Part shown: positions 1-64,000 of the stretch, one piece after another
How the letters are laid out: each line of letters opens with the position of its first letter
Position numbering within the stretch: position 1 is the first letter of the stretch
Assembly (NCBI GenBank): GCA_028819305.1
Contig: JAPPLY010000057.1
Coordinates: forward strand, 30,432-94,431
Direction: 5' to 3'
DNA from: Bdellovibrionales bacterium
Lineage (GTDB): Bacteria; Bdellovibrionota; Bdellovibrionia; Bdellovibrionales; UBA1609
Length of the DNA stretch: 64,000 nucleotides
Made by a program: the position numbers and the translations under genes
Notes under the pieces: generated by a model
The model's input: the letters and a program-made list of their open reading frames with translations, nothing else
Told to the model about the DNA's origin: nothing
Databases searched by the model: none

Positions 1-1
1 G

Positions 2-208
2 AAAACTCCTTATAATACTTACCGCATTTCTCGGTTTCCCGCGGGTCCGATTAGTAATCCGGGAGAGGAGGCTTTAAAAGCGGTCTTTAAACCTAAAAAA
101 TCGGATTATTTATATTTTGTCAGCCGAAACGATGGCAGCCATGTTTTTTCTAAAACTTATAAAGAACATAAAAAAGCTGTGGATCGTTATCAAAGAGCTT
201 TTAAATAA
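2..208 (+). CDS. mltG: Endolytic murein transglycosylase MltG/YceG, C-terminal fragment (5' end lies outside the window)
   Basis: Frame 2 reads KTPYNTYRISRFPAGPISNPGEEALKAVFKPKKSDYLYFVSRNDGSHVFSKTYKEHKKAVDRYQRAFK*, the conserved YceG C-terminal block. Stop TAA at 206-208. Confidence 0.8.
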   Translation, partial: KTPYNTYRISRFPAGPISNPGEEALKAVFKPKKSDYLYFVSRNDGSHVFSKTYKEHKKAVDRYQRAFK

Positions 209-261
209 GGGTACATTTATCATAGGTTTTATTAAAGTTCGCCAATTAAAACCCTTTGGGT

Positions 262-2421
262 TTACCACCATTCGGGGTCTCCTGGTGGAAAAGGGTTAGA
301 AGCATTTTTATATTTGACTAAGAGATCATCTGATACCATTTTAACGGAATAGCCGGTGCGTCCTCCGTAGATACATCCGTTGGCGATTTTTCCTCTTGGG
401 CTAGGAGAGTAGGGATCCACTCCGGCCTCATGAACCCACTTAAAACACTCTCCAAAATTGGTTTCATTATTGGCATCATAATCGTTATCTCCACTATCAT
501 ATTTTCTTTTAGGAGGGTTCCATCCAGTCAAGAGCAGGTTTAGATTTTTGATATTATAAAAAGGTTTAGTGCTAGCAAAATCATTGTAAATAGAGGGGGT
601 CCTTGAGTTTAGAAGAGCGTAGTAGTCGGTTGGAATTCTTTTCCATATATTTTTATTTGGATCATTGTCATCATAGCCCACTTGTTCCAGAATACTGACT
701 CTGTCCCTAGGCCCCTCTTGTTTTTTAAATCTTGTTCCAAAGTTTCCTCGTAAGTAATTTTTATCCGGAATTAATTTATAGACTTTAGGGTAATACGTTT
801 GTTGATAATAAGGTAATATAGTAAAGTAAGTGACATCAAAAAGATCAGGCGCTACGGCGGCTATCTCCCATCCTCTGGGCCTTATATTAGTACCTCCTGT
901 GTAGTAGCCCTTGGCTAAGGGGTCCTGGTGTTCAGGAAATAGATCTTGCAGATAATAGATTATATTGTTCTCTTCTGGATTTGATTTTATATATTTAGCC
1001 CAGTAGTTATGAACGATGCTCGATCTTAAGCCCCATTTGTCTCCCGGGTAGCGGGAATAGTTGGGACTGTGCTTTTTATCTATTTCAAGAGAGGGTATTC
1101 TGGGCCTCGAAACCGGAGTAGGCTTAGGAAGAAGCGGGTCCATGGAGGGGGAGTCCTGAGTATCTGTTGTGTTAGGACCTATGGTGCCTCCAAAGGGTTT
1201 GGCAAAGGCTTTGGCTTTTAAAGTTATGTTTGTGCTAAAAGGGAGAAAAATTTGGTTTTTATAGTCTAACTCAGCCTTAACACTGTAAAAGACAATGAAG
1301 TTTTCTATTTTTTTCATCCCGGCGGAAGGAAGGCAGAATTTAGAATCTTCAGCGCAAAGCGGCCAGGACTGGTGAGGATCGTCAAAACCTGTTGCTATGA
1401 ATGTAAGGTCTTGAGCTTTTTGAGTGTTTTCGATTGTTTGAGGAGGGATTTGTAAAGTATCAATTTTCTTTTTACATGGCTTTGTGGGGTCAACATTCCA
1501 AGAATTGGAGTAGAATCCATGCCAGCCTTTAAGCTCCTGATCTCTTAACCATTTTTCCGGTGAGCTATCTTTTAAAGAACTAAACTGCTTAAGCTGGTCG
1601 GGGTTGGAATCGAAAGATTTTTTATTGATAAAGCTTAGGTTTCTTTTAAAAGTTTTGCGGACACCCTCACTAATGGATTTGTCATCCAGGTCTTTGTTCT
1701 CAGCTAAAACTTTAGCTAACTCATATATCATGTATTTCCTGGCACTTTGGTCGTATCTAAAATGAGCGAAAAAGTTTATACCTAACATCCATGAATTAAA
1801 ACCATAAAAATTACATTTGTCTGCGATTTCTCTTTGTTTACTTTGAGAGAGATTAAAATTGTTTTCTAGATGATGGGAATACTGTCCAAGATTAAAAACT
1901 CGTGGTGGTAAAACGAGAGCAGGAATGTCTGTGTTTATTTTTTCACACATGTGATCCCCATCCCGGTCAGGGCCTTCCTTGAATTGTGAGGAAGCATTGG
2001 GATCAGGATTTAGGAAATATTTCCAAAATGGATGTCCTACACAGACAAGGTAAGGACCTTCTTCCCTTCTATTTTCATAAACAGGTAAAGTGTGTTCGCT
2101 ATCAGTATCTGGGGCTCGTTTTAAGTCGGAATCCGTAATACTGACACTCCCCAGTACGCGGTATCTCCAGGTCAGAAGTTTCCAGGACTGACGAATTTGA
2201 TAATTAATATGAGCAATGGCGTTCATCATTTCCGCCTGCTTCATGGCTCCGTAATAGGCGGCGATATCCACCGAGTTTTGAAGATTGATTTTATCATGCA
2301 CTACTAAAGCTATGTTTAAGGACATAGCAAAGAGAATAAAAAGCACTTGAAAAATAAGAATGGCAAAAATGGATAATTGCCCTGTAACATGTCGTTTTTT
2401 TCTAGGTCTTAATGTCTTCAT
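262..2421 (-). CDS. Membrane-anchored protein with a TadE/TadG-like N-terminal domain (Flp-pilus TadG-like); the remaining ~650 aa are uncharacterised
   Basis: The ORF track gives 262..2472. I prefer the ATG at 2421 (MKTLRPRKKRHVTGQLSIFAILIF...) because 2425-2472 is a repeat copy. GQLSIFAILIFQVLFILFAMSLNIALVVHDKINLQNSVDIAAYYGA fits the Tad_N pattern (G..a..fAl..p.l........vD......LQ.A.DaAAlaGA). Confidence 0.5.
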   Translation of the reverse strand: MKTLRPRKKRHVTGQLSIFAILIFQVLFILFAMSLNIALVVHDKINLQNSVDIAAYYGAMKQAEMMNAIAHINYQIRQSWKLLTWRYRVLGSVSITDSDLKRAPDTDSEHTLPVYENRREEGPYLVCVGHPFWKYFLNPDPNASSQFKEGPDRDGDHMCEKINTDIPALVLPPRVFNLGQYSHHLENNFNLSQSKQREIADKCNFYGFNSWMLGINFFAHFRYDQSARKYMIYELAKVLAENKDLDDKSISEGVRKTFKRNLSFINKKSFDSNPDQLKQFSSLKDSSPEKWLRDQELKGWHGFYSNSWNVDPTKPCKKKIDTLQIPPQTIENTQKAQDLTFIATGFDDPHQSWPLCAEDSKFCLPSAGMKKIENFIVFYSVKAELDYKNQIFLPFSTNITLKAKAFAKPFGGTIGPNTTDTQDSPSMDPLLPKPTPVSRPRIPSLEIDKKHSPNYSRYPGDKWGLRSSIVHNYWAKYIKSNPEENNIIYYLQDLFPEHQDPLAKGYYTGGTNIRPRGWEIAAVAPDLFDVTYFTILPYYQQTYYPKVYKLIPDKNYLRGNFGTRFKKQEGPRDRVSILEQVGYDDNDPNKNIWKRIPTDYYALLNSRTPSIYNDFASTKPFYNIKNLNLLLTGWNPPKRKYDSGDNDYDANNETNFGECFKWVHEAGVDPYSPSPRGKIANGCIYGGRTGYSVKMVSDDLLVKYKNASNPFPPGDPEWW

Positions 2422-2424
2422 AAG

Positions 2425-2663
2425 GGTTTTTAATTGGTAAACTCCGTTAAAATCTATGTACTTTGAACCCACCGGGTTTTAATAGGTAAACTCCGTTAAA
2501 ATCTATGAACATTTACCTCATCTGCAAAAGTACTGTCATTCCCGGAAAACGGGAATCTGGTGTTTTTCAACCCCCACCGGGTTTTAATAGGCGAACTTTA
2601 ATAAAACCTATGATAAAATTTACCCTCTATAACCCAAGAGGTTTTAATCAGTATAACCTATTT
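2425..2663 (+). repeat. Cluster of four 'family J' repeat copies (core GGKTTTAATWGGTRMAC)
   Basis: Copies at 2425-2458 (gggtttttaattggtaaactccgttaaaatctatg), 2474-2507 (gggttttaataggtaaactccgttaaaatctatg), 2579-2612 (gggttttaataggcgaactttaataaaacctatg) and 2638-2663 (gaggttttaatcagtataacctatt). Confidence 0.75.
2531..2560 (+). repeat. Solo hairpin module of family E (tactgtcattcccggaaaacgggaatctgg)
   Basis: Stem attcccg/cgggaat. It is the near reverse complement of 2816-2845 (agattcccgctttcgcgggaatgacagtg), so the two form an inverted pair around ~250 bp of AT-rich DNA. Confidence 0.6.
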
Positions 2664-2810
2664 TCTTAGTTTTTTAATAATTATAAAAATCATAAATGTT
2701 TTCCCTCTTTTTTTGTTATGCCAGTTGAGCAAAAAAGCTTTTTTTCAAGACTTTTATACTGATTTGGTATAAAATTTCTGCTTTCGAAAAGAGACCAATT
2801 TCTCGTAACG

Positions 2811-2943
2811 ATTAGATTCCCGCTTTCGCGGGAATGACAGTGTTTTCACGGGACGGAGAGCCTCTTAGAGGGCTTTCTGTTTGACCTGTGGCAAAACGCA
2901 TGCCTATCCTCTCGAAAGCGAGGACATAACTGAACGGGTATAA
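2811..2943 (-). repeat. Family E repeat element, reverse orientation
   Basis: The reverse complement begins tatacccgttcagttatgtcctcgctttcgagaggataggc, which matches copy 34521 (tatgaccgaaaaggtcaggaagcctcgcttttaagaggataggc). It ends with the hairpin cattcccgcgaaagcgggaatct. Confidence 0.55.
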
Positions 2944-2957
2944 AAGGAAAGCAAAAT

Positions 2958-3872
2958 ATGAAGACGATGGTCCAGCGAGGGCTTTTAAGCCTTTTGGCTA
3001 TTTTTACGGTTTGTAGTTTTAGTTTTTTTTTGATTCATTTGGTTCCAGGGGATCCTGTGGATCTTATCTTAGGGGATCAGGCCTCTGCTTTGGATCGGGA
3101 AAAGCTCAGAGAAAGTTTGGGCTTGGATCAAAGCTTATGGAAGCAGTATAAAGGTTTTTTTTTAAAGCTCTTAAAAGGAGACTTGTCTTTTTCTCTTCAT
3201 TCTGGTGAACCGGTTTTAACGGAGTTAAAGCAGGCTCTTCCGGCTACCTTTCAATTGGCTTTTTTTGCTTTGTTTCTGGCTATTATGTGGGGAGTTTCCG
3301 CCGGGATTTTTTCTGTTTTAAAAAGAGGCTTGTGGGATACAGGGCTTTCTCTTCTCTCTCTTTTAGCTATGTCTCTTCCGGTTTTTTTTCTAGCTCCTAT
3401 TTTAATTTGGCTTTTTGCCCTTCAGCTTTCCTGGTTACCGGTGAGTGAAAAAGGGGATAGTTGGTTTTACTTTATTTTACCCGCTGTGAGCCTGGCCTTA
3501 CCTTTAGGAGCTGTGTTACTTAAAATGAGCCGGGCGGCTTTGTTGGAAGTGATAGAAAAAGATTATATTCGAACGGCTAAAGCCAAAGGACTTTCCTCTT
3601 TAAAGGTGAATTTAAAACATGGCTTGAAAAATGCCTTAGTGCCCATTGTGACTGTGGTGGGGCTTCAAAGTGGAGCTCTGCTTACAGGCACAGTGATTGT
3701 GGAAAGTATTTTTGACTGGCCCGGCCTGGGACTGTTGCTCTTAGAGGCTATTCAAAGAAGAGATTACCCCCTTGTTCAAGGGGCCGTGCTTTTGATCTCT
3801 GTTATCTATGTTTTAGTGAATTTAATAGTAGATCTGATTTATATCTATATTCATCCTAAAATGCGAACTTAA
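2958..3872 (+). CDS. ABC transporter permease, DppB/OppB family (peptide/nickel type)
   Basis: 304 aa and multi-TM. N-terminus LIHLVPGDPVDLILG. The EAA-loop region and C-terminus EAIQRRDYPLVQGAVLLISVIYVLVNLIVDLIY are typical of DppB/OppB. Confidence 0.85.
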   Translation: MKTMVQRGLLSLLAIFTVCSFSFFLIHLVPGDPVDLILGDQASALDREKLRESLGLDQSLWKQYKGFFLKLLKGDLSFSLHSGEPVLTELKQALPATFQLAFFALFLAIMWGVSAGIFSVLKRGLWDTGLSLLSLLAMSLPVFFLAPILIWLFALQLSWLPVSEKGDSWFYFILPAVSLALPLGAVLLKMSRAALLEVIEKDYIRTAKAKGLSSLKVNLKHGLKNALVPIVTVVGLQSGALLTGTVIVESIFDWPGLGLLLLEAIQRRDYPLVQGAVLLISVIYVLVNLIVDLIYIYIHPKMRT

Positions 3873-3889
3873 AGAGAGAGGGCCCAACT

Positions 3890-4702
3890 GTGAGGAAGAA
3901 AGTGAATATTAAAATTATTATAGGCTTAAGTAGTTTATGCTTACTTTCTCTTTTTGCCCTATTAGCCCCTCTTATTCGTCCTTATGATCCTTTAGCTATG
4001 AATTTATCCCGTTTGCTAGAGGTTCCTAGCTTAAAACATCCTTTCGGTTTGGACGAAAACGGAATGGATCTGCTCTCTCAAGTGCTTTACGGCGCGCGTG
4101 TTTCTCTATGGGTGGCAGGACAGGTAGTGTGTATTAGCCTTTTAGTGGGCTTGATGGTAGGTTCTATATCGGCTTGGTTCGGTTCGGTTGTAGATCAGAT
4201 TTTAATGCGTTTGGTGGATATGGTTTCGGCTTTTCCAAGATTTTTGTTGGCCTTAGCTCTTTTAGCTATGTTGGGGACTAGTGTGTTTAATTTGATTTTA
4301 GCTCTTTGTCTTTCCGGGTGGGCGGGCTTTGCCCGTTTAGTCCGAGCAGAAGTTTTACATCTGAAGAAAGAAGAGTATGTTTTAAGTGCTTTATCTTATG
4401 GAGCTGGTCCCGTAAGAGCTATGGTTTGTTATATCTGGCCCAATCTTTTAGGGCTTTTGTTAGTGCAAGCGGCTTTTTCCTTAGTGGCGGTGGTAATAGC
4501 GGAAGCGGGTTTAAGTTTTTTAGGTTTAGGAGTGCCGCCGGATATCCCTAGCTGGGGCCGGCTTTTAAGTTCGGGCCGGCAGGTTTTGGGAGAGGCCCCT
4601 CACTTAAGCCTTTTCCCAGGGCTTGCTTTATTTTCTTTAGTTTTAAGTTTTCAGCTTTTAGGAGATGGTTTAAGGGATTTTTTTGATCCTACCACTCAAT
4701 AA
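3890..4702 (+). CDS. ABC transporter permease, DppC/OppC family
   Basis: 270 aa. HPFGLDENGMDLLSQVLYGARVSL and the C-terminus PGLALFSLVLSFQLLGDGLRD are typical OppC/DppC blocks. GTG start 17 nt after the upstream permease. Confidence 0.85.
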   Translation: MRKKVNIKIIIGLSSLCLLSLFALLAPLIRPYDPLAMNLSRLLEVPSLKHPFGLDENGMDLLSQVLYGARVSLWVAGQVVCISLLVGLMVGSISAWFGSVVDQILMRLVDMVSAFPRFLLALALLAMLGTSVFNLILALCLSGWAGFARLVRAEVLHLKKEEYVLSALSYGAGPVRAMVCYIWPNLLGLLLVQAAFSLVAVVIAEAGLSFLGLGVPPDIPSWGRLLSSGRQVLGEAPHLSLFPGLALFSLVLSFQLLGDGLRDFFDPTTQ

Positions 4703-4913
4703 AGCCAGGGGGGGTTAATTGGTGCACTTCTTGGCAAAGTTGGTAAGCTAAAAAGAAAAACAACTCAATAAAGCCAGGGGGTTTAATTGGTGCACTTAAC
4801 TAGTTTATATGAAGTGTGATGGGGATACCTGGTTCAATAAGCCAGAAGATTTTTCCTGAAAGTAGTCTCTTTTTATAACACTCAATAAACCAAGAGGATT
4901 TTATTTGGTGAAG
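4694..4913 (+). repeat. Decaying tandem array of four copies of the dppC stop / RBS / start junction (family J related)
   Basis: actcaataaagccagggggggttaattggtgcactt 4694-4729; actcaataaagccagggggtttaattggtgcactt 4763-4797; ttcaataagccagaagatttttcc 4833-4856; actcaataaaccaagaggattttatttggtgaag 4880-4913. Copy 1 contains the dppC stop. Copy 4 contains the nagZ SD and TTG start. Confidence 0.8.
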
Positions 4914-5993
4914 AGTATGCAAACAAATGTTTCCATTTGGATAGGAATAAAAAGTTTTTCTTTGTCCCTGGAGGAAAAAAGAGCTATCGAGGAAGGCTTT
5001 ATTTCCGGAGTGCTTCTTTTTAAAAGAAATATAGAATCTTTATCTCAGCTATGGGAACTATGTCAGGAAATTCATAGTTTAAGACCGGCTCCCATCATTG
5101 CTATAGATCGGGAAGGGGGAGAGGTGGATCGCTTAAAACATCTCCCGGAGTATCCTCTTTGGCCTTCTCCAGCCGAACTGGCCCGGGTCTGTTCTTTAAA
5201 AGAGATTGAAAAAACCGCACTCTATATGTCTCAGGAAATAAGAGATTTAGGTATCTGTGTTAATTTTGCACCCTGTGTGGATATTCCCTCTGTATGTAAT
5301 CCTCTTTTTAAAGGCCGGCTTTGGGGAAAAAACTCAAAATCTATATCAGAAAAAGCGATCGCCTGGTTAAAGGGAGTTAAAAAAGCGGGATTAGCCTCTT
5401 GTGCAAAGCATTTTCCAGGTCATGGAGGAGTGAAGGAAGACTCCCATTTCGAGTTGCCAGTAGATCAAAGGAAATTTGAAATATTGAAAAATAGAGATAT
5501 CTTACCTTTTCAGGAAATGATTACGGAGAAAGTGGATATGATTATGACAGCACATGTGCTTTATCCTGAAGTGGATGCTCTTCATCCCGCCACTTTGTCT
5601 TCCTTTTTTTTACAAAAAGGGCTGAGAGAGAAAATGTCCTTTTCAGGACTGATTGTTTCTGATGATTTAGATATGAAAGCTTTGTATAAGGCCAATACTT
5701 CCTTACCGCAAGTTATGGTGCAGGCCCTGGAAGCCGGGGTGGATATTTTGTTAAAATGCAGTCCTTGTGCAAATGGATGGGAATGGGTGGAGGAGTTTAA
5801 GGAAGCTTTGAGTCAAAAAAAAATAGATCGGGAGCAAATTCAAAAAAATAAAGCAAGAGAGATTCGTATAAGTCAATTTAGGCAACAGTACTCTCACATA
5901 AAACCCTGTTCGTCTTTTAAAGGCTTAAAAAAAAGGTCCCAAAGTTTTGGGAACTGGTGTGATGAGTTACACAAAAGAATAGAGTCCATATAA
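4905..5993 (+). CDS. nagZ: Beta-N-acetylhexosaminidase NagZ (GH3, peptidoglycan recycling)
   Basis: AKHFPGHGGVKEDSHFELP (KHFPGHG...DSH motif) and GLIVSDDLDMKAL. SD aagagga lies 6 nt before the TTG at 4905. Confidence 0.85.
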   Translation: MVKSMQTNVSIWIGIKSFSLSLEEKRAIEEGFISGVLLFKRNIESLSQLWELCQEIHSLRPAPIIAIDREGGEVDRLKHLPEYPLWPSPAELARVCSLKEIEKTALYMSQEIRDLGICVNFAPCVDIPSVCNPLFKGRLWGKNSKSISEKAIAWLKGVKKAGLASCAKHFPGHGGVKEDSHFELPVDQRKFEILKNRDILPFQEMITEKVDMIMTAHVLYPEVDALHPATLSSFFLQKGLREKMSFSGLIVSDDLDMKALYKANTSLPQVMVQALEAGVDILLKCSPCANGWEWVEEFKEALSQKKIDREQIQKNKAREIRISQFRQQYSHIKPCSSFKGLKKRSQSFGNWCDELHKRIESI

Positions 5994-6109
5994 TAAGAGT
6001 TTAAAACACGATGGGTCTAATTTTAGAGATTAGGTTTTTTTTGTTATTATGAATTGATGGTATAATAAAGTTATTAGTGTTTTTTGTTTAAAAGGGATGG
6101 AAAAAAATA
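5901..6109 (+). repeat. Direct repeat DR1 (209 bp): last 93 nt of nagZ plus 116 nt downstream
   Basis: Read base by base against 6781-6990. The two are identical except for an A8 versus A9 homopolymer (5927-5934 vs 6807-6815). Confidence 0.95.
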
Positions 6110-6196
6110 CCCGTAGGGTATAGTGTTTTTCCTAAGAGAATAGAGGTCAAAGAGCTTCAGGCATGTGTTTTGCCTCTATGGATAAGGCAGAAAACC

Positions 6197-6229
6197 TTGA
6201 CTTTTTCTTAAAACAAGCTGATATATATT
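6197..6229 (+). promoter_or_regulatory. Possible sigma70-type promoter for hicBA
   Basis: TTGACT at 6197-6202, followed 17-21 nt later by a TA-rich run (gatatatattatac) offering several -10 candidates. Not resolvable by eye. Confidence 0.3.
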
Positions 6230-6363
6230 ATACTTGGCAAGTTGAGTTCTTCGGGGGAAGTTTTTTATTATGATAATATACTCAATCCGGTTTGAATCCT
6301 CCAAGAGAAAAGAAACTTTGAAGGACGCAAATTCTATACCAGTTCGGATAGAATAAGGAACTT

Positions 6364-6570
6364 ATGAGACAAATTATCATTAAACCAGGGGAAGATGGGT
6401 TTTGGCTCGCTGAATGTCCTAGTTTGCCCGGTTGCCTTAGCCAAGGACAATCCAAAAAAGAAGCTATAAAAAATATTCAAGAAGCTGTTGAGGGGTATAT
6501 TGAAGTTTTACAACAAGATGGAGATCCCATACCTGAAGATAATATGGAATCTGTCATTGTAGCAATATGA
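6364..6570 (+). CDS. hicB: HicB-family antitoxin (UPF0150 fold, short form)
   Basis: 68 aa. EDGFWLAECPSLPGCLSQGQSKKEAIKNIQEAVEGYIE is the classic HicB N-domain pattern. ATGA overlap with hicA. Confidence 0.85.
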   Translation: MRQIIIKPGEDGFWLAECPSLPGCLSQGQSKKEAIKNIQEAVEGYIEVLQQDGDPIPEDNMESVIVAI

Positions 6571-6779
6571 GCAAACTCCCCGTCCTTTCTGGCAAAGAAT
6601 GTGCTCAAATATTAAAAAGATATGGATTTGAGTTTCGCAGGCAGAAGGGAAGTCATATCATTTTACGGCATAGCTCTTCTAAAATACTTCTTACAGTACC
6701 TAATCATAAAGAACTTGATAGAGGAACATTAAGAGCTATTATCAGGCAGTCAGGGTTAGATATGAAAAAATTTTGTTGA
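6567..6779 (+). CDS. hicA: HicA mRNA-interferase toxin
   Basis: 70 aa. LKRYGFEFRRQKGSHIILRH...LTVPNHKELDRGTLRAIIRQSGL matches the HicA/YcfA signature (GSH...H.. .l..gtl..Il.q.gl). Confidence 0.85.
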   Translation: MSKLPVLSGKECAQILKRYGFEFRRQKGSHIILRHSSSKILLTVPNHKELDRGTLRAIIRQSGLDMKKFC

Positions 6780-6780
6780 T

Positions 6781-6874
6781 AAACCCTGTTCGTCTTTTAA
6801 AGGCTTAAAAAAAAAGGTCCCAAAGTTTTGGGAACTGGTGTGATGAGTTACACAAAAGAATAGAGTCCATATAA
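6781..6874 (+). pseudogene. Detached, frame-shifted copy of the last ~31 codons of nagZ
   Basis: This is the portion of DR2 corresponding to nagZ 5901-5993. It has an extra A in the homopolymer, no start codon and no upstream gene body. Confidence 0.7.
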
Positions 6875-6990
6875 TAAGAGTTTAAAACACGATGGGTCTA
6901 ATTTTAGAGATTAGGTTTTTTTTGTTATTATGAATTGATGGTATAATAAAGTTATTAGTGTTTTTTGTTTAAAAGGGATGGAAAAAAATA
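6781..6990 (+). repeat. Direct repeat DR2 (210 bp), second copy of the nagZ 3' end plus downstream sequence
   Basis: Starts immediately after the hicA stop (TGA 6777-6779). See DR1. Confidence 0.95.
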
Positions 6991-7076
6991 GACATATAGT
7001 TTTTTATTTTATCTAAACATGAGATATACCGATCAGGTTTGAAAATGCCGGATGTAAAGACGGGGTAGTTCGTAGC

Positions 7077-7106
7077 AAAAGGGATGGAAAAAAATACCCG
7101 TAGGGT
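7077..7106 (+). repeat. 30-bp direct repeat, partner of 6090-6119
   Basis: aaaagggatggaaaaaaatacccgtagggt occurs identically at 6090-6119 and 7077-7106. A truncated 20-nt version ends DR2 (6971-6990). Confidence 0.9.
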
Positions 7107-7127
7107 TTTTATAGGATTGTCGTTTTT

Positions 7128-8156
7128 ATGAATCGTTTTTTAGCTTTTTTTCTTGTGTCTTTTCTTTTGCACCTAACAGTAGGAGCTTTTCTGCTTTCTC
7201 GCTCTGGTGTGTTAGGGGGAAAAGGGGTAGAAAGCACGGAGTTAACTGACTTAGAAGAAGTTTCTATGGAAGCATCCCCAAGCGGAGAAACGGAAACAGA
7301 GATTTTAGAAAAAAAAGTAAAAAAAATAAAATCTCCCCCCCTTCCTAAACCAAAACCTAAAAAAAAGAGGAAGAAAAAACCGGTTAAAACTCCATCGGCT
7401 TCGTCTCCGCTAAAAAAACAAGCACCCCCGGTGACTAAGCCGCCTATTGTGTCTGAACCCGCTAAGACGAAATCAGATGGAAAAGAGAGGGAAGAGACAG
7501 TTTCCAAGCAAAAGCCGGACCAAGGGGAATCAGAAGAAGTACCTGAAAAAACTTTAGAAAAAAAGAAAGAAACAAAAGAGGAATGGGTGGATGAGAGCGA
7601 AATCGTGCCTCCCCCCACCTCCTCAGCTCCGCCTGAAAAAGCCGAACCAAAAGAAGAAAAAGAAGCTCCTCGTGATGTAAAAAAACAGGAGTCTCAAGGG
7701 GAGTTAAAAGAACCAAAAGCCTCTCCACCGATAGAGGGGGAAGAAAAAAAACCAGATGAAAACCAAAAACCTTCTGTTCCTCCACCGGGGGCGCAGATGG
7801 AAAAAAGCGAGGTTCCTTCTTTAGATGTGGGGGCCGCTCGTATGCACAACCAGTTAAAACAATTGGAAGGTAACCCCCTTCCCGTTTATCCTAAAGAGGC
7901 TTTAAAAAAAAGATGGGAAGGAAGAGCAGAGATATTTTATTATGTCAATCGAGCCGGGTTTGTGGAAAAAATTCAGCTTAAAAACTCCTCCGGGCATTCT
8001 GCTTTAGACAATGCAGCCCTTCGTGCTCTATCTCGTTATCGCTATTACCCGGGTCAAGAAGGCTGGGTCAAACATCCCGTGGAGTTTCTTTTGGATTTAA
8101 GTAAGGAAGTAAAAGAGATCGCTCCCTTAGGAACCTCCACCCCTCCTCCACAATAA
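7128..8156 (+). CDS. TonB-family energy transducer
   Basis: N-terminal TM (FLAFFLVSFLLHLTVGAFLL), a long Pro/Lys/Glu-rich spacer, and a C-terminal TonB_C block PVYPKEALKKRWEGRAEIFYYVNRAGFVEKIQLKNSSGHSALDNAALRALSRYRYYP. Confidence 0.8.
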   Translation: MNRFLAFFLVSFLLHLTVGAFLLSRSGVLGGKGVESTELTDLEEVSMEASPSGETETEILEKKVKKIKSPPLPKPKPKKKRKKKPVKTPSASSPLKKQAPPVTKPPIVSEPAKTKSDGKEREETVSKQKPDQGESEEVPEKTLEKKKETKEEWVDESEIVPPPTSSAPPEKAEPKEEKEAPRDVKKQESQGELKEPKASPPIEGEEKKPDENQKPSVPPPGAQMEKSEVPSLDVGAARMHNQLKQLEGNPLPVYPKEALKKRWEGRAEIFYYVNRAGFVEKIQLKNSSGHSALDNAALRALSRYRYYPGQEGWVKHPVEFLLDLSKEVKEIAPLGTSTPPPQ

Positions 8157-8245
8157 AGCCAAAGGCTTTTAATTGGTAAACTTATGTAGAATTTCTGTTT
8201 CCCCTGTCTTTCTTTTAAAGCCAAAGGTTTTTGTTGTTGTGAAAT
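8151..8245 (+). repeat. Two family J copies spanning the tonB-like stop codon
   Basis: caataaagccaaaggcttttaattggtaaactt 8151-8183 (contains stop TAA 8154-8156) and ttaaagccaaaggtttttgttgttgtgaaat 8215-8245. A further aaagccaaaaatctaatt lies at 9097-9114. Confidence 0.6.
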
Positions 8246-8271
8246 ACAAAAAAAAATGTTCTTTAAAAGAT

Positions 8272-9075
8272 ATGGTTTGGGCTAATACATCAAGGTTTTT
8301 TGTTCTTTTCATAAGTAGTTTTGTTTCTTTTTTTTCTTTGGCTTTAGACCCTCAAGGTCCCTTAGCGCTCTCTATGAGTGGTTCCGGAAGAGCGGCTACT
8401 GGTTCCGGGGCGGAATACCATCTGATCAATCCAGCGGGAATAGCTCATTCTTCCGGGTTTTCTTCCGGGGCTTATTATATGTTTGAGGTGGCCAAAAAAC
8501 GAAAACCGATTTGGGGTGTGTCTCTTTCAGAAACACGGCAGTTTCCTTTGGCTTTAAGCTATATAAAAAAAAGGCATTCAGAAGAGCAATATATGAGTGT
8601 GAGTACAGCAGGTTTTGTTGTCCCTGGTTGGAGTTTGGGTTTAAGCCTTAGTCGCTGGGAGCAAAATAAAAAAGCTAATTGGAATATGCAAGCGGGTATT
8701 TTGGTAAAACCACCTCAATCTTCTTTTGCTGTGGGAGCGACATGGGATCATATTTTACCTCTGGAGGGAGCCTTTGAAAAAAAGAGAAAATGGGGACTAG
8801 GCTTGGATTATAATTTTTATAAAGGGTTTTTCTTAAGAGCGGACGCTTTTTATAATCAAAATACCAGGTGGTTGGTCGCCGGAGGAATAAAAGCTATCTT
8901 TAGTGATTTTTTGGTGTTGCGTTTCTCTGCTCTTTGGCACTTGCAACAAAAGGTCTTTCTCTTTTCAGGAGGGATGGGCCTGGAAACCGGGCAGATTTCT
9001 TTAGATTATGGTTTTAGCCGGTGGGAGAGGGAACAGGCCTGGCTGCACACCATCAATGTACGTTTTTCATTCTAA
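8272..9075 (+). CDS. Putative outer-membrane beta-barrel protein (unknown function)
   Basis: ATG at 8272 gives the signal peptide MVWANTSRFFVLFISSFVSFFSLA. Alternating hydrophobic segments and a C-terminal ...INVRFSF (terminal Phe) are typical of OMPs. The ORF-track start at 8173 lies inside a repeat. Confidence 0.45.
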   Translation: MVWANTSRFFVLFISSFVSFFSLALDPQGPLALSMSGSGRAATGSGAEYHLINPAGIAHSSGFSSGAYYMFEVAKKRKPIWGVSLSETRQFPLALSYIKKRHSEEQYMSVSTAGFVVPGWSLGLSLSRWEQNKKANWNMQAGILVKPPQSSFAVGATWDHILPLEGAFEKKRKWGLGLDYNFYKGFFLRADAFYNQNTRWLVAGGIKAIFSDFLVLRFSALWHLQQKVFLFSGGMGLETGQISLDYGFSRWEREQAWLHTINVRFSF

Positions 9076-9095
9076 GGTCAAAGACCTTTTTTTTC
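9074..9095. terminator. Possible bidirectional intrinsic terminator between convergent genes
   Basis: AAGGTC-aaa-GACCTT hairpin (9074-9088) followed by a T-run. The loop is short, so this is only moderately convincing. Confidence 0.35.
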
Positions 9096-9108
9096 TAAAG
9101 CCAAAAAT

Positions 9109-10353
9109 CTAATTTTTTCTCACACAGATAGATAAAAAATGGGGGCAATATTGACCTCCATTGGCACTGCATTCGGCACCGCTATTGGCTAAGCGATAGG
9201 CAGGGTTATCTTGACTAGTCATGGTGTAACAAAAGTTGCTGGGGCTTTTAAGAGAGATACATTTTTTACTGGTATTGATATTCCATTGGGATCCTAAGAC
9301 CTGGCGAGCGACTGTAACTGCCGTGCCGGTAGATGAGGCACTAGGGCATAACTCTTCCGGTGGGGCGATTCTTTCTTTGGGATCTTTTGCGTTTAAAGCG
9401 GCTTCCAAGGTGGGATATTTTTGCCTATAGTTACCAGGGAGACTGTCATAGTGTCTTTTGGGCTGAAAGGCGTTTTCGGAATGTCGTCTAATTTCGAAGC
9501 GGAGAGATTTAGGGCAGGTCCATGTTTTTTGGGGAGGAGCCTCCGGTCGTTTTTCTTCAGAGATAGAACTTAGAGCGTATCGGGAGAGTAGCCGGGCACT
9601 GGTAATTTCATCTAGTTCTAAAGTGTAAATGCGTCCATAAATATCTACCCCTATATCTCCTCCTGTTTTATGAAGAGTTTTATTACCTTTTCCCCCTTTG
9701 TAGGTTAAAGCCAGTTTCCACCCTCCACTGTTAAGTCCTACTACAATACTAGACACAATATTGGAGGCATAAGAAATTTGAGCTTCAATAGGGCCATCTC
9801 CTGGTCTGATACGAGTCGTGCCCGTCGCTACTAAATCCCCGATCAGACGATAGAGCCGTAAAGGAATTTGAATAGAACTATTAGTTGTTGTAAGGTTGTT
9901 TCTATGAGCATAGGATAACCAAGGGAGGGCTTGATATTTTGTGGAGCTTTTAATGAGAGCTTCTAAAGCACTGGCACTCATAGAGCTTTTTTTTTGTAAA
10001 AAATACTCGCTTAAACGAAGTCCACTTCGGGCAAAGTAAGCTCCCGCTTTAAAAGTAAAAAAAGTGGGGTTTTCGCAGCTCATATAAGCCATCGTGTCCA
10101 GCTGTAAATCATAAGGAAAATAATTAAACTCTTCTGGGTCATCAGGTTCCGCGGGTTTCTCTGTAACCGCTTTTTCGTTAAGAAACTCTTCTGCTTCTTC
10201 TTTTGTGGCCGGAGGAGGGCTTGCTACCTCCAGATCCGATGTGAGAGAGCTTAAAATTTCCGCCCTCCTGGAAGCGGCTCCAGAACAGGCATTGAAGAGA
10301 CCTATATTTAGTGTTAGAACCATGAGAAGCAGAAAAAAGGGAAAATAATTCAT
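9109..10353 (-). CDS. Secreted protein or possible lipoprotein, Cys-rich C-terminus, unknown function
   Basis: 414 aa. Signal peptide MNYFPFFLLLMVLTLNIGLFNAC|SGAAS with a possible lipobox. No recognisable catalytic motif. Confidence 0.5.
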   Translation of the reverse strand: MNYFPFFLLLMVLTLNIGLFNACSGAASRRAEILSSLTSDLEVASPPPATKEEAEEFLNEKAVTEKPAEPDDPEEFNYFPYDLQLDTMAYMSCENPTFFTFKAGAYFARSGLRLSEYFLQKKSSMSASALEALIKSSTKYQALPWLSYAHRNNLTTTNSSIQIPLRLYRLIGDLVATGTTRIRPGDGPIEAQISYASNIVSSIVVGLNSGGWKLALTYKGGKGNKTLHKTGGDIGVDIYGRIYTLELDEITSARLLSRYALSSISEEKRPEAPPQKTWTCPKSLRFEIRRHSENAFQPKRHYDSLPGNYRQKYPTLEAALNAKDPKERIAPPEELCPSASSTGTAVTVARQVLGSQWNINTSKKCISLKSPSNFCYTMTSQDNPAYRLANSGAECSANGGQYCPHFLSICVRKN

Positions 10354-10383
10354 ATTTATTTAATCGGAGATTTATTTAAAAAC

Positions 10384-11244
10384 ATGAAAAAAAAATGGCT
10401 ATATTCTTTTTTTTTCCTTAGTTCTTTATCATTAGAGATGTTTTCTTTTTTCCCTTTAGGGGAAGCTTATATTCCCTCTTATTCCATGATCCTTTCCCAT
10501 TTGGCTGACGCTCAGGGTAAAGGAGGCTATCTTATTGAACAGGAAGTGGTTTTTAAAGAAGGGGCAGAACCTCTTTTTTTAAAAGAGATATGGTGGATCG
10601 CTAGCTCCCAGGAGATGCGTTTGGATGTGGTGAGTGCAAAAAAAACTCTAAAGAAAAAAGATATACAGGCTGGTGGTTCTTCTAAGCTTTATTTACGTTT
10701 TCTTTACAAAGGAGGTAAAAAAATCTTCCGAGACGAAAACAGTCGCCTGCAAAGGCACCCTCTTTCTCCTTATCATTTAGAAAAACCATTTCATTTAAGA
10801 AGTGAAGAAAAATTAAGAAAACTTTTTTCCCTTTGGAGAGTAGCTCCTTATGAAGCGCCGGAAAGAAAAGAAGGTCAAGGTTCAGATTCTTTCACGCGGC
10901 TGAGTCGAAAAGGAGGTGTAATACAGTATCAAATAGGAAAAGGCTTGTCTCATGTATGGGTGGAGCAGGATGAATTTGTGATTCGTTCCTGGAAATGGGC
11001 TTCTGGAGAAAGTTTAAGTGCCGGGGCTTATGTGCTTTATCCAGGCTCCTTGTTTTATCCCTCTTTTAAAGTTTTTCGTCAAAATGCAATGGAAGTGGGT
11101 ATGCAAACACAAAAAGTAAAAAGGTGGAAGGGGAATAAAAAACAGATGCGCATCAAAATTCTTTCTAAAAAAAATACCTTACCAGACCATCTTTCTTCCG
11201 TAGAGCAGGATAGAATTCGTGAGTTTTACGCAAAGTTTCGGTAA
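10384..11244 (+). CDS. Secreted hypothetical protein
   Basis: 286 aa. N-terminal signal-like MKKKWLYSFFFLSSLSLEMFSFF. Divergently arranged with 9109..10353. No family recognised. Confidence 0.4.
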   Translation: MKKKWLYSFFFLSSLSLEMFSFFPLGEAYIPSYSMILSHLADAQGKGGYLIEQEVVFKEGAEPLFLKEIWWIASSQEMRLDVVSAKKTLKKKDIQAGGSSKLYLRFLYKGGKKIFRDENSRLQRHPLSPYHLEKPFHLRSEEKLRKLFSLWRVAPYEAPERKEGQGSDSFTRLSRKGGVIQYQIGKGLSHVWVEQDEFVIRSWKWASGESLSAGAYVLYPGSLFYPSFKVFRQNAMEVGMQTQKVKRWKGNKKQMRIKILSKKNTLPDHLSSVEQDRIREFYAKFR

Positions 11245-13282
11245 ATATGTAAAAAAAGAGGACCTCAAAAAAATCTATTATTATGAGGTGGCCTTGCCTT
11301 TATCCTTAGGGAAAAACTTAATTTACTTCTCTTATGATCTTTTTCAAATAGGAGACTCTGTGTGGGTCCCGCTTAAAAACAGTAAGAAGTCTGGGGTGAT
11401 TTTAAAAAGAGAACTCTCTACAAGGAGAAGAGGTTTTAATGTGAAACCCATTTTATCGTCGGATCCCGAGCGCGAACAACTTTCTATAGCCCGAATGCGG
11501 TGGCTTTCCTGGTTGGCAGAATATTATCAGTATGACTTAGGCTTGGTAGTGCATTTAAGCTTTCCTCCCTCTGTTGGTTTTTCTAAAAAAAGCATCTCTA
11601 AAACTTCTTCCTTAAAATCAGGGCAAAATAGCTCTTTCCCTAAATCCTCTCAACAGGCTCTTAAACCCTCTCTTACGGAAGAACAAAAAAAATGCTTAAG
11701 CGAAATGCAGCTCTCCCAGGGAAGCAAAAGATCAGGTTTTCGTGTGCATCTTTTACATGGTGTTACCGGTTCCGGTAAAACAGAAATTTATTTTCGTTTA
11801 GTAGAACCCGCTCTTCAAAAAAACGAAAGTGTTTTAATTTTGGTGCCGGAGATTGCTCTTACTCCTCAGCATATAGAGAGATTTTCTCTACGTTTTCCGG
11901 GGCAGGTGGCCTGTTTTCATTCCGGTTTAAGTCCAAAGGAAAAATACCAACAGTGGATGTCTGTTTTAAAGGGAGATAAGAAAATTCTCATTGGCCCCCG
12001 CTCGGCCTTGTTTTGTCCTCTCCCGCGACTGGCTTGGATTATTGTGGATGAGGAGCATGAATCTCATTTTAAGCAAGAGGAGAAGTTAAAATATCATGGT
12101 CGAGATGCCGCTATTTACCTTGGAAAATGTTTAAATGTACCGGTGGTTTTGGCTTCGGCCACACCCAGTATGGAAAGTTGGTGGAATGCCCGGTCGGGGA
12201 AATATATTTATCACTGTTTAAAAAAAAGAGTTTTTAAAACACAGGTTCCTAAAATAGAAGTGGTGGATATGAAAAAAGAGCACAAAGGAAGGGAGCTTCC
12301 CTATTGGTTAAGTACTCCCCTTCATAAAGCTCTAAAGGAGTCTTTAAAAAGAGAAGAACAAGCGGCTTTATTTTTAAATCGGAGAGGAGAGAATAGTATT
12401 TTTTGTCCAGCTTGTGTCTATCACTTTTCCTGCGCTAATTGTGATATATCTCTTACTCAACATCAGTCTTCTCACTTACTTTGTCATTACTGCGGCTTTA
12501 GGGAGGAAAAACCAAAAAATTGTCCAGGATGCGGAGGAACGGAACTTTTTTCTTTTGGTATAGGTACCGCACGCTTGCAAAAAGAACTGGAAACACTCTT
12601 TCCCTTAGCTCGTATCGTACGAGCCGATCGGGATGCGGTCCGAAATCACAAAGAGTGGGCCGATATCTTGAATAAAATTGAGAAAAGAGAAGTGGATATG
12701 GTTATTGGCACTCAGATGATAGCTAAGGGACTGGATTTTCCGTACTTAAGTTTAGTGGGCGTGATTTTAGCTGACCAGGGTTTAAGCCGCCCGGACTTTC
12801 GATCAGCAGAAAAAAGTTTTCAACTTATTACTCAAATGGCGGGAAGGGCGGGGAGAAGACAAAGACCAGGGAGGGTTATTTTACAAAGCTATCAACCCTT
12901 TCATCCGGTGATAAGTTTTTTAAAAGAGGGAAATTATGAAAAATTTACCGAGCAGGAACTCTATCAGAGGAAAAAATATCAGTACCCTCCTTTTGGAAAG
13001 CTATCTTTAGTACGAATACAGTCTATTTCCGCCTCTTTTGCTTTTAATGCAGGATTAAAAATTTGTGCCAAATTAAGACATATAAAAAATATAGCCCTGT
13101 TAGGGCCAGCACCGGCTCCTTATTTTAGATTAAGAAATAAATACCGTTATCATTTGTTACTAAAAAGTGAAAAGGCGGGGCCGTTAAAGGAAGCGGAAGA
13201 TCTTATATTGAGCTTGACGAAAAAGGAAAAAACATCTCCTGTGCGAGTAGATATCAATAGGGATCCCGTTTATATGTTTTAA
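11219..13282 (+). CDS. priA: Primosomal protein N' (replication restart helicase PriA)
   Basis: Walker A GVTGSGKTEIY, DEEHE box, Cys-cluster zinc fingers CPACVYHFSCANCDISLTQHQSSHLLCHYCGFREEKPKNCPGCGG, and helicase motif VI QMAGRAGR. Confidence 0.9.
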   Translation: MSFTQSFGKYVKKEDLKKIYYYEVALPLSLGKNLIYFSYDLFQIGDSVWVPLKNSKKSGVILKRELSTRRRGFNVKPILSSDPEREQLSIARMRWLSWLAEYYQYDLGLVVHLSFPPSVGFSKKSISKTSSLKSGQNSSFPKSSQQALKPSLTEEQKKCLSEMQLSQGSKRSGFRVHLLHGVTGSGKTEIYFRLVEPALQKNESVLILVPEIALTPQHIERFSLRFPGQVACFHSGLSPKEKYQQWMSVLKGDKKILIGPRSALFCPLPRLAWIIVDEEHESHFKQEEKLKYHGRDAAIYLGKCLNVPVVLASATPSMESWWNARSGKYIYHCLKKRVFKTQVPKIEVVDMKKEHKGRELPYWLSTPLHKALKESLKREEQAALFLNRRGENSIFCPACVYHFSCANCDISLTQHQSSHLLCHYCGFREEKPKNCPGCGGTELFSFGIGTARLQKELETLFPLARIVRADRDAVRNHKEWADILNKIEKREVDMVIGTQMIAKGLDFPYLSLVGVILADQGLSRPDFRSAEKSFQLITQMAGRAGRRQRPGRVILQSYQPFHPVISFLKEGNYEKFTEQELYQRKKYQYPPFGKLSLVRIQSISASFAFNAGLKICAKLRHIKNIALLGPAPAPYFRLRNKYRYHLLLKSEKAGPLKEAEDLILSLTKKEKTSPVRVDINRDPVYMF

Positions 13283-13508
13283 TAAAAAGTTATTGCTTTT
13301 ATTATAAAAAATATGATAGCCCTCAAAGTTACACCGACCTTGTTTGACAGTTCCTAATTTAAAAGCTTGGCTATTAAGAGGATGGAGAGCCACTAAAGTG
13401 GCTTTCCATTTAAAGGTTATGGAAAAGCTTGTCCTTTTGGAAATGAGGATAACACAGGATATATGGGTATTTCTGTGATTTTAGGACAAAAAAGGAGAGA
13501 TTACATAT

Positions 13509-14465
13509 ATGTCAACGGATTTGAATATTAAAAATATGTTGTTAGCCGGTGTGCATTTCGGTCATCAGATTCAAAGATGGAATCCAAAAATGAAACCCTA
13601 TGTTTATACTTCACGGGGAGGTATTCATATTATCAACTTGCAAAAGACATTGGATTGCGCAAAAAAAGCTTTGAATTTTGTAGAAAGTATAACGGCTAAA
13701 GGGGGACATTTTATTTTTGTGGGGACGAAGAAGCAAGCGGTTCCTTTGATTCGTCCCGCGGCGATCCAAGCTGGACAGTTCTATGTCAGTAAAAGATGGC
13801 TCGGGGGAACCTTAACTAATTTTGAGACAATTAAAGTGAGTATTGATCGTATGAAGAGAATTGATCAGATGAGGGAAAGAGGAGACCTAGATCCTTTTTC
13901 CAAAAAGGAAAGAGCCCGGATTGAGAAAGAATACACACGTTTGAATGACTATTTAGAGGGAATTCGTGATATGAAAAAACCTCCTGAGGCTTTGTTTGTC
14001 GTGGATATTAATAGAGAAAATATTGCCGTTGCGGAGGCCGCTCGTTTAGGGATTCCCGTGGTGGCTTTGGTGGATACAAATAGTGATCCTTCTCTTATTA
14101 GTTATCCTGTTCCTGCTAACGATGATGCCACTCGATCTATTGAATTTTTTATTAATTTAATAAGCCAGGCCTGTCTGAAAGGTCAAAAAAAATGGACCGC
14201 CTTTTTAAGAGAACATCCCCATCCGGAAAAAGCAAAAGAGGGTATTTCTACCTCCCCGGTTCGTTCCCATAAAGGAAAGGAAGACAAAGAAGCAAAAAGT
14301 GGTCCCACTGTAGTAAAAGTGTTTAAGACAAGAGAAAGAAAGCTCGTTGCCGCAGGGACCGCCGACGATGTGGAAATATCTATGGAGTTGGAAGAAAAAA
14401 AAGAAGATAAACAGCCGCAAAAAGAACCAGACTCTGTGGATGGAGAAAAGGATAAGAAACGATGA
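13509..14465 (+). CDS. rpsB: 30S ribosomal protein S2 with a ~70-aa Lys/Glu-rich C-terminal tail
   Basis: MLLAGVHFGHQIQRWNPKMKPYVY...GIHIINLQKT and FVGTKKQA are canonical S2 blocks. Confidence 0.95.
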   Translation: MSTDLNIKNMLLAGVHFGHQIQRWNPKMKPYVYTSRGGIHIINLQKTLDCAKKALNFVESITAKGGHFIFVGTKKQAVPLIRPAAIQAGQFYVSKRWLGGTLTNFETIKVSIDRMKRIDQMRERGDLDPFSKKERARIEKEYTRLNDYLEGIRDMKKPPEALFVVDINRENIAVAEAARLGIPVVALVDTNSDPSLISYPVPANDDATRSIEFFINLISQACLKGQKKWTAFLREHPHPEKAKEGISTSPVRSHKGKEDKEAKSGPTVVKVFKTRERKLVAAGTADDVEISMELEEKKEDKQPQKEPDSVDGEKDKKR

Positions 14466-15091
14466 GTGTGGAAGAAATAAAACATCTGAGGGCTAAGACC
14501 GGAGCGGGTGTTTTGGATTGTAAGAAAGCATGGGAGGAGTCTGGTAAGGACTTTAATAGAGCTTTGGACTGGCTTAAGAAAAAAGGCTTAGCACGAGCAG
14601 AAAAAAAATCTTTGAGACAGGCTAAAGAAGGGAAAATATCGGCTTATCTGCATGGGGAGGGACGTATTGGAGTTTTGGTGGAAGTAAATGTGGAAACCGA
14701 TTTTGCCGCACGAGGGGAGGTTTTTAAGGAGTTTACACACCAATTATGCCTGCATATTGCCGCTATGGACCCTTTGTTCATTCAACGGGAAGAAGTTCCT
14801 AAAGAAAGGGTGGAAAGAGAAGAAGCTATATTTCGGGCGCAGGTAAAAAAAGCAGGTAAAAAAGATTCGGTGCTAGATAAAATAATCCAGGGAAAAATGA
14901 ATAAATGGTTCTCAGAGGTATGTTTATTAGAACAGATATTCTTAATGAGCGCGCAAAGTAAGGAAGCAAAAACAGTAGAAGCGGCCCTAAAAGATGTGAT
15001 CGCCCAGTTAGGGGAAAATGTGCGCATTCGCCGGTTTGTTCGTTTTGAATTAGGTGAGGAATCTCTCCCCTCTTCTGAGGGATCCCCTTGA
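14462..15091 (+). CDS. tsf: Elongation factor Ts (short form)
   Basis: [37 protein letters not shown] (UBA-like N-domain). ATGA overlap with rpsB. Confidence 0.9.
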
Positions 15092-15801
15092 ATCAACTTA
15101 AATATAAGAGGATTTTAATTAAGGTGAGTGGAGAAATTCTCAGTGGAAAAGGAGGCTTTGGTATTCACTCTCCCACCGTATCTGGTCTGGCGGAAGAATT
15201 GGTGGAAGTGCATCGTCTGAAGGTGCAGCTGGCTTTAGTGGTAGGAGGAGGTAATATTTTTCGCGGGACCTCGGAAGAGGCAGAAGGAATGGATAGAGCC
15301 AGTTCGGATTATATGGGTATGCTGGCGACTTGTATTAATGCCTTAGCTCTTCAGGATGCTGTTGAAAAAAAGGGAGTGGAAACCCGGGTGCAAACCGCTT
15401 TACCTATTTCTGAAGTGGCGGAACCTTATATTCGTCGAAAAGCCCTTCGTCATTTAAGTAAACATAGAATTGTTATTTTTGCGGCAGGCACAGGCAATCC
15501 TTACTTTACAACAGATACAGCGGCGGCTTTGCGAGCTATGGAAATGGATATGGATATTTTGTTAAAAGCCACTAAAGTGGATGGCGTTTATGAAGAAGAT
15601 CCAGAAAAAAATAAAAATTCAAAAAAATATGATAAATTAAAATATATTGATATTTTAAATAAAGGTATTAAAATTATGGACTCTACAGCCGTGAGCCTGT
15701 GTATGGATAATCAAATGCCCTTAATTGCTTTTAACTTAAGAAAAAAAGGGAGTATTGTTCGTATTGTTAAAGGAGAAAAGCTAGGCACTATTATATATTG
15801 A
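15088..15801 (+). CDS. pyrH: UMP kinase
   Basis: [40 protein letters not shown]. Confidence 0.95.
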
Positions 15802-15877
15802 GGAAGCTGTGAGGGGCTGAGGGGCTGAACTAGGGGGCTTTCCTTCTCTTTTAGAAAGATTAGGGGTGTAAAATAAA

Positions 15878-16438
15878 GTGGAAATAGAGGAAATAAAATC
15901 ACAGACGCAGGAGAGAATGCAGAAGGCTTTTTGGCATATCCAGGAAAAGGTAAAAAAAGTACGTACCGGTTCTGCACATAGCTCTTTGTTAGAAGGAATA
16001 AAGGTTCACACTTATGGAAGTGAACAAGAGTTAAAACATATAGCTTCTATTTCTTGTCCTTCCACGCGATCCCTGGTTATTTCTCCTTGGGATCAAAACA
16101 CTTTAAAGGATATTGAATCGGCTTTAATTAAAAGTGACTTGGGCATGGCTCCGCAAAGAGATGGTAAAGTGATCCGCCTTCGCCTTCCCGAATTGACAGA
16201 GGAAAGAAGGCAGGAATTAATTCGAGCTTTTAAAAAAGATGTGGAAAAAGCCCGAGTGGAATTTCGTCAAATTCGGAAGATGATGAACGAGCAGGTAAGA
16301 AAAGCTCTCAAGGAAAAAACAATGAGTGAAGATGTAGCAAAAGAGGCGGAAGCGGATATTCAAAAAATGACAGATCAATTTATTGAAAAAGTGAATGAAA
16401 TGTCAGAAAAAAAACAAAAAGAACTTTTACAGGTATAA
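15878..16438 (+). CDS. frr: Ribosome recycling factor
   Basis: VRTGSAHSSLLEGIKV...ISPWD...IRLRLPELTEERRQEL is the RRF pattern. Confidence 0.9.
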   Translation: MEIEEIKSQTQERMQKAFWHIQEKVKKVRTGSAHSSLLEGIKVHTYGSEQELKHIASISCPSTRSLVISPWDQNTLKDIESALIKSDLGMAPQRDGKVIRLRLPELTEERRQELIRAFKKDVEKARVEFRQIRKMMNEQVRKALKEKTMSEDVAKEAEADIQKMTDQFIEKVNEMSEKKQKELLQV

Positions 16439-16446
16439 ATAAGAAA

Positions 16447-17196
16447 GTGGTTTATGTGAAAAAAAAAGAGGCTAGACCAGCCCCTTTGCCACTTCAGCAT
16501 CTCGCTGTTATTATGGACGGTAACGGACGGTGGGCTGAAAAAAAAGGCTGGCCTCGTTATTTCGGTCATTTTCGCGGAGTAAAATCTTTGCGGCAAATGG
16601 TTAAGAGTTGTTCCAGGTGGGGTATTCCTTATCTTACTGTCTTTGCTTTTAGTACAGAAAATTGGAAGAGATCTTCTATAGAAGTATCTGTTATAATGAA
16701 ACTGATGAGTCGTTCTCTAACACGTTATCAGCAGGAGTTGGACAGAAATCAAATTCGTTTACATGTTTTAGGAAATTTAGAGGAGCTAGCCCCTTCTGTT
16801 CGTAATATTTTTAATGAAATGGTAGAAAGAACAAAAAACAATACCGGTCTTAAACTTATTGTAGCTGTGAATTATGGAGGTCGGCAAGAAATTATTCAAG
16901 CGGTCCGGGCTATCTCCCGCGCGGTTAAAGAGGGACAGATGGAAATAGATAACATAACCGAGGATCATTTTTATTCTTATATGAGTTCATCTGTGTTTCC
17001 CCCTCCAGACTTGATTATTAGAACAGGGGCGGTGAGCCGTTTATCTAACTTTTATTTGTGGACAGCGGCTTATTCTGAGATCTATGTTAGTGATGTTCTT
17101 TGGCCAGATTTTAATGAAGCTGAGCTAAAAAAAGCTTTGCATTTTTATACCCAAACTTCGCGTCGGTTTGGGGCAGCCTCTCTCGAAAGAAAGTAA
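16447..17196 (+). CDS. uppS: Undecaprenyl diphosphate synthase
   Basis: HLAVIMDGNGRWA, LTVFAFSTENWKR, IRTGAVSRLSNFYLWTAAYSE. Confidence 0.95.
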   Translation: MVYVKKKEARPAPLPLQHLAVIMDGNGRWAEKKGWPRYFGHFRGVKSLRQMVKSCSRWGIPYLTVFAFSTENWKRSSIEVSVIMKLMSRSLTRYQQELDRNQIRLHVLGNLEELAPSVRNIFNEMVERTKNNTGLKLIVAVNYGGRQEIIQAVRAISRAVKEGQMEIDNITEDHFYSYMSSSVFPPPDLIIRTGAVSRLSNFYLWTAAYSEIYVSDVLWPDFNEAELKKALHFYTQTSRRFGAASLERK

Positions 17197-17201
17197 AAAA
17201 G

Positions 17202-18239
17202 ATGAAGTTAGATAATTTTATTTCTCGAACTTTGACGGCGGTAGGGGCCTTTACCTTTTTCATTCTAGTTTGGTTTTTTTTTCCAGAAAAAGGAATGCCT
17301 TTGCTCGTCTTTGTCATTATGGGTGCTTTGGTTTGGGAATATGAACGATTGGTTTTTATGCCGAGTTGGTCAGGAAATAGCCGCCTTCCGAGTTTCTGTT
17401 CTCTTTTTGGAAAAAAGAGGACCCTGGAAAACCAAGGTTCTTTAGAAACAGGGAACTGTTCTCGTGAAAAAGAGGATCTATCCTCATCCCCCCCTTCCGC
17501 GAGTTTCGTTGGGAGTAAACCAACAGGGTACAATAAAGGCTTTTTTTTATTTTTTCTTTTATCTTCTTTATTTTTTTATTGTTTCTATTTTTTTAAAAAA
17601 CAAAATGTGCTGGAGTTATTTTTCATCTTCTTGTTTTTGTTTTTTGTTTTTGTTTTTTGGATTTTACATAAAAAAAAGAGGGAGCAGATTTTTCATGGAC
17701 TTTGTTTTAGTCTGGTAGGTTGGCTTTATATCGTTTTGCCTTCGGTTTTGTTTTTGGATATGTTTTTACATCAAAAAACGAACACCTGGATTTTATTTTT
17801 ATGTGTTGTATTTTTAGGAGATATTTTTGCTTACCTGGGAGGTCAGCTAAGGGGAAGTAAAAAATGGGCACCCGCTCTTTCTCCTGGAAAAACATGGTTT
17901 GGCTTATTTTGTGGTTTGCTGGCCAGTGGAATAGGTGCTGTGGTTTTAAGTTTTTATATAGATATATATGATGGACAACATGCTTCCCGCTTCGGGACAG
18001 AAATATTTGATTTCCCCTTTTCTTTTTTTCTTTTTATTTTTGGGGCTGTTTTGTTTTTTATTGCTCAAACAGGAGACCTATTCGTCTCTTTACTTAAAAG
18101 ACAAGCGGGTGTGAAAAACAGTGGTTGTTTATTACCGGGCCATGGAGGATTGTTAGACCGTTTAGATGGGCTTTTGTTGGCTTTACCTTTTGTGTATTTT
18201 ATAACTCAGTTGGATCCCTTTTTCATTAAAATCAATTGA
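17202..18239 (+). CDS. cdsA: Phosphatidate cytidylyltransferase (CDP-diglyceride synthase) carrying a 58-codon in-frame repeat insertion
   Basis: The C-terminal signature SLLKRQAGVKNSGCLLPGHGGLLDRLDGLL matches the CdsA S..KR..g.KD.g..iPGHGG.lDR.D motif. 345 aa, against the 285-aa E. coli CdsA as I recall it. Confidence 0.9.
   Translation: MKLDNFISRTLTAVGAFTFFILVWFFFPEKGMPLLVFVIMGALVWEYERLVFMPSWSGNSRLPSFCSLFGKKRTLENQGSLETGNCSREKEDLSSSPPSASFVGSKPTGYNKGFFLFFLLSSLFFYCFYFFKKQNVLELFFIFLFLFFVFVFWILHKKKREQIFHGLCFSLVGWLYIVLPSVLFLDMFLHQKTNTWILFLCVVFLGDIFAYLGGQLRGSKKWAPALSPGKTWFGLFCGLLASGIGAVVLSFYIDIYDGQHASRFGTEIFDFPFSFFLFIFGAVLFFIAQTGDLFVSLLKRQAGVKNSGCLLPGHGGLLDRLDGLLLALPFVYFITQLDPFFIKIN
17358..17531 (+). 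repeat. Family E repeat element inserted in frame in cdsA (174 nt)
   Basis: Starts atgccgagttggtcaggaaatagcc (compare caccgaaccggtcaggaaatcg at 57372). Ends gggagtaaaccaacagggtac (compare ggggatcaaaccagatcagtat at 40392). 174 = 58 x 3. Confidence 0.7.
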
Positions 18240-18477
18240 ATAATTAAAATCAGGCAAAATTGATTTTTTATAATTGTTAAATTGACTCTTTCTTCTTTTT
18301 TTGTCTTCTGGATTTGATGTTTTTCGTGCTGTCTTTTCCGCACAATAAAGTAAAAGCTGATTATAAATACTAGTTTGATTATTTGTAATAGTTTCTAGAA
18401 TCTCAAAATCCATGTAAAAATATAAAAAAATAAAAAAGGAACTGGTGTTTTTAAACGGGATCAGTATAATATAATTC

Positions 18478-20154
18478 ATGTCTATATTATCTAATATGGT
18501 TTTCTCTATAGGGAGTTTAATGAGTGCTCTCCTTCCTTTTATTGTCTTGCTGGGAGTTTTAGTATTTATCCATGAGTTAGGCCACTTTATGGTGGCTAGG
18601 TGGTGTGGAGTTAGGGTAGAGGTTTTTAGCCTTGGCTTTGGTAAAAAACTTCTGAAGTGGAAGAAAAAGGACACTCTTTATTGTATAAGCTTATTTCCTT
18701 TGGGTGGATATGTGAAAATGTTTGGACATGAGTATGGAAAGGAAGTAGCCGAAAAAGATCGTCCGGTGGCTTTTCTTCATAAAAAGTTATGGCAGAGAGC
18801 CGCGATTGTTTTAGCTGGCCCTTTAATGAACTTTTTTTTAGCCATTCTTATTTTTGCCGGTTTGAGTGTCTTTGTGGGAGAAAGAAAAGGGCTTCCGGTT
18901 ATAGGTGAACTGGCCCCTTCTTCGGTCGCCGCTAAAGCCGGGCTGGCTTATGGTGATCTCATTTTATCTATTGGTGATGTTCCTGTAAAAAGTGTAAAAG
19001 AGGTGAGAGAAGTTATCTTTGAAAAACCAGATACTTTGTTGGATATAAAAGTGCGAAATCTTTCCCGGGAAGTGCAAACAAAAAAGGTGCTATCTCAAAC
19101 AGGACCGGCTACGGGAAAATGGGGCTTTTTAGAAAAAGGAGGTGTGATTGATGGGCTTAGCTTTTCCGCCTCTGCCGCGGTGGTGGGAGTCAGCAACCCA
19201 AATAGCCCCGCTGGTCAAGCGGGATTAAAAACTTTTGATAAAGTGATGTCGGTGAACGGAAAAAAAGTAAATACGCGAAAAGAGTTATTTCATCTTTTAA
19301 GCCTCTCTCCTTCTTCTGAATCCTCCTGGACGCTAGAAGTGCAAAGGGGGGAAGAGCTAAAAAAAATAATATTACCTCACTCTAAAAATGATCAAAAAGG
19401 AGATAAGGCCCAGCAGCTGGGTTTTGTTCGTTCTGATTTATTTATAGCCAATTTGAAGAAAAACGGGGTGGCGGAAAAAGCTGGCTTAAAAAAAGAAGAT
19501 TTCATTTTTAAATTGAACGGGGAGCAGGTTCCTTCTTGGTCTTTTTTAGTGGAAAAAATTAAAAACTTTAAAGAGCAGGACGGGACTTTGGAGATGGAAA
19601 TTAAAAGACAAGGGCAAGTAAAATCTTTTTCTTTAGTGCCGGAAATAAGAAAACAAATGATAAACGGGGTGGAAAAAAAATCCTACATGTTAGGTATCAT
19701 TGCTCAGTCCCCTCTTATTCCAGTTGGGGAGAGCTATGTTGAGAAGGAAAAAAATCCAGTAAAAGCTTTAAGCTTTGGAACAGGAAAAGTGCTTCATTGG
19801 TGTGCCTTTCTTTTTGTGTATATTAAAAAGCTGGTAGGGGGAGAGGTATCTACAAAAACTTTGGGAGGAGCTATTACTATAGGGCGGGCGGCTTATGATA
19901 GTTACTCTTATGGCTTAGAGTATTTTTTTAGACTTATGGCTATTTTGTCAGTGCAGTTGTTTTTATTTAATATCTTGCCTATTCCTGTCTTTGATGGAGG
20001 GCACTTGTTATTTTATGTGATCGAGTTTTTTAACGGAGCTCCGTTAAGTATAAAGAAAATGATAATAGCCCAACAAATGGGAGTATTGGCCGTCTTGTTT
20101 TTATTACTTTTTACCACTTTCAATGATCTGCATAATTGGTTATTTACCTGGTGA
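18478..20154 (+). CDS. rseP: RIP zinc metalloprotease RseP (site-2 protease) with PDZ domains
   Basis: HELGHFMVAR (HExxH), FNILPIPVFDGGHLLF (NxxPxxxxDG), PDZ-like segments. Confidence 0.9.
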   Translation: MSILSNMVFSIGSLMSALLPFIVLLGVLVFIHELGHFMVARWCGVRVEVFSLGFGKKLLKWKKKDTLYCISLFPLGGYVKMFGHEYGKEVAEKDRPVAFLHKKLWQRAAIVLAGPLMNFFLAILIFAGLSVFVGERKGLPVIGELAPSSVAAKAGLAYGDLILSIGDVPVKSVKEVREVIFEKPDTLLDIKVRNLSREVQTKKVLSQTGPATGKWGFLEKGGVIDGLSFSASAAVVGVSNPNSPAGQAGLKTFDKVMSVNGKKVNTRKELFHLLSLSPSSESSWTLEVQRGEELKKIILPHSKNDQKGDKAQQLGFVRSDLFIANLKKNGVAEKAGLKKEDFIFKLNGEQVPSWSFLVEKIKNFKEQDGTLEMEIKRQGQVKSFSLVPEIRKQMINGVEKKSYMLGIIAQSPLIPVGESYVEKEKNPVKALSFGTGKVLHWCAFLFVYIKKLVGGEVSTKTLGGAITIGRAAYDSYSYGLEYFFRLMAILSVQLFLFNILPIPVFDGGHLLFYVIEFFNGAPLSIKKMIIAQQMGVLAVLFLLLFTTFNDLHNWLFTW

Positions 20155-20900
20155 TTTGTAAAAAAGTTTGTTTACTTATAGAAACAACTAGCCCCCGAGG
20201 CTCCCTCGGTTTATATTCTCTGTCATCTGAAAAGAGTATAGATCGCCCCTTATTAGTAAAGGAGTGGAAAGGGCCTTCTCATAGCTCCGCTATCACGCCG
20301 GCTTTTGAGTCTATTTTGAATTTTTATCTCAAACCGGCTGATTTTTCGTCTTCAGTCGTTACAAATCATTCCTATTTAAAAACTCTCTCATCCCATATAG
20401 CTTTTATAGCTTTAGGTATTGGTCCCGGTCGTTTTACCGGTGTGCGAGTAGGAGTGAGCTTTGCCAAGACTTTAGGTTTCTTATTGCGTCGGCCTATATA
20501 CCCTGTTTCTTCTCTTAAAATATTGGCGCAGTCTCAGGTAGAACAAGAAAAACCTATATTGGTGATCTTAAATGCTTTTAAGAACAGCGTATATAAGGCT
20601 CTTTATCAAAAAAAAGAATCTAAATTAGAAGAACTGATACCTCCCTGTGTTGTTCTTCCAAAGGATATAGGTAAAGGTATTTTTGAAAAATGTGTTTGTA
20701 TAGGAGACGCCTATTCCGTATATAAGGATTTATTACCTGATGATTTGAGAGACAAACTTCAGGTGAAAGAAAATATTTTTCCAAAAGTAGAGTACTTGGC
20801 TTCTCTTTTGCAAAGAGAGCTTAAAGTCTCTCACTATGTTGACTGGAGAGAGCTTAAACCCGTGTATTTAAGATCGCCAGTATCTCTTATAAAGACATAA
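20151..20900 (+). CDS. tsaB: tRNA t6A37 biosynthesis protein TsaB
   Basis: LLIETTSPRGSLGLY and IAFIALGIGPGRFTGVRVGVSFAKTLGF match TsaB. I prefer the GTG at 20151, which overlaps the rseP stop (GTGA). The ORF track starts at 20136. Confidence 0.7.
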   Translation: MICKKVCLLIETTSPRGSLGLYSLSSEKSIDRPLLVKEWKGPSHSSAITPAFESILNFYLKPADFSSSVVTNHSYLKTLSSHIAFIALGIGPGRFTGVRVGVSFAKTLGFLLRRPIYPVSSLKILAQSQVEQEKPILVILNAFKNSVYKALYQKKESKLEELIPPCVVLPKDIGKGIFEKCVCIGDAYSVYKDLLPDDLRDKLQVKENIFPKVEYLASLLQRELKVSHYVDWRELKPVYLRSPVSLIKT

Positions 20901-20928
20901 AAGATTTGTTGGAAAAGGGGGGTATAAG

Positions 20929-21948
20929 GTGTCTCGGATGGAAAAAGAAATCCAGGTTTCTCCAGAACAGGAAGGTTTAAGGTTGGATATTTTCTTATCT
21001 CAATATGTTTCCAGTCGTTCGCAGGCGGAAAAGATAATAAAAAAAGGATGGGTGAAAAGTGTCCGTGCCGGATCTTGTGAAAGTGTTAAACCTTCTCATA
21101 AGGTAAAGGCAGGTGAGTGTTATCGCTTTTTTTTAAGAGATACAGCCCTTTCGGAAAAGGACTCGTTAAAACCCTATGATTATGATATTCCTATATTATA
21201 TGAAGATACAGATATATTGGTGATAAATAAGCCCGCTGGTATAGTAGTGCACCCGGGAGCTGGACACGAGCAAGATACTTTAGTGAACGCTTTAATTGGA
21301 AAAGTGCCTTTATCTTCCGGGGGGGATCCCCTAAGACCAGGTATTGTTCACCGTTTAGATAAAGGGGTCAGTGGTCTTTTGCTTTTAAGTAAAACCGATA
21401 GGGCTCAGAGTTTTTTAATTGAACAGTTTAAATCTAGGAAAATTAAACGTATTTATCGGGCCTTAGTCCTGGGGTCAGTGAAAAAACATTCTGGGCGGGT
21501 GTTTAGTTTTATTGGTCGGCACCCTAAAGATAGAAAAAAGTTTTACTCCTTTGATAAAGAAGTAACAGGGGCTAAAAAAGCTCTGACTCACTATCAGGTT
21601 ATAGAGTCTTTTCAAGATGACCTTCACCATATTCAATGTTGTTTAGAAACAGGGAGGACCCATCAAATACGGGTTCATTTAAGTCAGGAAGGCTTGCCTA
21701 TTTTAGGAGATGAAGTCTATGGTTCCCGTCGCCGTCAAAGCAAAGCTTTAAATCGTATGACTAAAGAATTATATCCAGCTGGTCAGGAAAATTCGTTTTC
21801 ACAGATAGCTCTTTATTCCGCTTTCTTGGAGTTTATTCACCCGATAGAACAGAAATTGTTGAGCTTTTCTCTTCCCTGGCCTGAGAAATTTCATCCCTTT
21901 ATAAAAAAATTGGGTTTTAGCCCTAAAGGGCCTGATTTTTCAGGATAG
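20929..21948 (+). CDS. rluD: 23S rRNA pseudouridine synthase, RluD family
   Basis: S4-like N-terminus (GLRLDIFLSQYV...SRSQAEKIIKKG), catalytic HRLDKGVSGLLLLSK, ETGRTHQIRVHL. Confidence 0.85.
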   Translation: MSRMEKEIQVSPEQEGLRLDIFLSQYVSSRSQAEKIIKKGWVKSVRAGSCESVKPSHKVKAGECYRFFLRDTALSEKDSLKPYDYDIPILYEDTDILVINKPAGIVVHPGAGHEQDTLVNALIGKVPLSSGGDPLRPGIVHRLDKGVSGLLLLSKTDRAQSFLIEQFKSRKIKRIYRALVLGSVKKHSGRVFSFIGRHPKDRKKFYSFDKEVTGAKKALTHYQVIESFQDDLHHIQCCLETGRTHQIRVHLSQEGLPILGDEVYGSRRRQSKALNRMTKELYPAGQENSFSQIALYSAFLEFIHPIEQKLLSFSLPWPEKFHPFIKKLGFSPKGPDFSG

Positions 21949-22038
21949 CCAGAGTTATTCTAACTAATAAAAATTTTATATTTTTTATAAATGAACCGAA
22001 AAAAAAATATAAGTTAACCCGGTTCGTTCGTAAAATAG

Positions 22039-22530
22039 GTGTTTTTAGGAAGAAAGGGAAAAAGCGTGACAAGGATATCCTGGTTTTTTCTTATTTTTGT
22101 TTTTTTTATTTTAAATGTCGGTTCTACTGTCATTTTGTTTTCTCCTATGCGGCAGGGAGTGCAAAGTTGGCTTGTATCTGAAGAGAAAAAGTTACTGTCT
22201 GTGGTGCATTCAAGAGACTTAATATATGATGGAACCCCTATAAAGGTAGTAAAGTTTCAAACTTTAAAAGGTATCGTGTTGGAGTTTTATTCCAAACATC
22301 AAAATGGTTATCATGCCTTAGTGACTCGGGTGGAAATTCCTAGCGCTAAAGATGGTTTTTTTGATCATCGTGGGCAGGCGGTTCAATTAGCCGTGGTGGA
22401 TTTGGATGGAGATGGTAAAATGGAGCTTCTTTCTCCTACTTTTAATGAGCATCTTCAAGCGAGCTTAAATCCTTATCATTATTCCACAGAGGCAAAGGCT
22501 TTTATTCCGTTTTTCTTTCCTAAAAATTAA
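22039..22530 (+). CDS. Membrane-anchored hypothetical protein
   Basis: 163 aa. N-terminal TM ISWFFLIFVFFILNVGSTVILF. VVDLDGDGKMELL resembles an FG-GAP/VCBS-type Ca-binding loop. Confidence 0.4.
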   Translation: MFLGRKGKSVTRISWFFLIFVFFILNVGSTVILFSPMRQGVQSWLVSEEKKLLSVVHSRDLIYDGTPIKVVKFQTLKGIVLEFYSKHQNGYHALVTRVEIPSAKDGFFDHRGQAVQLAVVDLDGDGKMELLSPTFNEHLQASLNPYHYSTEAKAFIPFFFPKN

Positions 22531-22544
22531 ATTGCTGATAATGT

Positions 22545-22704
22545 TATATCCGTTCGGTTTGCTCCCAGACTGTCGCTAGGACCAGGAAGTTTAGTCATTT
22601 CCGCTAAGCTTATCCCCGTAAAAGCGGGGAGAGGGAACCTTGTTTACTCCCCTCTGGCTGCATGGAATAATAAACACACTTCCAAACTCACAAACAAGGA
22701 GTAT
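22545..22704 (+). repeat. Family E repeat element
   Basis: tatatccgttcggtttgc start. Internal hairpin cttatccccgtaaaagcgggga, shared with 61650-61675 (cttatccccgcttccgcggggataag). Ends tcacaaacaaggagtat. Confidence 0.55.
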
Positions 22705-22784
22705 CCTTTTCTCTTTCTTATTATTTTCTATACAACAAAGTGGCAAAAATTGACAAAATTATAAAATAATAGCAAAAGTTTTTT

Positions 22785-23393
22785 ATGGTTTATAAACATC
22801 ATGTCCCTTCTTTAGATCGTTTGATCCATGAATTAAAAAAATGGCCGGGGGTAGGGCCTCGTAGTGCCAATCGCTGGGCAAATTGGCTGTTAAGAACATC
22901 TAAAGTGGAGATTCAACAACTCAGACAAGCTCTAAAAGATATAAAAACTAATATCAAAAAATGCCCAGGGTGTTTTACTTTAACCGAAGAGGAAAAGCTA
23001 TGCTATTTATGTGATTCTCCAACTCGTAAAAAAGATATTATTTGTATTGTGGAGGAACCTTTTGATATTGCTCATATTGAAGCGTCTGGTAAATTTAAAG
23101 GGCAATATCATGTGTTACATGGGGCTTTATCCCCTTTAAATAAGGTTACCCCGGAGGATCTGACGCTTGGCCCTCTTATGGATAAAATACGAAAAGGACA
23201 AATAAAAGAAGTGATTTTGGCTTTAGATGCAGATATGGAAGGGGATATTACAGCTTTGTATATAGGAAAAATGATGAAAAATTATCATGTAAAAGTATCT
23301 CGCCTAGCTCATGGTATCCCGTTTGGAGGAGATATTGATTATATTGACGAACAAACTTTAGGTCGGGCTTTGGAAAATCGAGTGGAAATATAA
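22785..23393 (+). CDS. recR: Recombination protein RecR
   Basis: LIHELKKWPGVGPRSANRWA (HhH), C4 zinc finger CPGCFTLTEEEKLCYLCDS, Toprim ICIVEEPFDI. Confidence 0.95.
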   Translation: MVYKHHVPSLDRLIHELKKWPGVGPRSANRWANWLLRTSKVEIQQLRQALKDIKTNIKKCPGCFTLTEEEKLCYLCDSPTRKKDIICIVEEPFDIAHIEASGKFKGQYHVLHGALSPLNKVTPEDLTLGPLMDKIRKGQIKEVILALDADMEGDITALYIGKMMKNYHVKVSRLAHGIPFGGDIDYIDEQTLGRALENRVEI

Positions 23394-23395
23394 AA

Positions 23396-23986
23396 ATGTC
23401 TCTTTTTAATTATAACTCCAAGGAAATTCATTGTAAGGTCATCTATTACGGTCCGGTAGGAGCTGGTAAGACCACTAATATCAAATGGATCTGCCGAAAT
23501 ACTTTAGATCAAAAGTGGGATGTGTTTTCCATTCCTTTGCAGACAAAACCCAGCGCTTTCTTTGATTTTTTGCCTTTGGATATCGGTTCCATTCGGGGGT
23601 TTAAAACGCGATTTCACCTTTATACCATTCCGGGAAATGATTTATTTGAAACTTCTCAAAAACTCTTGTTGAAGGGAGTTGATGGTATCGTGTTTGTTGT
23701 GGATTCACAAAAAGGTAAAATGGAGGAAAATGAAAAATCTATGAACCAGCTAAAACAATATTTAAGTGAAGAAGGCTTATCTTTAGAAAAAATTCCTATG
23801 GTTATACAGTACAATAAAAGAGATCTACCGGATATTCATTCTATTACACATATTCGTACAGCCTTAAATTATTATAATCATCCTGATTTTTCAGCTTGTG
23901 CTGAAAAAGGGCAAAATGTTTTTGAGCCTTTAAAAACGCTTTTAAAGATGGTCCTTACTGTTCTGAAAGGGGGTCGTTTTCAATAA
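23396..23986 (+). CDS. mglA: MglA-family Ras-like small GTPase (gliding/polarity GTPase)
   Basis: Collinear with my recollection of the M. xanthus MglA sequence. NYNSKEIHCKVIYYGPVGAGKTTN, FFDFLPL, IRGFKTRFHLYTIPGN, LLKGVDGIVFVVDSQ, VIQYNKRDLP. Starts 2 nt after the recR stop. Confidence 0.9.
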   Translation: MSLFNYNSKEIHCKVIYYGPVGAGKTTNIKWICRNTLDQKWDVFSIPLQTKPSAFFDFLPLDIGSIRGFKTRFHLYTIPGNDLFETSQKLLLKGVDGIVFVVDSQKGKMEENEKSMNQLKQYLSEEGLSLEKIPMVIQYNKRDLPDIHSITHIRTALNYYNHPDFSACAEKGQNVFEPLKTLLKMVLTVLKGGRFQ

Positions 23987-24233
23987 TCCTTGAGTTTACT
24001 ATGTAATAATTTCTCCATGCGCCAAAGTTCTGAAAGGGGGGTGCTTTCAATAATCCTTGAGGAGAACAATCTGGAATTTTATTTTAAATGTTTTGAGATA
24101 AGGTCGTTTTCAATTCTTCTTAAAAAAGGTCTTTTACTGTTTGATGAGTTTGTTCCGTTTGGTTTTATTTTCTTAAAAATGGTTTTTATAAATTTATTAG
24201 TCAGAAAAGTGTTTCAATTATAGAATCTTAAGG
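23960..24233 (+). repeat. Decaying tandem array of copies of the mglA 3' end (stop-codon-spanning 35-mers)
   Basis: gttctgaaagggggtcgttttcaataatccttgag 23960-23994 (contains stop TAA 23984-23986); gttctgaaaggggggtgctttcaataatccttgag 24027-24061; gagataaggtcgttttcaattcttcttaa 24095-24123; tcagaaaagtgtttcaattatagaatcttaagg 24201-24233. The period is ~67 bp for the first three copies. Confidence 0.8.
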
Positions 24234-24393
24234 AAGAAGAATAAAAAAAACCAAGTTGGTAAAAAATCTTTAAAGACTTTAGTCTGGTGACCGATACTTA
24301 TATTGATCTTGTAGGGATTACTGCCGGGATCAATATAAAAACTTTGGTTCTTGACTGATGACAGGTACGTAACAGAAAGGGTGGGTACTTATA

Positions 24394-24753
24394 ATGAATT
24401 TGAGTAATCAGGAAACACAACAGATAAAAGCTTGTTCTATCACTTTTTCCAATGAGGAAAATATTATAGCTAAAAGAGCAATTATTTCGGAGGTGACAAC
24501 CAGTGGTTTTAAGCTCATTCTTAATTATCGTAATTTGGTGCCGGATTCTCTCAAATTTCAATTACACTTAAATACTTTGTGGTATAAAAACATTCGTATA
24601 TATATACCTGATATGGAAATGGATTGGGAAGGGAAAGTGGTCGGCACTCAACATCTGGGAAAAGGCTGCTTTGAGGTGAATATAGAATTTTTTCAGGAAG
24701 TCCCAAATTATTGGCGGGAGTGTCTATTTGAATTATGGCCTAAACCTATTTGA
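24394..24753 (+). CDS. Small protein, possibly a degenerate PilZ domain
   Basis: 119 aa. EVTTSGFKL resembles the (D/N)xSxxG half-motif and the C-terminus FEVNIEFFQEVPNYWRECLFELW resembles PilZ ends. No RxxxR motif. Weak call. Confidence 0.3.
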   Translation: MNLSNQETQQIKACSITFSNEENIIAKRAIISEVTTSGFKLILNYRNLVPDSLKFQLHLNTLWYKNIRIYIPDMEMDWEGKVVGTQHLGKGCFEVNIEFFQEVPNYWRECLFELWPKPI

Positions 24754-24792
24754 TTATCATATCACTTTGTTACGAGAAAAATAGGATGGAGA

Positions 24793-26103
24793 TTATAAAT
24801 CTTTAGAATCTAAAATCTCGGCGGAAAATATGTTTTGGATCTCCTGGATCAAATGATGTTCTTGAACCTGGGTTTCTTTCGACGGTGAAACTTCTTTTAA
24901 TATCTGTCCTTTTTTTTCCTCGATGGAGTGGTTTGTGACTTTCGGGGCTTCTTTTTTTGGTGGAGGTAGCTTGTTTGTTGTGGGAGGTATAACTCCAAAG
25001 AGGCTTTCTACATAAGGAGCTTGACTCATTTTTAAAAGGAGCATTTCTAAAAAGACTTTTGTGTCTTGAACGCGAGTGATATCCCAAGAGCCTTTTAAAG
25101 CCATGTCTAAAAGGAGATGGAGATCTTCGGGGGAGATATCTTGAACCCATTTTGAAAGTTTTAGTTTCTCCTTTTGAGACAAAGAGATCAAATGGTGTGT
25201 AGAGGGGGGGGGAGCTAATTTTAATAATAATAGATTTCTTAATTCTTTAATCAGGTTTTGTAAGAAAACGGAAGGGTCTCCTCCTTTTATATGAAGTTGG
25301 TCAAGCACTTTCAGTATTTGTTGGGGATTTTTTTCTAAAATCCCTTGGAGACTTTGGGTAAGAAGAGCCTCGTCTGTCAATCCTAACACTTCACTTACAT
25401 CTTTAGATGTAAAGTGATTATGGCAAAATGTCATCATTTGATCTAAAAGCCCCTGAGCGTCCCTTAAAGAACCCTGCGCCTCTCTTACCAAAATCCATAG
25501 GGCATTGTCTTCTGTCTGTGCTTTTTCTTTCTTACATATTTTTTTTAACTGCTCATAGATAAGGTGGTCAGCGATCTGATGAAATTGTAAAATCTGACAT
25601 CGCGAAAGTACCGTGGCAGGAATTTTTCTCATCTCTGTTGTAGCCATGATAAAAAGAGCATGAGGGGGAGGTTCTTCCAATGTTTTTAGCAACGCATTGA
25701 AAGCGCTCACAGATAACATGTGCACTTCATCAATGATATATATTTTATAAGGAGCGGCGGGAAGATAAATAATGGTTTCTTTTAGCTGTCTCACCGCTTC
25801 CACTCCATTATTGGAGGCTCCATCAATTTCCATAACATCTAAAGAGCAGCTGCTATCTATGTCTTGGCAAACTGTACAGTGATTGCAGGGAATAAAATTT
25901 TTTAAATTTAAACAATTTAAGCTTTTAGATAAAATACGTGCCGTGGAAGTTTTTCCTGTACCGCGCGGGCCTGAGAAAATAAGGGCAGGGTGCAGTCGTT
26001 TGTGTTTTAAACTATTTGTTAAAATGCGCACAACAGAACTTTGGCCAACAAGGTCTTCAAAAACAGCAGGTCTCCATTTTCTAGCTAGCACTTGATAAGA
26101 CAA
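24793..26103 (-). CDS. dnaX: DNA polymerase III subunit gamma/tau
   Basis: SYQVLARKWRPAVFEDLVGQ, Walker A GPRGTGKTS, Zn module CNHCTVCQDI, DEVHMLS. I prefer the TTG at 26103 (GGAGGTG SD 6 nt upstream, giving MSYQVLARKWRP as in E. coli). The ORF track extends to 26118. Confidence 0.9.
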   Translation of the reverse strand: MSYQVLARKWRPAVFEDLVGQSSVVRILTNSLKHKRLHPALIFSGPRGTGKTSTARILSKSLNCLNLKNFIPCNHCTVCQDIDSSCSLDVMEIDGASNNGVEAVRQLKETIIYLPAAPYKIYIIDEVHMLSVSAFNALLKTLEEPPPHALFIMATTEMRKIPATVLSRCQILQFHQIADHLIYEQLKKICKKEKAQTEDNALWILVREAQGSLRDAQGLLDQMMTFCHNHFTSKDVSEVLGLTDEALLTQSLQGILEKNPQQILKVLDQLHIKGGDPSVFLQNLIKELRNLLLLKLAPPPSTHHLISLSQKEKLKLSKWVQDISPEDLHLLLDMALKGSWDITRVQDTKVFLEMLLLKMSQAPYVESLFGVIPPTTNKLPPPKKEAPKVTNHSIEEKKGQILKEVSPSKETQVQEHHLIQEIQNIFSAEILDSKDL

Positions 26104-35638: not shown

Positions 35639-36601
35639 ATGGAAGAAATATCTTTTAAGCCTTTAAGTGAAGGTTTAGGTTTTTATGACCCTCCTTTACA
35701 GATTGGGGTTTCCGGTCCTTCTAAAAAAATAGCTGATTTACAGAAAAAGAATTTTTTATCCTCACCGGAATGGCCTGAATCTCTCCTATCTGGATCCTTG
35801 GACTTGGACAATTTACAAAATTATGAGCATCTTATATCTTTATTAGAAAAACCGTGGTTAGGAAAAAAGAGCTCGGGTTTTTTTTCAGGGAACAGATCTA
35901 TGATCCTGGAAAATAAGGAAGAAGAAAACCCAGCTTCTTCTCCTGTAACAAGAACCCCTGGTCTTTCTAAAAATCTTATAAAAAAAAACACTCAAGAGCC
36001 TTCTTCCGTATCACCGGTAAAAACCACTTTAGACCGCTCCGGTCAGGAATTTACGAACTCTGAACTTCGTTCATTTTTGGGAAAAAGCTTACGGAAACTA
36101 CAAAAGACAAGCCAGGTTAGTATATCCGCCTCGGACAAGAAGGATATTCTAAATAAAAATACTTTGACCGAACCGTCTTTAAATAAAAATCAGTTGGTTC
36201 CTAAAAAAACATTTTATTTTTCCTTAAAAGCTTACCTGGTGGATACCTTTATTATTTCTTTATTGTTTTTTCCGCCTTTTGCTTTATTTGTGTTTCTAAC
36301 TCAACCCGTTCCTATGGCTGTACTTCCATCGGTATGGCCTCAGATTCTGTTAACCTTTCTGTGTTTTTCTCAAATTTACTGTCTGTTATGTCGTTTGTTT
36401 TGTTTTGAAACCTATGGAGAGGCTCTTGCTAAGATAAGACTTTGCCATTTAGATTCTTCAAAAGAAGTGCATCCCTACAGATGGCTTTTGCGATTTTTTG
36501 TTTCTTGTGCCACTGGTTTTATTTTTCTCCCTTTGTTGTCTCTTATCTTTAGGAAAGATTTTACGGCTCGTCTAACGGGGCTTTATTTTCAAAAAATATA
36601 G
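35639..36601 (+). CDS. Membrane protein, possibly RDD family
   Basis: 320 aa. Soluble Ser/Lys-rich N-half. The C-half has TM helices and LKAYLVDTFIISLL ... ETYGEALAKIRL, reminiscent of RDD-domain proteins. Confidence 0.35.
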   Translation: MEEISFKPLSEGLGFYDPPLQIGVSGPSKKIADLQKKNFLSSPEWPESLLSGSLDLDNLQNYEHLISLLEKPWLGKKSSGFFSGNRSMILENKEEENPASSPVTRTPGLSKNLIKKNTQEPSSVSPVKTTLDRSGQEFTNSELRSFLGKSLRKLQKTSQVSISASDKKDILNKNTLTEPSLNKNQLVPKKTFYFSLKAYLVDTFIISLLFFPPFALFVFLTQPVPMAVLPSVWPQILLTFLCFSQIYCLLCRLFCFETYGEALAKIRLCHLDSSKEVHPYRWLLRFFVSCATGFIFLPLLSLIFRKDFTARLTGLYFQKI

Positions 36602-36637
36602 ATAAACTTTGATGAATCTACAAAAACAAGGAAAAAA

Positions 36638-37462
36638 GTGTCACAAAAACTATGGACTGTTGTTAAAAAATACAGGGATATTCGATTAGAGAGGACCCAG
36701 GATGGTGTGGCTAAAATCACTATCTGTAGGCCGGAAGTGCGCAATGCCTTTCGTCCTCAGACAGTGAAAGAAATGAAAGAAGCCTTGGAGTGGGTACGAG
36801 AGGAATCCTCCATTGGGGTGGCGATTTTAACGGGAGAAGGTTTTAAAGCTTTTTGTGCGGGGGGGGATCAAAAGGTACGTTCAAAAGGGGGGTATGTGGG
36901 AACAGATGGGGTTCCCAGACTGAATATTTTGGATGTGCAAAAACAGATTCGTAATTTACCAAAACCGGTTATAGCCATGGTAGCGGGTTACGCTATTGGA
37001 GGGGGGCATGTACTGCATGTGGTGTGTGATCTCACTATTTGTGCTGATAATGCTCGCTTTGGTCAAACGGGGCCGAAGGTGGGGTCTTTTGATGGAGGCT
37101 TAGGAAGTGCTTATTTAGCACGGATCGTAGGGCAAAAAAAAGCAAGAGAAATATGGTATCTGTGTCGTCAATATGGAGCTAAGGAAGCTTTACAGATGGG
37201 ACTGGTTAATTGTGTTGTACCTTATAAGGAGTTGGAAACGGAAACATTAAAATGGTGTAAAGAAATATTGAAGCATTCCCCTATGGCTCTTCGGTGTTTA
37301 AAAGCGGCCTTAAATGCCGACTGTGATGGACAACAAGGTTTAATGGATCTAGCTGGTAATGCTACTTTGCTCTATTATCTCAGTGAAGAAGCTCAAGAAG
37401 GAAAAAAAGCTTTTTTAGAAAAAAGAAGGCCCGACTTTTCCAAGTTTACTCGTTATCCTTAA
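36638..37462 (+). CDS. menB: 1,4-dihydroxy-2-naphthoyl-CoA synthase
   Basis: Crotonase fold. [10 protein letters not shown] and [38 protein letters not shown] are typical of MenB. Confidence 0.9.
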
Positions 37463-37571
37463 AGAGTCGGTTCTGAAAAAGTCCTAACAGTTTGGTTTTA
37501 TTTATAGTTTTGTTATTTTAAAGAAATAATATTGGCAAGAAAACTTTTTCAGAACCTCCTATGTAGGAGAT

Positions 37572-38513
37572 ATGGTTTTTGTGAGAAACAACGATGTGTC
37601 GTACATCACATTTAAACAAGTGATTTTTGGATGGATCTTATCCATTCGTTTCAAGCCTCTTATTGTGGGTGTAGGACCTGCTCTTATTGGTATTAGCCTC
37701 TCTTTTTCTGGGTGGAATTATTTTTCCTGGTTGTTAAATGGGTCTATTCTCTTTTGTATTTTTTGTATTCAAATAGCGACGCATTTTTTTAATGATGCTT
37801 TTGATTTTCTAAAAGGGGCGGATGATTCTGCTCGTAAAGGCCCCAAAAGAGCTTTGCAAAAAGGATGGCTCACCCCCTCCCAGTTATTTAAAGGTGGCGT
37901 TTTTTGTTTATCTTTAGCTACGCTCACTGGCAGTTATTTAGTGTGGCAGGGGGGTTGGCCTGTTTTTTTTATAGGTGTTGCAAGTTTAGCTTTAGCTTAT
38001 TTTTATACCGGTGGGCCTTATTCTCTAGCTTATACCGGGTTAGCTGATATCTTTGTGTTTTTATTTTTTGGTCTCATTCCTGTAGCAGCGGTGTTTTATC
38101 TTAATACAGGTTATTGGGATGAAGGTGCTGTTGTAGCTGGTCTTCAATGTGGTTTTTTAGCTTTAAGTCTTTTATTGGTTAATAATCTAAGAGATGAAGA
38201 AGAAGATAGAAAGGCTCAAAAGAAAACTTTGGTTGTCAGATTTGGTCGAAAATTTGGAACTTGGGAGTGGACTCTAGCTCATTACCTCCCTTATTTGTTT
38301 ACTTCTTATTGGTTTTTTAAAGGCTTGGGTATGGTGGTGTTTTTACCTTTGATTTTATTTCCTTTTTCAATATACTTACATTCTCTTTTATATAAAGCTT
38401 TTGAAAAAGAAAATATTTATAGCCGGGTTTTTGCTTTCACTTTACTGCATTACTTATTATTTATTTTTTTGTTATCTTTCTGTTTGGTGTCGGGAGAAAA
38501 TGGGCTATTTTAA
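37572..38513 (+). CDS. menA: 1,4-dihydroxy-2-naphthoate polyprenyltransferase
   Basis: UbiA family, multi-TM. NDAFDFLKGAD (NDxxDxxxD) and a second Asp-rich motif NNLRDEEEDRKAQKKT. Confidence 0.85.
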   Translation: MVFVRNNDVSYITFKQVIFGWILSIRFKPLIVGVGPALIGISLSFSGWNYFSWLLNGSILFCIFCIQIATHFFNDAFDFLKGADDSARKGPKRALQKGWLTPSQLFKGGVFCLSLATLTGSYLVWQGGWPVFFIGVASLALAYFYTGGPYSLAYTGLADIFVFLFFGLIPVAAVFYLNTGYWDEGAVVAGLQCGFLALSLLLVNNLRDEEEDRKAQKKTLVVRFGRKFGTWEWTLAHYLPYLFTSYWFFKGLGMVVFLPLILFPFSIYLHSLLYKAFEKENIYSRVFAFTLLHYLLFIFLLSFCLVSGENGLF

Positions 38514-38557
38514 ATGGCTTAGAGCTTATATTGAACGAACCGGTCAGGATATGATAT

Positions 38558-39622
38558 ATGGATCTTCTGTTAAATAGTTCAGTGAAGAATATCTGGTATG
38601 CTTTTTATGAATTAAGGGTGAAAAAAACGGGGCAGGTTCGTTGTGGAGCTTTGTTAAAAGTAGAGTTTAGGGATGGAAAGACGGGTCATGCTGATCTTCA
38701 TCCCTGGCCAGAGAAAGGGGAAGCTCCCTTAAAAGTTCAATTGGACAAATTAAGGAAAAAAGAATGTACGACCTTATGTTCAAGGGTCTTAGCTATTGCC
38801 AGAGAAGAGGCAAAGGCACGAACACAGGAGTTTAATTTACTGAGTTCTTTAAAAATTCCTTTAAGTCATTACCTTATTTCGGATGTAGAAAATTTCTGCG
38901 ATTTAGATAAAGTATTAAATCAGGGTTTTCGCATTTTTAAAGTAAAATTAAATACTCCTTTAAAAAGACAAACACAAAAACTTTTAAGATGGATGCAGAC
39001 TTTAGGTTCTTCTGTTAAATGGCGTTTGGATTTTTATATAAAATTAAACGAGCAACAATGGCGGCGGTGGAGCGAGGAATATTTAGTTAAAATGGATACT
39101 CAATATTTGGATTTTATGGAAGTGCCTTTTCAGTATCAAGAGCGTCTGTGGATGCAATACGAAGAATATCCTTTGGCTTTAGATGTATGGAATGGAAAAA
39201 ATACCTTGCCTGTATCTACTTTAGTGTGGAAAAATTCCAGAAAAAGCGAACCAGAGCTGCTTAGAAAAAAAAGGGCTGGGCTTTTTCAAAGAGTCATTTT
39301 TACTCATAGCCTTTCTCATCCCTTGGATCAACTTTCCAGCGCTTACTTTGCTGCTCGATTTTATAAAATCCATCCTCATTTAAGAGAAGTGTGTGGCTTG
39401 GTTCAAAAGGATGTGTATGAAAATCATAAGTTCACTTTACCCGATCGAGGGCCTTGCTTCCCTCGTCTTTCCGGAAAGGGTTGGGGCTTGGATTCTTTTT
39501 TATTGGATCGTCTTTCCTGGAAGAAATGTTGTTCTTATACTAAACCGATAGAGAAAAAAGAGGCGATAGGAAGAGACTGTAAAGTTACAAAAAAAATAAT
39601 ACCCGCAGGGTATAAAAGATGA
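38558..39622 (+). CDS. menC: o-Succinylbenzoate synthase (enolase superfamily)
   Basis: KxK motif FRIFKVKLN, metal-ligand-like WRLDFY / LDFMEVPF / LALDVW, position between menA and menE, ATGA overlap with menE. Confidence 0.65.
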   Translation: MDLLLNSSVKNIWYAFYELRVKKTGQVRCGALLKVEFRDGKTGHADLHPWPEKGEAPLKVQLDKLRKKECTTLCSRVLAIAREEAKARTQEFNLLSSLKIPLSHYLISDVENFCDLDKVLNQGFRIFKVKLNTPLKRQTQKLLRWMQTLGSSVKWRLDFYIKLNEQQWRRWSEEYLVKMDTQYLDFMEVPFQYQERLWMQYEEYPLALDVWNGKNTLPVSTLVWKNSRKSEPELLRKKRAGLFQRVIFTHSLSHPLDQLSSAYFAARFYKIHPHLREVCGLVQKDVYENHKFTLPDRGPCFPRLSGKGWGLDSFLLDRLSWKKCCSYTKPIEKKEAIGRDCKVTKKIIPAGYKR

Positions 39623-40965
39623 AAACAGCTTTCTATAAAATTAATCCTTCTCAAGTGGATTGGGAATCAGAAAATTCCTTGGTGTTTTTTAATGAGAAGC
39701 ACGCAAAAAAAGATATTTTTGTATCTTCTATACCCCAGCTTCCTTATTTAAAATCACATGTATGGCTAGCTACCTCCGGTAGGGTTTGTCAAAAATGGGT
39801 CGCTCTTTCCAAGGAAGCTTTACTCACTTCCGCTCAAGCGGTTAATCGGCATCTCCATGTTACGGAGAAGGATCGTTGGGGGCTTTGCCTTCCTTTGTTT
39901 CATGTAGGAGGTTTAGCTATTTTAGCTCGTGCTCACCTATCTCATAGCTCTTGCTTTTTATTTTCAGGAAAATGGTCCGCTTCTTCTTTTTTGGCCTTTT
40001 TAAATCAAAATAAGATCACTTTGAGTTCTCTCGTTCCTGCACAAGTGTATGATATAGTAAAAGCTCAACACGCTTGTCCTTCTTTTTTAAGGGCGGTTGT
40101 AGTGGGAGGAGAAAGTTTAAACCCCATCCTTTACCATGCCGCCCGAAAGCTAAATTGGCCCTTACTTCCTTCCTACGGTCTTACGGAATGTGCTTCTCAG
40201 GTGGCTACAGCCGAGTTAGACACTCTTATACCGCACCGGTCAGAAACCCCTGCCGTTCCCCGCGAAGCCAGATTTCGCGAAAGCAGAGGCGAGGACCAGC
40301 TTCACAGAGGCATGTTTTCGAACTCCGCTTCCTCCCTAGAAGGAGCTTCCCTTAGGAAGGAGTTTACAAAAACCACAAAACCAGCCCTCCTGGGGATCAA
40401 ACCAGATCAGTATGATAAAATGGAAATGCCTAAAATGAAAACCCTTTCTCATGTTCAAGTTAAGATTATTCAAAAAAAAGTGGCTATTCAGTCCGGGAGT
40501 CTTCTTAGTGGTTTTGTATCTCTTTTACCTTCGTCTTCTCGTTTAGAGTTTCAAAACCCGAGTCAGGACGGCTGGTACTTTACCGAAGATAAAGGCTCTT
40601 TAGAGGGGTCTTTTTTACAAATAGATAACACGGCTCAAATAAAAATATTAGGAGAGAAAATAAACCTAGAGGGTTTGGAAGACACACTAATGAATATTGT
40701 ATTAAAAAAAAAAGAAATAGCGGGGCAATACATTCTTCTCCCTATACCTAGTGAGAGAGAAGGATTTCAAATAGCTCTTATTTCAGATGTTTTTAACAGG
40801 CCGGTTTTAGCTGATCTTATTCAGGAATTTAATAAGAAAGTCTCTCCTTTTGAAAGAATTAGGAAGTTTTATCTCGTTCCTGAATTAACTTTTACTGATA
40901 TTTCCAAACTTTCAAAGCAAGCTTTACTTAAAAAAATGGCCTTCTCTTCAGAAAAGCGGGCTTAA
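39619..40965 (+). CDS. menE: o-Succinylbenzoate-CoA ligase carrying a 62-codon in-frame repeat insertion
   Basis: Adenylate-forming enzyme blocks: LATSGRVCQKW (degenerate TSGTTG.PK), SYGLTECASQV (YG.TE), GWYFTEDKG, KILGEKINLEGLE. Men operon context. Confidence 0.75.
   Translation: MKTAFYKINPSQVDWESENSLVFFNEKHAKKDIFVSSIPQLPYLKSHVWLATSGRVCQKWVALSKEALLTSAQAVNRHLHVTEKDRWGLCLPLFHVGGLAILARAHLSHSSCFLFSGKWSASSFLAFLNQNKITLSSLVPAQVYDIVKAQHACPSFLRAVVVGGESLNPILYHAARKLNWPLLPSYGLTECASQVATAELDTLIPHRSETPAVPREARFRESRGEDQLHRGMFSNSASSLEGASLRKEFTKTTKPALLGIKPDQYDKMEMPKMKTLSHVQVKIIQKKVAIQSGSLLSGFVSLLPSSSRLEFQNPSQDGWYFTEDKGSLEGSFLQIDNTAQIKILGEKINLEGLEDTLMNIVLKKKEIAGQYILLPIPSEREGFQIALISDVFNRPVLADLIQEFNKKVSPFERIRKFYLVPELTFTDISKLSKQALLKKMAFSSEKRA
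40228..40413 (+). repeat. Family E repeat element inserted in frame in menE (186 nt)
   Basis: ataccgcaccggtcagaaacccc ... accagcttcaca ... aaaccacaaaacc ... ggggatcaaaccagatcagtat. The termini and internal blocks match the intergenic copy 56582-56769 (atatcgaaccggtatagaaccccc ... accagcttcaca ... agggatcaaacaagatcagtat). 186 = 62 x 3. Confidence 0.8.
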
Positions 40966-41077
40966 AAAGCCCCATACTTTCTTTTGTTTTGGGCTATATT
41001 CATAGAGTAAAAAATTTTTATCTTTGTCTGTGAAATCAGTGCTTAGTATCTTGAAAATCACTTTATGGGAAGTATGA

Positions 41078-41319
41078 ATCAGTGACCGGTAGGTATTAGG
41101 TTGCGTGTCTTAAAAATCCCTTCCTGAGAAGGGGGAGAAATATAAAATTTGGAAAAGAAATTCAAAAGCTTAAAAATTTCTGATAATTTCAAAAGCTTGG
41201 TACAAATTTGTACCGCTCCAGTTTGAACATTTCAGATATAAAAGCTTGGCTAACAAGGGGAAAAAGGCCGGGAAGTTACGAAAAGTAATACCCACCGAGT
41301 ATATCAGTGGAGTATATAG
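41078..41319 (+). repeat. Probable divergent family E element containing a 16-bp perfect palindrome
   Basis: Starts atcagtgaccggtaggt and ends atcagtggagtatatag. Interior has GGTACAAATTTGTACC (41199-41214) and three TTCAAAAGCTT-like repeats. Confidence 0.35.
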
Positions 41320-41536
41320 GTCAATTGTGGTAGTTATATTGTTTTTTATAGTTTATGTCGGATTTAGTTTGATCTCTGTGGCGGGGGCGAAGATGTGATT
41401 TTTCGGTTGTTTCGTTCTTTTTTCCCAAAGGAAGAGAGAAGGTTCCCCGTGCTATGCCAGTTCGGTATAATTGATAATTGCAGATGAATAGAAAAGAAAA
41501 TGGGAACAAAGTAAGGTAGAAGAGGTTTAGAAAATC

Positions 41537-42475
41537 ATGATAGAAGAAAAATCTTTTAACTTAAAAAGGGATTTTCCTTTGAATATTCCACAGATGGATC
41601 TTTTATATCAAAATCTGTTTTCAAGAGGAAAAACACTGAGAGCGACCATGACATCTCATGTGGCCGATTGTTTGAATATTTCTAAAGAGAAAAGCGATAA
41701 ATTGGGAAAAATAGTGGAATATATTCATCAATCTTCTATTTTACATGATGATGTGATTGATGCATCTCCTATTCGGAGAGGGGCTTTATCCAGTTGGATG
41801 CAGTATTCAGTAAGAAAAGCGGTTTTAGCGGGGGATTATTTATTAGCTCAGGCAGCGGAGCATACGGCTGAAATGAACAATATAGCTCTGATGAAGCTAA
41901 CGGCTAATGTATTAAAACAATTAGTAGAAGGGGAATGGTTACAATCCTCTCTTAAAAAGAGGGAAAGTATGCCAGAATTAGATAGAGTATCTAAGTTAAA
42001 AACAGCTTCTCTTTTTCAGTGGAGCTTAAGAGCTCCTTTTTTAATAGTGAATCGTTATGAAAGGGAGCTTCATCATTGCTTAGATCAGATAGGGGCTTTG
42101 ATGGGTGTTTTGTTTCAAAGAGCGGATGATCTGTTGGATTTTGATATTAGAAATAAGGAAAATAAAGCTCTTTTTAAGGACATGGAAGAAGGATATTTTA
42201 ACTCTTTTGCTGTATATCTGTCGGAGGGAAAGGATCCTCATTTTCGATCTCAGTTACGGGCCTGTCGTTCCTTAAAAGAGGTAAAAGTGCTTTTTAGGGA
42301 TCAGGAATTTAAGGATATTTTAAACTCTTTTGATGAAGAGAATAAAAAAAAGATACGGGATTGCCAAAATGAAATAGAGCATTCGCTCAAGTTAAAGCTT
42401 CTTAAGTCGGAGCAGTCTTTGATCGATCAGTTAAAACCTTGGCCTTGGCGGTTTTATTGGAGACAAAATGTCTGA
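41537..42475 (+). CDS. trans-Polyprenyl diphosphate synthase (likely menaquinone side chain)
   Basis: First DDxxD in SSILHDDVIDASPIRRG and second in FQRADDLLDF. 312 aa. Confidence 0.8.
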   Translation: MIEEKSFNLKRDFPLNIPQMDLLYQNLFSRGKTLRATMTSHVADCLNISKEKSDKLGKIVEYIHQSSILHDDVIDASPIRRGALSSWMQYSVRKAVLAGDYLLAQAAEHTAEMNNIALMKLTANVLKQLVEGEWLQSSLKKRESMPELDRVSKLKTASLFQWSLRAPFLIVNRYERELHHCLDQIGALMGVLFQRADDLLDFDIRNKENKALFKDMEEGYFNSFAVYLSEGKDPHFRSQLRACRSLKEVKVLFRDQEFKDILNSFDEENKKKIRDCQNEIEHSLKLKLLKSEQSLIDQLKPWPWRFYWRQNV

Positions 42476-43400
42476 ATCTCAAGAATGGAAACAAAAGTTT
42501 GAAGAGCTTTCTGCTCTCTTGCAAGAAAAAGAACAAGCTTTAAAAGAGTACAGACAGATTATTGAACAAAGCAATCAAATGATAAAAGAGGTAATGGACA
42601 AGTTATCTGTTGAGTTAAAAATGGCTCATCAGATTCATCGTGTTTTATTACCTGTAGATCTACCAGTTATTTCCAATTGTGAGTTTAGTTTTAAATTTCG
42701 TCCAGCCTCTATTAAAGGGGAAAGTAAAGATTTTTATGAAGTCTTGCCTCATTTGAATAAAAAATTTTTTAATATTATTATGTCCAGCTGCTCTTCTCAT
42801 GCTTTGTCTGCTTTACTTTTCTCTGCCCGTTTAAAAATGATGAGTCGGGGAGAGAAAGTAAATCAACTCCAGCCGCATGAATTTATGGTTCGTTTATCTG
42901 AAGAGATTAGTTCGGATACTTCTCACCTGTCAGCAGGGGGGATATCTATATCTGAGCCTTTAAAAGAAAAAGTAGCTTTATTTTATGCTTTTATAGATCA
43001 GAAAACCTATCAGATGTCTTATTGTTTGGTGGGGGATATTGTAGCCTTAGTTCAATATGCGGAAACAGGGGAAATAGAAACGCTGAGTGCTTCTGCTTAT
43101 TCCTTGGAAAAAAAGGAGATTCGTAAGTTAAAAACGGATAGGATCTCCTTAAATGGAAAAGATCGTTTCATTTTATGTAGCCCTGGTGTATTACAGTGTC
43201 AGTCTCCTGGTGGAGATATATATTCTTTGTCTGCTTTAAAAGGGGCTCTTCAAAATAAAAACCTGTCTTCTGTACATGAGATAAGAAATAGGATTCTCTA
43301 TGACCTGGAGTCTTTTGCTCAAGGTCGTCCAACGGAGAGGGATCAAAGCGTGTTGGTGATGGAAGTAAAAAGACGTATATTAAAGCTAGCCAAATTTTGA
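42468..43400 (+). CDS. Coiled-coil plus degenerate SpoIIE/PP2C-like domain protein
   Basis: AHQIHRVLLPVDLP...FSFKFRPASIKGESKDFYEV resembles the SpoIIE start (iQ..llP...GGDfYD). The next metal-binding DxxGxG block reads MSSCSSH. ATGTCTGA-type overlap with the upstream gene. Confidence 0.35.
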   Translation: MSESQEWKQKFEELSALLQEKEQALKEYRQIIEQSNQMIKEVMDKLSVELKMAHQIHRVLLPVDLPVISNCEFSFKFRPASIKGESKDFYEVLPHLNKKFFNIIMSSCSSHALSALLFSARLKMMSRGEKVNQLQPHEFMVRLSEEISSDTSHLSAGGISISEPLKEKVALFYAFIDQKTYQMSYCLVGDIVALVQYAETGEIETLSASAYSLEKKEIRKLKTDRISLNGKDRFILCSPGVLQCQSPGGDIYSLSALKGALQNKNLSSVHEIRNRILYDLESFAQGRPTERDQSVLVMEVKRRILKLAKF

Positions 43401-43425
43401 TTCTTTGTTTAGTTACTATGTAATT

Positions 43426-44085
43426 ATGTCTAAAGAAACTTTAAAAAATAAAAAACAGAGAGTAAAAAAAGTGGTCCATCTTCTTAAGAGGTATCATCCT
43501 CAAGCGGACTGTGCTCTTTACCATAAAAATCCTGTTCAACTTTTAGTGGCAACGGTATTAAGTGCACAGTGTACAGATAAGAGGGTAAATCAAGTCACAA
43601 AAACTCTTTTTAAAAAATATCCTACAGCTAAAACTTTTGCTTCCGCGAATTTAAGGGAATTGGAGAAGGAAATACATTCTACTGGTTTTTTTCGCTCTAA
43701 AGCTCAAAATATAAAAGCAGCTTGTCAAAAAATCCAAAAAGACTTTAAAGGGAAGGTGCCGAATCGTTTGGAAGACTTACTTACTTTACCCGGAGTGGGG
43801 CGAAAAACCGCTCATGTTGTTTTAGGAACGGCTTTTCAAATCAGCTCTGGAGTGGTGGTGGATACGCATGTGCGTAGGCTTTCCAATCGGCTTAATTTTA
43901 CAAATTCAAATGATCCGAAAAAAATAGAAGAGGATCTCAATTACCTTTTACCTAAAAAAGAATGGATTTATTTTTCTCATGCTTTGATTTTACATGGGAG
44001 AGAGGTATGTAAAGCTCGTGCTCCTCGGTGCAACACTTGTTTTTTAGAAGAATTTTGTCCTAAAAAAGGAGTGAAGAGAAAATAG
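43426..44085 (+). CDS. nth: Endonuclease III
   Basis: LLVATVLSAQCTD, HhH-GPD LPGVGRKTAHVVL, 4Fe-4S cluster CKARAPRCNTCFLEEFC. Confidence 0.9.
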   Translation: MSKETLKNKKQRVKKVVHLLKRYHPQADCALYHKNPVQLLVATVLSAQCTDKRVNQVTKTLFKKYPTAKTFASANLRELEKEIHSTGFFRSKAQNIKAACQKIQKDFKGKVPNRLEDLLTLPGVGRKTAHVVLGTAFQISSGVVVDTHVRRLSNRLNFTNSNDPKKIEEDLNYLLPKKEWIYFSHALILHGREVCKARAPRCNTCFLEEFCPKKGVKRK

Positions 44086-44151
44086 AGGTTTTTGAAAAGT
44101 AAGAGCAGTTTGCCTTTTTAGGTTTTTAAACCATCTAGGAGGTATAAAAAT

Positions 44152-45153
44152 TTGATGTTTTTAAAAAGAATTATTGTTTTATTTGTTATTGTGGCTTTAG
44201 GGATGGGTGTTTTGTCTTTTTGGTGGCGATCGGTTCCTCAAAAGAAAGTATTGAGGGTAATGACCTATTCTTCTTTTGTGGCTGTCTTTGGCCCTGGTTC
44301 TCATATTAAAAAAGAATTTGAAAAAATATGTGATTGCCGTGTGAAGTGGATTAAAGTGCCGGATTCCACTCTGTTTGTTCAGCGTTTAAATTTAAGAGAA
44401 GATGGTTTTAAAACAGATGTGGTTTTAGGTTTGGATCAACTTTCTTTAAAAAAGGTAAAGATACTATCTTGGAAGAAGACAAAAGTAAAAAAAGATATAT
44501 TTACCTCTCCTGCTCGGGCATTTTTATCAGATGAATTTATTCCTTATAATTGGTCACCTATGAGTTTTCTTGCCAGGACAAAAAAGGGTGAAATGAATTT
44601 AAGCGATTTATTAGAAGGAAAATATAAAAATAATCTCTCTCTTCCGGCTCCTCGCACCAGTACGGTGGGGTTACAGTTTTACTATTGGGTATGGTGTGTT
44701 TTTAGAGAAAAAACAGAAGAGTTTTTGAAAAAAATTAAAGATAGGCTTTATGGCCTACCTCCATCCTGGTCCACCTCTTATGCTCTCTTTCAAAGAGGTC
44801 ATGTGAGTTTAAGTTTTTCTTATTTGAGTTCTTTACTTTACCACCAAGAGCAAAATCAGCAGGATTTTCATTTTGTTTTATTTAAGGAAGGACATCCTTT
44901 TCAAGTGGAACTCATGGCGGTCTCCGGTTTTTGCACTCAGTGTGAGTTAGCTCGTTCTTTTGTGCGTTTTTTGCTTACACCAAAAATACAAGTTTTACTC
45001 AAGCAAAAAAACTATATGTTACCGGTTATTCATTTAAACCAGAATGGTCCAGTTAAAGATATGCTTTCTAAAGTAAAACTCATTCAATACGATCCTGTTT
45101 TTTTAGATCATAAAGAAGAATGGCTGAATAAGTGGGACAGATGGATGAGATAG
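44152..45153 (+). CDS. thiB: Thiamine ABC transporter substrate-binding protein
   Basis: LRVMTYSSFVAVFGPGSHIKKEFEKICDCRVKWIKVPDSTLFVQRLNLREDGFKTDVVLGLDQ is collinear with my recollection of the E. coli TbpA N-terminus (LTVYTYDSF...GPG...KKAFE..C.C......EDG..LLNRL..EG...KADVVLGLD). Confidence 0.75.
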   Translation: MMFLKRIIVLFVIVALGMGVLSFWWRSVPQKKVLRVMTYSSFVAVFGPGSHIKKEFEKICDCRVKWIKVPDSTLFVQRLNLREDGFKTDVVLGLDQLSLKKVKILSWKKTKVKKDIFTSPARAFLSDEFIPYNWSPMSFLARTKKGEMNLSDLLEGKYKNNLSLPAPRTSTVGLQFYYWVWCVFREKTEEFLKKIKDRLYGLPPSWSTSYALFQRGHVSLSFSYLSSLLYHQEQNQQDFHFVLFKEGHPFQVELMAVSGFCTQCELARSFVRFLLTPKIQVLLKQKNYMLPVIHLNQNGPVKDMLSKVKLIQYDPVFLDHKEEWLNKWDRWMR

Positions 45154-45301
45154 TTGCTCTATTGTGTCCTCTGTTTTAATTAGACCATTTGGTTATCTGA
45201 TTTCCCTAGCTTATATAGGACTTTTCATACATGGTTGATTTTCCATTTAACATGATTCATTCTATCATAATCAATGAGTGGAATAAGGGAAATAAAAACC
45301 T

Positions 45302-46876
45302 ATGAAAGTAAATAGAACTCACTTTTTTTCTTTTTTTTTAATGGCTCTTGTACTTTTTCCGGTGTTTGTTTTTTTGTTTAAAGTTCCTCTGTTACAGTTT
45401 CCTGCTTCTTCTGAGTGGTTTGAAGTTTTTATTTCTACTTTGCTGCAAGCGGGATTGAGCGCTTTTTTTTCTGTTTTGCTTGGGATCTTTGGTGCTTTAG
45501 GACTTTGTGCTTTTTCAAATATACCGAATCGGTATCGAAAAAAGAGGAATCTTCAGAGGCCCTCACTGCCTTTGGGAGAAAACAAAAAGACGCCCGGAAA
45601 GAGCAAAACAGATTGGAATAGTATAAAAAAGAAAGGGTTGGAGCTTTTCTGTCTTCTACCTGCTCTACTCCCTCCTTTGATTCCAGTTTTAGCCTGGATT
45701 AATGTATTTGAGTTTTTTTATCATTTTCCTTTTTCTTTTTATTCTGTTTTGGCGATTCATATATGTATGAATGTGGGTTTTACTTCGGTTTTCTTTTTTC
45801 GTTTGTTTCAAAATCAAACAGGTTCCCTCCCAGCATGGGCTTTTTTACATGGTGTAAGCCGCTTATATTTTTTAAAAAAGATATTATTTTTTGAGTTCAG
45901 AAAAGATATTATACTTATTTTCTTATTAATATTTTCTTTTTGTTTTACTAGTTTTTCCGTCCCTCTGCTTATAGGGGGAGTGAGTGGTCAAACTATGGAA
46001 GTATTTATTGCGGAAAAACTTAAAGACCCTGCTACCTGGCCGGAAGCGATGGCTTTATTTACTATAGAAACGGTATTTATTTTTATCTTTTTTATCTTAC
46101 TTTATGGGAGGGAAGAAAAAGAGGTGAGAATTGTAAAACAGACAGAGCCATTATATTTATTGCCCTGTCTGCCGTTTTTGATTTTACCGGTATTGCCTTC
46201 TTTGTTAATTTTTTTGGGGTTGGGGGATGTGTTTTCTTCAGAAGCCGTCTGGCGGGATTTATTTACTATTAAGGAGAGTGTGGCTATGGCTGTCATACAA
46301 ACTTTGTTTGTTGGTATAGGCACAGGGCTTTTAGTGCTTTTTTTATTAGCCTTTGTGGCTTTTTGCCTACGGGATCTTTTTTTGCGTCATTTTCTTGTGG
46401 CCTATTCTGGAGCTTCCGTGGCTTTTATGGGTTTTGCTTTTTTACTCATAGGTTCGGATGGTCCTATAACAGTAGGGATGAAGTGGTCTGTCGGTTTGGC
46501 TTTGCTTTTTTTACCAACTTTATATCGTTTAATGGGAGAGTCTCTTCTACGACGATTAAAAAATCAAATCCAACTGGCTGATCTTATGGGAGCTAGTAGA
46601 GGTTTAAGTTTTATTAAAGTTATCTGGCCTCAATGTGCTGGTGTTTTCTTTTTTCTTTCCGGTATAGCGGCTTTTTGGGCTTGTGGGGATTTTGCATATT
46701 CTTCTATTGTGGCAGGTGAACAAACGCATTTGGCACTACTTATTCAAGATCTATTTTCCTCTTATCGTTTTGAACTGGCTACAGTGCTGACTTGGTTTTT
46801 GATTTTGAGTGGCACTTTTTGTTTTTCTTTGTTTGCAGGAGGAGCTTTTGTCTTATATAAAAAATCTTATTTGTAA
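45302..46876 (+). CDS. thiP: Thiamine ABC transporter permease (duplicated two-module type)
   Basis: 524 aa, ~12 TM, between thiB and thiQ. Contains a short family E insertion. Confidence 0.7.
45521..45625 (+). repeat. Short family E element inside thiP, reading through in frame
   Basis: ataccgaatcggtatcgaaaaaag (compare gataccgaaccggtatagaaaag at 26124) ... gagcaaaacagattggaatagtataaaa. Translates to [35 protein letters not shown] between two TM helices. Boundaries are accurate to about 3 nt. Confidence 0.55.
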
Positions 46877-47495
46877 TCAAGGTGATTTCAAACTGGATAT
46901 TCCCTTTATGGAATGGCCGGATAAAGGAGTGAGTGTTTTAACAGGACCTTCCGGTTCGGGAAAAAGCACTTTGGCCCTGGCTTTATGTGGATTAAAAAAA
47001 GTGGAAAAAGGCTTTCAGTGGATTTTTAAAGATCAGGATATGGTTCTTCTTTCTCCTCCGGACAGGAATATTTCGTTGATGTTTCAAAGTTTAGAGCTTT
47101 TTCCTCATTTGAGTGCAGAACAAAATATTTTATTTCCCGCTCAAGCTCGAAAAATAGATAAGCAAGAAACACAAAAACGAATGTGTGTTTTACAGGAACA
47201 TTTGAAGCTTTTTTCTTTTTTAAAAAAGCCAGTGTTTATGCTCTCCGGTGGGGAAAAACAAAGGGTGGCTTTAGCCAGAGCTTTAATAGTAAAGCCTCGG
47301 TTTTTGATTTTAGATGAACCTTTTTCCTCCTTAGATGGGCAGTTACGAAAACAGGCAGCTACTTTAATTAAAAACATTTTGGAATGGGAAAAATGTCCTA
47401 CCCTTCTCATTTCCCATAGTGAAGAGGAGATAAAAACTTTAGCTCAAAAGATTTTTTATATTCATACAGGGAAGTTGCAATTGGCTGGAGTATAA
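46848..47495 (+). CDS. thiQ: Thiamine ABC transporter ATPase
   Basis: Walker [10 protein letters not shown], signature [15 protein letters not shown], Walker [13 protein letters not shown]. Short, with no C-terminal regulatory domain. I prefer the TTG at 46848, preceded by AGGAGG. The ORF track starts at 46809. Confidence 0.75.
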
Positions 47496-47804
47496 ACTTC
47501 ACCCTTTCTTTATTTAAGCTCAAAGATAATGGGTTTTGCCTTTAGCACCTCTTCTGCTACGATTTTTTTACAAAAGAAATCAAGGCTGACTCTTGTAAAA
47601 ATCCCTCTTCGCATTTGGTGGCGTGGGTCCAAATAGGGATAAAGATTAAGAAAAAGAGAAGCTGTATTTTTAAAGGCATTATGTTTGTATATCTGATGTA
47701 AAGATGTTTTACTACTCTTGTTGTTGTTGTTGTAAATTTTACATTGCTTAATGTGGCAGTTTTTTTTTACGGAGACAAAAACTAACCATCCGGATTGATA
47801 TAAT

Positions 47805-49859
47805 ATGCGAAACAAAAACACTTTAGTTAAAAATTTTAAAAGAAAAAATACTTTATTCCTTCAGACTAAAAATAAACCAAAATATTCTGTGTCTGTAGAG
47901 AATGGCAAAGGAAAAAAGTGGGAGCTGGCCGATCCTAGAATAACCCGTCTGGCTTTGGTTTTAATGGATATGCAAGCGGGGCTGGGTGGGGCGGCCAGCC
48001 ACTGGGGAGGTCCCTCTGCTTTTGCCGAAATTGTATCCGCTCTTTATGCCGTAGTTTTTCGGTTGGCTAATAAGGAAGATCGCTCTTGGTATGATTTATT
48101 TCATTTAATCAATGATGCTGGTCACTGTGAAAACGGGCTTTACGCTATTAAAGCCAATTACGGTATGGGGGGCTTAAGTTTTAAAGATTTAAAAGGGTTC
48201 AGATCTATAGATAGTCCTTTGACAGGACATGGAGAAGCTCATCTTTTTCCGGAAGGGGTGTATTTAAGTAATGGCCCTTTAGGTTCCACTTTAGCACAGG
48301 CCCAAGGGCTTTGTATGGCAGATAGTCTGGCGGGGTTAAAGCGATCCACTCTTGTTTTAATGTCGGACGGAGCTTGCATGGAAGGAGAAGCAAAAGAGGC
48401 TTTTAATTCTATTCCGGGCTTTTTTCAAAAAAAGAAGATGAATCCTTTTATCGTAATCGTGAGTGATAACAATACGAAACTGAGTGGTCGCATAGATAAA
48501 GATAGTTTTTCTTTAAATCCTTTTTTTAAATCTTTGGAGACACTGGGTTGGAAGTATGTAGAGCTTTCCTCTGCCCATGATTTAAAAAGTTGTGTAAATA
48601 CTTTAGAAGAAGTATTGACTTGTTCTTTTTCTACTTTGAAAGCCTGTCCTATTTTTATTCATGCAAAAACTATTAAAGGTTATGGTGTGGAGGCTACACA
48701 AATAGCCCCGCACGGAGGGCATGGTTTTCCACTTAAAAATACGGAAAAGCTTTTGGGTTTTTTAGAGGAAATTTATGGTCATCAGGATATACCGACTGAG
48801 TTTTTAGATTGGGCTAAGGAATTAAATCAGAAGAGTCAGGAATTAAGTGAGAAAAAATCTATGGGTTCAGGTGCGAAAAAAGTAAAAGTGCAAGAGGGGA
48901 TTGGGCGGGCCATGATTCATTGTCGGGAGACAAAATCTTTGCCGGTAGTATCGGTGAGTGCGGACCTTCAGGGTTCTACGGGAGTCCTTCCTTTTAGAAA
49001 AAAGTTTCCTGATTTTTCTTTTGATGTGGGAGTGGCAGAGGCCAATATGGTGTCTCTGGCGGCCGGGTTTTCCAAACAGGGTTTTATTCCCGTGGTGGAT
49101 ACTTTTACTCAATTTGGAGTGACCAAGGGGGCTCTTCCTTTGTTTATGGCTAATTTGTCGCAGGCTCCGGTGATAGCTGTTTTTTCCCATGCCGGATTTC
49201 AAGATGCTGCCGACGGAGCCTCTCACCAGTGCCTCACCTATCTGGCTAAAACCTGTGCTCTTCCTATGACAGATGTTTATTGTCTCTCTTCCAGTGAAGA
49301 GGCTTTTTCTTTAATGAGCCAGGCTATAGAGTCTTTTTCTCAAGCTTATAAAGAGGGAAAAATCCCCAGAACAAAAATCTTCTTTTTAGGGAGAGAAACT
49401 TTTCCTCCTACTTATTTGCCTGAAGATTATTCCTATAAACTAGGGAAAGCGCAAATAGTTTATTCTCAGTTAGGAGAGCAAAAAAAAGCTCTAACATTAT
49501 GGGCGGCGGGGCCTTTGTTGGAACAGACTTTGAGGGCGGGCCAGATTCTTTTTGAAAAAGGTTGGAAAATTATAGTGGTGCATGCTTCTATTATTAATGA
49601 CCCCGATATGGAAACCCTTCTTTCTTGTTTGGAGAAAACCCATTTTCGTTTGTTGACTATAGAGGATCACCGTTTACCAGGAGGCATGGGTTCTTTAGTG
49701 GCACAGGCCTTGGCAATGAAAGGGGTGTCCGTGGATATGCACTCTTTAGCTGTAAAGGCGGATTTTGGCCGAAGCGCTTATAAGTCTTCTCAGTTATATA
49801 AAAAGGAAAAACTAATGGCGGAAGATATCGTGAAAGCAGCTTTGTCCAAATGGTCTTAG
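47805..49859 (+). CDS. Transketolase-family thiamine-diphosphate enzyme (divergent)
   Basis: 684 aa with three-domain TK layout. ThDP motif region LVLMSDGACMEGEAKEAFNSI...IVIVSDNNTKLSG (GDG...EG...N pattern with GDG changed to SDG). AASHWGGPSAF stands in place of the SGH.G block. Confidence 0.6.
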   Translation: MRNKNTLVKNFKRKNTLFLQTKNKPKYSVSVENGKGKKWELADPRITRLALVLMDMQAGLGGAASHWGGPSAFAEIVSALYAVVFRLANKEDRSWYDLFHLINDAGHCENGLYAIKANYGMGGLSFKDLKGFRSIDSPLTGHGEAHLFPEGVYLSNGPLGSTLAQAQGLCMADSLAGLKRSTLVLMSDGACMEGEAKEAFNSIPGFFQKKKMNPFIVIVSDNNTKLSGRIDKDSFSLNPFFKSLETLGWKYVELSSAHDLKSCVNTLEEVLTCSFSTLKACPIFIHAKTIKGYGVEATQIAPHGGHGFPLKNTEKLLGFLEEIYGHQDIPTEFLDWAKELNQKSQELSEKKSMGSGAKKVKVQEGIGRAMIHCRETKSLPVVSVSADLQGSTGVLPFRKKFPDFSFDVGVAEANMVSLAAGFSKQGFIPVVDTFTQFGVTKGALPLFMANLSQAPVIAVFSHAGFQDAADGASHQCLTYLAKTCALPMTDVYCLSSSEEAFSLMSQAIESFSQAYKEGKIPRTKIFFLGRETFPPTYLPEDYSYKLGKAQIVYSQLGEQKKALTLWAAGPLLEQTLRAGQILFEKGWKIIVVHASIINDPDMETLLSCLEKTHFRLLTIEDHRLPGGMGSLVAQALAMKGVSVDMHSLAVKADFGRSAYKSSQLYKKEKLMAEDIVKAALSKWS

Positions 49860-49892
49860 ATTGTATTTGTGCCTTTTTTTCTATAGAAAATT

Positions 49893-50126
49893 TTATTTTG
49901 TTTTTTCGGAGGGGGTGGAAGAGGAAGGGGCTTGAGGATTTGTGCTGTTTTCTGTAGAGGAAAGAGTTTGATTATTTTCCGACGTATCTGGTTTTTCTTC
50001 CAAACCTTTTTTAAAGTCTCTTAAGGCTTCCCCTAAGGATTTTCCGAACTCCCGGATTCTTTTATGGCCGAAGAGGAGAAGAAAAATGCCAAGGATGATT
50101 AAAATCTGCCAAAGTGATGGATACAT
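49893..50126 (-). CDS. tatA: Twin-arginine translocase subunit TatA/E
   Basis: WQILIILGIFLLLFGHKRIREFGKSLGEALRDFKKGLEE is the canonical TatA TM plus amphipathic helix. Confidence 0.9.
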   Translation of the reverse strand: MYPSLWQILIILGIFLLLFGHKRIREFGKSLGEALRDFKKGLEEKPDTSENNQTLSSTENSTNPQAPSSSTPSEKTK

Positions 50127-50249
50127 GTTTATTCCTCCTGTTTTCTTTTCTTATAAGCGAAGTAAGAGATCAAAGCAATATTTTTATTTAGGATCCCTTT
50201 TTTAAAAGATGCGGTTATATTTTATGCTTAGTTTTTCTTTATATGGTTT

Positions 50250-52217
50250 TTAATAATTAGTAATGAGGACTTCTTTTAGCTTCTTTTTCTTATTATTATA
50301 ATAGTTGATATAATTGCTCTCTATTTTATGAACACTGTATTTTTTCATCCACTTAATTAATGAGCTATTTTTGTGTCCGTTATAATGAGTGACATTTGAA
50401 AAAGCAAACCTAACATTTTTTTTGTTTAAATCATCTATTAAAGATAGTAGATCAACCTCTAGTTTGTCATTCCAAAGTTTATTGTATTCACTACCTGTTA
50501 TTAAATAAGGGGGATCTAGATAAATAAAGTCATCTTTTAGATAATTTTTTTTGTTTAAAAATTTTTTAAAATTTTTTGTTGTGAGCTTTATATTTTTACC
50601 TTGAACAAAAGAAAAGTAATCGTTAAGAGCCTTAACGACATTTTTGTTAAAATCCACATTACCTACAGGTAAATTAAATTTCCCCCCGCCATTGAATCTA
50701 AGCATTCTGTTAAAGCCATATATAAGTAAAACATAAAGAATCAAAGGATCATTTTCTTTATGTTTATTAGCTTGTTTACGTAATTTTTCATAACCAACTT
50801 TATTAAATTGAGCATAGTAGGTTTTTTTAAAAGATTTTTTTAAAGAATCCGGAACAATATCTTTTTTATAGGAGTGGGAAAGATTATATTTGTGTATAAT
50901 CTTTTCAATATTCTTAAAAAAGTTCTTTTGATGGGAAGCACTGTTTATTAAGAATTTATGTATATTTATTAGATTTTTATCTATGTCGTTTAAAAAATAT
51001 TTTTTAGCTTGAATATTTAAAAAAACAGTTCCTCCTCCTACGAAAGGTTCATAAAAATGATTTATTTGTTTAGGAAATAAATCATTTAACTGATTCATTA
51101 ATTTATATTTATCTCCCACATAAAATAGAGGAGATCTTTTTATTTTTCTTTTATTTTCTACTTTGGTTATAAATAAATACTCTTTGTGATTATTAAAATG
51201 GGTGTTTCCGGCATTAAAGTAGCGATAGTCTTTTTCAAAAGTTTTGGTCTTTCCTCTTTGATTTAATATATCTGTTATTTCTTCTAATGAAATTTTATTT
51301 TGGGATGAACTGCTTTTAGAAAGATAAGTATTGTTATAAGACACCACCAGATGTTTTGTTTTTATATTCTTAATTAATTCAGAAAACCGGTCTTTAGCAC
51401 TTTCTTTACAATAGTCGCTCATGTTTTCTCTCTTTGGTTTTAAAGCCACTCCATATAGCTTGGGATGATCCCATTTTGTGAGAGTTTCCAAAATATGATA
51501 AAACCGGCTGTACTGTCTGGAATTATAAGGAGGATCAATATAAACAATATCGGCTTTAATTTTTTTAACTAAGGTATTTGTGTCTTCTCTAAAAATAGAA
51601 AGAGATTTTATGTCAATAGGTTGAATTAAGCTCATATAAAAATTGTCTCTGATAAAATTTTTTTTAAAGTAAGCGTCGTAGTGTCCGACTGTGTTGGCAA
51701 TTTTGTCTGTAGAATAAAGAAGGGAAGCTATTAAAATGTGGTATTCCTTCTCTGTAAAATCTTTTTTATTATCTTCGATGTGTTGTCTGATAAATCCAAT
51801 GATTTTTGCAGAATCTTTAGAGAAATATTTTTTTCCAAAGTTTTTGGAAAAATAATTGCCGGTTAAATTTTTAACATTGATATTATTATAGTGATTTATA
51901 ACAGAGTTTAGGTTGTTTTGATTCCAATGTCCTTTTTTAAAAAAAGCCTTATAAATAATATAATTGGAATAAAGAAAGTCATTTAAAATAATTTTATTAA
52001 AATATTTACTGGCTGTAGCTCCCACAATACCTGTGCCGGCAAAAATGTCGGCAAAGGAATCCCCTGAGCATTCTCTATTAAGGGTAGAAAAAATCCAATT
52101 TGCTAATCTATATTTATTACCAATGTATCTGCGGTTTTGTAGTTGAAAAAATGGATTTGGTGGAAAGGAAAAAAAATCATTAGACTTTTGATTAAAAAAG
52201 CTTTTTTGTATTTCCAT
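50250..52217 (-). CDS. Tandem double-domain N6-adenine DNA methyltransferase (two D12/Dam-class modules, M.FokI-like architecture)
   Basis: Module 1: RRYIGNKYRL, FADIFAGTGIVG, IVYIDPPYNSRQYSRFYHILE. Module 2: PLFYVGDKYKLMNQL, FYEPFVGGGTVF, FIYLDPPYLITGSEYN, C-terminal EVLITNY. Each module has an F.G.G SAM loop and a DPPY motif. Confidence 0.85.
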   Translation of the reverse strand: MEIQKSFFNQKSNDFFSFPPNPFFQLQNRRYIGNKYRLANWIFSTLNRECSGDSFADIFAGTGIVGATASKYFNKIILNDFLYSNYIIYKAFFKKGHWNQNNLNSVINHYNNINVKNLTGNYFSKNFGKKYFSKDSAKIIGFIRQHIEDNKKDFTEKEYHILIASLLYSTDKIANTVGHYDAYFKKNFIRDNFYMSLIQPIDIKSLSIFREDTNTLVKKIKADIVYIDPPYNSRQYSRFYHILETLTKWDHPKLYGVALKPKRENMSDYCKESAKDRFSELIKNIKTKHLVVSYNNTYLSKSSSSQNKISLEEITDILNQRGKTKTFEKDYRYFNAGNTHFNNHKEYLFITKVENKRKIKRSPLFYVGDKYKLMNQLNDLFPKQINHFYEPFVGGGTVFLNIQAKKYFLNDIDKNLINIHKFLINSASHQKNFFKNIEKIIHKYNLSHSYKKDIVPDSLKKSFKKTYYAQFNKVGYEKLRKQANKHKENDPLILYVLLIYGFNRMLRFNGGGKFNLPVGNVDFNKNVVKALNDYFSFVQGKNIKLTTKNFKKFLNKKNYLKDDFIYLDPPYLITGSEYNKLWNDKLEVDLLSLIDDLNKKNVRFAFSNVTHYNGHKNSSLIKWMKKYSVHKIESNYINYYNNKKKKLKEVLITNY

Positions 52218-52422
52218 AATTATTAATTTAGTCTCGTTTAAAATTACTTTTTCTCTTGATTTGAGAATAAAATTTTTATCTAAATTATTAGATAATTAAG
52301 CTTATTAGATTTAAACAATAAATCATTAACACTGAGTGATATGTAAAATTGTATCTGAATATTTAAAGAGATAAAATAATGCACCGCTTATCAGACGAAA
52401 GGGCAGCTTTTTTTAAAGCATA

Positions 52423-53511
52423 TTAAAATTTTCCCAATTTAATAGAAAGAATTTTTTTAATCAAACTAGAAGGGTTTTTCTTTTGTAGGTTTTTAATGGG
52501 TACCCATGAGACCTTTGGCAAAGATGAGGAAGGTGCTTTTTTAGATACTAGAACATAAATAACATGATGAGTGATGGAATGTATAAAGTCATATCGTTTG
52601 GGGGGGACTTTCTTTCTAATAGCTTTTCCAGGAAAGAGGGGGTAGTTTTTTAGTACCGGTAAAGAGTGATGATGAGTTAAGGCTATTTTATTTTTTTTTA
52701 TATCCATCCGATTTGGATTTTTTAGGGGTGTCTTTTTTTCTTCCAAGGGCAAGCGGAGTTTGGAGGGTGTAAATTTCTGACTGGTTCGGTCTATTAACAC
52801 GAGGGGTTGCCAGAACCATATTTCTTTTTCCTTTTTTTCTTTTTTCAAGGGGATAAAATGTACTTGATTATGTTTAAGAGCTTTGCAGTTTTTTTTAAGA
52901 GGGCAGGCTGTGCATAGCGGTTTCCCGACTGTGCAAACAAGGGCTCCTAACTCCATTAAGGCTTGATTTAAAATGGAAGAAGGGTATTTTACCATCCACT
53001 GATCCACCTCCTTTTGTAAAATCTCTCTGCCTTGTTTGTTCCACCAGGGTTTTTTAAAATTAAGATAACGGGTGAGGACCCGAATGACATTGGCATCCAG
53101 CACTCCTGTTTTTTCATTAAAAGCTAAAGCGCTCACAGCTCTGGCGGTGTAGGGACCAAACCCGGGTAGTTTTAATAATTCTTGATGAGTTCGGGGGAAA
53201 GATTTTTTCTTACTAATGATTTGTGCGGACTTATGGAGATTTTTTACTCGGGAATAGTAACCCAGGCCAGCCCAGTAAGGGATAACTTCTTCCAGGGGAG
53301 TTTTAGCTAAAGATTCCAAAGTTTTAAATTTTTTAATAAATTTTTTGTAGTAGGGGATCACCGTGTTTACAGTCGTTTGTTGCAACATTACTTCCGATAC
53401 CCAGATAGGGTAAGGGTTTTTCTTTTTTTTTCTCCAAGGGAGAGGTCTTTTGTTTTGCCTATACCATTTAATAAGTTGATTTTGACTGGTTTGATGTGGA
53501 TTGTCTGACAT
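52423..53511 (-). CDS. mutY: A/G-specific adenine glycosylase MutY
   Basis: LIKWYRQNKRPLPWR, YPIWVSEVMLQQTTV, LPGFGPYTARAV, 4Fe-4S CTVGKPLCTACPLKKNC, C-terminal MutT-like domain. Confidence 0.9.
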   Translation of the reverse strand: MSDNPHQTSQNQLIKWYRQNKRPLPWRKKKKNPYPIWVSEVMLQQTTVNTVIPYYKKFIKKFKTLESLAKTPLEEVIPYWAGLGYYSRVKNLHKSAQIISKKKSFPRTHQELLKLPGFGPYTARAVSALAFNEKTGVLDANVIRVLTRYLNFKKPWWNKQGREILQKEVDQWMVKYPSSILNQALMELGALVCTVGKPLCTACPLKKNCKALKHNQVHFIPLKKEKKEKEIWFWQPLVLIDRTSQKFTPSKLRLPLEEKKTPLKNPNRMDIKKNKIALTHHHSLPVLKNYPLFPGKAIRKKVPPKRYDFIHSITHHVIYVLVSKKAPSSSLPKVSWVPIKNLQKKNPSSLIKKILSIKLGKF

Positions 53512-53549
53512 GTTTTTTATTTCTCAATGTGAGTATTACAATAAAAGTT

Positions 53550-56500
53550 TTAATTGTTTTTTGGTAGAGCTTTTAATAAAATATTTTCCAGTTCGGCAAA
53601 ACGACTTTTATTTTTGATCGTTCCTTGGGCAAAGCGAGCCTGCCCTCCTCCTTTACCGTTCAGAAAAGGGGCGATGGTGTTTTTCAAAAGTTCTCCGGCG
53701 GAGATATATTGTTGTAGCTCTTTGGAAACAGTGATGACGAGAGGAAATTGCTTTTCCCCTTCACCTAAAATGACCACGATGGCGGGAGCCCTTTTGGATT
53801 TGAGTTGATCGGCTGTTTCCGCTAGTATTTTTCTATCTTCAATGGGCAAAGCTATACTTAGTAAATAGCCTTTTATATTTTGGTGTTCAAAGGGTTTTGC
53901 TTTTTTTATTAAATTGTCTAAGTTGAAAGAAGAAGTGATGTTTTCTAATTGCTTTTTAAGTGTTTTGATTTGTTCTTCTTGTTTTTGGAAAAAGGGAACG
54001 AAAATGGCATCTGTTTCTTCAAAATTTTTGGGAAGAGGGAGTTTTAAGTATTCTCTTAACTCTTCATTTTGATGGACTAAAAAATAAGGTTCTTTTGACT
54101 GAGTATGTTCAAAAGTTGTTTTCTCTGTAGTAAGTGCTTTCTTCTCTGAATTGGTCCTATTTAAAGATATTTTAATTTGAGTTTTTAAAGTTTTAATTTC
54201 TTCTTCTTTTTTTTGAAAGTAGTGAATAAAAGGATTTTCCCTTTCTGGGGTGTTTGGTAAGGGAATATTTAAATATTTTCTAAGTGTGTTATTTTGTGTT
54301 TCTAAAAGAGAGAACCATTTTTTGGCTATATCACTTGTGTAAGCGGTGATTCTTCGCACTCCCGATTGCACACCCGTTTCAGAAATGATTTTAAAGCTGC
54401 CGATGTCGGAAGTGTTTTTTACATGAATCCCCCCGCAAAACTCCAAGCTCTCTCCCATTTGGATGACCCGTACTTCGTTCTCGTAAGTTTCTCCGGCTAA
54501 AGATAAAGCCCCTTTATGGATAGCTTCTCTATAAGGATAGGTGGCATCAGACACAGAGTGACTTTTTTGGATATACTCTATTACTTTATTTTCAATCGTT
54601 TTTAATTGCTCTTTGCTTAAGGGTTTAGAGTGACTAAAATCAAATCTCAGTTTTCCTGGTTCCACTAAGGAACCTTTTTGTCTAACAGATTTACCGAGGA
54701 TCTCTCTTAAAGCCTGATGTAGCAAGTGAGTGGCAGAGTGACTGGTGGCGATCAGCCGCCGGTGATCTGGATCTACGTGCATTTCACAAGCTTGGTTTGT
54801 TTTTATTTCTCCTTCTAAGATTTTTACTGCATGAAAAATAAAGTTCCCTTTTTTTTGACAATCCAGTACCTCTGCTTGGCCAGTTTCGGTTTTGATGATA
54901 CCTTTATCTCCAACAGGCCCACCCCCTTCCGGGTAAAAACAAGTTTTATCTGTTATTAAATATAACTCATTTTCATTTTGTTCTATTGTTTTTTCATATG
55001 AAACTGCCTGGTCGTCTATCCTTGTCCATAATGTTATTTTTAGCTTCCCATCTTTTTCTTTTTTTATAGAGCTTGAAGGACGGGGGCGTTGGGCGGCAAA
55101 AGAAATAATATTTTCATCCATTATGGGGTCGTCAAGGGGTTTTTCAATAAACAGGAGATGTGTAATCTGACTGTTCTCTTGATCTTTGTTGTAACCGGTA
55201 AATTCTGTTTTTGTTATGGGATTCGATTTATATTCTCTCGAGTTTAATTGCTGTATAGATTCCTCTAAATTTCTCTTTATACTTTGTTTTCTAAAGCTGG
55301 ATATGTATGTTTGTTTAAATTTCTCTAAATTAAAATTTTCATTAACTTCAAAACCTTTTTCTTTTGCGATAAGGCGAGTGAGATCAGGAGGGAACCCGTA
55401 AGTGCTGTAAAGGTTCCAGACAATAGAGTCGGGAATCGTTTTCCCTGATAGATTTTTTATTTTTTGAAGTAAAATATTTTTCCCCATTTCTAAGCTTTCC
55501 GTGAAAAGCTCCGATTCGGCTTTTATGGTGGAATCAATCAGGGTATTTTCTTCACTTAATTCCGGGTAGATGTTCTCCATTAAATGAGTCACTTGTTTAA
55601 CAGCAATAGATAAAAGGTTTTTATTTTTTGTTAATTTTTGGCTATAAAATAAAGCTCTTCTTAAAATGCGTCTCAGGACATAGCTAGCCCCATCGCTTCC
55701 TGGTAATACCCCATCGCAAATAAGAAAAGCAATGGCGCGGCTGTGATCCGCTATAACTCGAAAAGCCACTTGCTCTTCATTGAGATGGGTTTGGGTAAAA
55801 TCATATTTTACATCAGAGGCTTTTTCTAAACATTTTATAATCCCTTTAAAAAGATCGGTGTGATAGTTGCTTTTTTCCCCTTGTAAAACTGCCGCCAGCC
55901 GCTCCAATCCCATACCCGTATCCACACAAGGCTTAGGCAATGGTGCTTTTCTTCCGGACCGATCTTCATTAAACTCCATAAAAACCAGGTTCCATATCTC
56001 CGTCATATCTTCCGGTAGAGGATTTTTTTTTGGTCCATCATAATAGTAAATTTCCGAACAGGGACCGCAGGGTCCGGTGTCTCCCATGCGCCAAAAGTTA
56101 TCTTTTTCGTCCAGGAAGAATATTTTTTCTAGCGAAACCTTTTCTTGTTTCTGCCAAATTTCCGCACTTTCCTTATCTTCTTTAAAGACACTCACCCACA
56201 GCCGGTCTTTAGGAAGCCCTAATTCTTTTGTGAGAAAATTTATGGCGTACTCAATAGCTTGCTTTTTAAAGTAACTACCAAAAGAAAAAGAGCCTATCAT
56301 TTCAAAAAAAGTGTGATGATAAGGAGAGTAACCCACTTCTTCCAGATCATTGTGTTTTCCTCCCGCTCGCAGACATTTTTGAATACTGCAAACTTGTGTT
56401 GAGGGAGGGGGCTTTAATCCTAAAAAGCCATCTTTAAATTGATTCATTCCGGCGTTGGTAAATAAGAGGCTGGAATCTCCTTGCGGGATAAGGCTAGAGC

Positions 56501-56570
56501 TAGGTACCCAGGTGTGACCTTGGTGTGTAAAATAATGTTGAAATTTTTTTCTAATATCAGAACTGTTCAT
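53550..56570 (-). CDS. alaS: Alanine-tRNA ligase (1006 aa, longer than the AlaRS sequences I know; carries an internal 75-aa tandem duplication)
   Basis: MNSSDIRKKFQHYFTHQGHTWVPSSSLIP...DSSLLFTNAGMNQFKD, HHTFFEMIGSFSFG, editing-domain HSATHLLHQALR and C-terminal DHHA1-like GKGGGQARFAQG. Confidence 0.95.
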   Translation of the reverse strand: MNSSDIRKKFQHYFTHQGHTWVPSSSLIPQGDSSLLFTNAGMNQFKDGFLGLKPPPSTQVCSIQKCLRAGGKHNDLEEVGYSPYHHTFFEMIGSFSFGSYFKKQAIEYAINFLTKELGLPKDRLWVSVFKEDKESAEIWQKQEKVSLEKIFFLDEKDNFWRMGDTGPCGPCSEIYYYDGPKKNPLPEDMTEIWNLVFMEFNEDRSGRKAPLPKPCVDTGMGLERLAAVLQGEKSNYHTDLFKGIIKCLEKASDVKYDFTQTHLNEEQVAFRVIADHSRAIAFLICDGVLPGSDGASYVLRRILRRALFYSQKLTKNKNLLSIAVKQVTHLMENIYPELSEENTLIDSTIKAESELFTESLEMGKNILLQKIKNLSGKTIPDSIVWNLYSTYGFPPDLTRLIAKEKGFEVNENFNLEKFKQTYISSFRKQSIKRNLEESIQQLNSREYKSNPITKTEFTGYNKDQENSQITHLLFIEKPLDDPIMDENIISFAAQRPRPSSSIKKEKDGKLKITLWTRIDDQAVSYEKTIEQNENELYLITDKTCFYPEGGGPVGDKGIIKTETGQAEVLDCQKKGNFIFHAVKILEGEIKTNQACEMHVDPDHRRLIATSHSATHLLHQALREILGKSVRQKGSLVEPGKLRFDFSHSKPLSKEQLKTIENKVIEYIQKSHSVSDATYPYREAIHKGALSLAGETYENEVRVIQMGESLEFCGGIHVKNTSDIGSFKIISETGVQSGVRRITAYTSDIAKKWFSLLETQNNTLRKYLNIPLPNTPERENPFIHYFQKKEEEIKTLKTQIKISLNRTNSEKKALTTEKTTFEHTQSKEPYFLVHQNEELREYLKLPLPKNFEETDAIFVPFFQKQEEQIKTLKKQLENITSSFNLDNLIKKAKPFEHQNIKGYLLSIALPIEDRKILAETADQLKSKRAPAIVVILGEGEKQFPLVITVSKELQQYISAGELLKNTIAPFLNGKGGGQARFAQGTIKNKSRFAELENILLKALPKNN

Positions 56571-56581
56571 ATTTTTAAATT

Positions 56582-56769
56582 ATATCGAACCGGTATAGAA
56601 CCCCCGCTCCCGCGAGAACCAGCTTCACAAGGACCGGGTTTTCTCATTCCTACTTCTCCCCCAGAAGAGAATCACTACCTGATTCATATAAAAAATCGGA
56701 CAACATATTCTTGCCCTCCACTTGTGCGGGGGCAGGGTGCATGGGTAGTAGGGATCAAACAAGATCAGT
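56582..56769 (+). repeat. Family E repeat element (reference intergenic copy, between alaS start and recX end)
   Basis: atatcgaaccggtatagaacccccgctcccgcgagaaccagcttcaca ... gtgcgggggcagggtgc ... agggatcaaacaagatcagtat. It explains ORF-track entry 56481..56831. Confidence 0.8.
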
Positions 56770-56871
56770 ATAGAGCAATTACTGCTTTGTTATCAAGTTT
56801 TTATTTTTTACTTGTATGGCTATTTTTTTAGGATGTCCTTTGTTTATAGAAAAGATTGCTTTCCTTATTTT

Positions 56872-57318
56872 TTATCTATGGATGTCATATATGACCTTTT
56901 TTATTATAGATTGTTCAAAACCTCTATAGGAAAGAAAGCGGTGCATTTTTTGTATTATATTCTGTGGGGGATTTTGTATATGTTTGAATTTTTTTTCCAT
57001 CCACCATCGGCATTTTTTTTCTTCTAAAGCTTCTTGTCTTTGTGTGGAAGGCAGGTGCTTTCTCTTTAATGCTGCTTGAATCAAAAGCCAACCTCTGTTT
57101 TTTCTGTGTAACTCATTAATAAGTTGCTCAGCTATTTCTTCGGGTTCAGGAAGCCATTTTTGTTTCTTTGCCAGACAGAGGGCTTTCATTACATCTTGTT
57201 TGTTAAAATGCTTTTTAAGTTTACACTCTAGCTCGTACTCGGAATGTGTTCGATAACAGATGTAAGTTTGTAGCTTTTCTATAATGTTTTTTTCAGAAAG
57301 TTTCTTCTTATTGTTCAT
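56872..57318 (-). CDS. recX: RecA regulator RecX (probable)
   Basis: 148 aa, helical-repeat composition. CYRTHSEYELECKLKK fits the RecX N-terminal pattern (R..S..EL..KL). It sits directly upstream of alaS, as in the widespread recA-recX-alaS arrangement. Confidence 0.55.
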   Translation of the reverse strand: MNNKKKLSEKNIIEKLQTYICYRTHSEYELECKLKKHFNKQDVMKALCLAKKQKWLPEPEEIAEQLINELHRKNRGWLLIQAALKRKHLPSTQRQEALEEKKCRWWMEKKFKHIQNPPQNIIQKMHRFLSYRGFEQSIIKKVIYDIHR

Positions 57319-57371
57319 TAGAAATGAAAATTAATATTTATAGGAAACAAAATCCAGTTTTATTTTGTGTT

Positions 57372-57700
57372 TCACCGAACCGGTCAGGAAATCGTATCTC
57401 TCAGAGGGTCTCTTTGGAAGATAAAAAAAGAGACCCTCGAAAAACTCTGTCTCCGCGAAGGTTGTTTCCACAAAATGACTCCTCGTGAAAACGGGGGAGT
57501 GGGGCTAGATTCCTGTTTCTACAGAATTGACAAGCTAGAGAAGTTTGTCCTTATGAGAACAGGGAGCGCGGGGACCTTTTTCCTCACGGACAGGGGGGAT
57601 CAAGGAGGACCGAAAATTTTAGGATATACAGAAAAAGACCTGTCCCTTGAAGGGGGGTAAGGGGGTAAGGGGGTAAGGGGGGATCAAATCAGATGAGTAT
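57372..57700 (+). repeat. Family E repeat element, long variant (329 nt) with a G-run microsatellite
   Basis: tcaccgaaccggtcaggaaatcg start. 10-bp perfect hairpin gagggtctct...agagaccctc. ccacaaaatgac block. Ends ggggggatcaaatcagatgagtat. It explains ORF-track entry 57367..57660. Confidence 0.8.
57652..57682 (+). repeat. (GGGGGTAA)n microsatellite / canonical G-quadruplex motif
   Basis: ggggggtaagggggtaagggggtaagggggg: four G5-6 runs separated by TAA loops. Confidence 0.9.
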
Positions 57701-57708
57701 AAATGATT

Positions 57709-58899
57709 TTAAGAGGCGTTCGTCTTTGTTTTTAAAGATAATCCTGTGCTAGATATGTCTTGAGTTTTAGTTATTTGCTCTGGGGCAGATTGATTCATAT
57801 ATTTTTCAAATTGATTTTCAAAGGAGATTCCAGAGGAGATCAGTTTAATTTTTTCTGCAGATGTGGAAAACCGATTAGCGTCTCTTTTAGAAATTAATTT
57901 TTGTTTCATCATTTCAATTAAATGTTGATCGAAAGTTTGCATGCCCCAGTGGTTTTTACTTTCCGTCATAATTTTCCTTATTTGCTCTGTAGAGCTGTGT
58001 TGTTTTTCAATCTCTTTTTGTACTCGATAGTTATTAATTAAAATTTCCATAGCGGGAATATAACCTGTTCCATCTTTTTTAGGAATCAACCTTTGTGCAA
58101 AAACAGCTTTTAATACAGAAGATAAAACCAGTCTTACAGACTGTTGTTCGACACTGGAGAACACACTCAAAATTCGATTAATAGTTTCTGCTGCCTCTTG
58201 AGTGTGAATAGTAGAAAATATTAAATGTCCTGTTTCTGCAGCCGTTAAGGCAGTAGAAATAACATCTTTTGTTCTTAATTCGGAAAAAAGAATAATATCC
58301 GGGTCTTGCCTTAAAGCGGATTTTAGAGCGAGATGGGGATCATAACAATCTACACCCATTTCTCTTTGAGTGATAAGGCTATGATGATCTTGAATCAAAA
58401 ATTCAATCGGGTCTTCAATGGTAAGGATGTGTTTATTTTTGGTTTTATTGATGTGATTAATGATAGCTGCCAAAGTGGTTGATTTTCCCACTCCAGTGGC
58501 TCCCGTAACCAAAATTAAGCCTCTTTCTGCTTTGTTTACGATGTTTAGTATTTCCATTGGAAGGTTTAAATCGTTAAAAAGAGGGACATTGTGAGGAATG
58601 TGACGAACAGCTACCCTTATACTGCCTCGTTGAAAAAAGATATTAAAACGGAATCGCCCTATTCCTTTTAATCCATAACCTAGATCCACAGACCCATATT
58701 CTCTCAATTGTTCCTGGTAATTGTCAGTTAATATAGGTGCGATCAGCTGATCTATTGTGTGATTATTAATAATAGGTAAATCAGAACTGAGAGTGCATAA
58801 TTTGGTTTTTTTTCTCATAATAGGGGGAGCCCCTACTTTTAGATGCAGATCACTTCCTCCTTTGTGCACTAATTCTGTTAATAATTTATCTATGTCCAT
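57709..58899 (-). CDS. pilT: Type IV pilus retraction ATPase PilT/PilU family
   Basis: GGSDLHLKVGAPP, Walker A GATGVGKSTTLAA, Asp box, LRQDPDIILFSELR, HLIFSTIHT. Confidence 0.85.
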   Translation of the reverse strand: MDIDKLLTELVHKGGSDLHLKVGAPPIMRKKTKLCTLSSDLPIINNHTIDQLIAPILTDNYQEQLREYGSVDLGYGLKGIGRFRFNIFFQRGSIRVAVRHIPHNVPLFNDLNLPMEILNIVNKAERGLILVTGATGVGKSTTLAAIINHINKTKNKHILTIEDPIEFLIQDHHSLITQREMGVDCYDPHLALKSALRQDPDIILFSELRTKDVISTALTAAETGHLIFSTIHTQEAAETINRILSVFSSVEQQSVRLVLSSVLKAVFAQRLIPKKDGTGYIPAMEILINNYRVQKEIEKQHSSTEQIRKIMTESKNHWGMQTFDQHLIEMMKQKLISKRDANRFSTSAEKIKLISSGISFENQFEKYMNQSAPEQITKTQDISSTGLSLKTKTNAS

Positions 58900-59095
58900 T
58901 TGTCTCTTTAGCCTTTCTTTTTAAGGTCATCGGTATATCATTTTCATTTTTTGAGAATTTTTTAGCTTATTATTTTTAAATACCCGTTTTTGTAACTAAA
59001 TGGCTCTTTTTAGGTTAAATAGTTCAGGAAAACCCCTAATAAATAGAGAAAAAGAGGGTAAAAAATAAATATTTAGAGTTTCTTGATCGTTTTCT

Positions 59096-59680
59096 ATGGA
59101 ATCCTTAGTTAAGGATCGTTATAGTAAGGATGAAATTAAGGAGTTTTTTGAAATGTTGTATTTTGAAGAGTTAGAGAAAAAATCCTTATATATTCACACG
59201 CTTTTTACGCAGAATAAACAGACTTTAGCCTTGGCAGAAAGTTGTACAGGAGGTTTGCTTTCTTATTTTTTAACGATAAAAGAGGGAGCTAGTGTATTTT
59301 TTTTAGGTTCTGTAGTAGGTTACTCTTACTTGGCAAAAATGCGGAGCTTAGATATTCCCTCTAAAGTGTTGAAGGAAAAAGGGGCTGTTAATCAGTCTGT
59401 TTGTCGTTTAATGGCGCAAGGTATAAAAAAAAAATGGGATAGTGATTGGGCTATGGCTATCACCGGAGTAGCCGGTCCAGGGAGAATGGAGAGAGATCCG
59501 GAGGTGGGAGTGGTTTTTATTGGTGTTTTGGGACCAGATTGTGACGAAGTGGCTCCTTTTTTGCTAGATAAAAAAAATCGTCAGGACATACGGCATCAAT
59601 CTGCCATTTTTGCATTGGATTTTTTACAATCCCGTATAAAAATAGGCGGCAAAATAAAGAAGGAGGTAAGTTATGAGTGA
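59096..59680 (+). CDS. pncC: CinA C-terminal domain protein / NMN amidohydrolase PncC
   Basis: [14 protein letters not shown] and [12 protein letters not shown] are CinA-C signatures. It overlaps recA by 8 nt (classic cinA-recA pair). Confidence 0.8.
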
Positions 59681-60755
59681 CAAACAAAAAAGTGAAAAAC
59701 AAAAGGCCTTGGATTTAGCTATTACATCCATTGAGAAACAATTTGGAAAAGGTTCCATTATGAAGCTGGGAGGGGGTAAATCTATTTATGAAGATGTATC
59801 CGTTTATAGCACAGGATCTTTAGGTTTAGATATAGCTCTTGGTATCGGAGGACTTCCTAAAGGAAGGGTGGTGGAGATTTTTGGGCCAGAAAGCTCAGGT
59901 AAGACCACTTTAGCTCTTTCTACAGCGGCTCAAGCACAGAAGGCAGGTGGTACAGTGGCTTTTGTAGATGCGGAGCATGCTTTGGATATTAACTATGCTG
60001 CTAAGCTGGGAGTGAATATACCGGAAATGTTGATTTCCCAACCCGATGCCGGGGAACAGGCTTTGGAGATTACAGAAACTTTAGTGCGGTCAGGAGCGGT
60101 TGATGTGCTTATTGTGGATTCCGTTGCGGCTTTGACTCCTAAAGCAGAAATTGAAGGGGACATGGGCGATTCTCACATGGGATTGCAAGCGCGGCTTATG
60201 TCTCAAGCTCTCCGTAAATTAACAGCCGCCATTAATCGTAGTGGGGCTTTAGTTATTTTTATTAATCAAATTAGAATGAAAATAGGTGTTATGTTCGGCA
60301 ATCCGGAAACCACCACTGGAGGAAATGCTCTTAAGTTTTATTCTTCTGTTCGTTTAGATGTCAGAAGAGTGGCCGCTCTCAAAAAAGGGGATGTGATTGT
60401 CGGTAACAAGACAGTAGTGAAAGTGGTTAAAAACAAAATGTCTCCTCCTTTTGCTCGGGCGGAGTTTGACTTAATGTATGGAGATGGTATTTCCCGAGAG
60501 GCGGAATTATTGGACTTAGCTTGTAAGAAAGATATTGTGCAAAAATCGGGAGCCTGGTACAGCTTTGAAGGAAATAAAATAGGCCAAGGGAGAGACCTGG
60601 CTCGCGTCTTTTTAAAGGAAAATAAGCCTATTAGAAATAAAATTTTACAGACTGTTTTTAAGGCTTATGACATAAAAATAAGGGGGCTTAAAAACCAACA
60701 GCCCTTAGCTGGAAAACAGGCATACTCATCAGTGCAACCAGGTTCTTCTCATTAA
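59673..60755 (+). CDS. recA: Recombinase RecA
   Basis: [25 protein letters not shown], Walker [20 protein letters not shown]1/L2 loop region [15 protein letters not shown]. Confidence 0.98.
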
Positions 60756-60802
60756 AGTGCTCTCTATAATAATAGAGAAAGGACAAGGGACGTTTCCTTA
60801 TT

Positions 60803-61282
60803 TTAAATAGGGCAAGAAGGTGTTTTTCTTTTTTTATGAAAGAACTCTTTTAGGAGTTTAGCGCTTTCCTCTGCTAAAAGCCCCGGGTGGATTTCTATTT
60901 GATGGTTTAAACGTAGGTCTTGCGGGATTTGGTAAAGAGAGTGAACGGCACCGGATTTAGGGTCTTTACATCCATACACCAGCCGTTTTAGTCGGGCAGC
61001 TACCAAAGCCCCCGCGCACATGGGACAAGGTTCCAGGGTAACATAAATTGTGCAGTTATTTAGCCGCCAACTCCCTAATTTAGAAGAGGCTTGTTCTATA
61101 GCTAGGATTTCTGCATGGGCAGTGGCCTTTGTTAAAGTTTCTTTTTGATTAAAAGCGCAAGCTATCACCTTTTTTTCTTGAGTAATCACGGCTCCTACAG
61201 GTACTTCACCTTTTTTTCCTGCTTGTTCAGCCAGCTTAAGAGCCATTTTCATAAATATAAAATCAGTTGTTGGTTCTTTCAA
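60803..61282 (-). CDS. tadA: tRNA-specific adenosine deaminase
   Basis: CDA fold: HAEILAI and PCPMCAGAL. Confidence 0.9.
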   Translation of the reverse strand: MKEPTTDFIFMKMALKLAEQAGKKGEVPVGAVITQEKKVIACAFNQKETLTKATAHAEILAIEQASSKLGSWRLNNCTIYVTLEPCPMCAGALVAARLKRLVYGCKDPKSGAVHSLYQIPQDLRLNHQIEIHPGLLAEESAKLLKEFFHKKRKTPSCPI

Positions 61283-61582
61283 AATGATTACTCCTTTTTA
61301 GGAAAGATTTTATGTTTATACCGGACAGATCAAGAATCCCCTTTTCCACAGGGACCTCTGTTTACGCCCTCCGTTTACTCTTGGGAGAAAAAAGAGGCTA
61401 TCGAAAAATGCAAACTAGACTGGTATATATACTCTAAAGTAAAACTTTTTTAAAGTAGGGAATCCCTTGAGTTCTTGTTGTCATTATTAATTTATTCTTA
61501 AATTTTTAACCTGTGCTTGTTTTTAGAGATATTATCTGTTATGTGTGGTCCTTTAAACTGAGTAGAGAAAAGAATTAAATTT

Positions 61583-61743
61583 ATACTGATCTTATTTGAT
61601 TCCCGCGACCCTGCTCCCGCAAAAGCAGGGGGCGAGGACCTTATCCCCGCTTCCGCGGGGATAAGGTTTTGTGCTTTCTGTAAGCTTCTTCCGAGGAGGT
61701 GAGCGGAGTTTGAAATTCGCAATTTCTATATCGGGTCAGTATC
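61583..61743 (-). repeat. Family E repeat element (termini in reverse orientation, mosaic interior)
   Basis: The left end atactgatcttatttgattccc is the reverse complement of gggaatcaaataagatcagtat. Hairpins ccctgctcccgcaaaagcaggg and cttatccccgcttccgcggggataag. Right end ctatatcgggtcagtat. Confidence 0.7.
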
Positions 61744-61773
61744 ATCTCATAAACATAGAAGGTGGTGAAATCT

Positions 61774-61971
61774 GTGCCTCGTGTAAAAATCCGTGAAGGG
61801 GAGCATTTTGAACAAGCTCTTAGACGTTTTAAAAAGTCTTGTGAAAAATTTGGCATTCTTTCTGAAATTAAAAAAAGAGAGTTTTATGAAAAACCTAGTG
61901 TTTCTAAGAAAAAGAAAGCACTTAATGCCCGGAGAAGGTTATTGAAGAAAACAAGAAAAGGGGGGACTTAA
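61774..61971 (+). CDS. rpsU: 30S ribosomal protein S21
   Basis: (M)[44 protein letters not shown] at 61774 preceded by gaaggtggtg. The ORF track starts at 61762. Confidence 0.9.
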
Positions 61972-61975
61972 GTAA

Positions 61976-62437
61976 GTGAGTACATCTATTTCTTTAAGGG
62001 ACCGAATTTTAGCTGATATGAGATCTGCTATGAAAAGTAAAAAAAACGCTGAACTTCAAGCTCTGAAGCTGGTATATGCGGAATGTAAGAATAAAGAAAT
62101 TGAGCTAAAGACTGTTTTAGATGATAGGCAAATGATCTCTCTTTTGAAAAAACAAGTTAAACAGTATGAAGAAAGTATCGAGCAGTATAAAAAAGGAGAT
62201 CATCAAGAAGGAGTTTTAGAACAAAAAAAGAGAAGGGATTTTATAAAATCTTATTTACCTAAAGAAATTTCAGAAAGAGAGTTAGAGGCTCTTGTTATTG
62301 AAACCATTGCCGAGTTGAAAGTGACTTCGATAAAAGAAATGGGAACAGTTATGAAGGTTATGCAAGCCCGTACAGCGGGTTCTGCTGATAATCGTCGTCT
62401 GGCGGCCCTAATAAAAGAGAGATTACAGGCTATATGA
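61976..62437 (+). CDS. yqeY: GatB/YqeY domain protein
   Basis: LRDRILADMRSAMKSKKNAELQALKLVYAECKNKEIE and the C-terminus KEMGTVMKVMQARTAGSADNRRLAALIKERL are typical YqeY. Confidence 0.8.
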   Translation: MSTSISLRDRILADMRSAMKSKKNAELQALKLVYAECKNKEIELKTVLDDRQMISLLKKQVKQYEESIEQYKKGDHQEGVLEQKKRRDFIKSYLPKEISERELEALVIETIAELKVTSIKEMGTVMKVMQARTAGSADNRRLAALIKERLQAI

Positions 62438-64000
62438 GGAGAATTTCTCCGGAGTTTATAGAGCAGATCCGAATGGCCAATGATATCGTGGATGTTATTG
62501 GAGAGGATACGTTTTTAAAACGGGTGGGAGTTCGTTATATGGGGTGTTGTCCCTTTCCTTCTCATAATGAAAAGACCCCTAGTTTTTCTGTTTCCCCTGA
62601 TAAGCAACTCTATCACTGTTTTGGTTGTGGTCAGTCTGGAAATATCTTTACTTATCTTCAAGTAAAACGAGGTATGGATTTTGTGGAAGCCTTAAAACAA
62701 TTAGCTCATAGAGTGGGTTTATCTCTCCCAGAAGGTTCAGAACAGGAGGAAGACAAAACATATCAGAGGCGAAAAAAGTTATTGGAGATCAATTTGTTTG
62801 CTTGTGATTTTTATGAAAACTCTTTGTTGGCCTTATCTCCATCTCATATTGTAAAACAATATTTAAAAGAGCGGAATTTATCAGATGAAACTGTAAAAAA
62901 ATTTCGACTAGGTTATGCACCAGCTAGTTGGGATGGCCTGTTTTCTCATTTAAAGAAAAAAAGATATGGTGATCTGGATTTGGCTCTAGATTTGGGTTTG
63001 ATTAAAAAGAAAGAGGATCATTGCTATGATTTTTTTCGTAATCGCCTCATGTTTCCCGTATTTGCGAAAAATGGCAAGGATATTTTGGGGTTTGGAGGGA
63101 GAACATTTTCAGCAGATCAGGCCAAATATATTAATAGTGCAGATTCCTTTGTTTTTCATAAAGGGCGCACTTTCTATGGTTGGCAAAAGGCCACAGGTTT
63201 TATTCGAAACGCGGGAAAAGCCCTAGTTGTAGAAGGTTATACTGATTATCTGAGTTTATATCAAAGAGATATAAAAAATGTGGTGGCAACTTTAGGAACA
63301 GCTCTGACAGAAGATCATGCCCGTTGGCTTTCTCAATATGCGGAACAGGTCATTTTATCTTTTGATGGAGATGAAGCTGGTGGACGAGCGGCGGAAAGGA
63401 GTTTGAGTGTATTACTTGCTTCCGGGTTAATTCCTAAGATATTAAAGTTAGAAGAAGGTATGGACCCCGATTCTTTTATTCGTCTTCAAGGAAAAGAGGC
63501 TTTACAGAAAAAAGCAGAGGTCGCTCAGGATCTTTTTTTATATTTATTTTTACAGGAGTTAAAGAAGTATCCTGCCGGAGTGGATCGCTTATCTTTAATT
63601 GAAAAAATAGCTCATTTGTTGGTTCAAACAAAAAAAGAAGTGTTAAGGAAGTACTATACTGATCGTTTTTTAGATAGCTTTGGTTTCGATGAAAAAGTGG
63701 CGCGGGAAGCTTTAAGAAAGGCTTTGAAGAAAAAAACTAATAAAATAAACCAAAGATCTTATTTTCGACCAGACCCTGTCTCTGTTCGGGACCAATATGG
63801 TTCTGACCCTGCTCCAAAGCTAAAAAAAGCCCATCCAGATCGGAAAAAAGAAAAACTTTCTCTCCAATCGGCTCCCCGAGCGGAATTATATCTTTTGATA
63901 TTATCTTTACAGAATCTGGATTATTATACCATCATCAAGGCTTCCGGTGTGCTTAAAAGGTTAAGCCATGCGGGTATTGTCAAAATGTTTCAAGTGATGG
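62434..64000 (+). CDS. dnaG: DNA primase DnaG, N-terminal ~522 codons (3' end lies outside the window)
   Basis: ATGA overlap with yqeY. Zinc finger CCPFPSHNEKTPSFSVSPDKQLYHCFGCGQSGN. Toprim VVEGYTDYLSLYQ...VVATLGTALTEDH checked to be in frame. Absent from the ORF track because it is open at the window edge. Confidence 0.9.
   Translation, partial: MRRISPEFIEQIRMANDIVDVIGEDTFLKRVGVRYMGCCPFPSHNEKTPSFSVSPDKQLYHCFGCGQSGNIFTYLQVKRGMDFVEALKQLAHRVGLSLPEGSEQEEDKTYQRRKKLLEINLFACDFYENSLLALSPSHIVKQYLKERNLSDETVKKFRLGYAPASWDGLFSHLKKKRYGDLDLALDLGLIKKKEDHCYDFFRNRLMFPVFAKNGKDILGFGGRTFSADQAKYINSADSFVFHKGRTFYGWQKATGFIRNAGKALVVEGYTDYLSLYQRDIKNVVATLGTALTEDHARWLSQYAEQVILSFDGDEAGGRAAERSLSVLLASGLIPKILKLEEGMDPDSFIRLQGKEALQKKAEVAQDLFLYLFLQELKKYPAGVDRLSLIEKIAHLLVQTKKEVLRKYYTDRFLDSFGFDEKVAREALRKALKKKTNKINQRSYFRPDPVSVRDQYGSDPAPKLKKAHPDRKKEKLSLQSAPRAELYLLILSLQNLDYYTIIKASGVLKRLSHAGIVKMFQVM

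Follow-up and report, generated by a model that had tools for sequence, protein, structure and literature searches.

Family E, a group of small non-autonomous transposon-like elements in spacers and genes of an uncultured Bdellovibrionales genome

Introduction

Two copies of a mosaic, GC-rich repeat lie in the same orientation on either side of recX (56872..57318, minus strand; Pfam RecX_HTH1/2/3) in an uncultured Bdellovibrionales bacterium, and an earlier note on this DNA had taken both to be free of stop codons and to belong to a dispersed family, family E, that would be non-autonomous if mobile. What the copies are, whether their position around recX has a structural meaning and whether their open frames are genes are the questions taken up here for the window, by which we mean the whole 64,000-nt stretch analysed (positions 30,432 to 94,431 of contig JAPPLY010000057.1, assembly GCA_028819305.1).

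Results

Termini, interiors and spread of family E

Family E is a genuine family of small non-autonomous transposon-like elements. The terminus GGATCAAAMMAGATCAGTAT occurs four times in the window against 0.02 matches expected and the terminus ATACCGAACCGGTMWRGAA ten times against 0.05, so that the shared termini are not due to chance; both blocks singled out previously as conserved, ACCAGCTTCACA and ..CACAAAA, also exceed chance, and a profile of the conserved core subfamily matched the window 10 times and none of ten block-shuffled windows. Nor are the similarities confined to the window, as the earlier note had allowed they might be. The right terminus has eight exact matches in GCA_965243065.1, a related Bdellovibrionales MAG, and one in OZ251471.1, and the family E elements in both are bounded by perfect inverted repeats at both ends.

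The termini, about 20 nt long, follow a single motif that has two variants, TACCGAACCGGTCAGGAA and TACTGATCTKGTTTGATCCC; left and right termini form inverted repeats, though imperfect ones, and share TAYNGAWCYKGT, and in the copies of L001, L003 and L005 a terminus of 20–22 nt is inverted at both ends with most positions identical. The interiors are mosaic, consisting of a conserved core (..GAATTTGCGAACTCCG..GGAAGAAGCTTACAGAAAnCACAAAAC..) and a variable number of small GC-rich hairpin modules, some of them nested in the loops of other hairpins, which supports the dispersed mosaic family first proposed. The census comprises 13 complete copies of 85–329 nt, equal to 3.1% of the window, most with TA on both sides and the exceptions with one or both flanks mutated. 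Copy density is lineage-specific. The copies are old and diverged, no two being near-identical, so that the family may no longer be active.

Intergenic copies are found upstream of tadA (61318..61422, plus strand; termini and core model), where L018 carries the empty site ..ATGTTTATATACTC.., and upstream of rpsU (61583..61743, minus strand), the latter being the best match to the core subfamily, with a hairpin whose loop contains a second one; it is absent from L018 and was aligned with L012–L014. Another (2756..2943, minus strand) contains the hairpin ATTCCCGCTTTCGCGGGAAT at 2816-2835; it had been recognised as a family element at 2811-2943, and its true extent reaches 2756. The copy at 34521..34650 (plus strand; core model match) has a 5-nt deletion in its right terminus, which is intact in an orthologous, 88% identical copy in L020. 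A short copy (6268..6352, minus strand; terminus and core models) adjoins a hicAB-like cassette. The weakest member, with degenerate termini, lies at 22545..22704 (plus strand) and falls below the threshold of both the terminus model and the core model; it is confirmed as a family member together with the listed copies at 40228, 17358, 34521 and 61583 (minus strand). Complete copies at 61318-61422, 52700-52794 (minus strand), 36031-36122 and 6268-6352 (minus strand) had been overlooked.

A solo palindromic terminus, ATACCGAACCGGTATAGAA, lies 7 nt upstream of dnaX (26125..26143, plus strand), and similar solo termini are present at 7024-7049, 38533-38553, 41450-41470 (minus strand) and 18444-18469 (minus strand); several of these are weak matches. 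Three intervals once listed as solo or partial termini have been reassigned: 2531-2560 and 27378-27440 are instead separate small hairpin modules, and 41078-41319 is mostly unrelated sequence.

Empty sites in related genomes

Related genomes hold empty sites for the copies at 56582, 57372, 61583, 45521 and 61318-61422 and for the copy in menE. Filled and empty alleles were observed at eight orthologous places, at one of which the window itself carries the empty allele; junctions at the more diverged sites were read by eye from alignments. When anchored on the reading frame, the menE site contains an insert of 45 nt in L020 and of 186 nt in the window, between CT-TA and TA-AT, and the empty site of L021 comes into register only with a 2-bp TA duplication. 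The 45521 site fits a TA duplication with 4/36 mismatches. At three intergenic sites the empty allele departs by 1–2 nt from the TA prediction, and the duplication there may instead be one of 4 bp (TATA). Given these clean empty sites, the proposed mobile, non-autonomous behaviour of family E is upheld.

Because inverted-repeat termini, TA flanks and empty sites in relatives occur together, we consider family E very probably a MITE-like non-autonomous transposable element. Bacterial MITEs typically have terminal inverted repeats, 5'-TA-3' termini, a target-site duplication, small size and in-frame ORF fusions (PMC2229807, PMC10969869), and of the features by which Delihas (2008; PMC2229807) defines them, terminal inverted repeats, a target-site duplication and a small, multicopy element with no transposase of its own are found in family E; a further one, an autonomous IS of the lineage with matching ends, was looked for in the window and the fetched loci and not found. 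In the pathway that we propose, a transposase supplied in trans would bind the ends of family E and excise the element, which would then be pasted into a TA dinucleotide that becomes duplicated. The genome being compact, insertions would often land in promoters, 5' leaders or genes; within a gene, an insertion would survive if element and TA together add a multiple of three nucleotides and the sense frame is open, and would then form a disordered surface loop.

The earlier note pointed instead to an IS200/IS605 TnpA(REP) mechanism, under which family E would consist of REP/BIME-like extragenic palindromes spread by a RAYT, a Y1 transposase of IS200/IS605 type. The small GC-rich hairpin modules, found alone and nested, and a mosaic structure like that of BIMEs are what this explanation would lead one to expect, and a DDE transposase was not found; against it, gains and losses are precise and involve whole units of 85–330 nt that have TA flanks and inverted ends, copies lie inside genes, and no scanned ORF of the window contains a Y1_Tnp domain. 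Because the terminal inverted repeats of ~20 nt, the TA flanks and the whole-unit insertion form a MITE signature and not a REP signature, we consider the REP/BIME explanation very unlikely for family E, although for the small hairpin modules as such it may yet be valid.

The absence of a transposase from the window, noted previously, was borne out in the ORFs that were scanned against Pfam, and the Pfam tables of the syntenic loci likewise contained no transposase domain. A cognate transposase was not found in the ~250 kb read from the lineage, IS3-type rve genes occurring only in two more distant relatives. No autonomous IS with family E ends was present in the window or in the fetched Bdellovibrionales loci, and in all fetched loci no inverted terminus pairs were spaced 0.7–3 kb apart, as would be a sign of a full-length IS. 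Farther afield, a plasmid BLAST of the region gave no match, and terminus scans of JGI metagenomes and IMG/VR gave nothing above chance: the right terminus had one match in the JGI metagenomes, which we take as chance, on a contig whose initial C4A4 repeats recall a ciliate telomere, and scans of the viral contigs of IMG/VR with both termini gave three and zero matches, with no other feature of the family in the three. The ORFs of the elements had no match to Pfam or NCBIfam families, and the 62-aa peptide inserted in MenE, used as a protein query, gave no candidate, an uninformative outcome with a word index that requires three shared 5-mers.

Copies flanking recX

The copy in the recX–alaS spacer (56582..56771, plus strand, 190 nt, matched termini) begins with ATATCGAACCGGTATAGAA and ends with GGGATCAAACAAGATCAGTAT, between TA flanks at 56580-56581 and 56772-56773; in L018 (64 nt) and in L019 the orthologous spacer lacks it. 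The copy in the pilT–recX spacer (57372..57700, plus strand, 329 nt; termini and core model) is composite and contains a hairpin with a 12-bp stem (GAGGGTCTCTTT..AAAGAGACCCTC) and a (GGGGGTAA)x3 run; its site is empty in L019 (60-nt spacer) and is occupied in L018 by a diverged element of ~125 nt. One copy on each side of recX, on the same strand, thus stands as described. Since the copies were inserted at different times, L018 being without one and L019 without both, the bracketing of recX has no structural meaning: these are independent insertions into neighbouring AT-rich spacers, not a composite unit, and have no joint function. The recX orthologues are 80% and 66% identical, in conserved synteny. 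For the RecX of the window, exact look-ups returned no record; a 100% identical cluster exists. A composite transposon carrying recX was also considered and rejected, as relatives with one or zero flanking copies keep the recX synteny.

The description of both copies as stop-free applies to copy 56582, of which two forward frames are fully open (the chance of at least two is 0.025 and of at least one 0.27), and fails for copy 57372, which has stops in all six frames (2–7 per frame, 25 in total vs 26.1 expected) and whose ORF stops 40 nt short of the element end. The peptide GIKQDQY, at the end of copy 56582, does resemble GIKPDQY of MenE, and the match is merely the same right-terminus DNA in the same reading frame. 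If the ORFs 56481-56831 and 57367-57660 were real small protein genes, one might point to their 116 and 97 codons and to copy 56582 having fewer stops than shuffled sequence; such open frames follow, however, from G+C-rich sequence in an A+T-rich genome. Neither ORF matches Pfam or NCBIfam, the first runs antisense to alaS over 90 nt, the second ends inside the element with a sequence that is not conserved in L018, and the DNA is missing from L018 and L019. That these long ORFs are genes is scarcely credible.

Copy 56582 has its left end 11 nt from the start codon of alaS (53550..56570, minus strand). A promoter-like site, TTGATA-18-TATACT (56767..56796, minus strand), combines a native -35 box with a -10 box made of the TA flank and the element end; at the same position the empty site of L018 reads TTGATA-17-CATAAT. 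Judged from sequence, this site is a putative alaS promoter. An extra 69 nt in alaS (54962-55049), examined as a possible element, is an unrelated lineage-specific segment.

Such a junction, at which the element end rebuilds a -10 box beside the native alaS -35, is one of the observations that would fit family E being a set of selected cis-regulatory or RNA elements, acting as an operator palindrome (TATACCGnnnCGGTATA), terminators, sRNA or leader structures. Others are the single terminator-like hairpin within copy 56582 and the solo palindromic termini that precede the start codons of dnaX, menC and alaS by 7–12 nt. Promoter and terminator counts are, however, no higher than in shuffled sequence, the same genes are free of the elements in close relatives, copies lie within coding sequence, and the orthologous copy, at 88% identity, is inside the 82–90% range of the aligned L020–window blocks. 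Rfam gave no match at either threshold: none over the whole window at the gathering threshold, and at the E-value threshold, over 56500-57800, one meaningless lncRNA match (E = 0.41). The elements had been described as hairpin-rich, with RNA folding as a check; a few strong local hairpins are indeed present, but the energy of whole elements is unexceptional (z-scores of only -0.5 to -1.6). We give the cis-regulatory explanation no more than a slim chance. On the same z-scores, a whole-element structured RNA was rejected. The two termini are not paired with each other in the minimum-energy folds, in which family E differs from many described MITEs.

Copies inside genes

Five of the 13 complete copies, which we interpret as MITE-like insertions, lie in frame and in the sense orientation inside genes, namely cdsA, menE, mutY, an RDD-family gene and an ORF of no known family, and all five add whole numbers of codons and keep the frame open. 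Over 11 copies, there are 47 stops on the sense strand versus 70 on the antisense strand. That several of the listed copies sit within real genes had gone unremarked. Homologue alignments and an AlphaFold model indicate that the intragenic copies probably add disordered loops to the proteins.

The menE copy (40228..40413, plus strand, within menE 39619-40965) contributes 186 nt, or 62 codons, in frame and sense, at a position that matches a gap of ~57 aa in the alignment with PDB MenE. The insert is unique in an alignment of 21 orthologues except for a 15-aa mini-version in P0016, and its DNA junctions were compared with L020 and L021. In the AlphaFold model of MenE, pLDDT is <50 at residues 206-266 and 80–96 on either side. 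The cdsA copy (17358..17531, plus strand, within cdsA 17202-18239) contributes 174 nt, or 58 codons, in frame and sense; CdsA has 345 aa versus 270–290 aa in homologues, its Pfam alignment begins only at residue 115, and the insert is unique among eight homologues.

Within the ORF 45302-46876, of no known family, the interval 45521-45625 had been listed as a partial terminus; it does belong to family E, as a complete 97-nt copy ending at 45617 (45521..45617, plus strand). The insertion amounts to 99 nt including the duplicated TA and, from the aligned junctions, is absent from L020, in which the protein has 491 aa vs 524 aa in the window. The mutY copy (52700..52794, minus strand, within mutY 52423-53511) is bounded by a TIR pair, matches the core model with E = 5e-13 and contributes 31 codons in sense; the 31-aa insert is present in MutY of the window and L018 and not in L019. 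The RDD-family copy (36031..36122, plus strand, within ORF 35639-36601) matches the core model with E = 6e-20, a value to be read knowing that this same copy helped to build the model. In L020, the RDD-family gene contains the orthologous copy and, near 35730, where the window is empty, a second one.

Hairpin modules

The neisserial dRS3 consensus, ATTCCCN8GGGAAT (PMC1797815), has one exact match in the window (2816-2835) and one N7 variant (2538-2556), and arrays of dRS3 alternating with RS units were not present in the window. The exact 24-mer GTCATTCCCGCGAAAGCGGGAATC, which fits this consensus, was found in 109 IMG/VR stretches on contigs of 40–71% G+C; it occurs within the loops of further hairpins and, translated as ..PAFAGMT.., inside MenE orthologues. 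Two readings, (a) that family E is a transposon family shaped for translation and (b) that the hairpin modules are a separate, cosmopolitan micro-element, go beyond a further MITE and are regarded here as tentative and rather unlikely. If true, (a) would mean that housekeeping proteins had been colonised as by RPE, but independently, in a Bdellovibrionales genome of ~2 Mb, and (b) would be a cross-phylum mobile hairpin without a known mobilising enzyme, which would be of more interest than the MITE itself. The Bdellovibrionales lineage of the source may be associated with an animal host.

Discussion

In this MAG lineage, family E accounts for spacers with G+C-rich islands and spurious ORFs and for MenE, CdsA and MutY being 30–60 residues longer than their orthologues. 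For these uncultured bacteria, the presence or absence of copies is usable as a marker of how strains and species are related, and insertion may rebuild promoters from element ends.

Among known systems, MITEs of the IS630/Tc1-mariner type combine a TA target duplication with short inverted ends. Family E shares both, a tentative link that draws only on the TA signature; neither an IS630-type transposase nor a full-length element with family E ends was found in the window or the fetched loci. The units of REP/BIME systems with a RAYT are imperfect palindromes of ~35 nt, as against the 85–330 nt, inverted ends and TA flanks of family E.

The Correia (CREE/NEMIS) elements of Neisseria likewise have terminal inverted repeats, of ~20–26 nt with 5'-TA-3', duplicate their target site and vary in size through internal blocks; a short variant has open frames and occurs as gene fusions (PMC2229807, PMC2649163). 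A -10 box can arise at the junction from the ends of either family. The two have different hosts and no relationship in their terminal sequences, and family E is far more heterogeneous in its interiors. Correia elements are not known to have a cognate transposase. With the neisserial dRS3/NIME repeats, family E shares a mosaic organisation and an interior module, ATTCCCGCTTTCGCGGGAAT (2816-2835), that fits the dRS3 consensus, except that here the module is carried as a passenger, within or adjacent to elements that have inverted repeats at their ends. The enterobacterial RU-1/ERIC, RU-2 and RU-3 and QMITE1 of Coxiella are MITEs with open frames fused to host ORFs (PMC2759123, PMC5896051), but these fusions are mostly C-terminal overlaps or affect hypothetical genes, whereas the inserts of family E are internal to conserved enzymes.

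In this last respect family E resembles the Rickettsia palindromic elements (RPE), small repeats that lie in spacers and in frame in conserved housekeeping genes (PMC2229807, PMC10969869). The in-frame insertion into conserved genes that characterises RPE is seen for family E in cdsA, menE, mutY, the RDD-family gene and ORF 45302, and both occur, in small A+T-rich genomes, in spacers and unusually often in frame within housekeeping genes, as tolerated peptide segments. The two have no sequence relationship and belong to different phyla (six element peptides gave no NCBIfam or Pfam match at E up to 10, in a library that may or may not contain RPE domain models), and family E, unlike RPE, has clear TA flanks, inverted ends of ~20 nt and no single long 5'-3' stem. 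Family E thereby offers, beside Rickettsia, a second independent system for the tolerance or recruitment of transposon-derived peptides in essential proteins: insertion within genes is a known behaviour, here in a new lineage.

Distribution of family E

The dispersed repeat family that an earlier note had recognized by eye, family E, is real: its termini are over-represented in the window, with four matches to the right-terminus pattern GGATCAAAMMAGATCAGTAT against 0.02 expected and ten to the left-terminus pattern ATACCGAACCGGTMWRGAA against 0.05 expected, and profile searches regained the listed copies plus more. A full-length profile of the conserved core subfamily (core model), built from six seeds (three copies of a related genome and three of the window), gave ten matches in the window, seven of them non-seed with best E-values to 1.5e-11, and none in ten block-shuffled windows; the copy alignments therefore did not collapse when scored statistically. 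The 13 complete copies total 1,992 nt (3.1% of the window), and several solo termini occur besides.

When 185,579 species-representative genomes were scanned with the right-terminus pattern, 17 matches were obtained, approximately the chance number overall. Eight of these fall on one 2.08-Mb contig of the Bdellovibrionales MAG GCA_965243065.1 and one in OZ251471.1, and the loci from both carry complete elements with family E ends and core, so the similarity is not limited to the window. Copy density varies by lineage, with 0.16-0.19 core-model matches per kb in the window and in L020 (the GCA_965243065.1 locus), 0.05 per kb in loci L018 and L025 (the sole L025 match spanning a hairpin alone), and no core-model matches in L019, L023, and L024.

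Architecture of the element

Read outward-in, the termini represent two versions of a single motif, TA/TACCGAACCGGTCAGGAA and TA/TACTGATCTKGTTTGATCCC; in the related MAG, certain copies have the latter version at each end, so that their termini form a near-perfect inverted repeat. The conserved core common to the window and GCA_965243065.1 consists of terminal inverted repeat (TIR)-GAATTTGCGAACTCCG..GGAAGAAGCTTACAGAAAnCACAAAAC-hairpin(s)-TIR, and interiors differ by gain or loss of GC-rich hairpin modules. The terminal hairpin of the copy at 61583, GTCCTCGC-GAAA-GCGGGGATC, has a second hairpin in its loop, and L019 provides another case of a hairpin inside a hairpin. Taken whole, the elements show no exceptional structure (RNA fold z-scores of -0.5 to -1.6), and no pairing of the two element ends was found in their minimum-energy folds. 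The window has only seven distinct perfect hairpins whose stems reach 7 bp or more, listed as ten hits versus 2.55 in shuffles.

Of the modules that had been described as interchangeable, one or more are not family E's own. Module GTCATTCCCGCGAAAGCGGGAATC (2811-2840, reverse strand; a close variant stands solo at 2531-2560) fits the neisserial dRS3 consensus, ATTCCCN8GGGAAT (PMC1797815). With its tail, this hairpin comprises ~27 nt, GTCATTCCCGCGAAAGCGGGAATC(CAG/TAR), and is also present in loci L005, L007, L015, L020, and L026-L105. Its exact 24-mer is found in 109 IMG/VR stretches on contigs of 40-71% G+C, nearly always followed by CAG and in some cases arrayed with a 77-nt period, and Microcystis phage MaAM05 has 14 copies of a version with 93% identity. 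Given this conservation between widely differing genomes, at least one of the modules is a cosmopolitan hairpin, not private to family E.

The window contains further short repeats. A second family (..GGGTTTTAATnGGTAAACT..), of ~40 nt per unit, is located at gene ends, at times in tandem with spacings of 49-118 nt (201-260 on the reverse strand, 2419-2613, 4688-4915, and 8142-8198), and, downstream from a gene for a small GTPase-like protein, a 35-nt unit (GTTCTGAAAGGGGGTCGTTTTCAATAATCCTTGAG) occurs three times at 23960-24124, spaced by 63-67 nt. Outside family E, the motif ..AAAAGCTTGGCTnnnAAGrGGA.. lies upstream of rpsB (13324-13382) and of the polyprenyl synthase gene (41203-41261), is kept in the related MAG (L020, ~11340-11400), and is a possible promoter, leader, or small-RNA element.

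Filled and empty sites in relatives

Syntenic loci of relatives were reached via RecX and MenE homologues, with nucleotide identities to the window of ~85% (L018), ~80% (L019), 85-88% (L020), and ~78% (L021, a contig from a sponge metagenome). The copy at 56582, in the recX-alaS spacer, is missing in L018 and L019, and for the copy at 57372, in the pilT-recX spacer, L019 is empty and L018 has a diverged ~125-nt element at the same site. Also missing in L018 are the copy at 61583 and one at 61318-61422 that had previously gone unnoticed; the copy at 45521 is missing in L020, and that in mutY is present in L018 and not in L019. At ~35730, in the RDD-family gene, L020 contains a copy and the window has the empty allele, AAAAAAA-TA-GCTGATT.

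The menE site, fixed by the reading frame, is empty in L021 (ACC TTG / AAT AAA); L020 has a 45-nt insert that consists of the two termini and nothing else, and the window has a 186-nt insert in this position. Each of the two is consistent with CT-TA-[element]-TA-AT, in which a 2-bp TA duplication accompanies the element. The intergenic sites match a TA duplication within 1-2 nt, inside TA-rich runs, where a TATA duplication is a possible alternative; at the 56582 site, L018 reads GCTCA-TA-ATTTAAAAATA versus GCTC-TA-[element]-TA-ATTTAAAAATATG in the window. No near-identical copy pairs were found within the window, and the copy at 34521 is 88% identical to its orthologous copy in L020, inside the range of aligned blocks between the two loci; family E is therefore old.

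A hicB/hicA-like toxin-antitoxin pair (~6360-6800) lies between 221-nt direct repeats (5915-6135 and 6796-7016, 93% identical) and is adjoined by a short family E copy and a solo terminus; this region (5915-7106) looks like an inserted cassette. A D12-class adenine methyltransferase of 655 aa (50250-52217) fills a variable slot (50194-52405) that holds a helicase and another gene in L018 and the methyltransferase in fragments in L019. Between the UbiA-family (menA-like) gene and menC, L020 has 571 extra nt (8210-8781), including a 152-aa ORF without known family, versus one solo family E terminus in the window (38503-38555). The sponge metagenome, SRR1576521, is the source of a close MenE orthologue with an empty site (L021), which is a hint of a possible association between the lineage and an animal host.

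Copies flanking recX

The spacers on either side of recX (301 and 390 nt) rise to 47-49% G+C in a window of 37% G+C. Copy 1 (56582-56771, plus strand) lies between alaS (53550-56570, minus strand) and recX (56872-57318, minus strand; Pfam RecX HTH1-3), and copy 2 (57372-57700, plus strand) between recX and the PilT-like ATPase gene (57709-58899, minus strand), beyond which are cinA and recA on the plus strand. Because relatives with a single flanking copy, or with neither, keep the same gene order, the copies were inserted at different times, and the bracketing of recX that had drawn attention is a coincidence. With ~13 complete copies and solo termini in 64 kb of densely packed genes, two adjacent filled spacers are unsurprising.

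On the minus strand (the recX/alaS direction), the element end of copy 1 together with its TA flank forms TATACT, 18 nt from a native TTGATA; the counterpart of TATACT at the empty L018 site is CATAAT, 17 nt from this -35 (TTGATA). From these promoter-like boxes we infer that alaS transcription would now begin at the edge of copy 1 and read through the element. The encoded AlaRS (1006 aa) has a ~25-residue segment, GKLKITLWTRIDDQAVSYEKTIE (54962-55049), that is found in the window and L019 and not in L018, and, close to its C-terminal part, a motif duplicated within the protein; neither of these features is element-derived.

Both copies had been called stop-free. This holds for copy 1, in which two forward frames are open throughout (dinucleotide shuffles give P = 0.025 for at least two open frames and P = 0.27 for at least one), but not for copy 2, which has stops in every frame (2-7 per frame; 25 in total versus 26.1 expected). 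The likeness of GIKQDQY in copy 1 to GIKPDQY in MenE is there, and is the same terminus DNA in the same frame. Stops summed over 11 copies number 117 versus 149.5 expected (47 on the forward strand, 70 on the reverse); stop depletion does exist as a weaker, family-wide property, for which copies of shared ancestry provide no independent test.

Copies inside genes

The copy at 40228 lies in menE, directly past the YGxTE motif, and alignment to solved MenE structures places ~57 surplus residues precisely at this insert. The 62-residue insert is unique among 21 orthologues (base length ~378 aa), save for the 15-residue version in GCA_965243065.1. In the AlphaFold model of MenE, pLDDT falls from 80-96 on either side to below 50 across residues 206-266, which lack secondary structure. 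The copy at 17358 adds 58 residues to the N-terminal part of CdsA and is present in none of eight homologues; mutY contains a copy of 31 residues, the RDD-family gene one copy, and ORF 45302-46876 a further 33 residues from a copy. All five intragenic copies comprise whole numbers of codons, keep the frame open and run sense to the host gene, and across them the element is read in two frames (IP.RS.. and.DRT.Q..), which argues that such copies undergo translation and that insertions would survive only when compatible with the frame.

MenE orthologues of other lineages (P0024, P0025, P0027, P0046, P0055, and P0081 of alignment A2) have different in-frame inserts, of 20-130 residues, in the same two loops, which appear to be insertion hot spots. 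Some of these inserts hold the peptides WVPAFAGMT and LLRKRESP, which, by comparison with the window's own module, read like the translated small hairpin module.

Comparison with known elements

Bacterial MITEs are defined by terminal inverted repeats, 5'-TA-3' termini, target-site duplication, small size, and ORF fusions (PMC2229807, PMC10969869), and the properties of family E match this definition; in the library searched, no publication dealt with MITEs of Bdellovibrio or Bdellovibrionota. An affiliation with REP/RAYT systems, as had been suggested, clashes with the inverted ends, TA flanks, and whole-unit insertions, and no Y1 transposase was found in the window. The TA signature is the only basis for a link to IS630/Tc1-mariner. 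Correia elements do not share the sequence of family E but resemble it in having TA termini, comparably long inverted ends, and a promoter formed at the junction. Closest in behaviour are the Rickettsia palindromic elements (RPEs), noted in reviews for how often they insert in frame into conserved genes. Family E, however, has no single long stem, and its peptides have no match among NCBIfam and Pfam models; it works like an RPE and is not one. Family E is thus a real, lineage-specific MITE family, a further member of a kind already known, and is notable for its in-frame residence in housekeeping genes.
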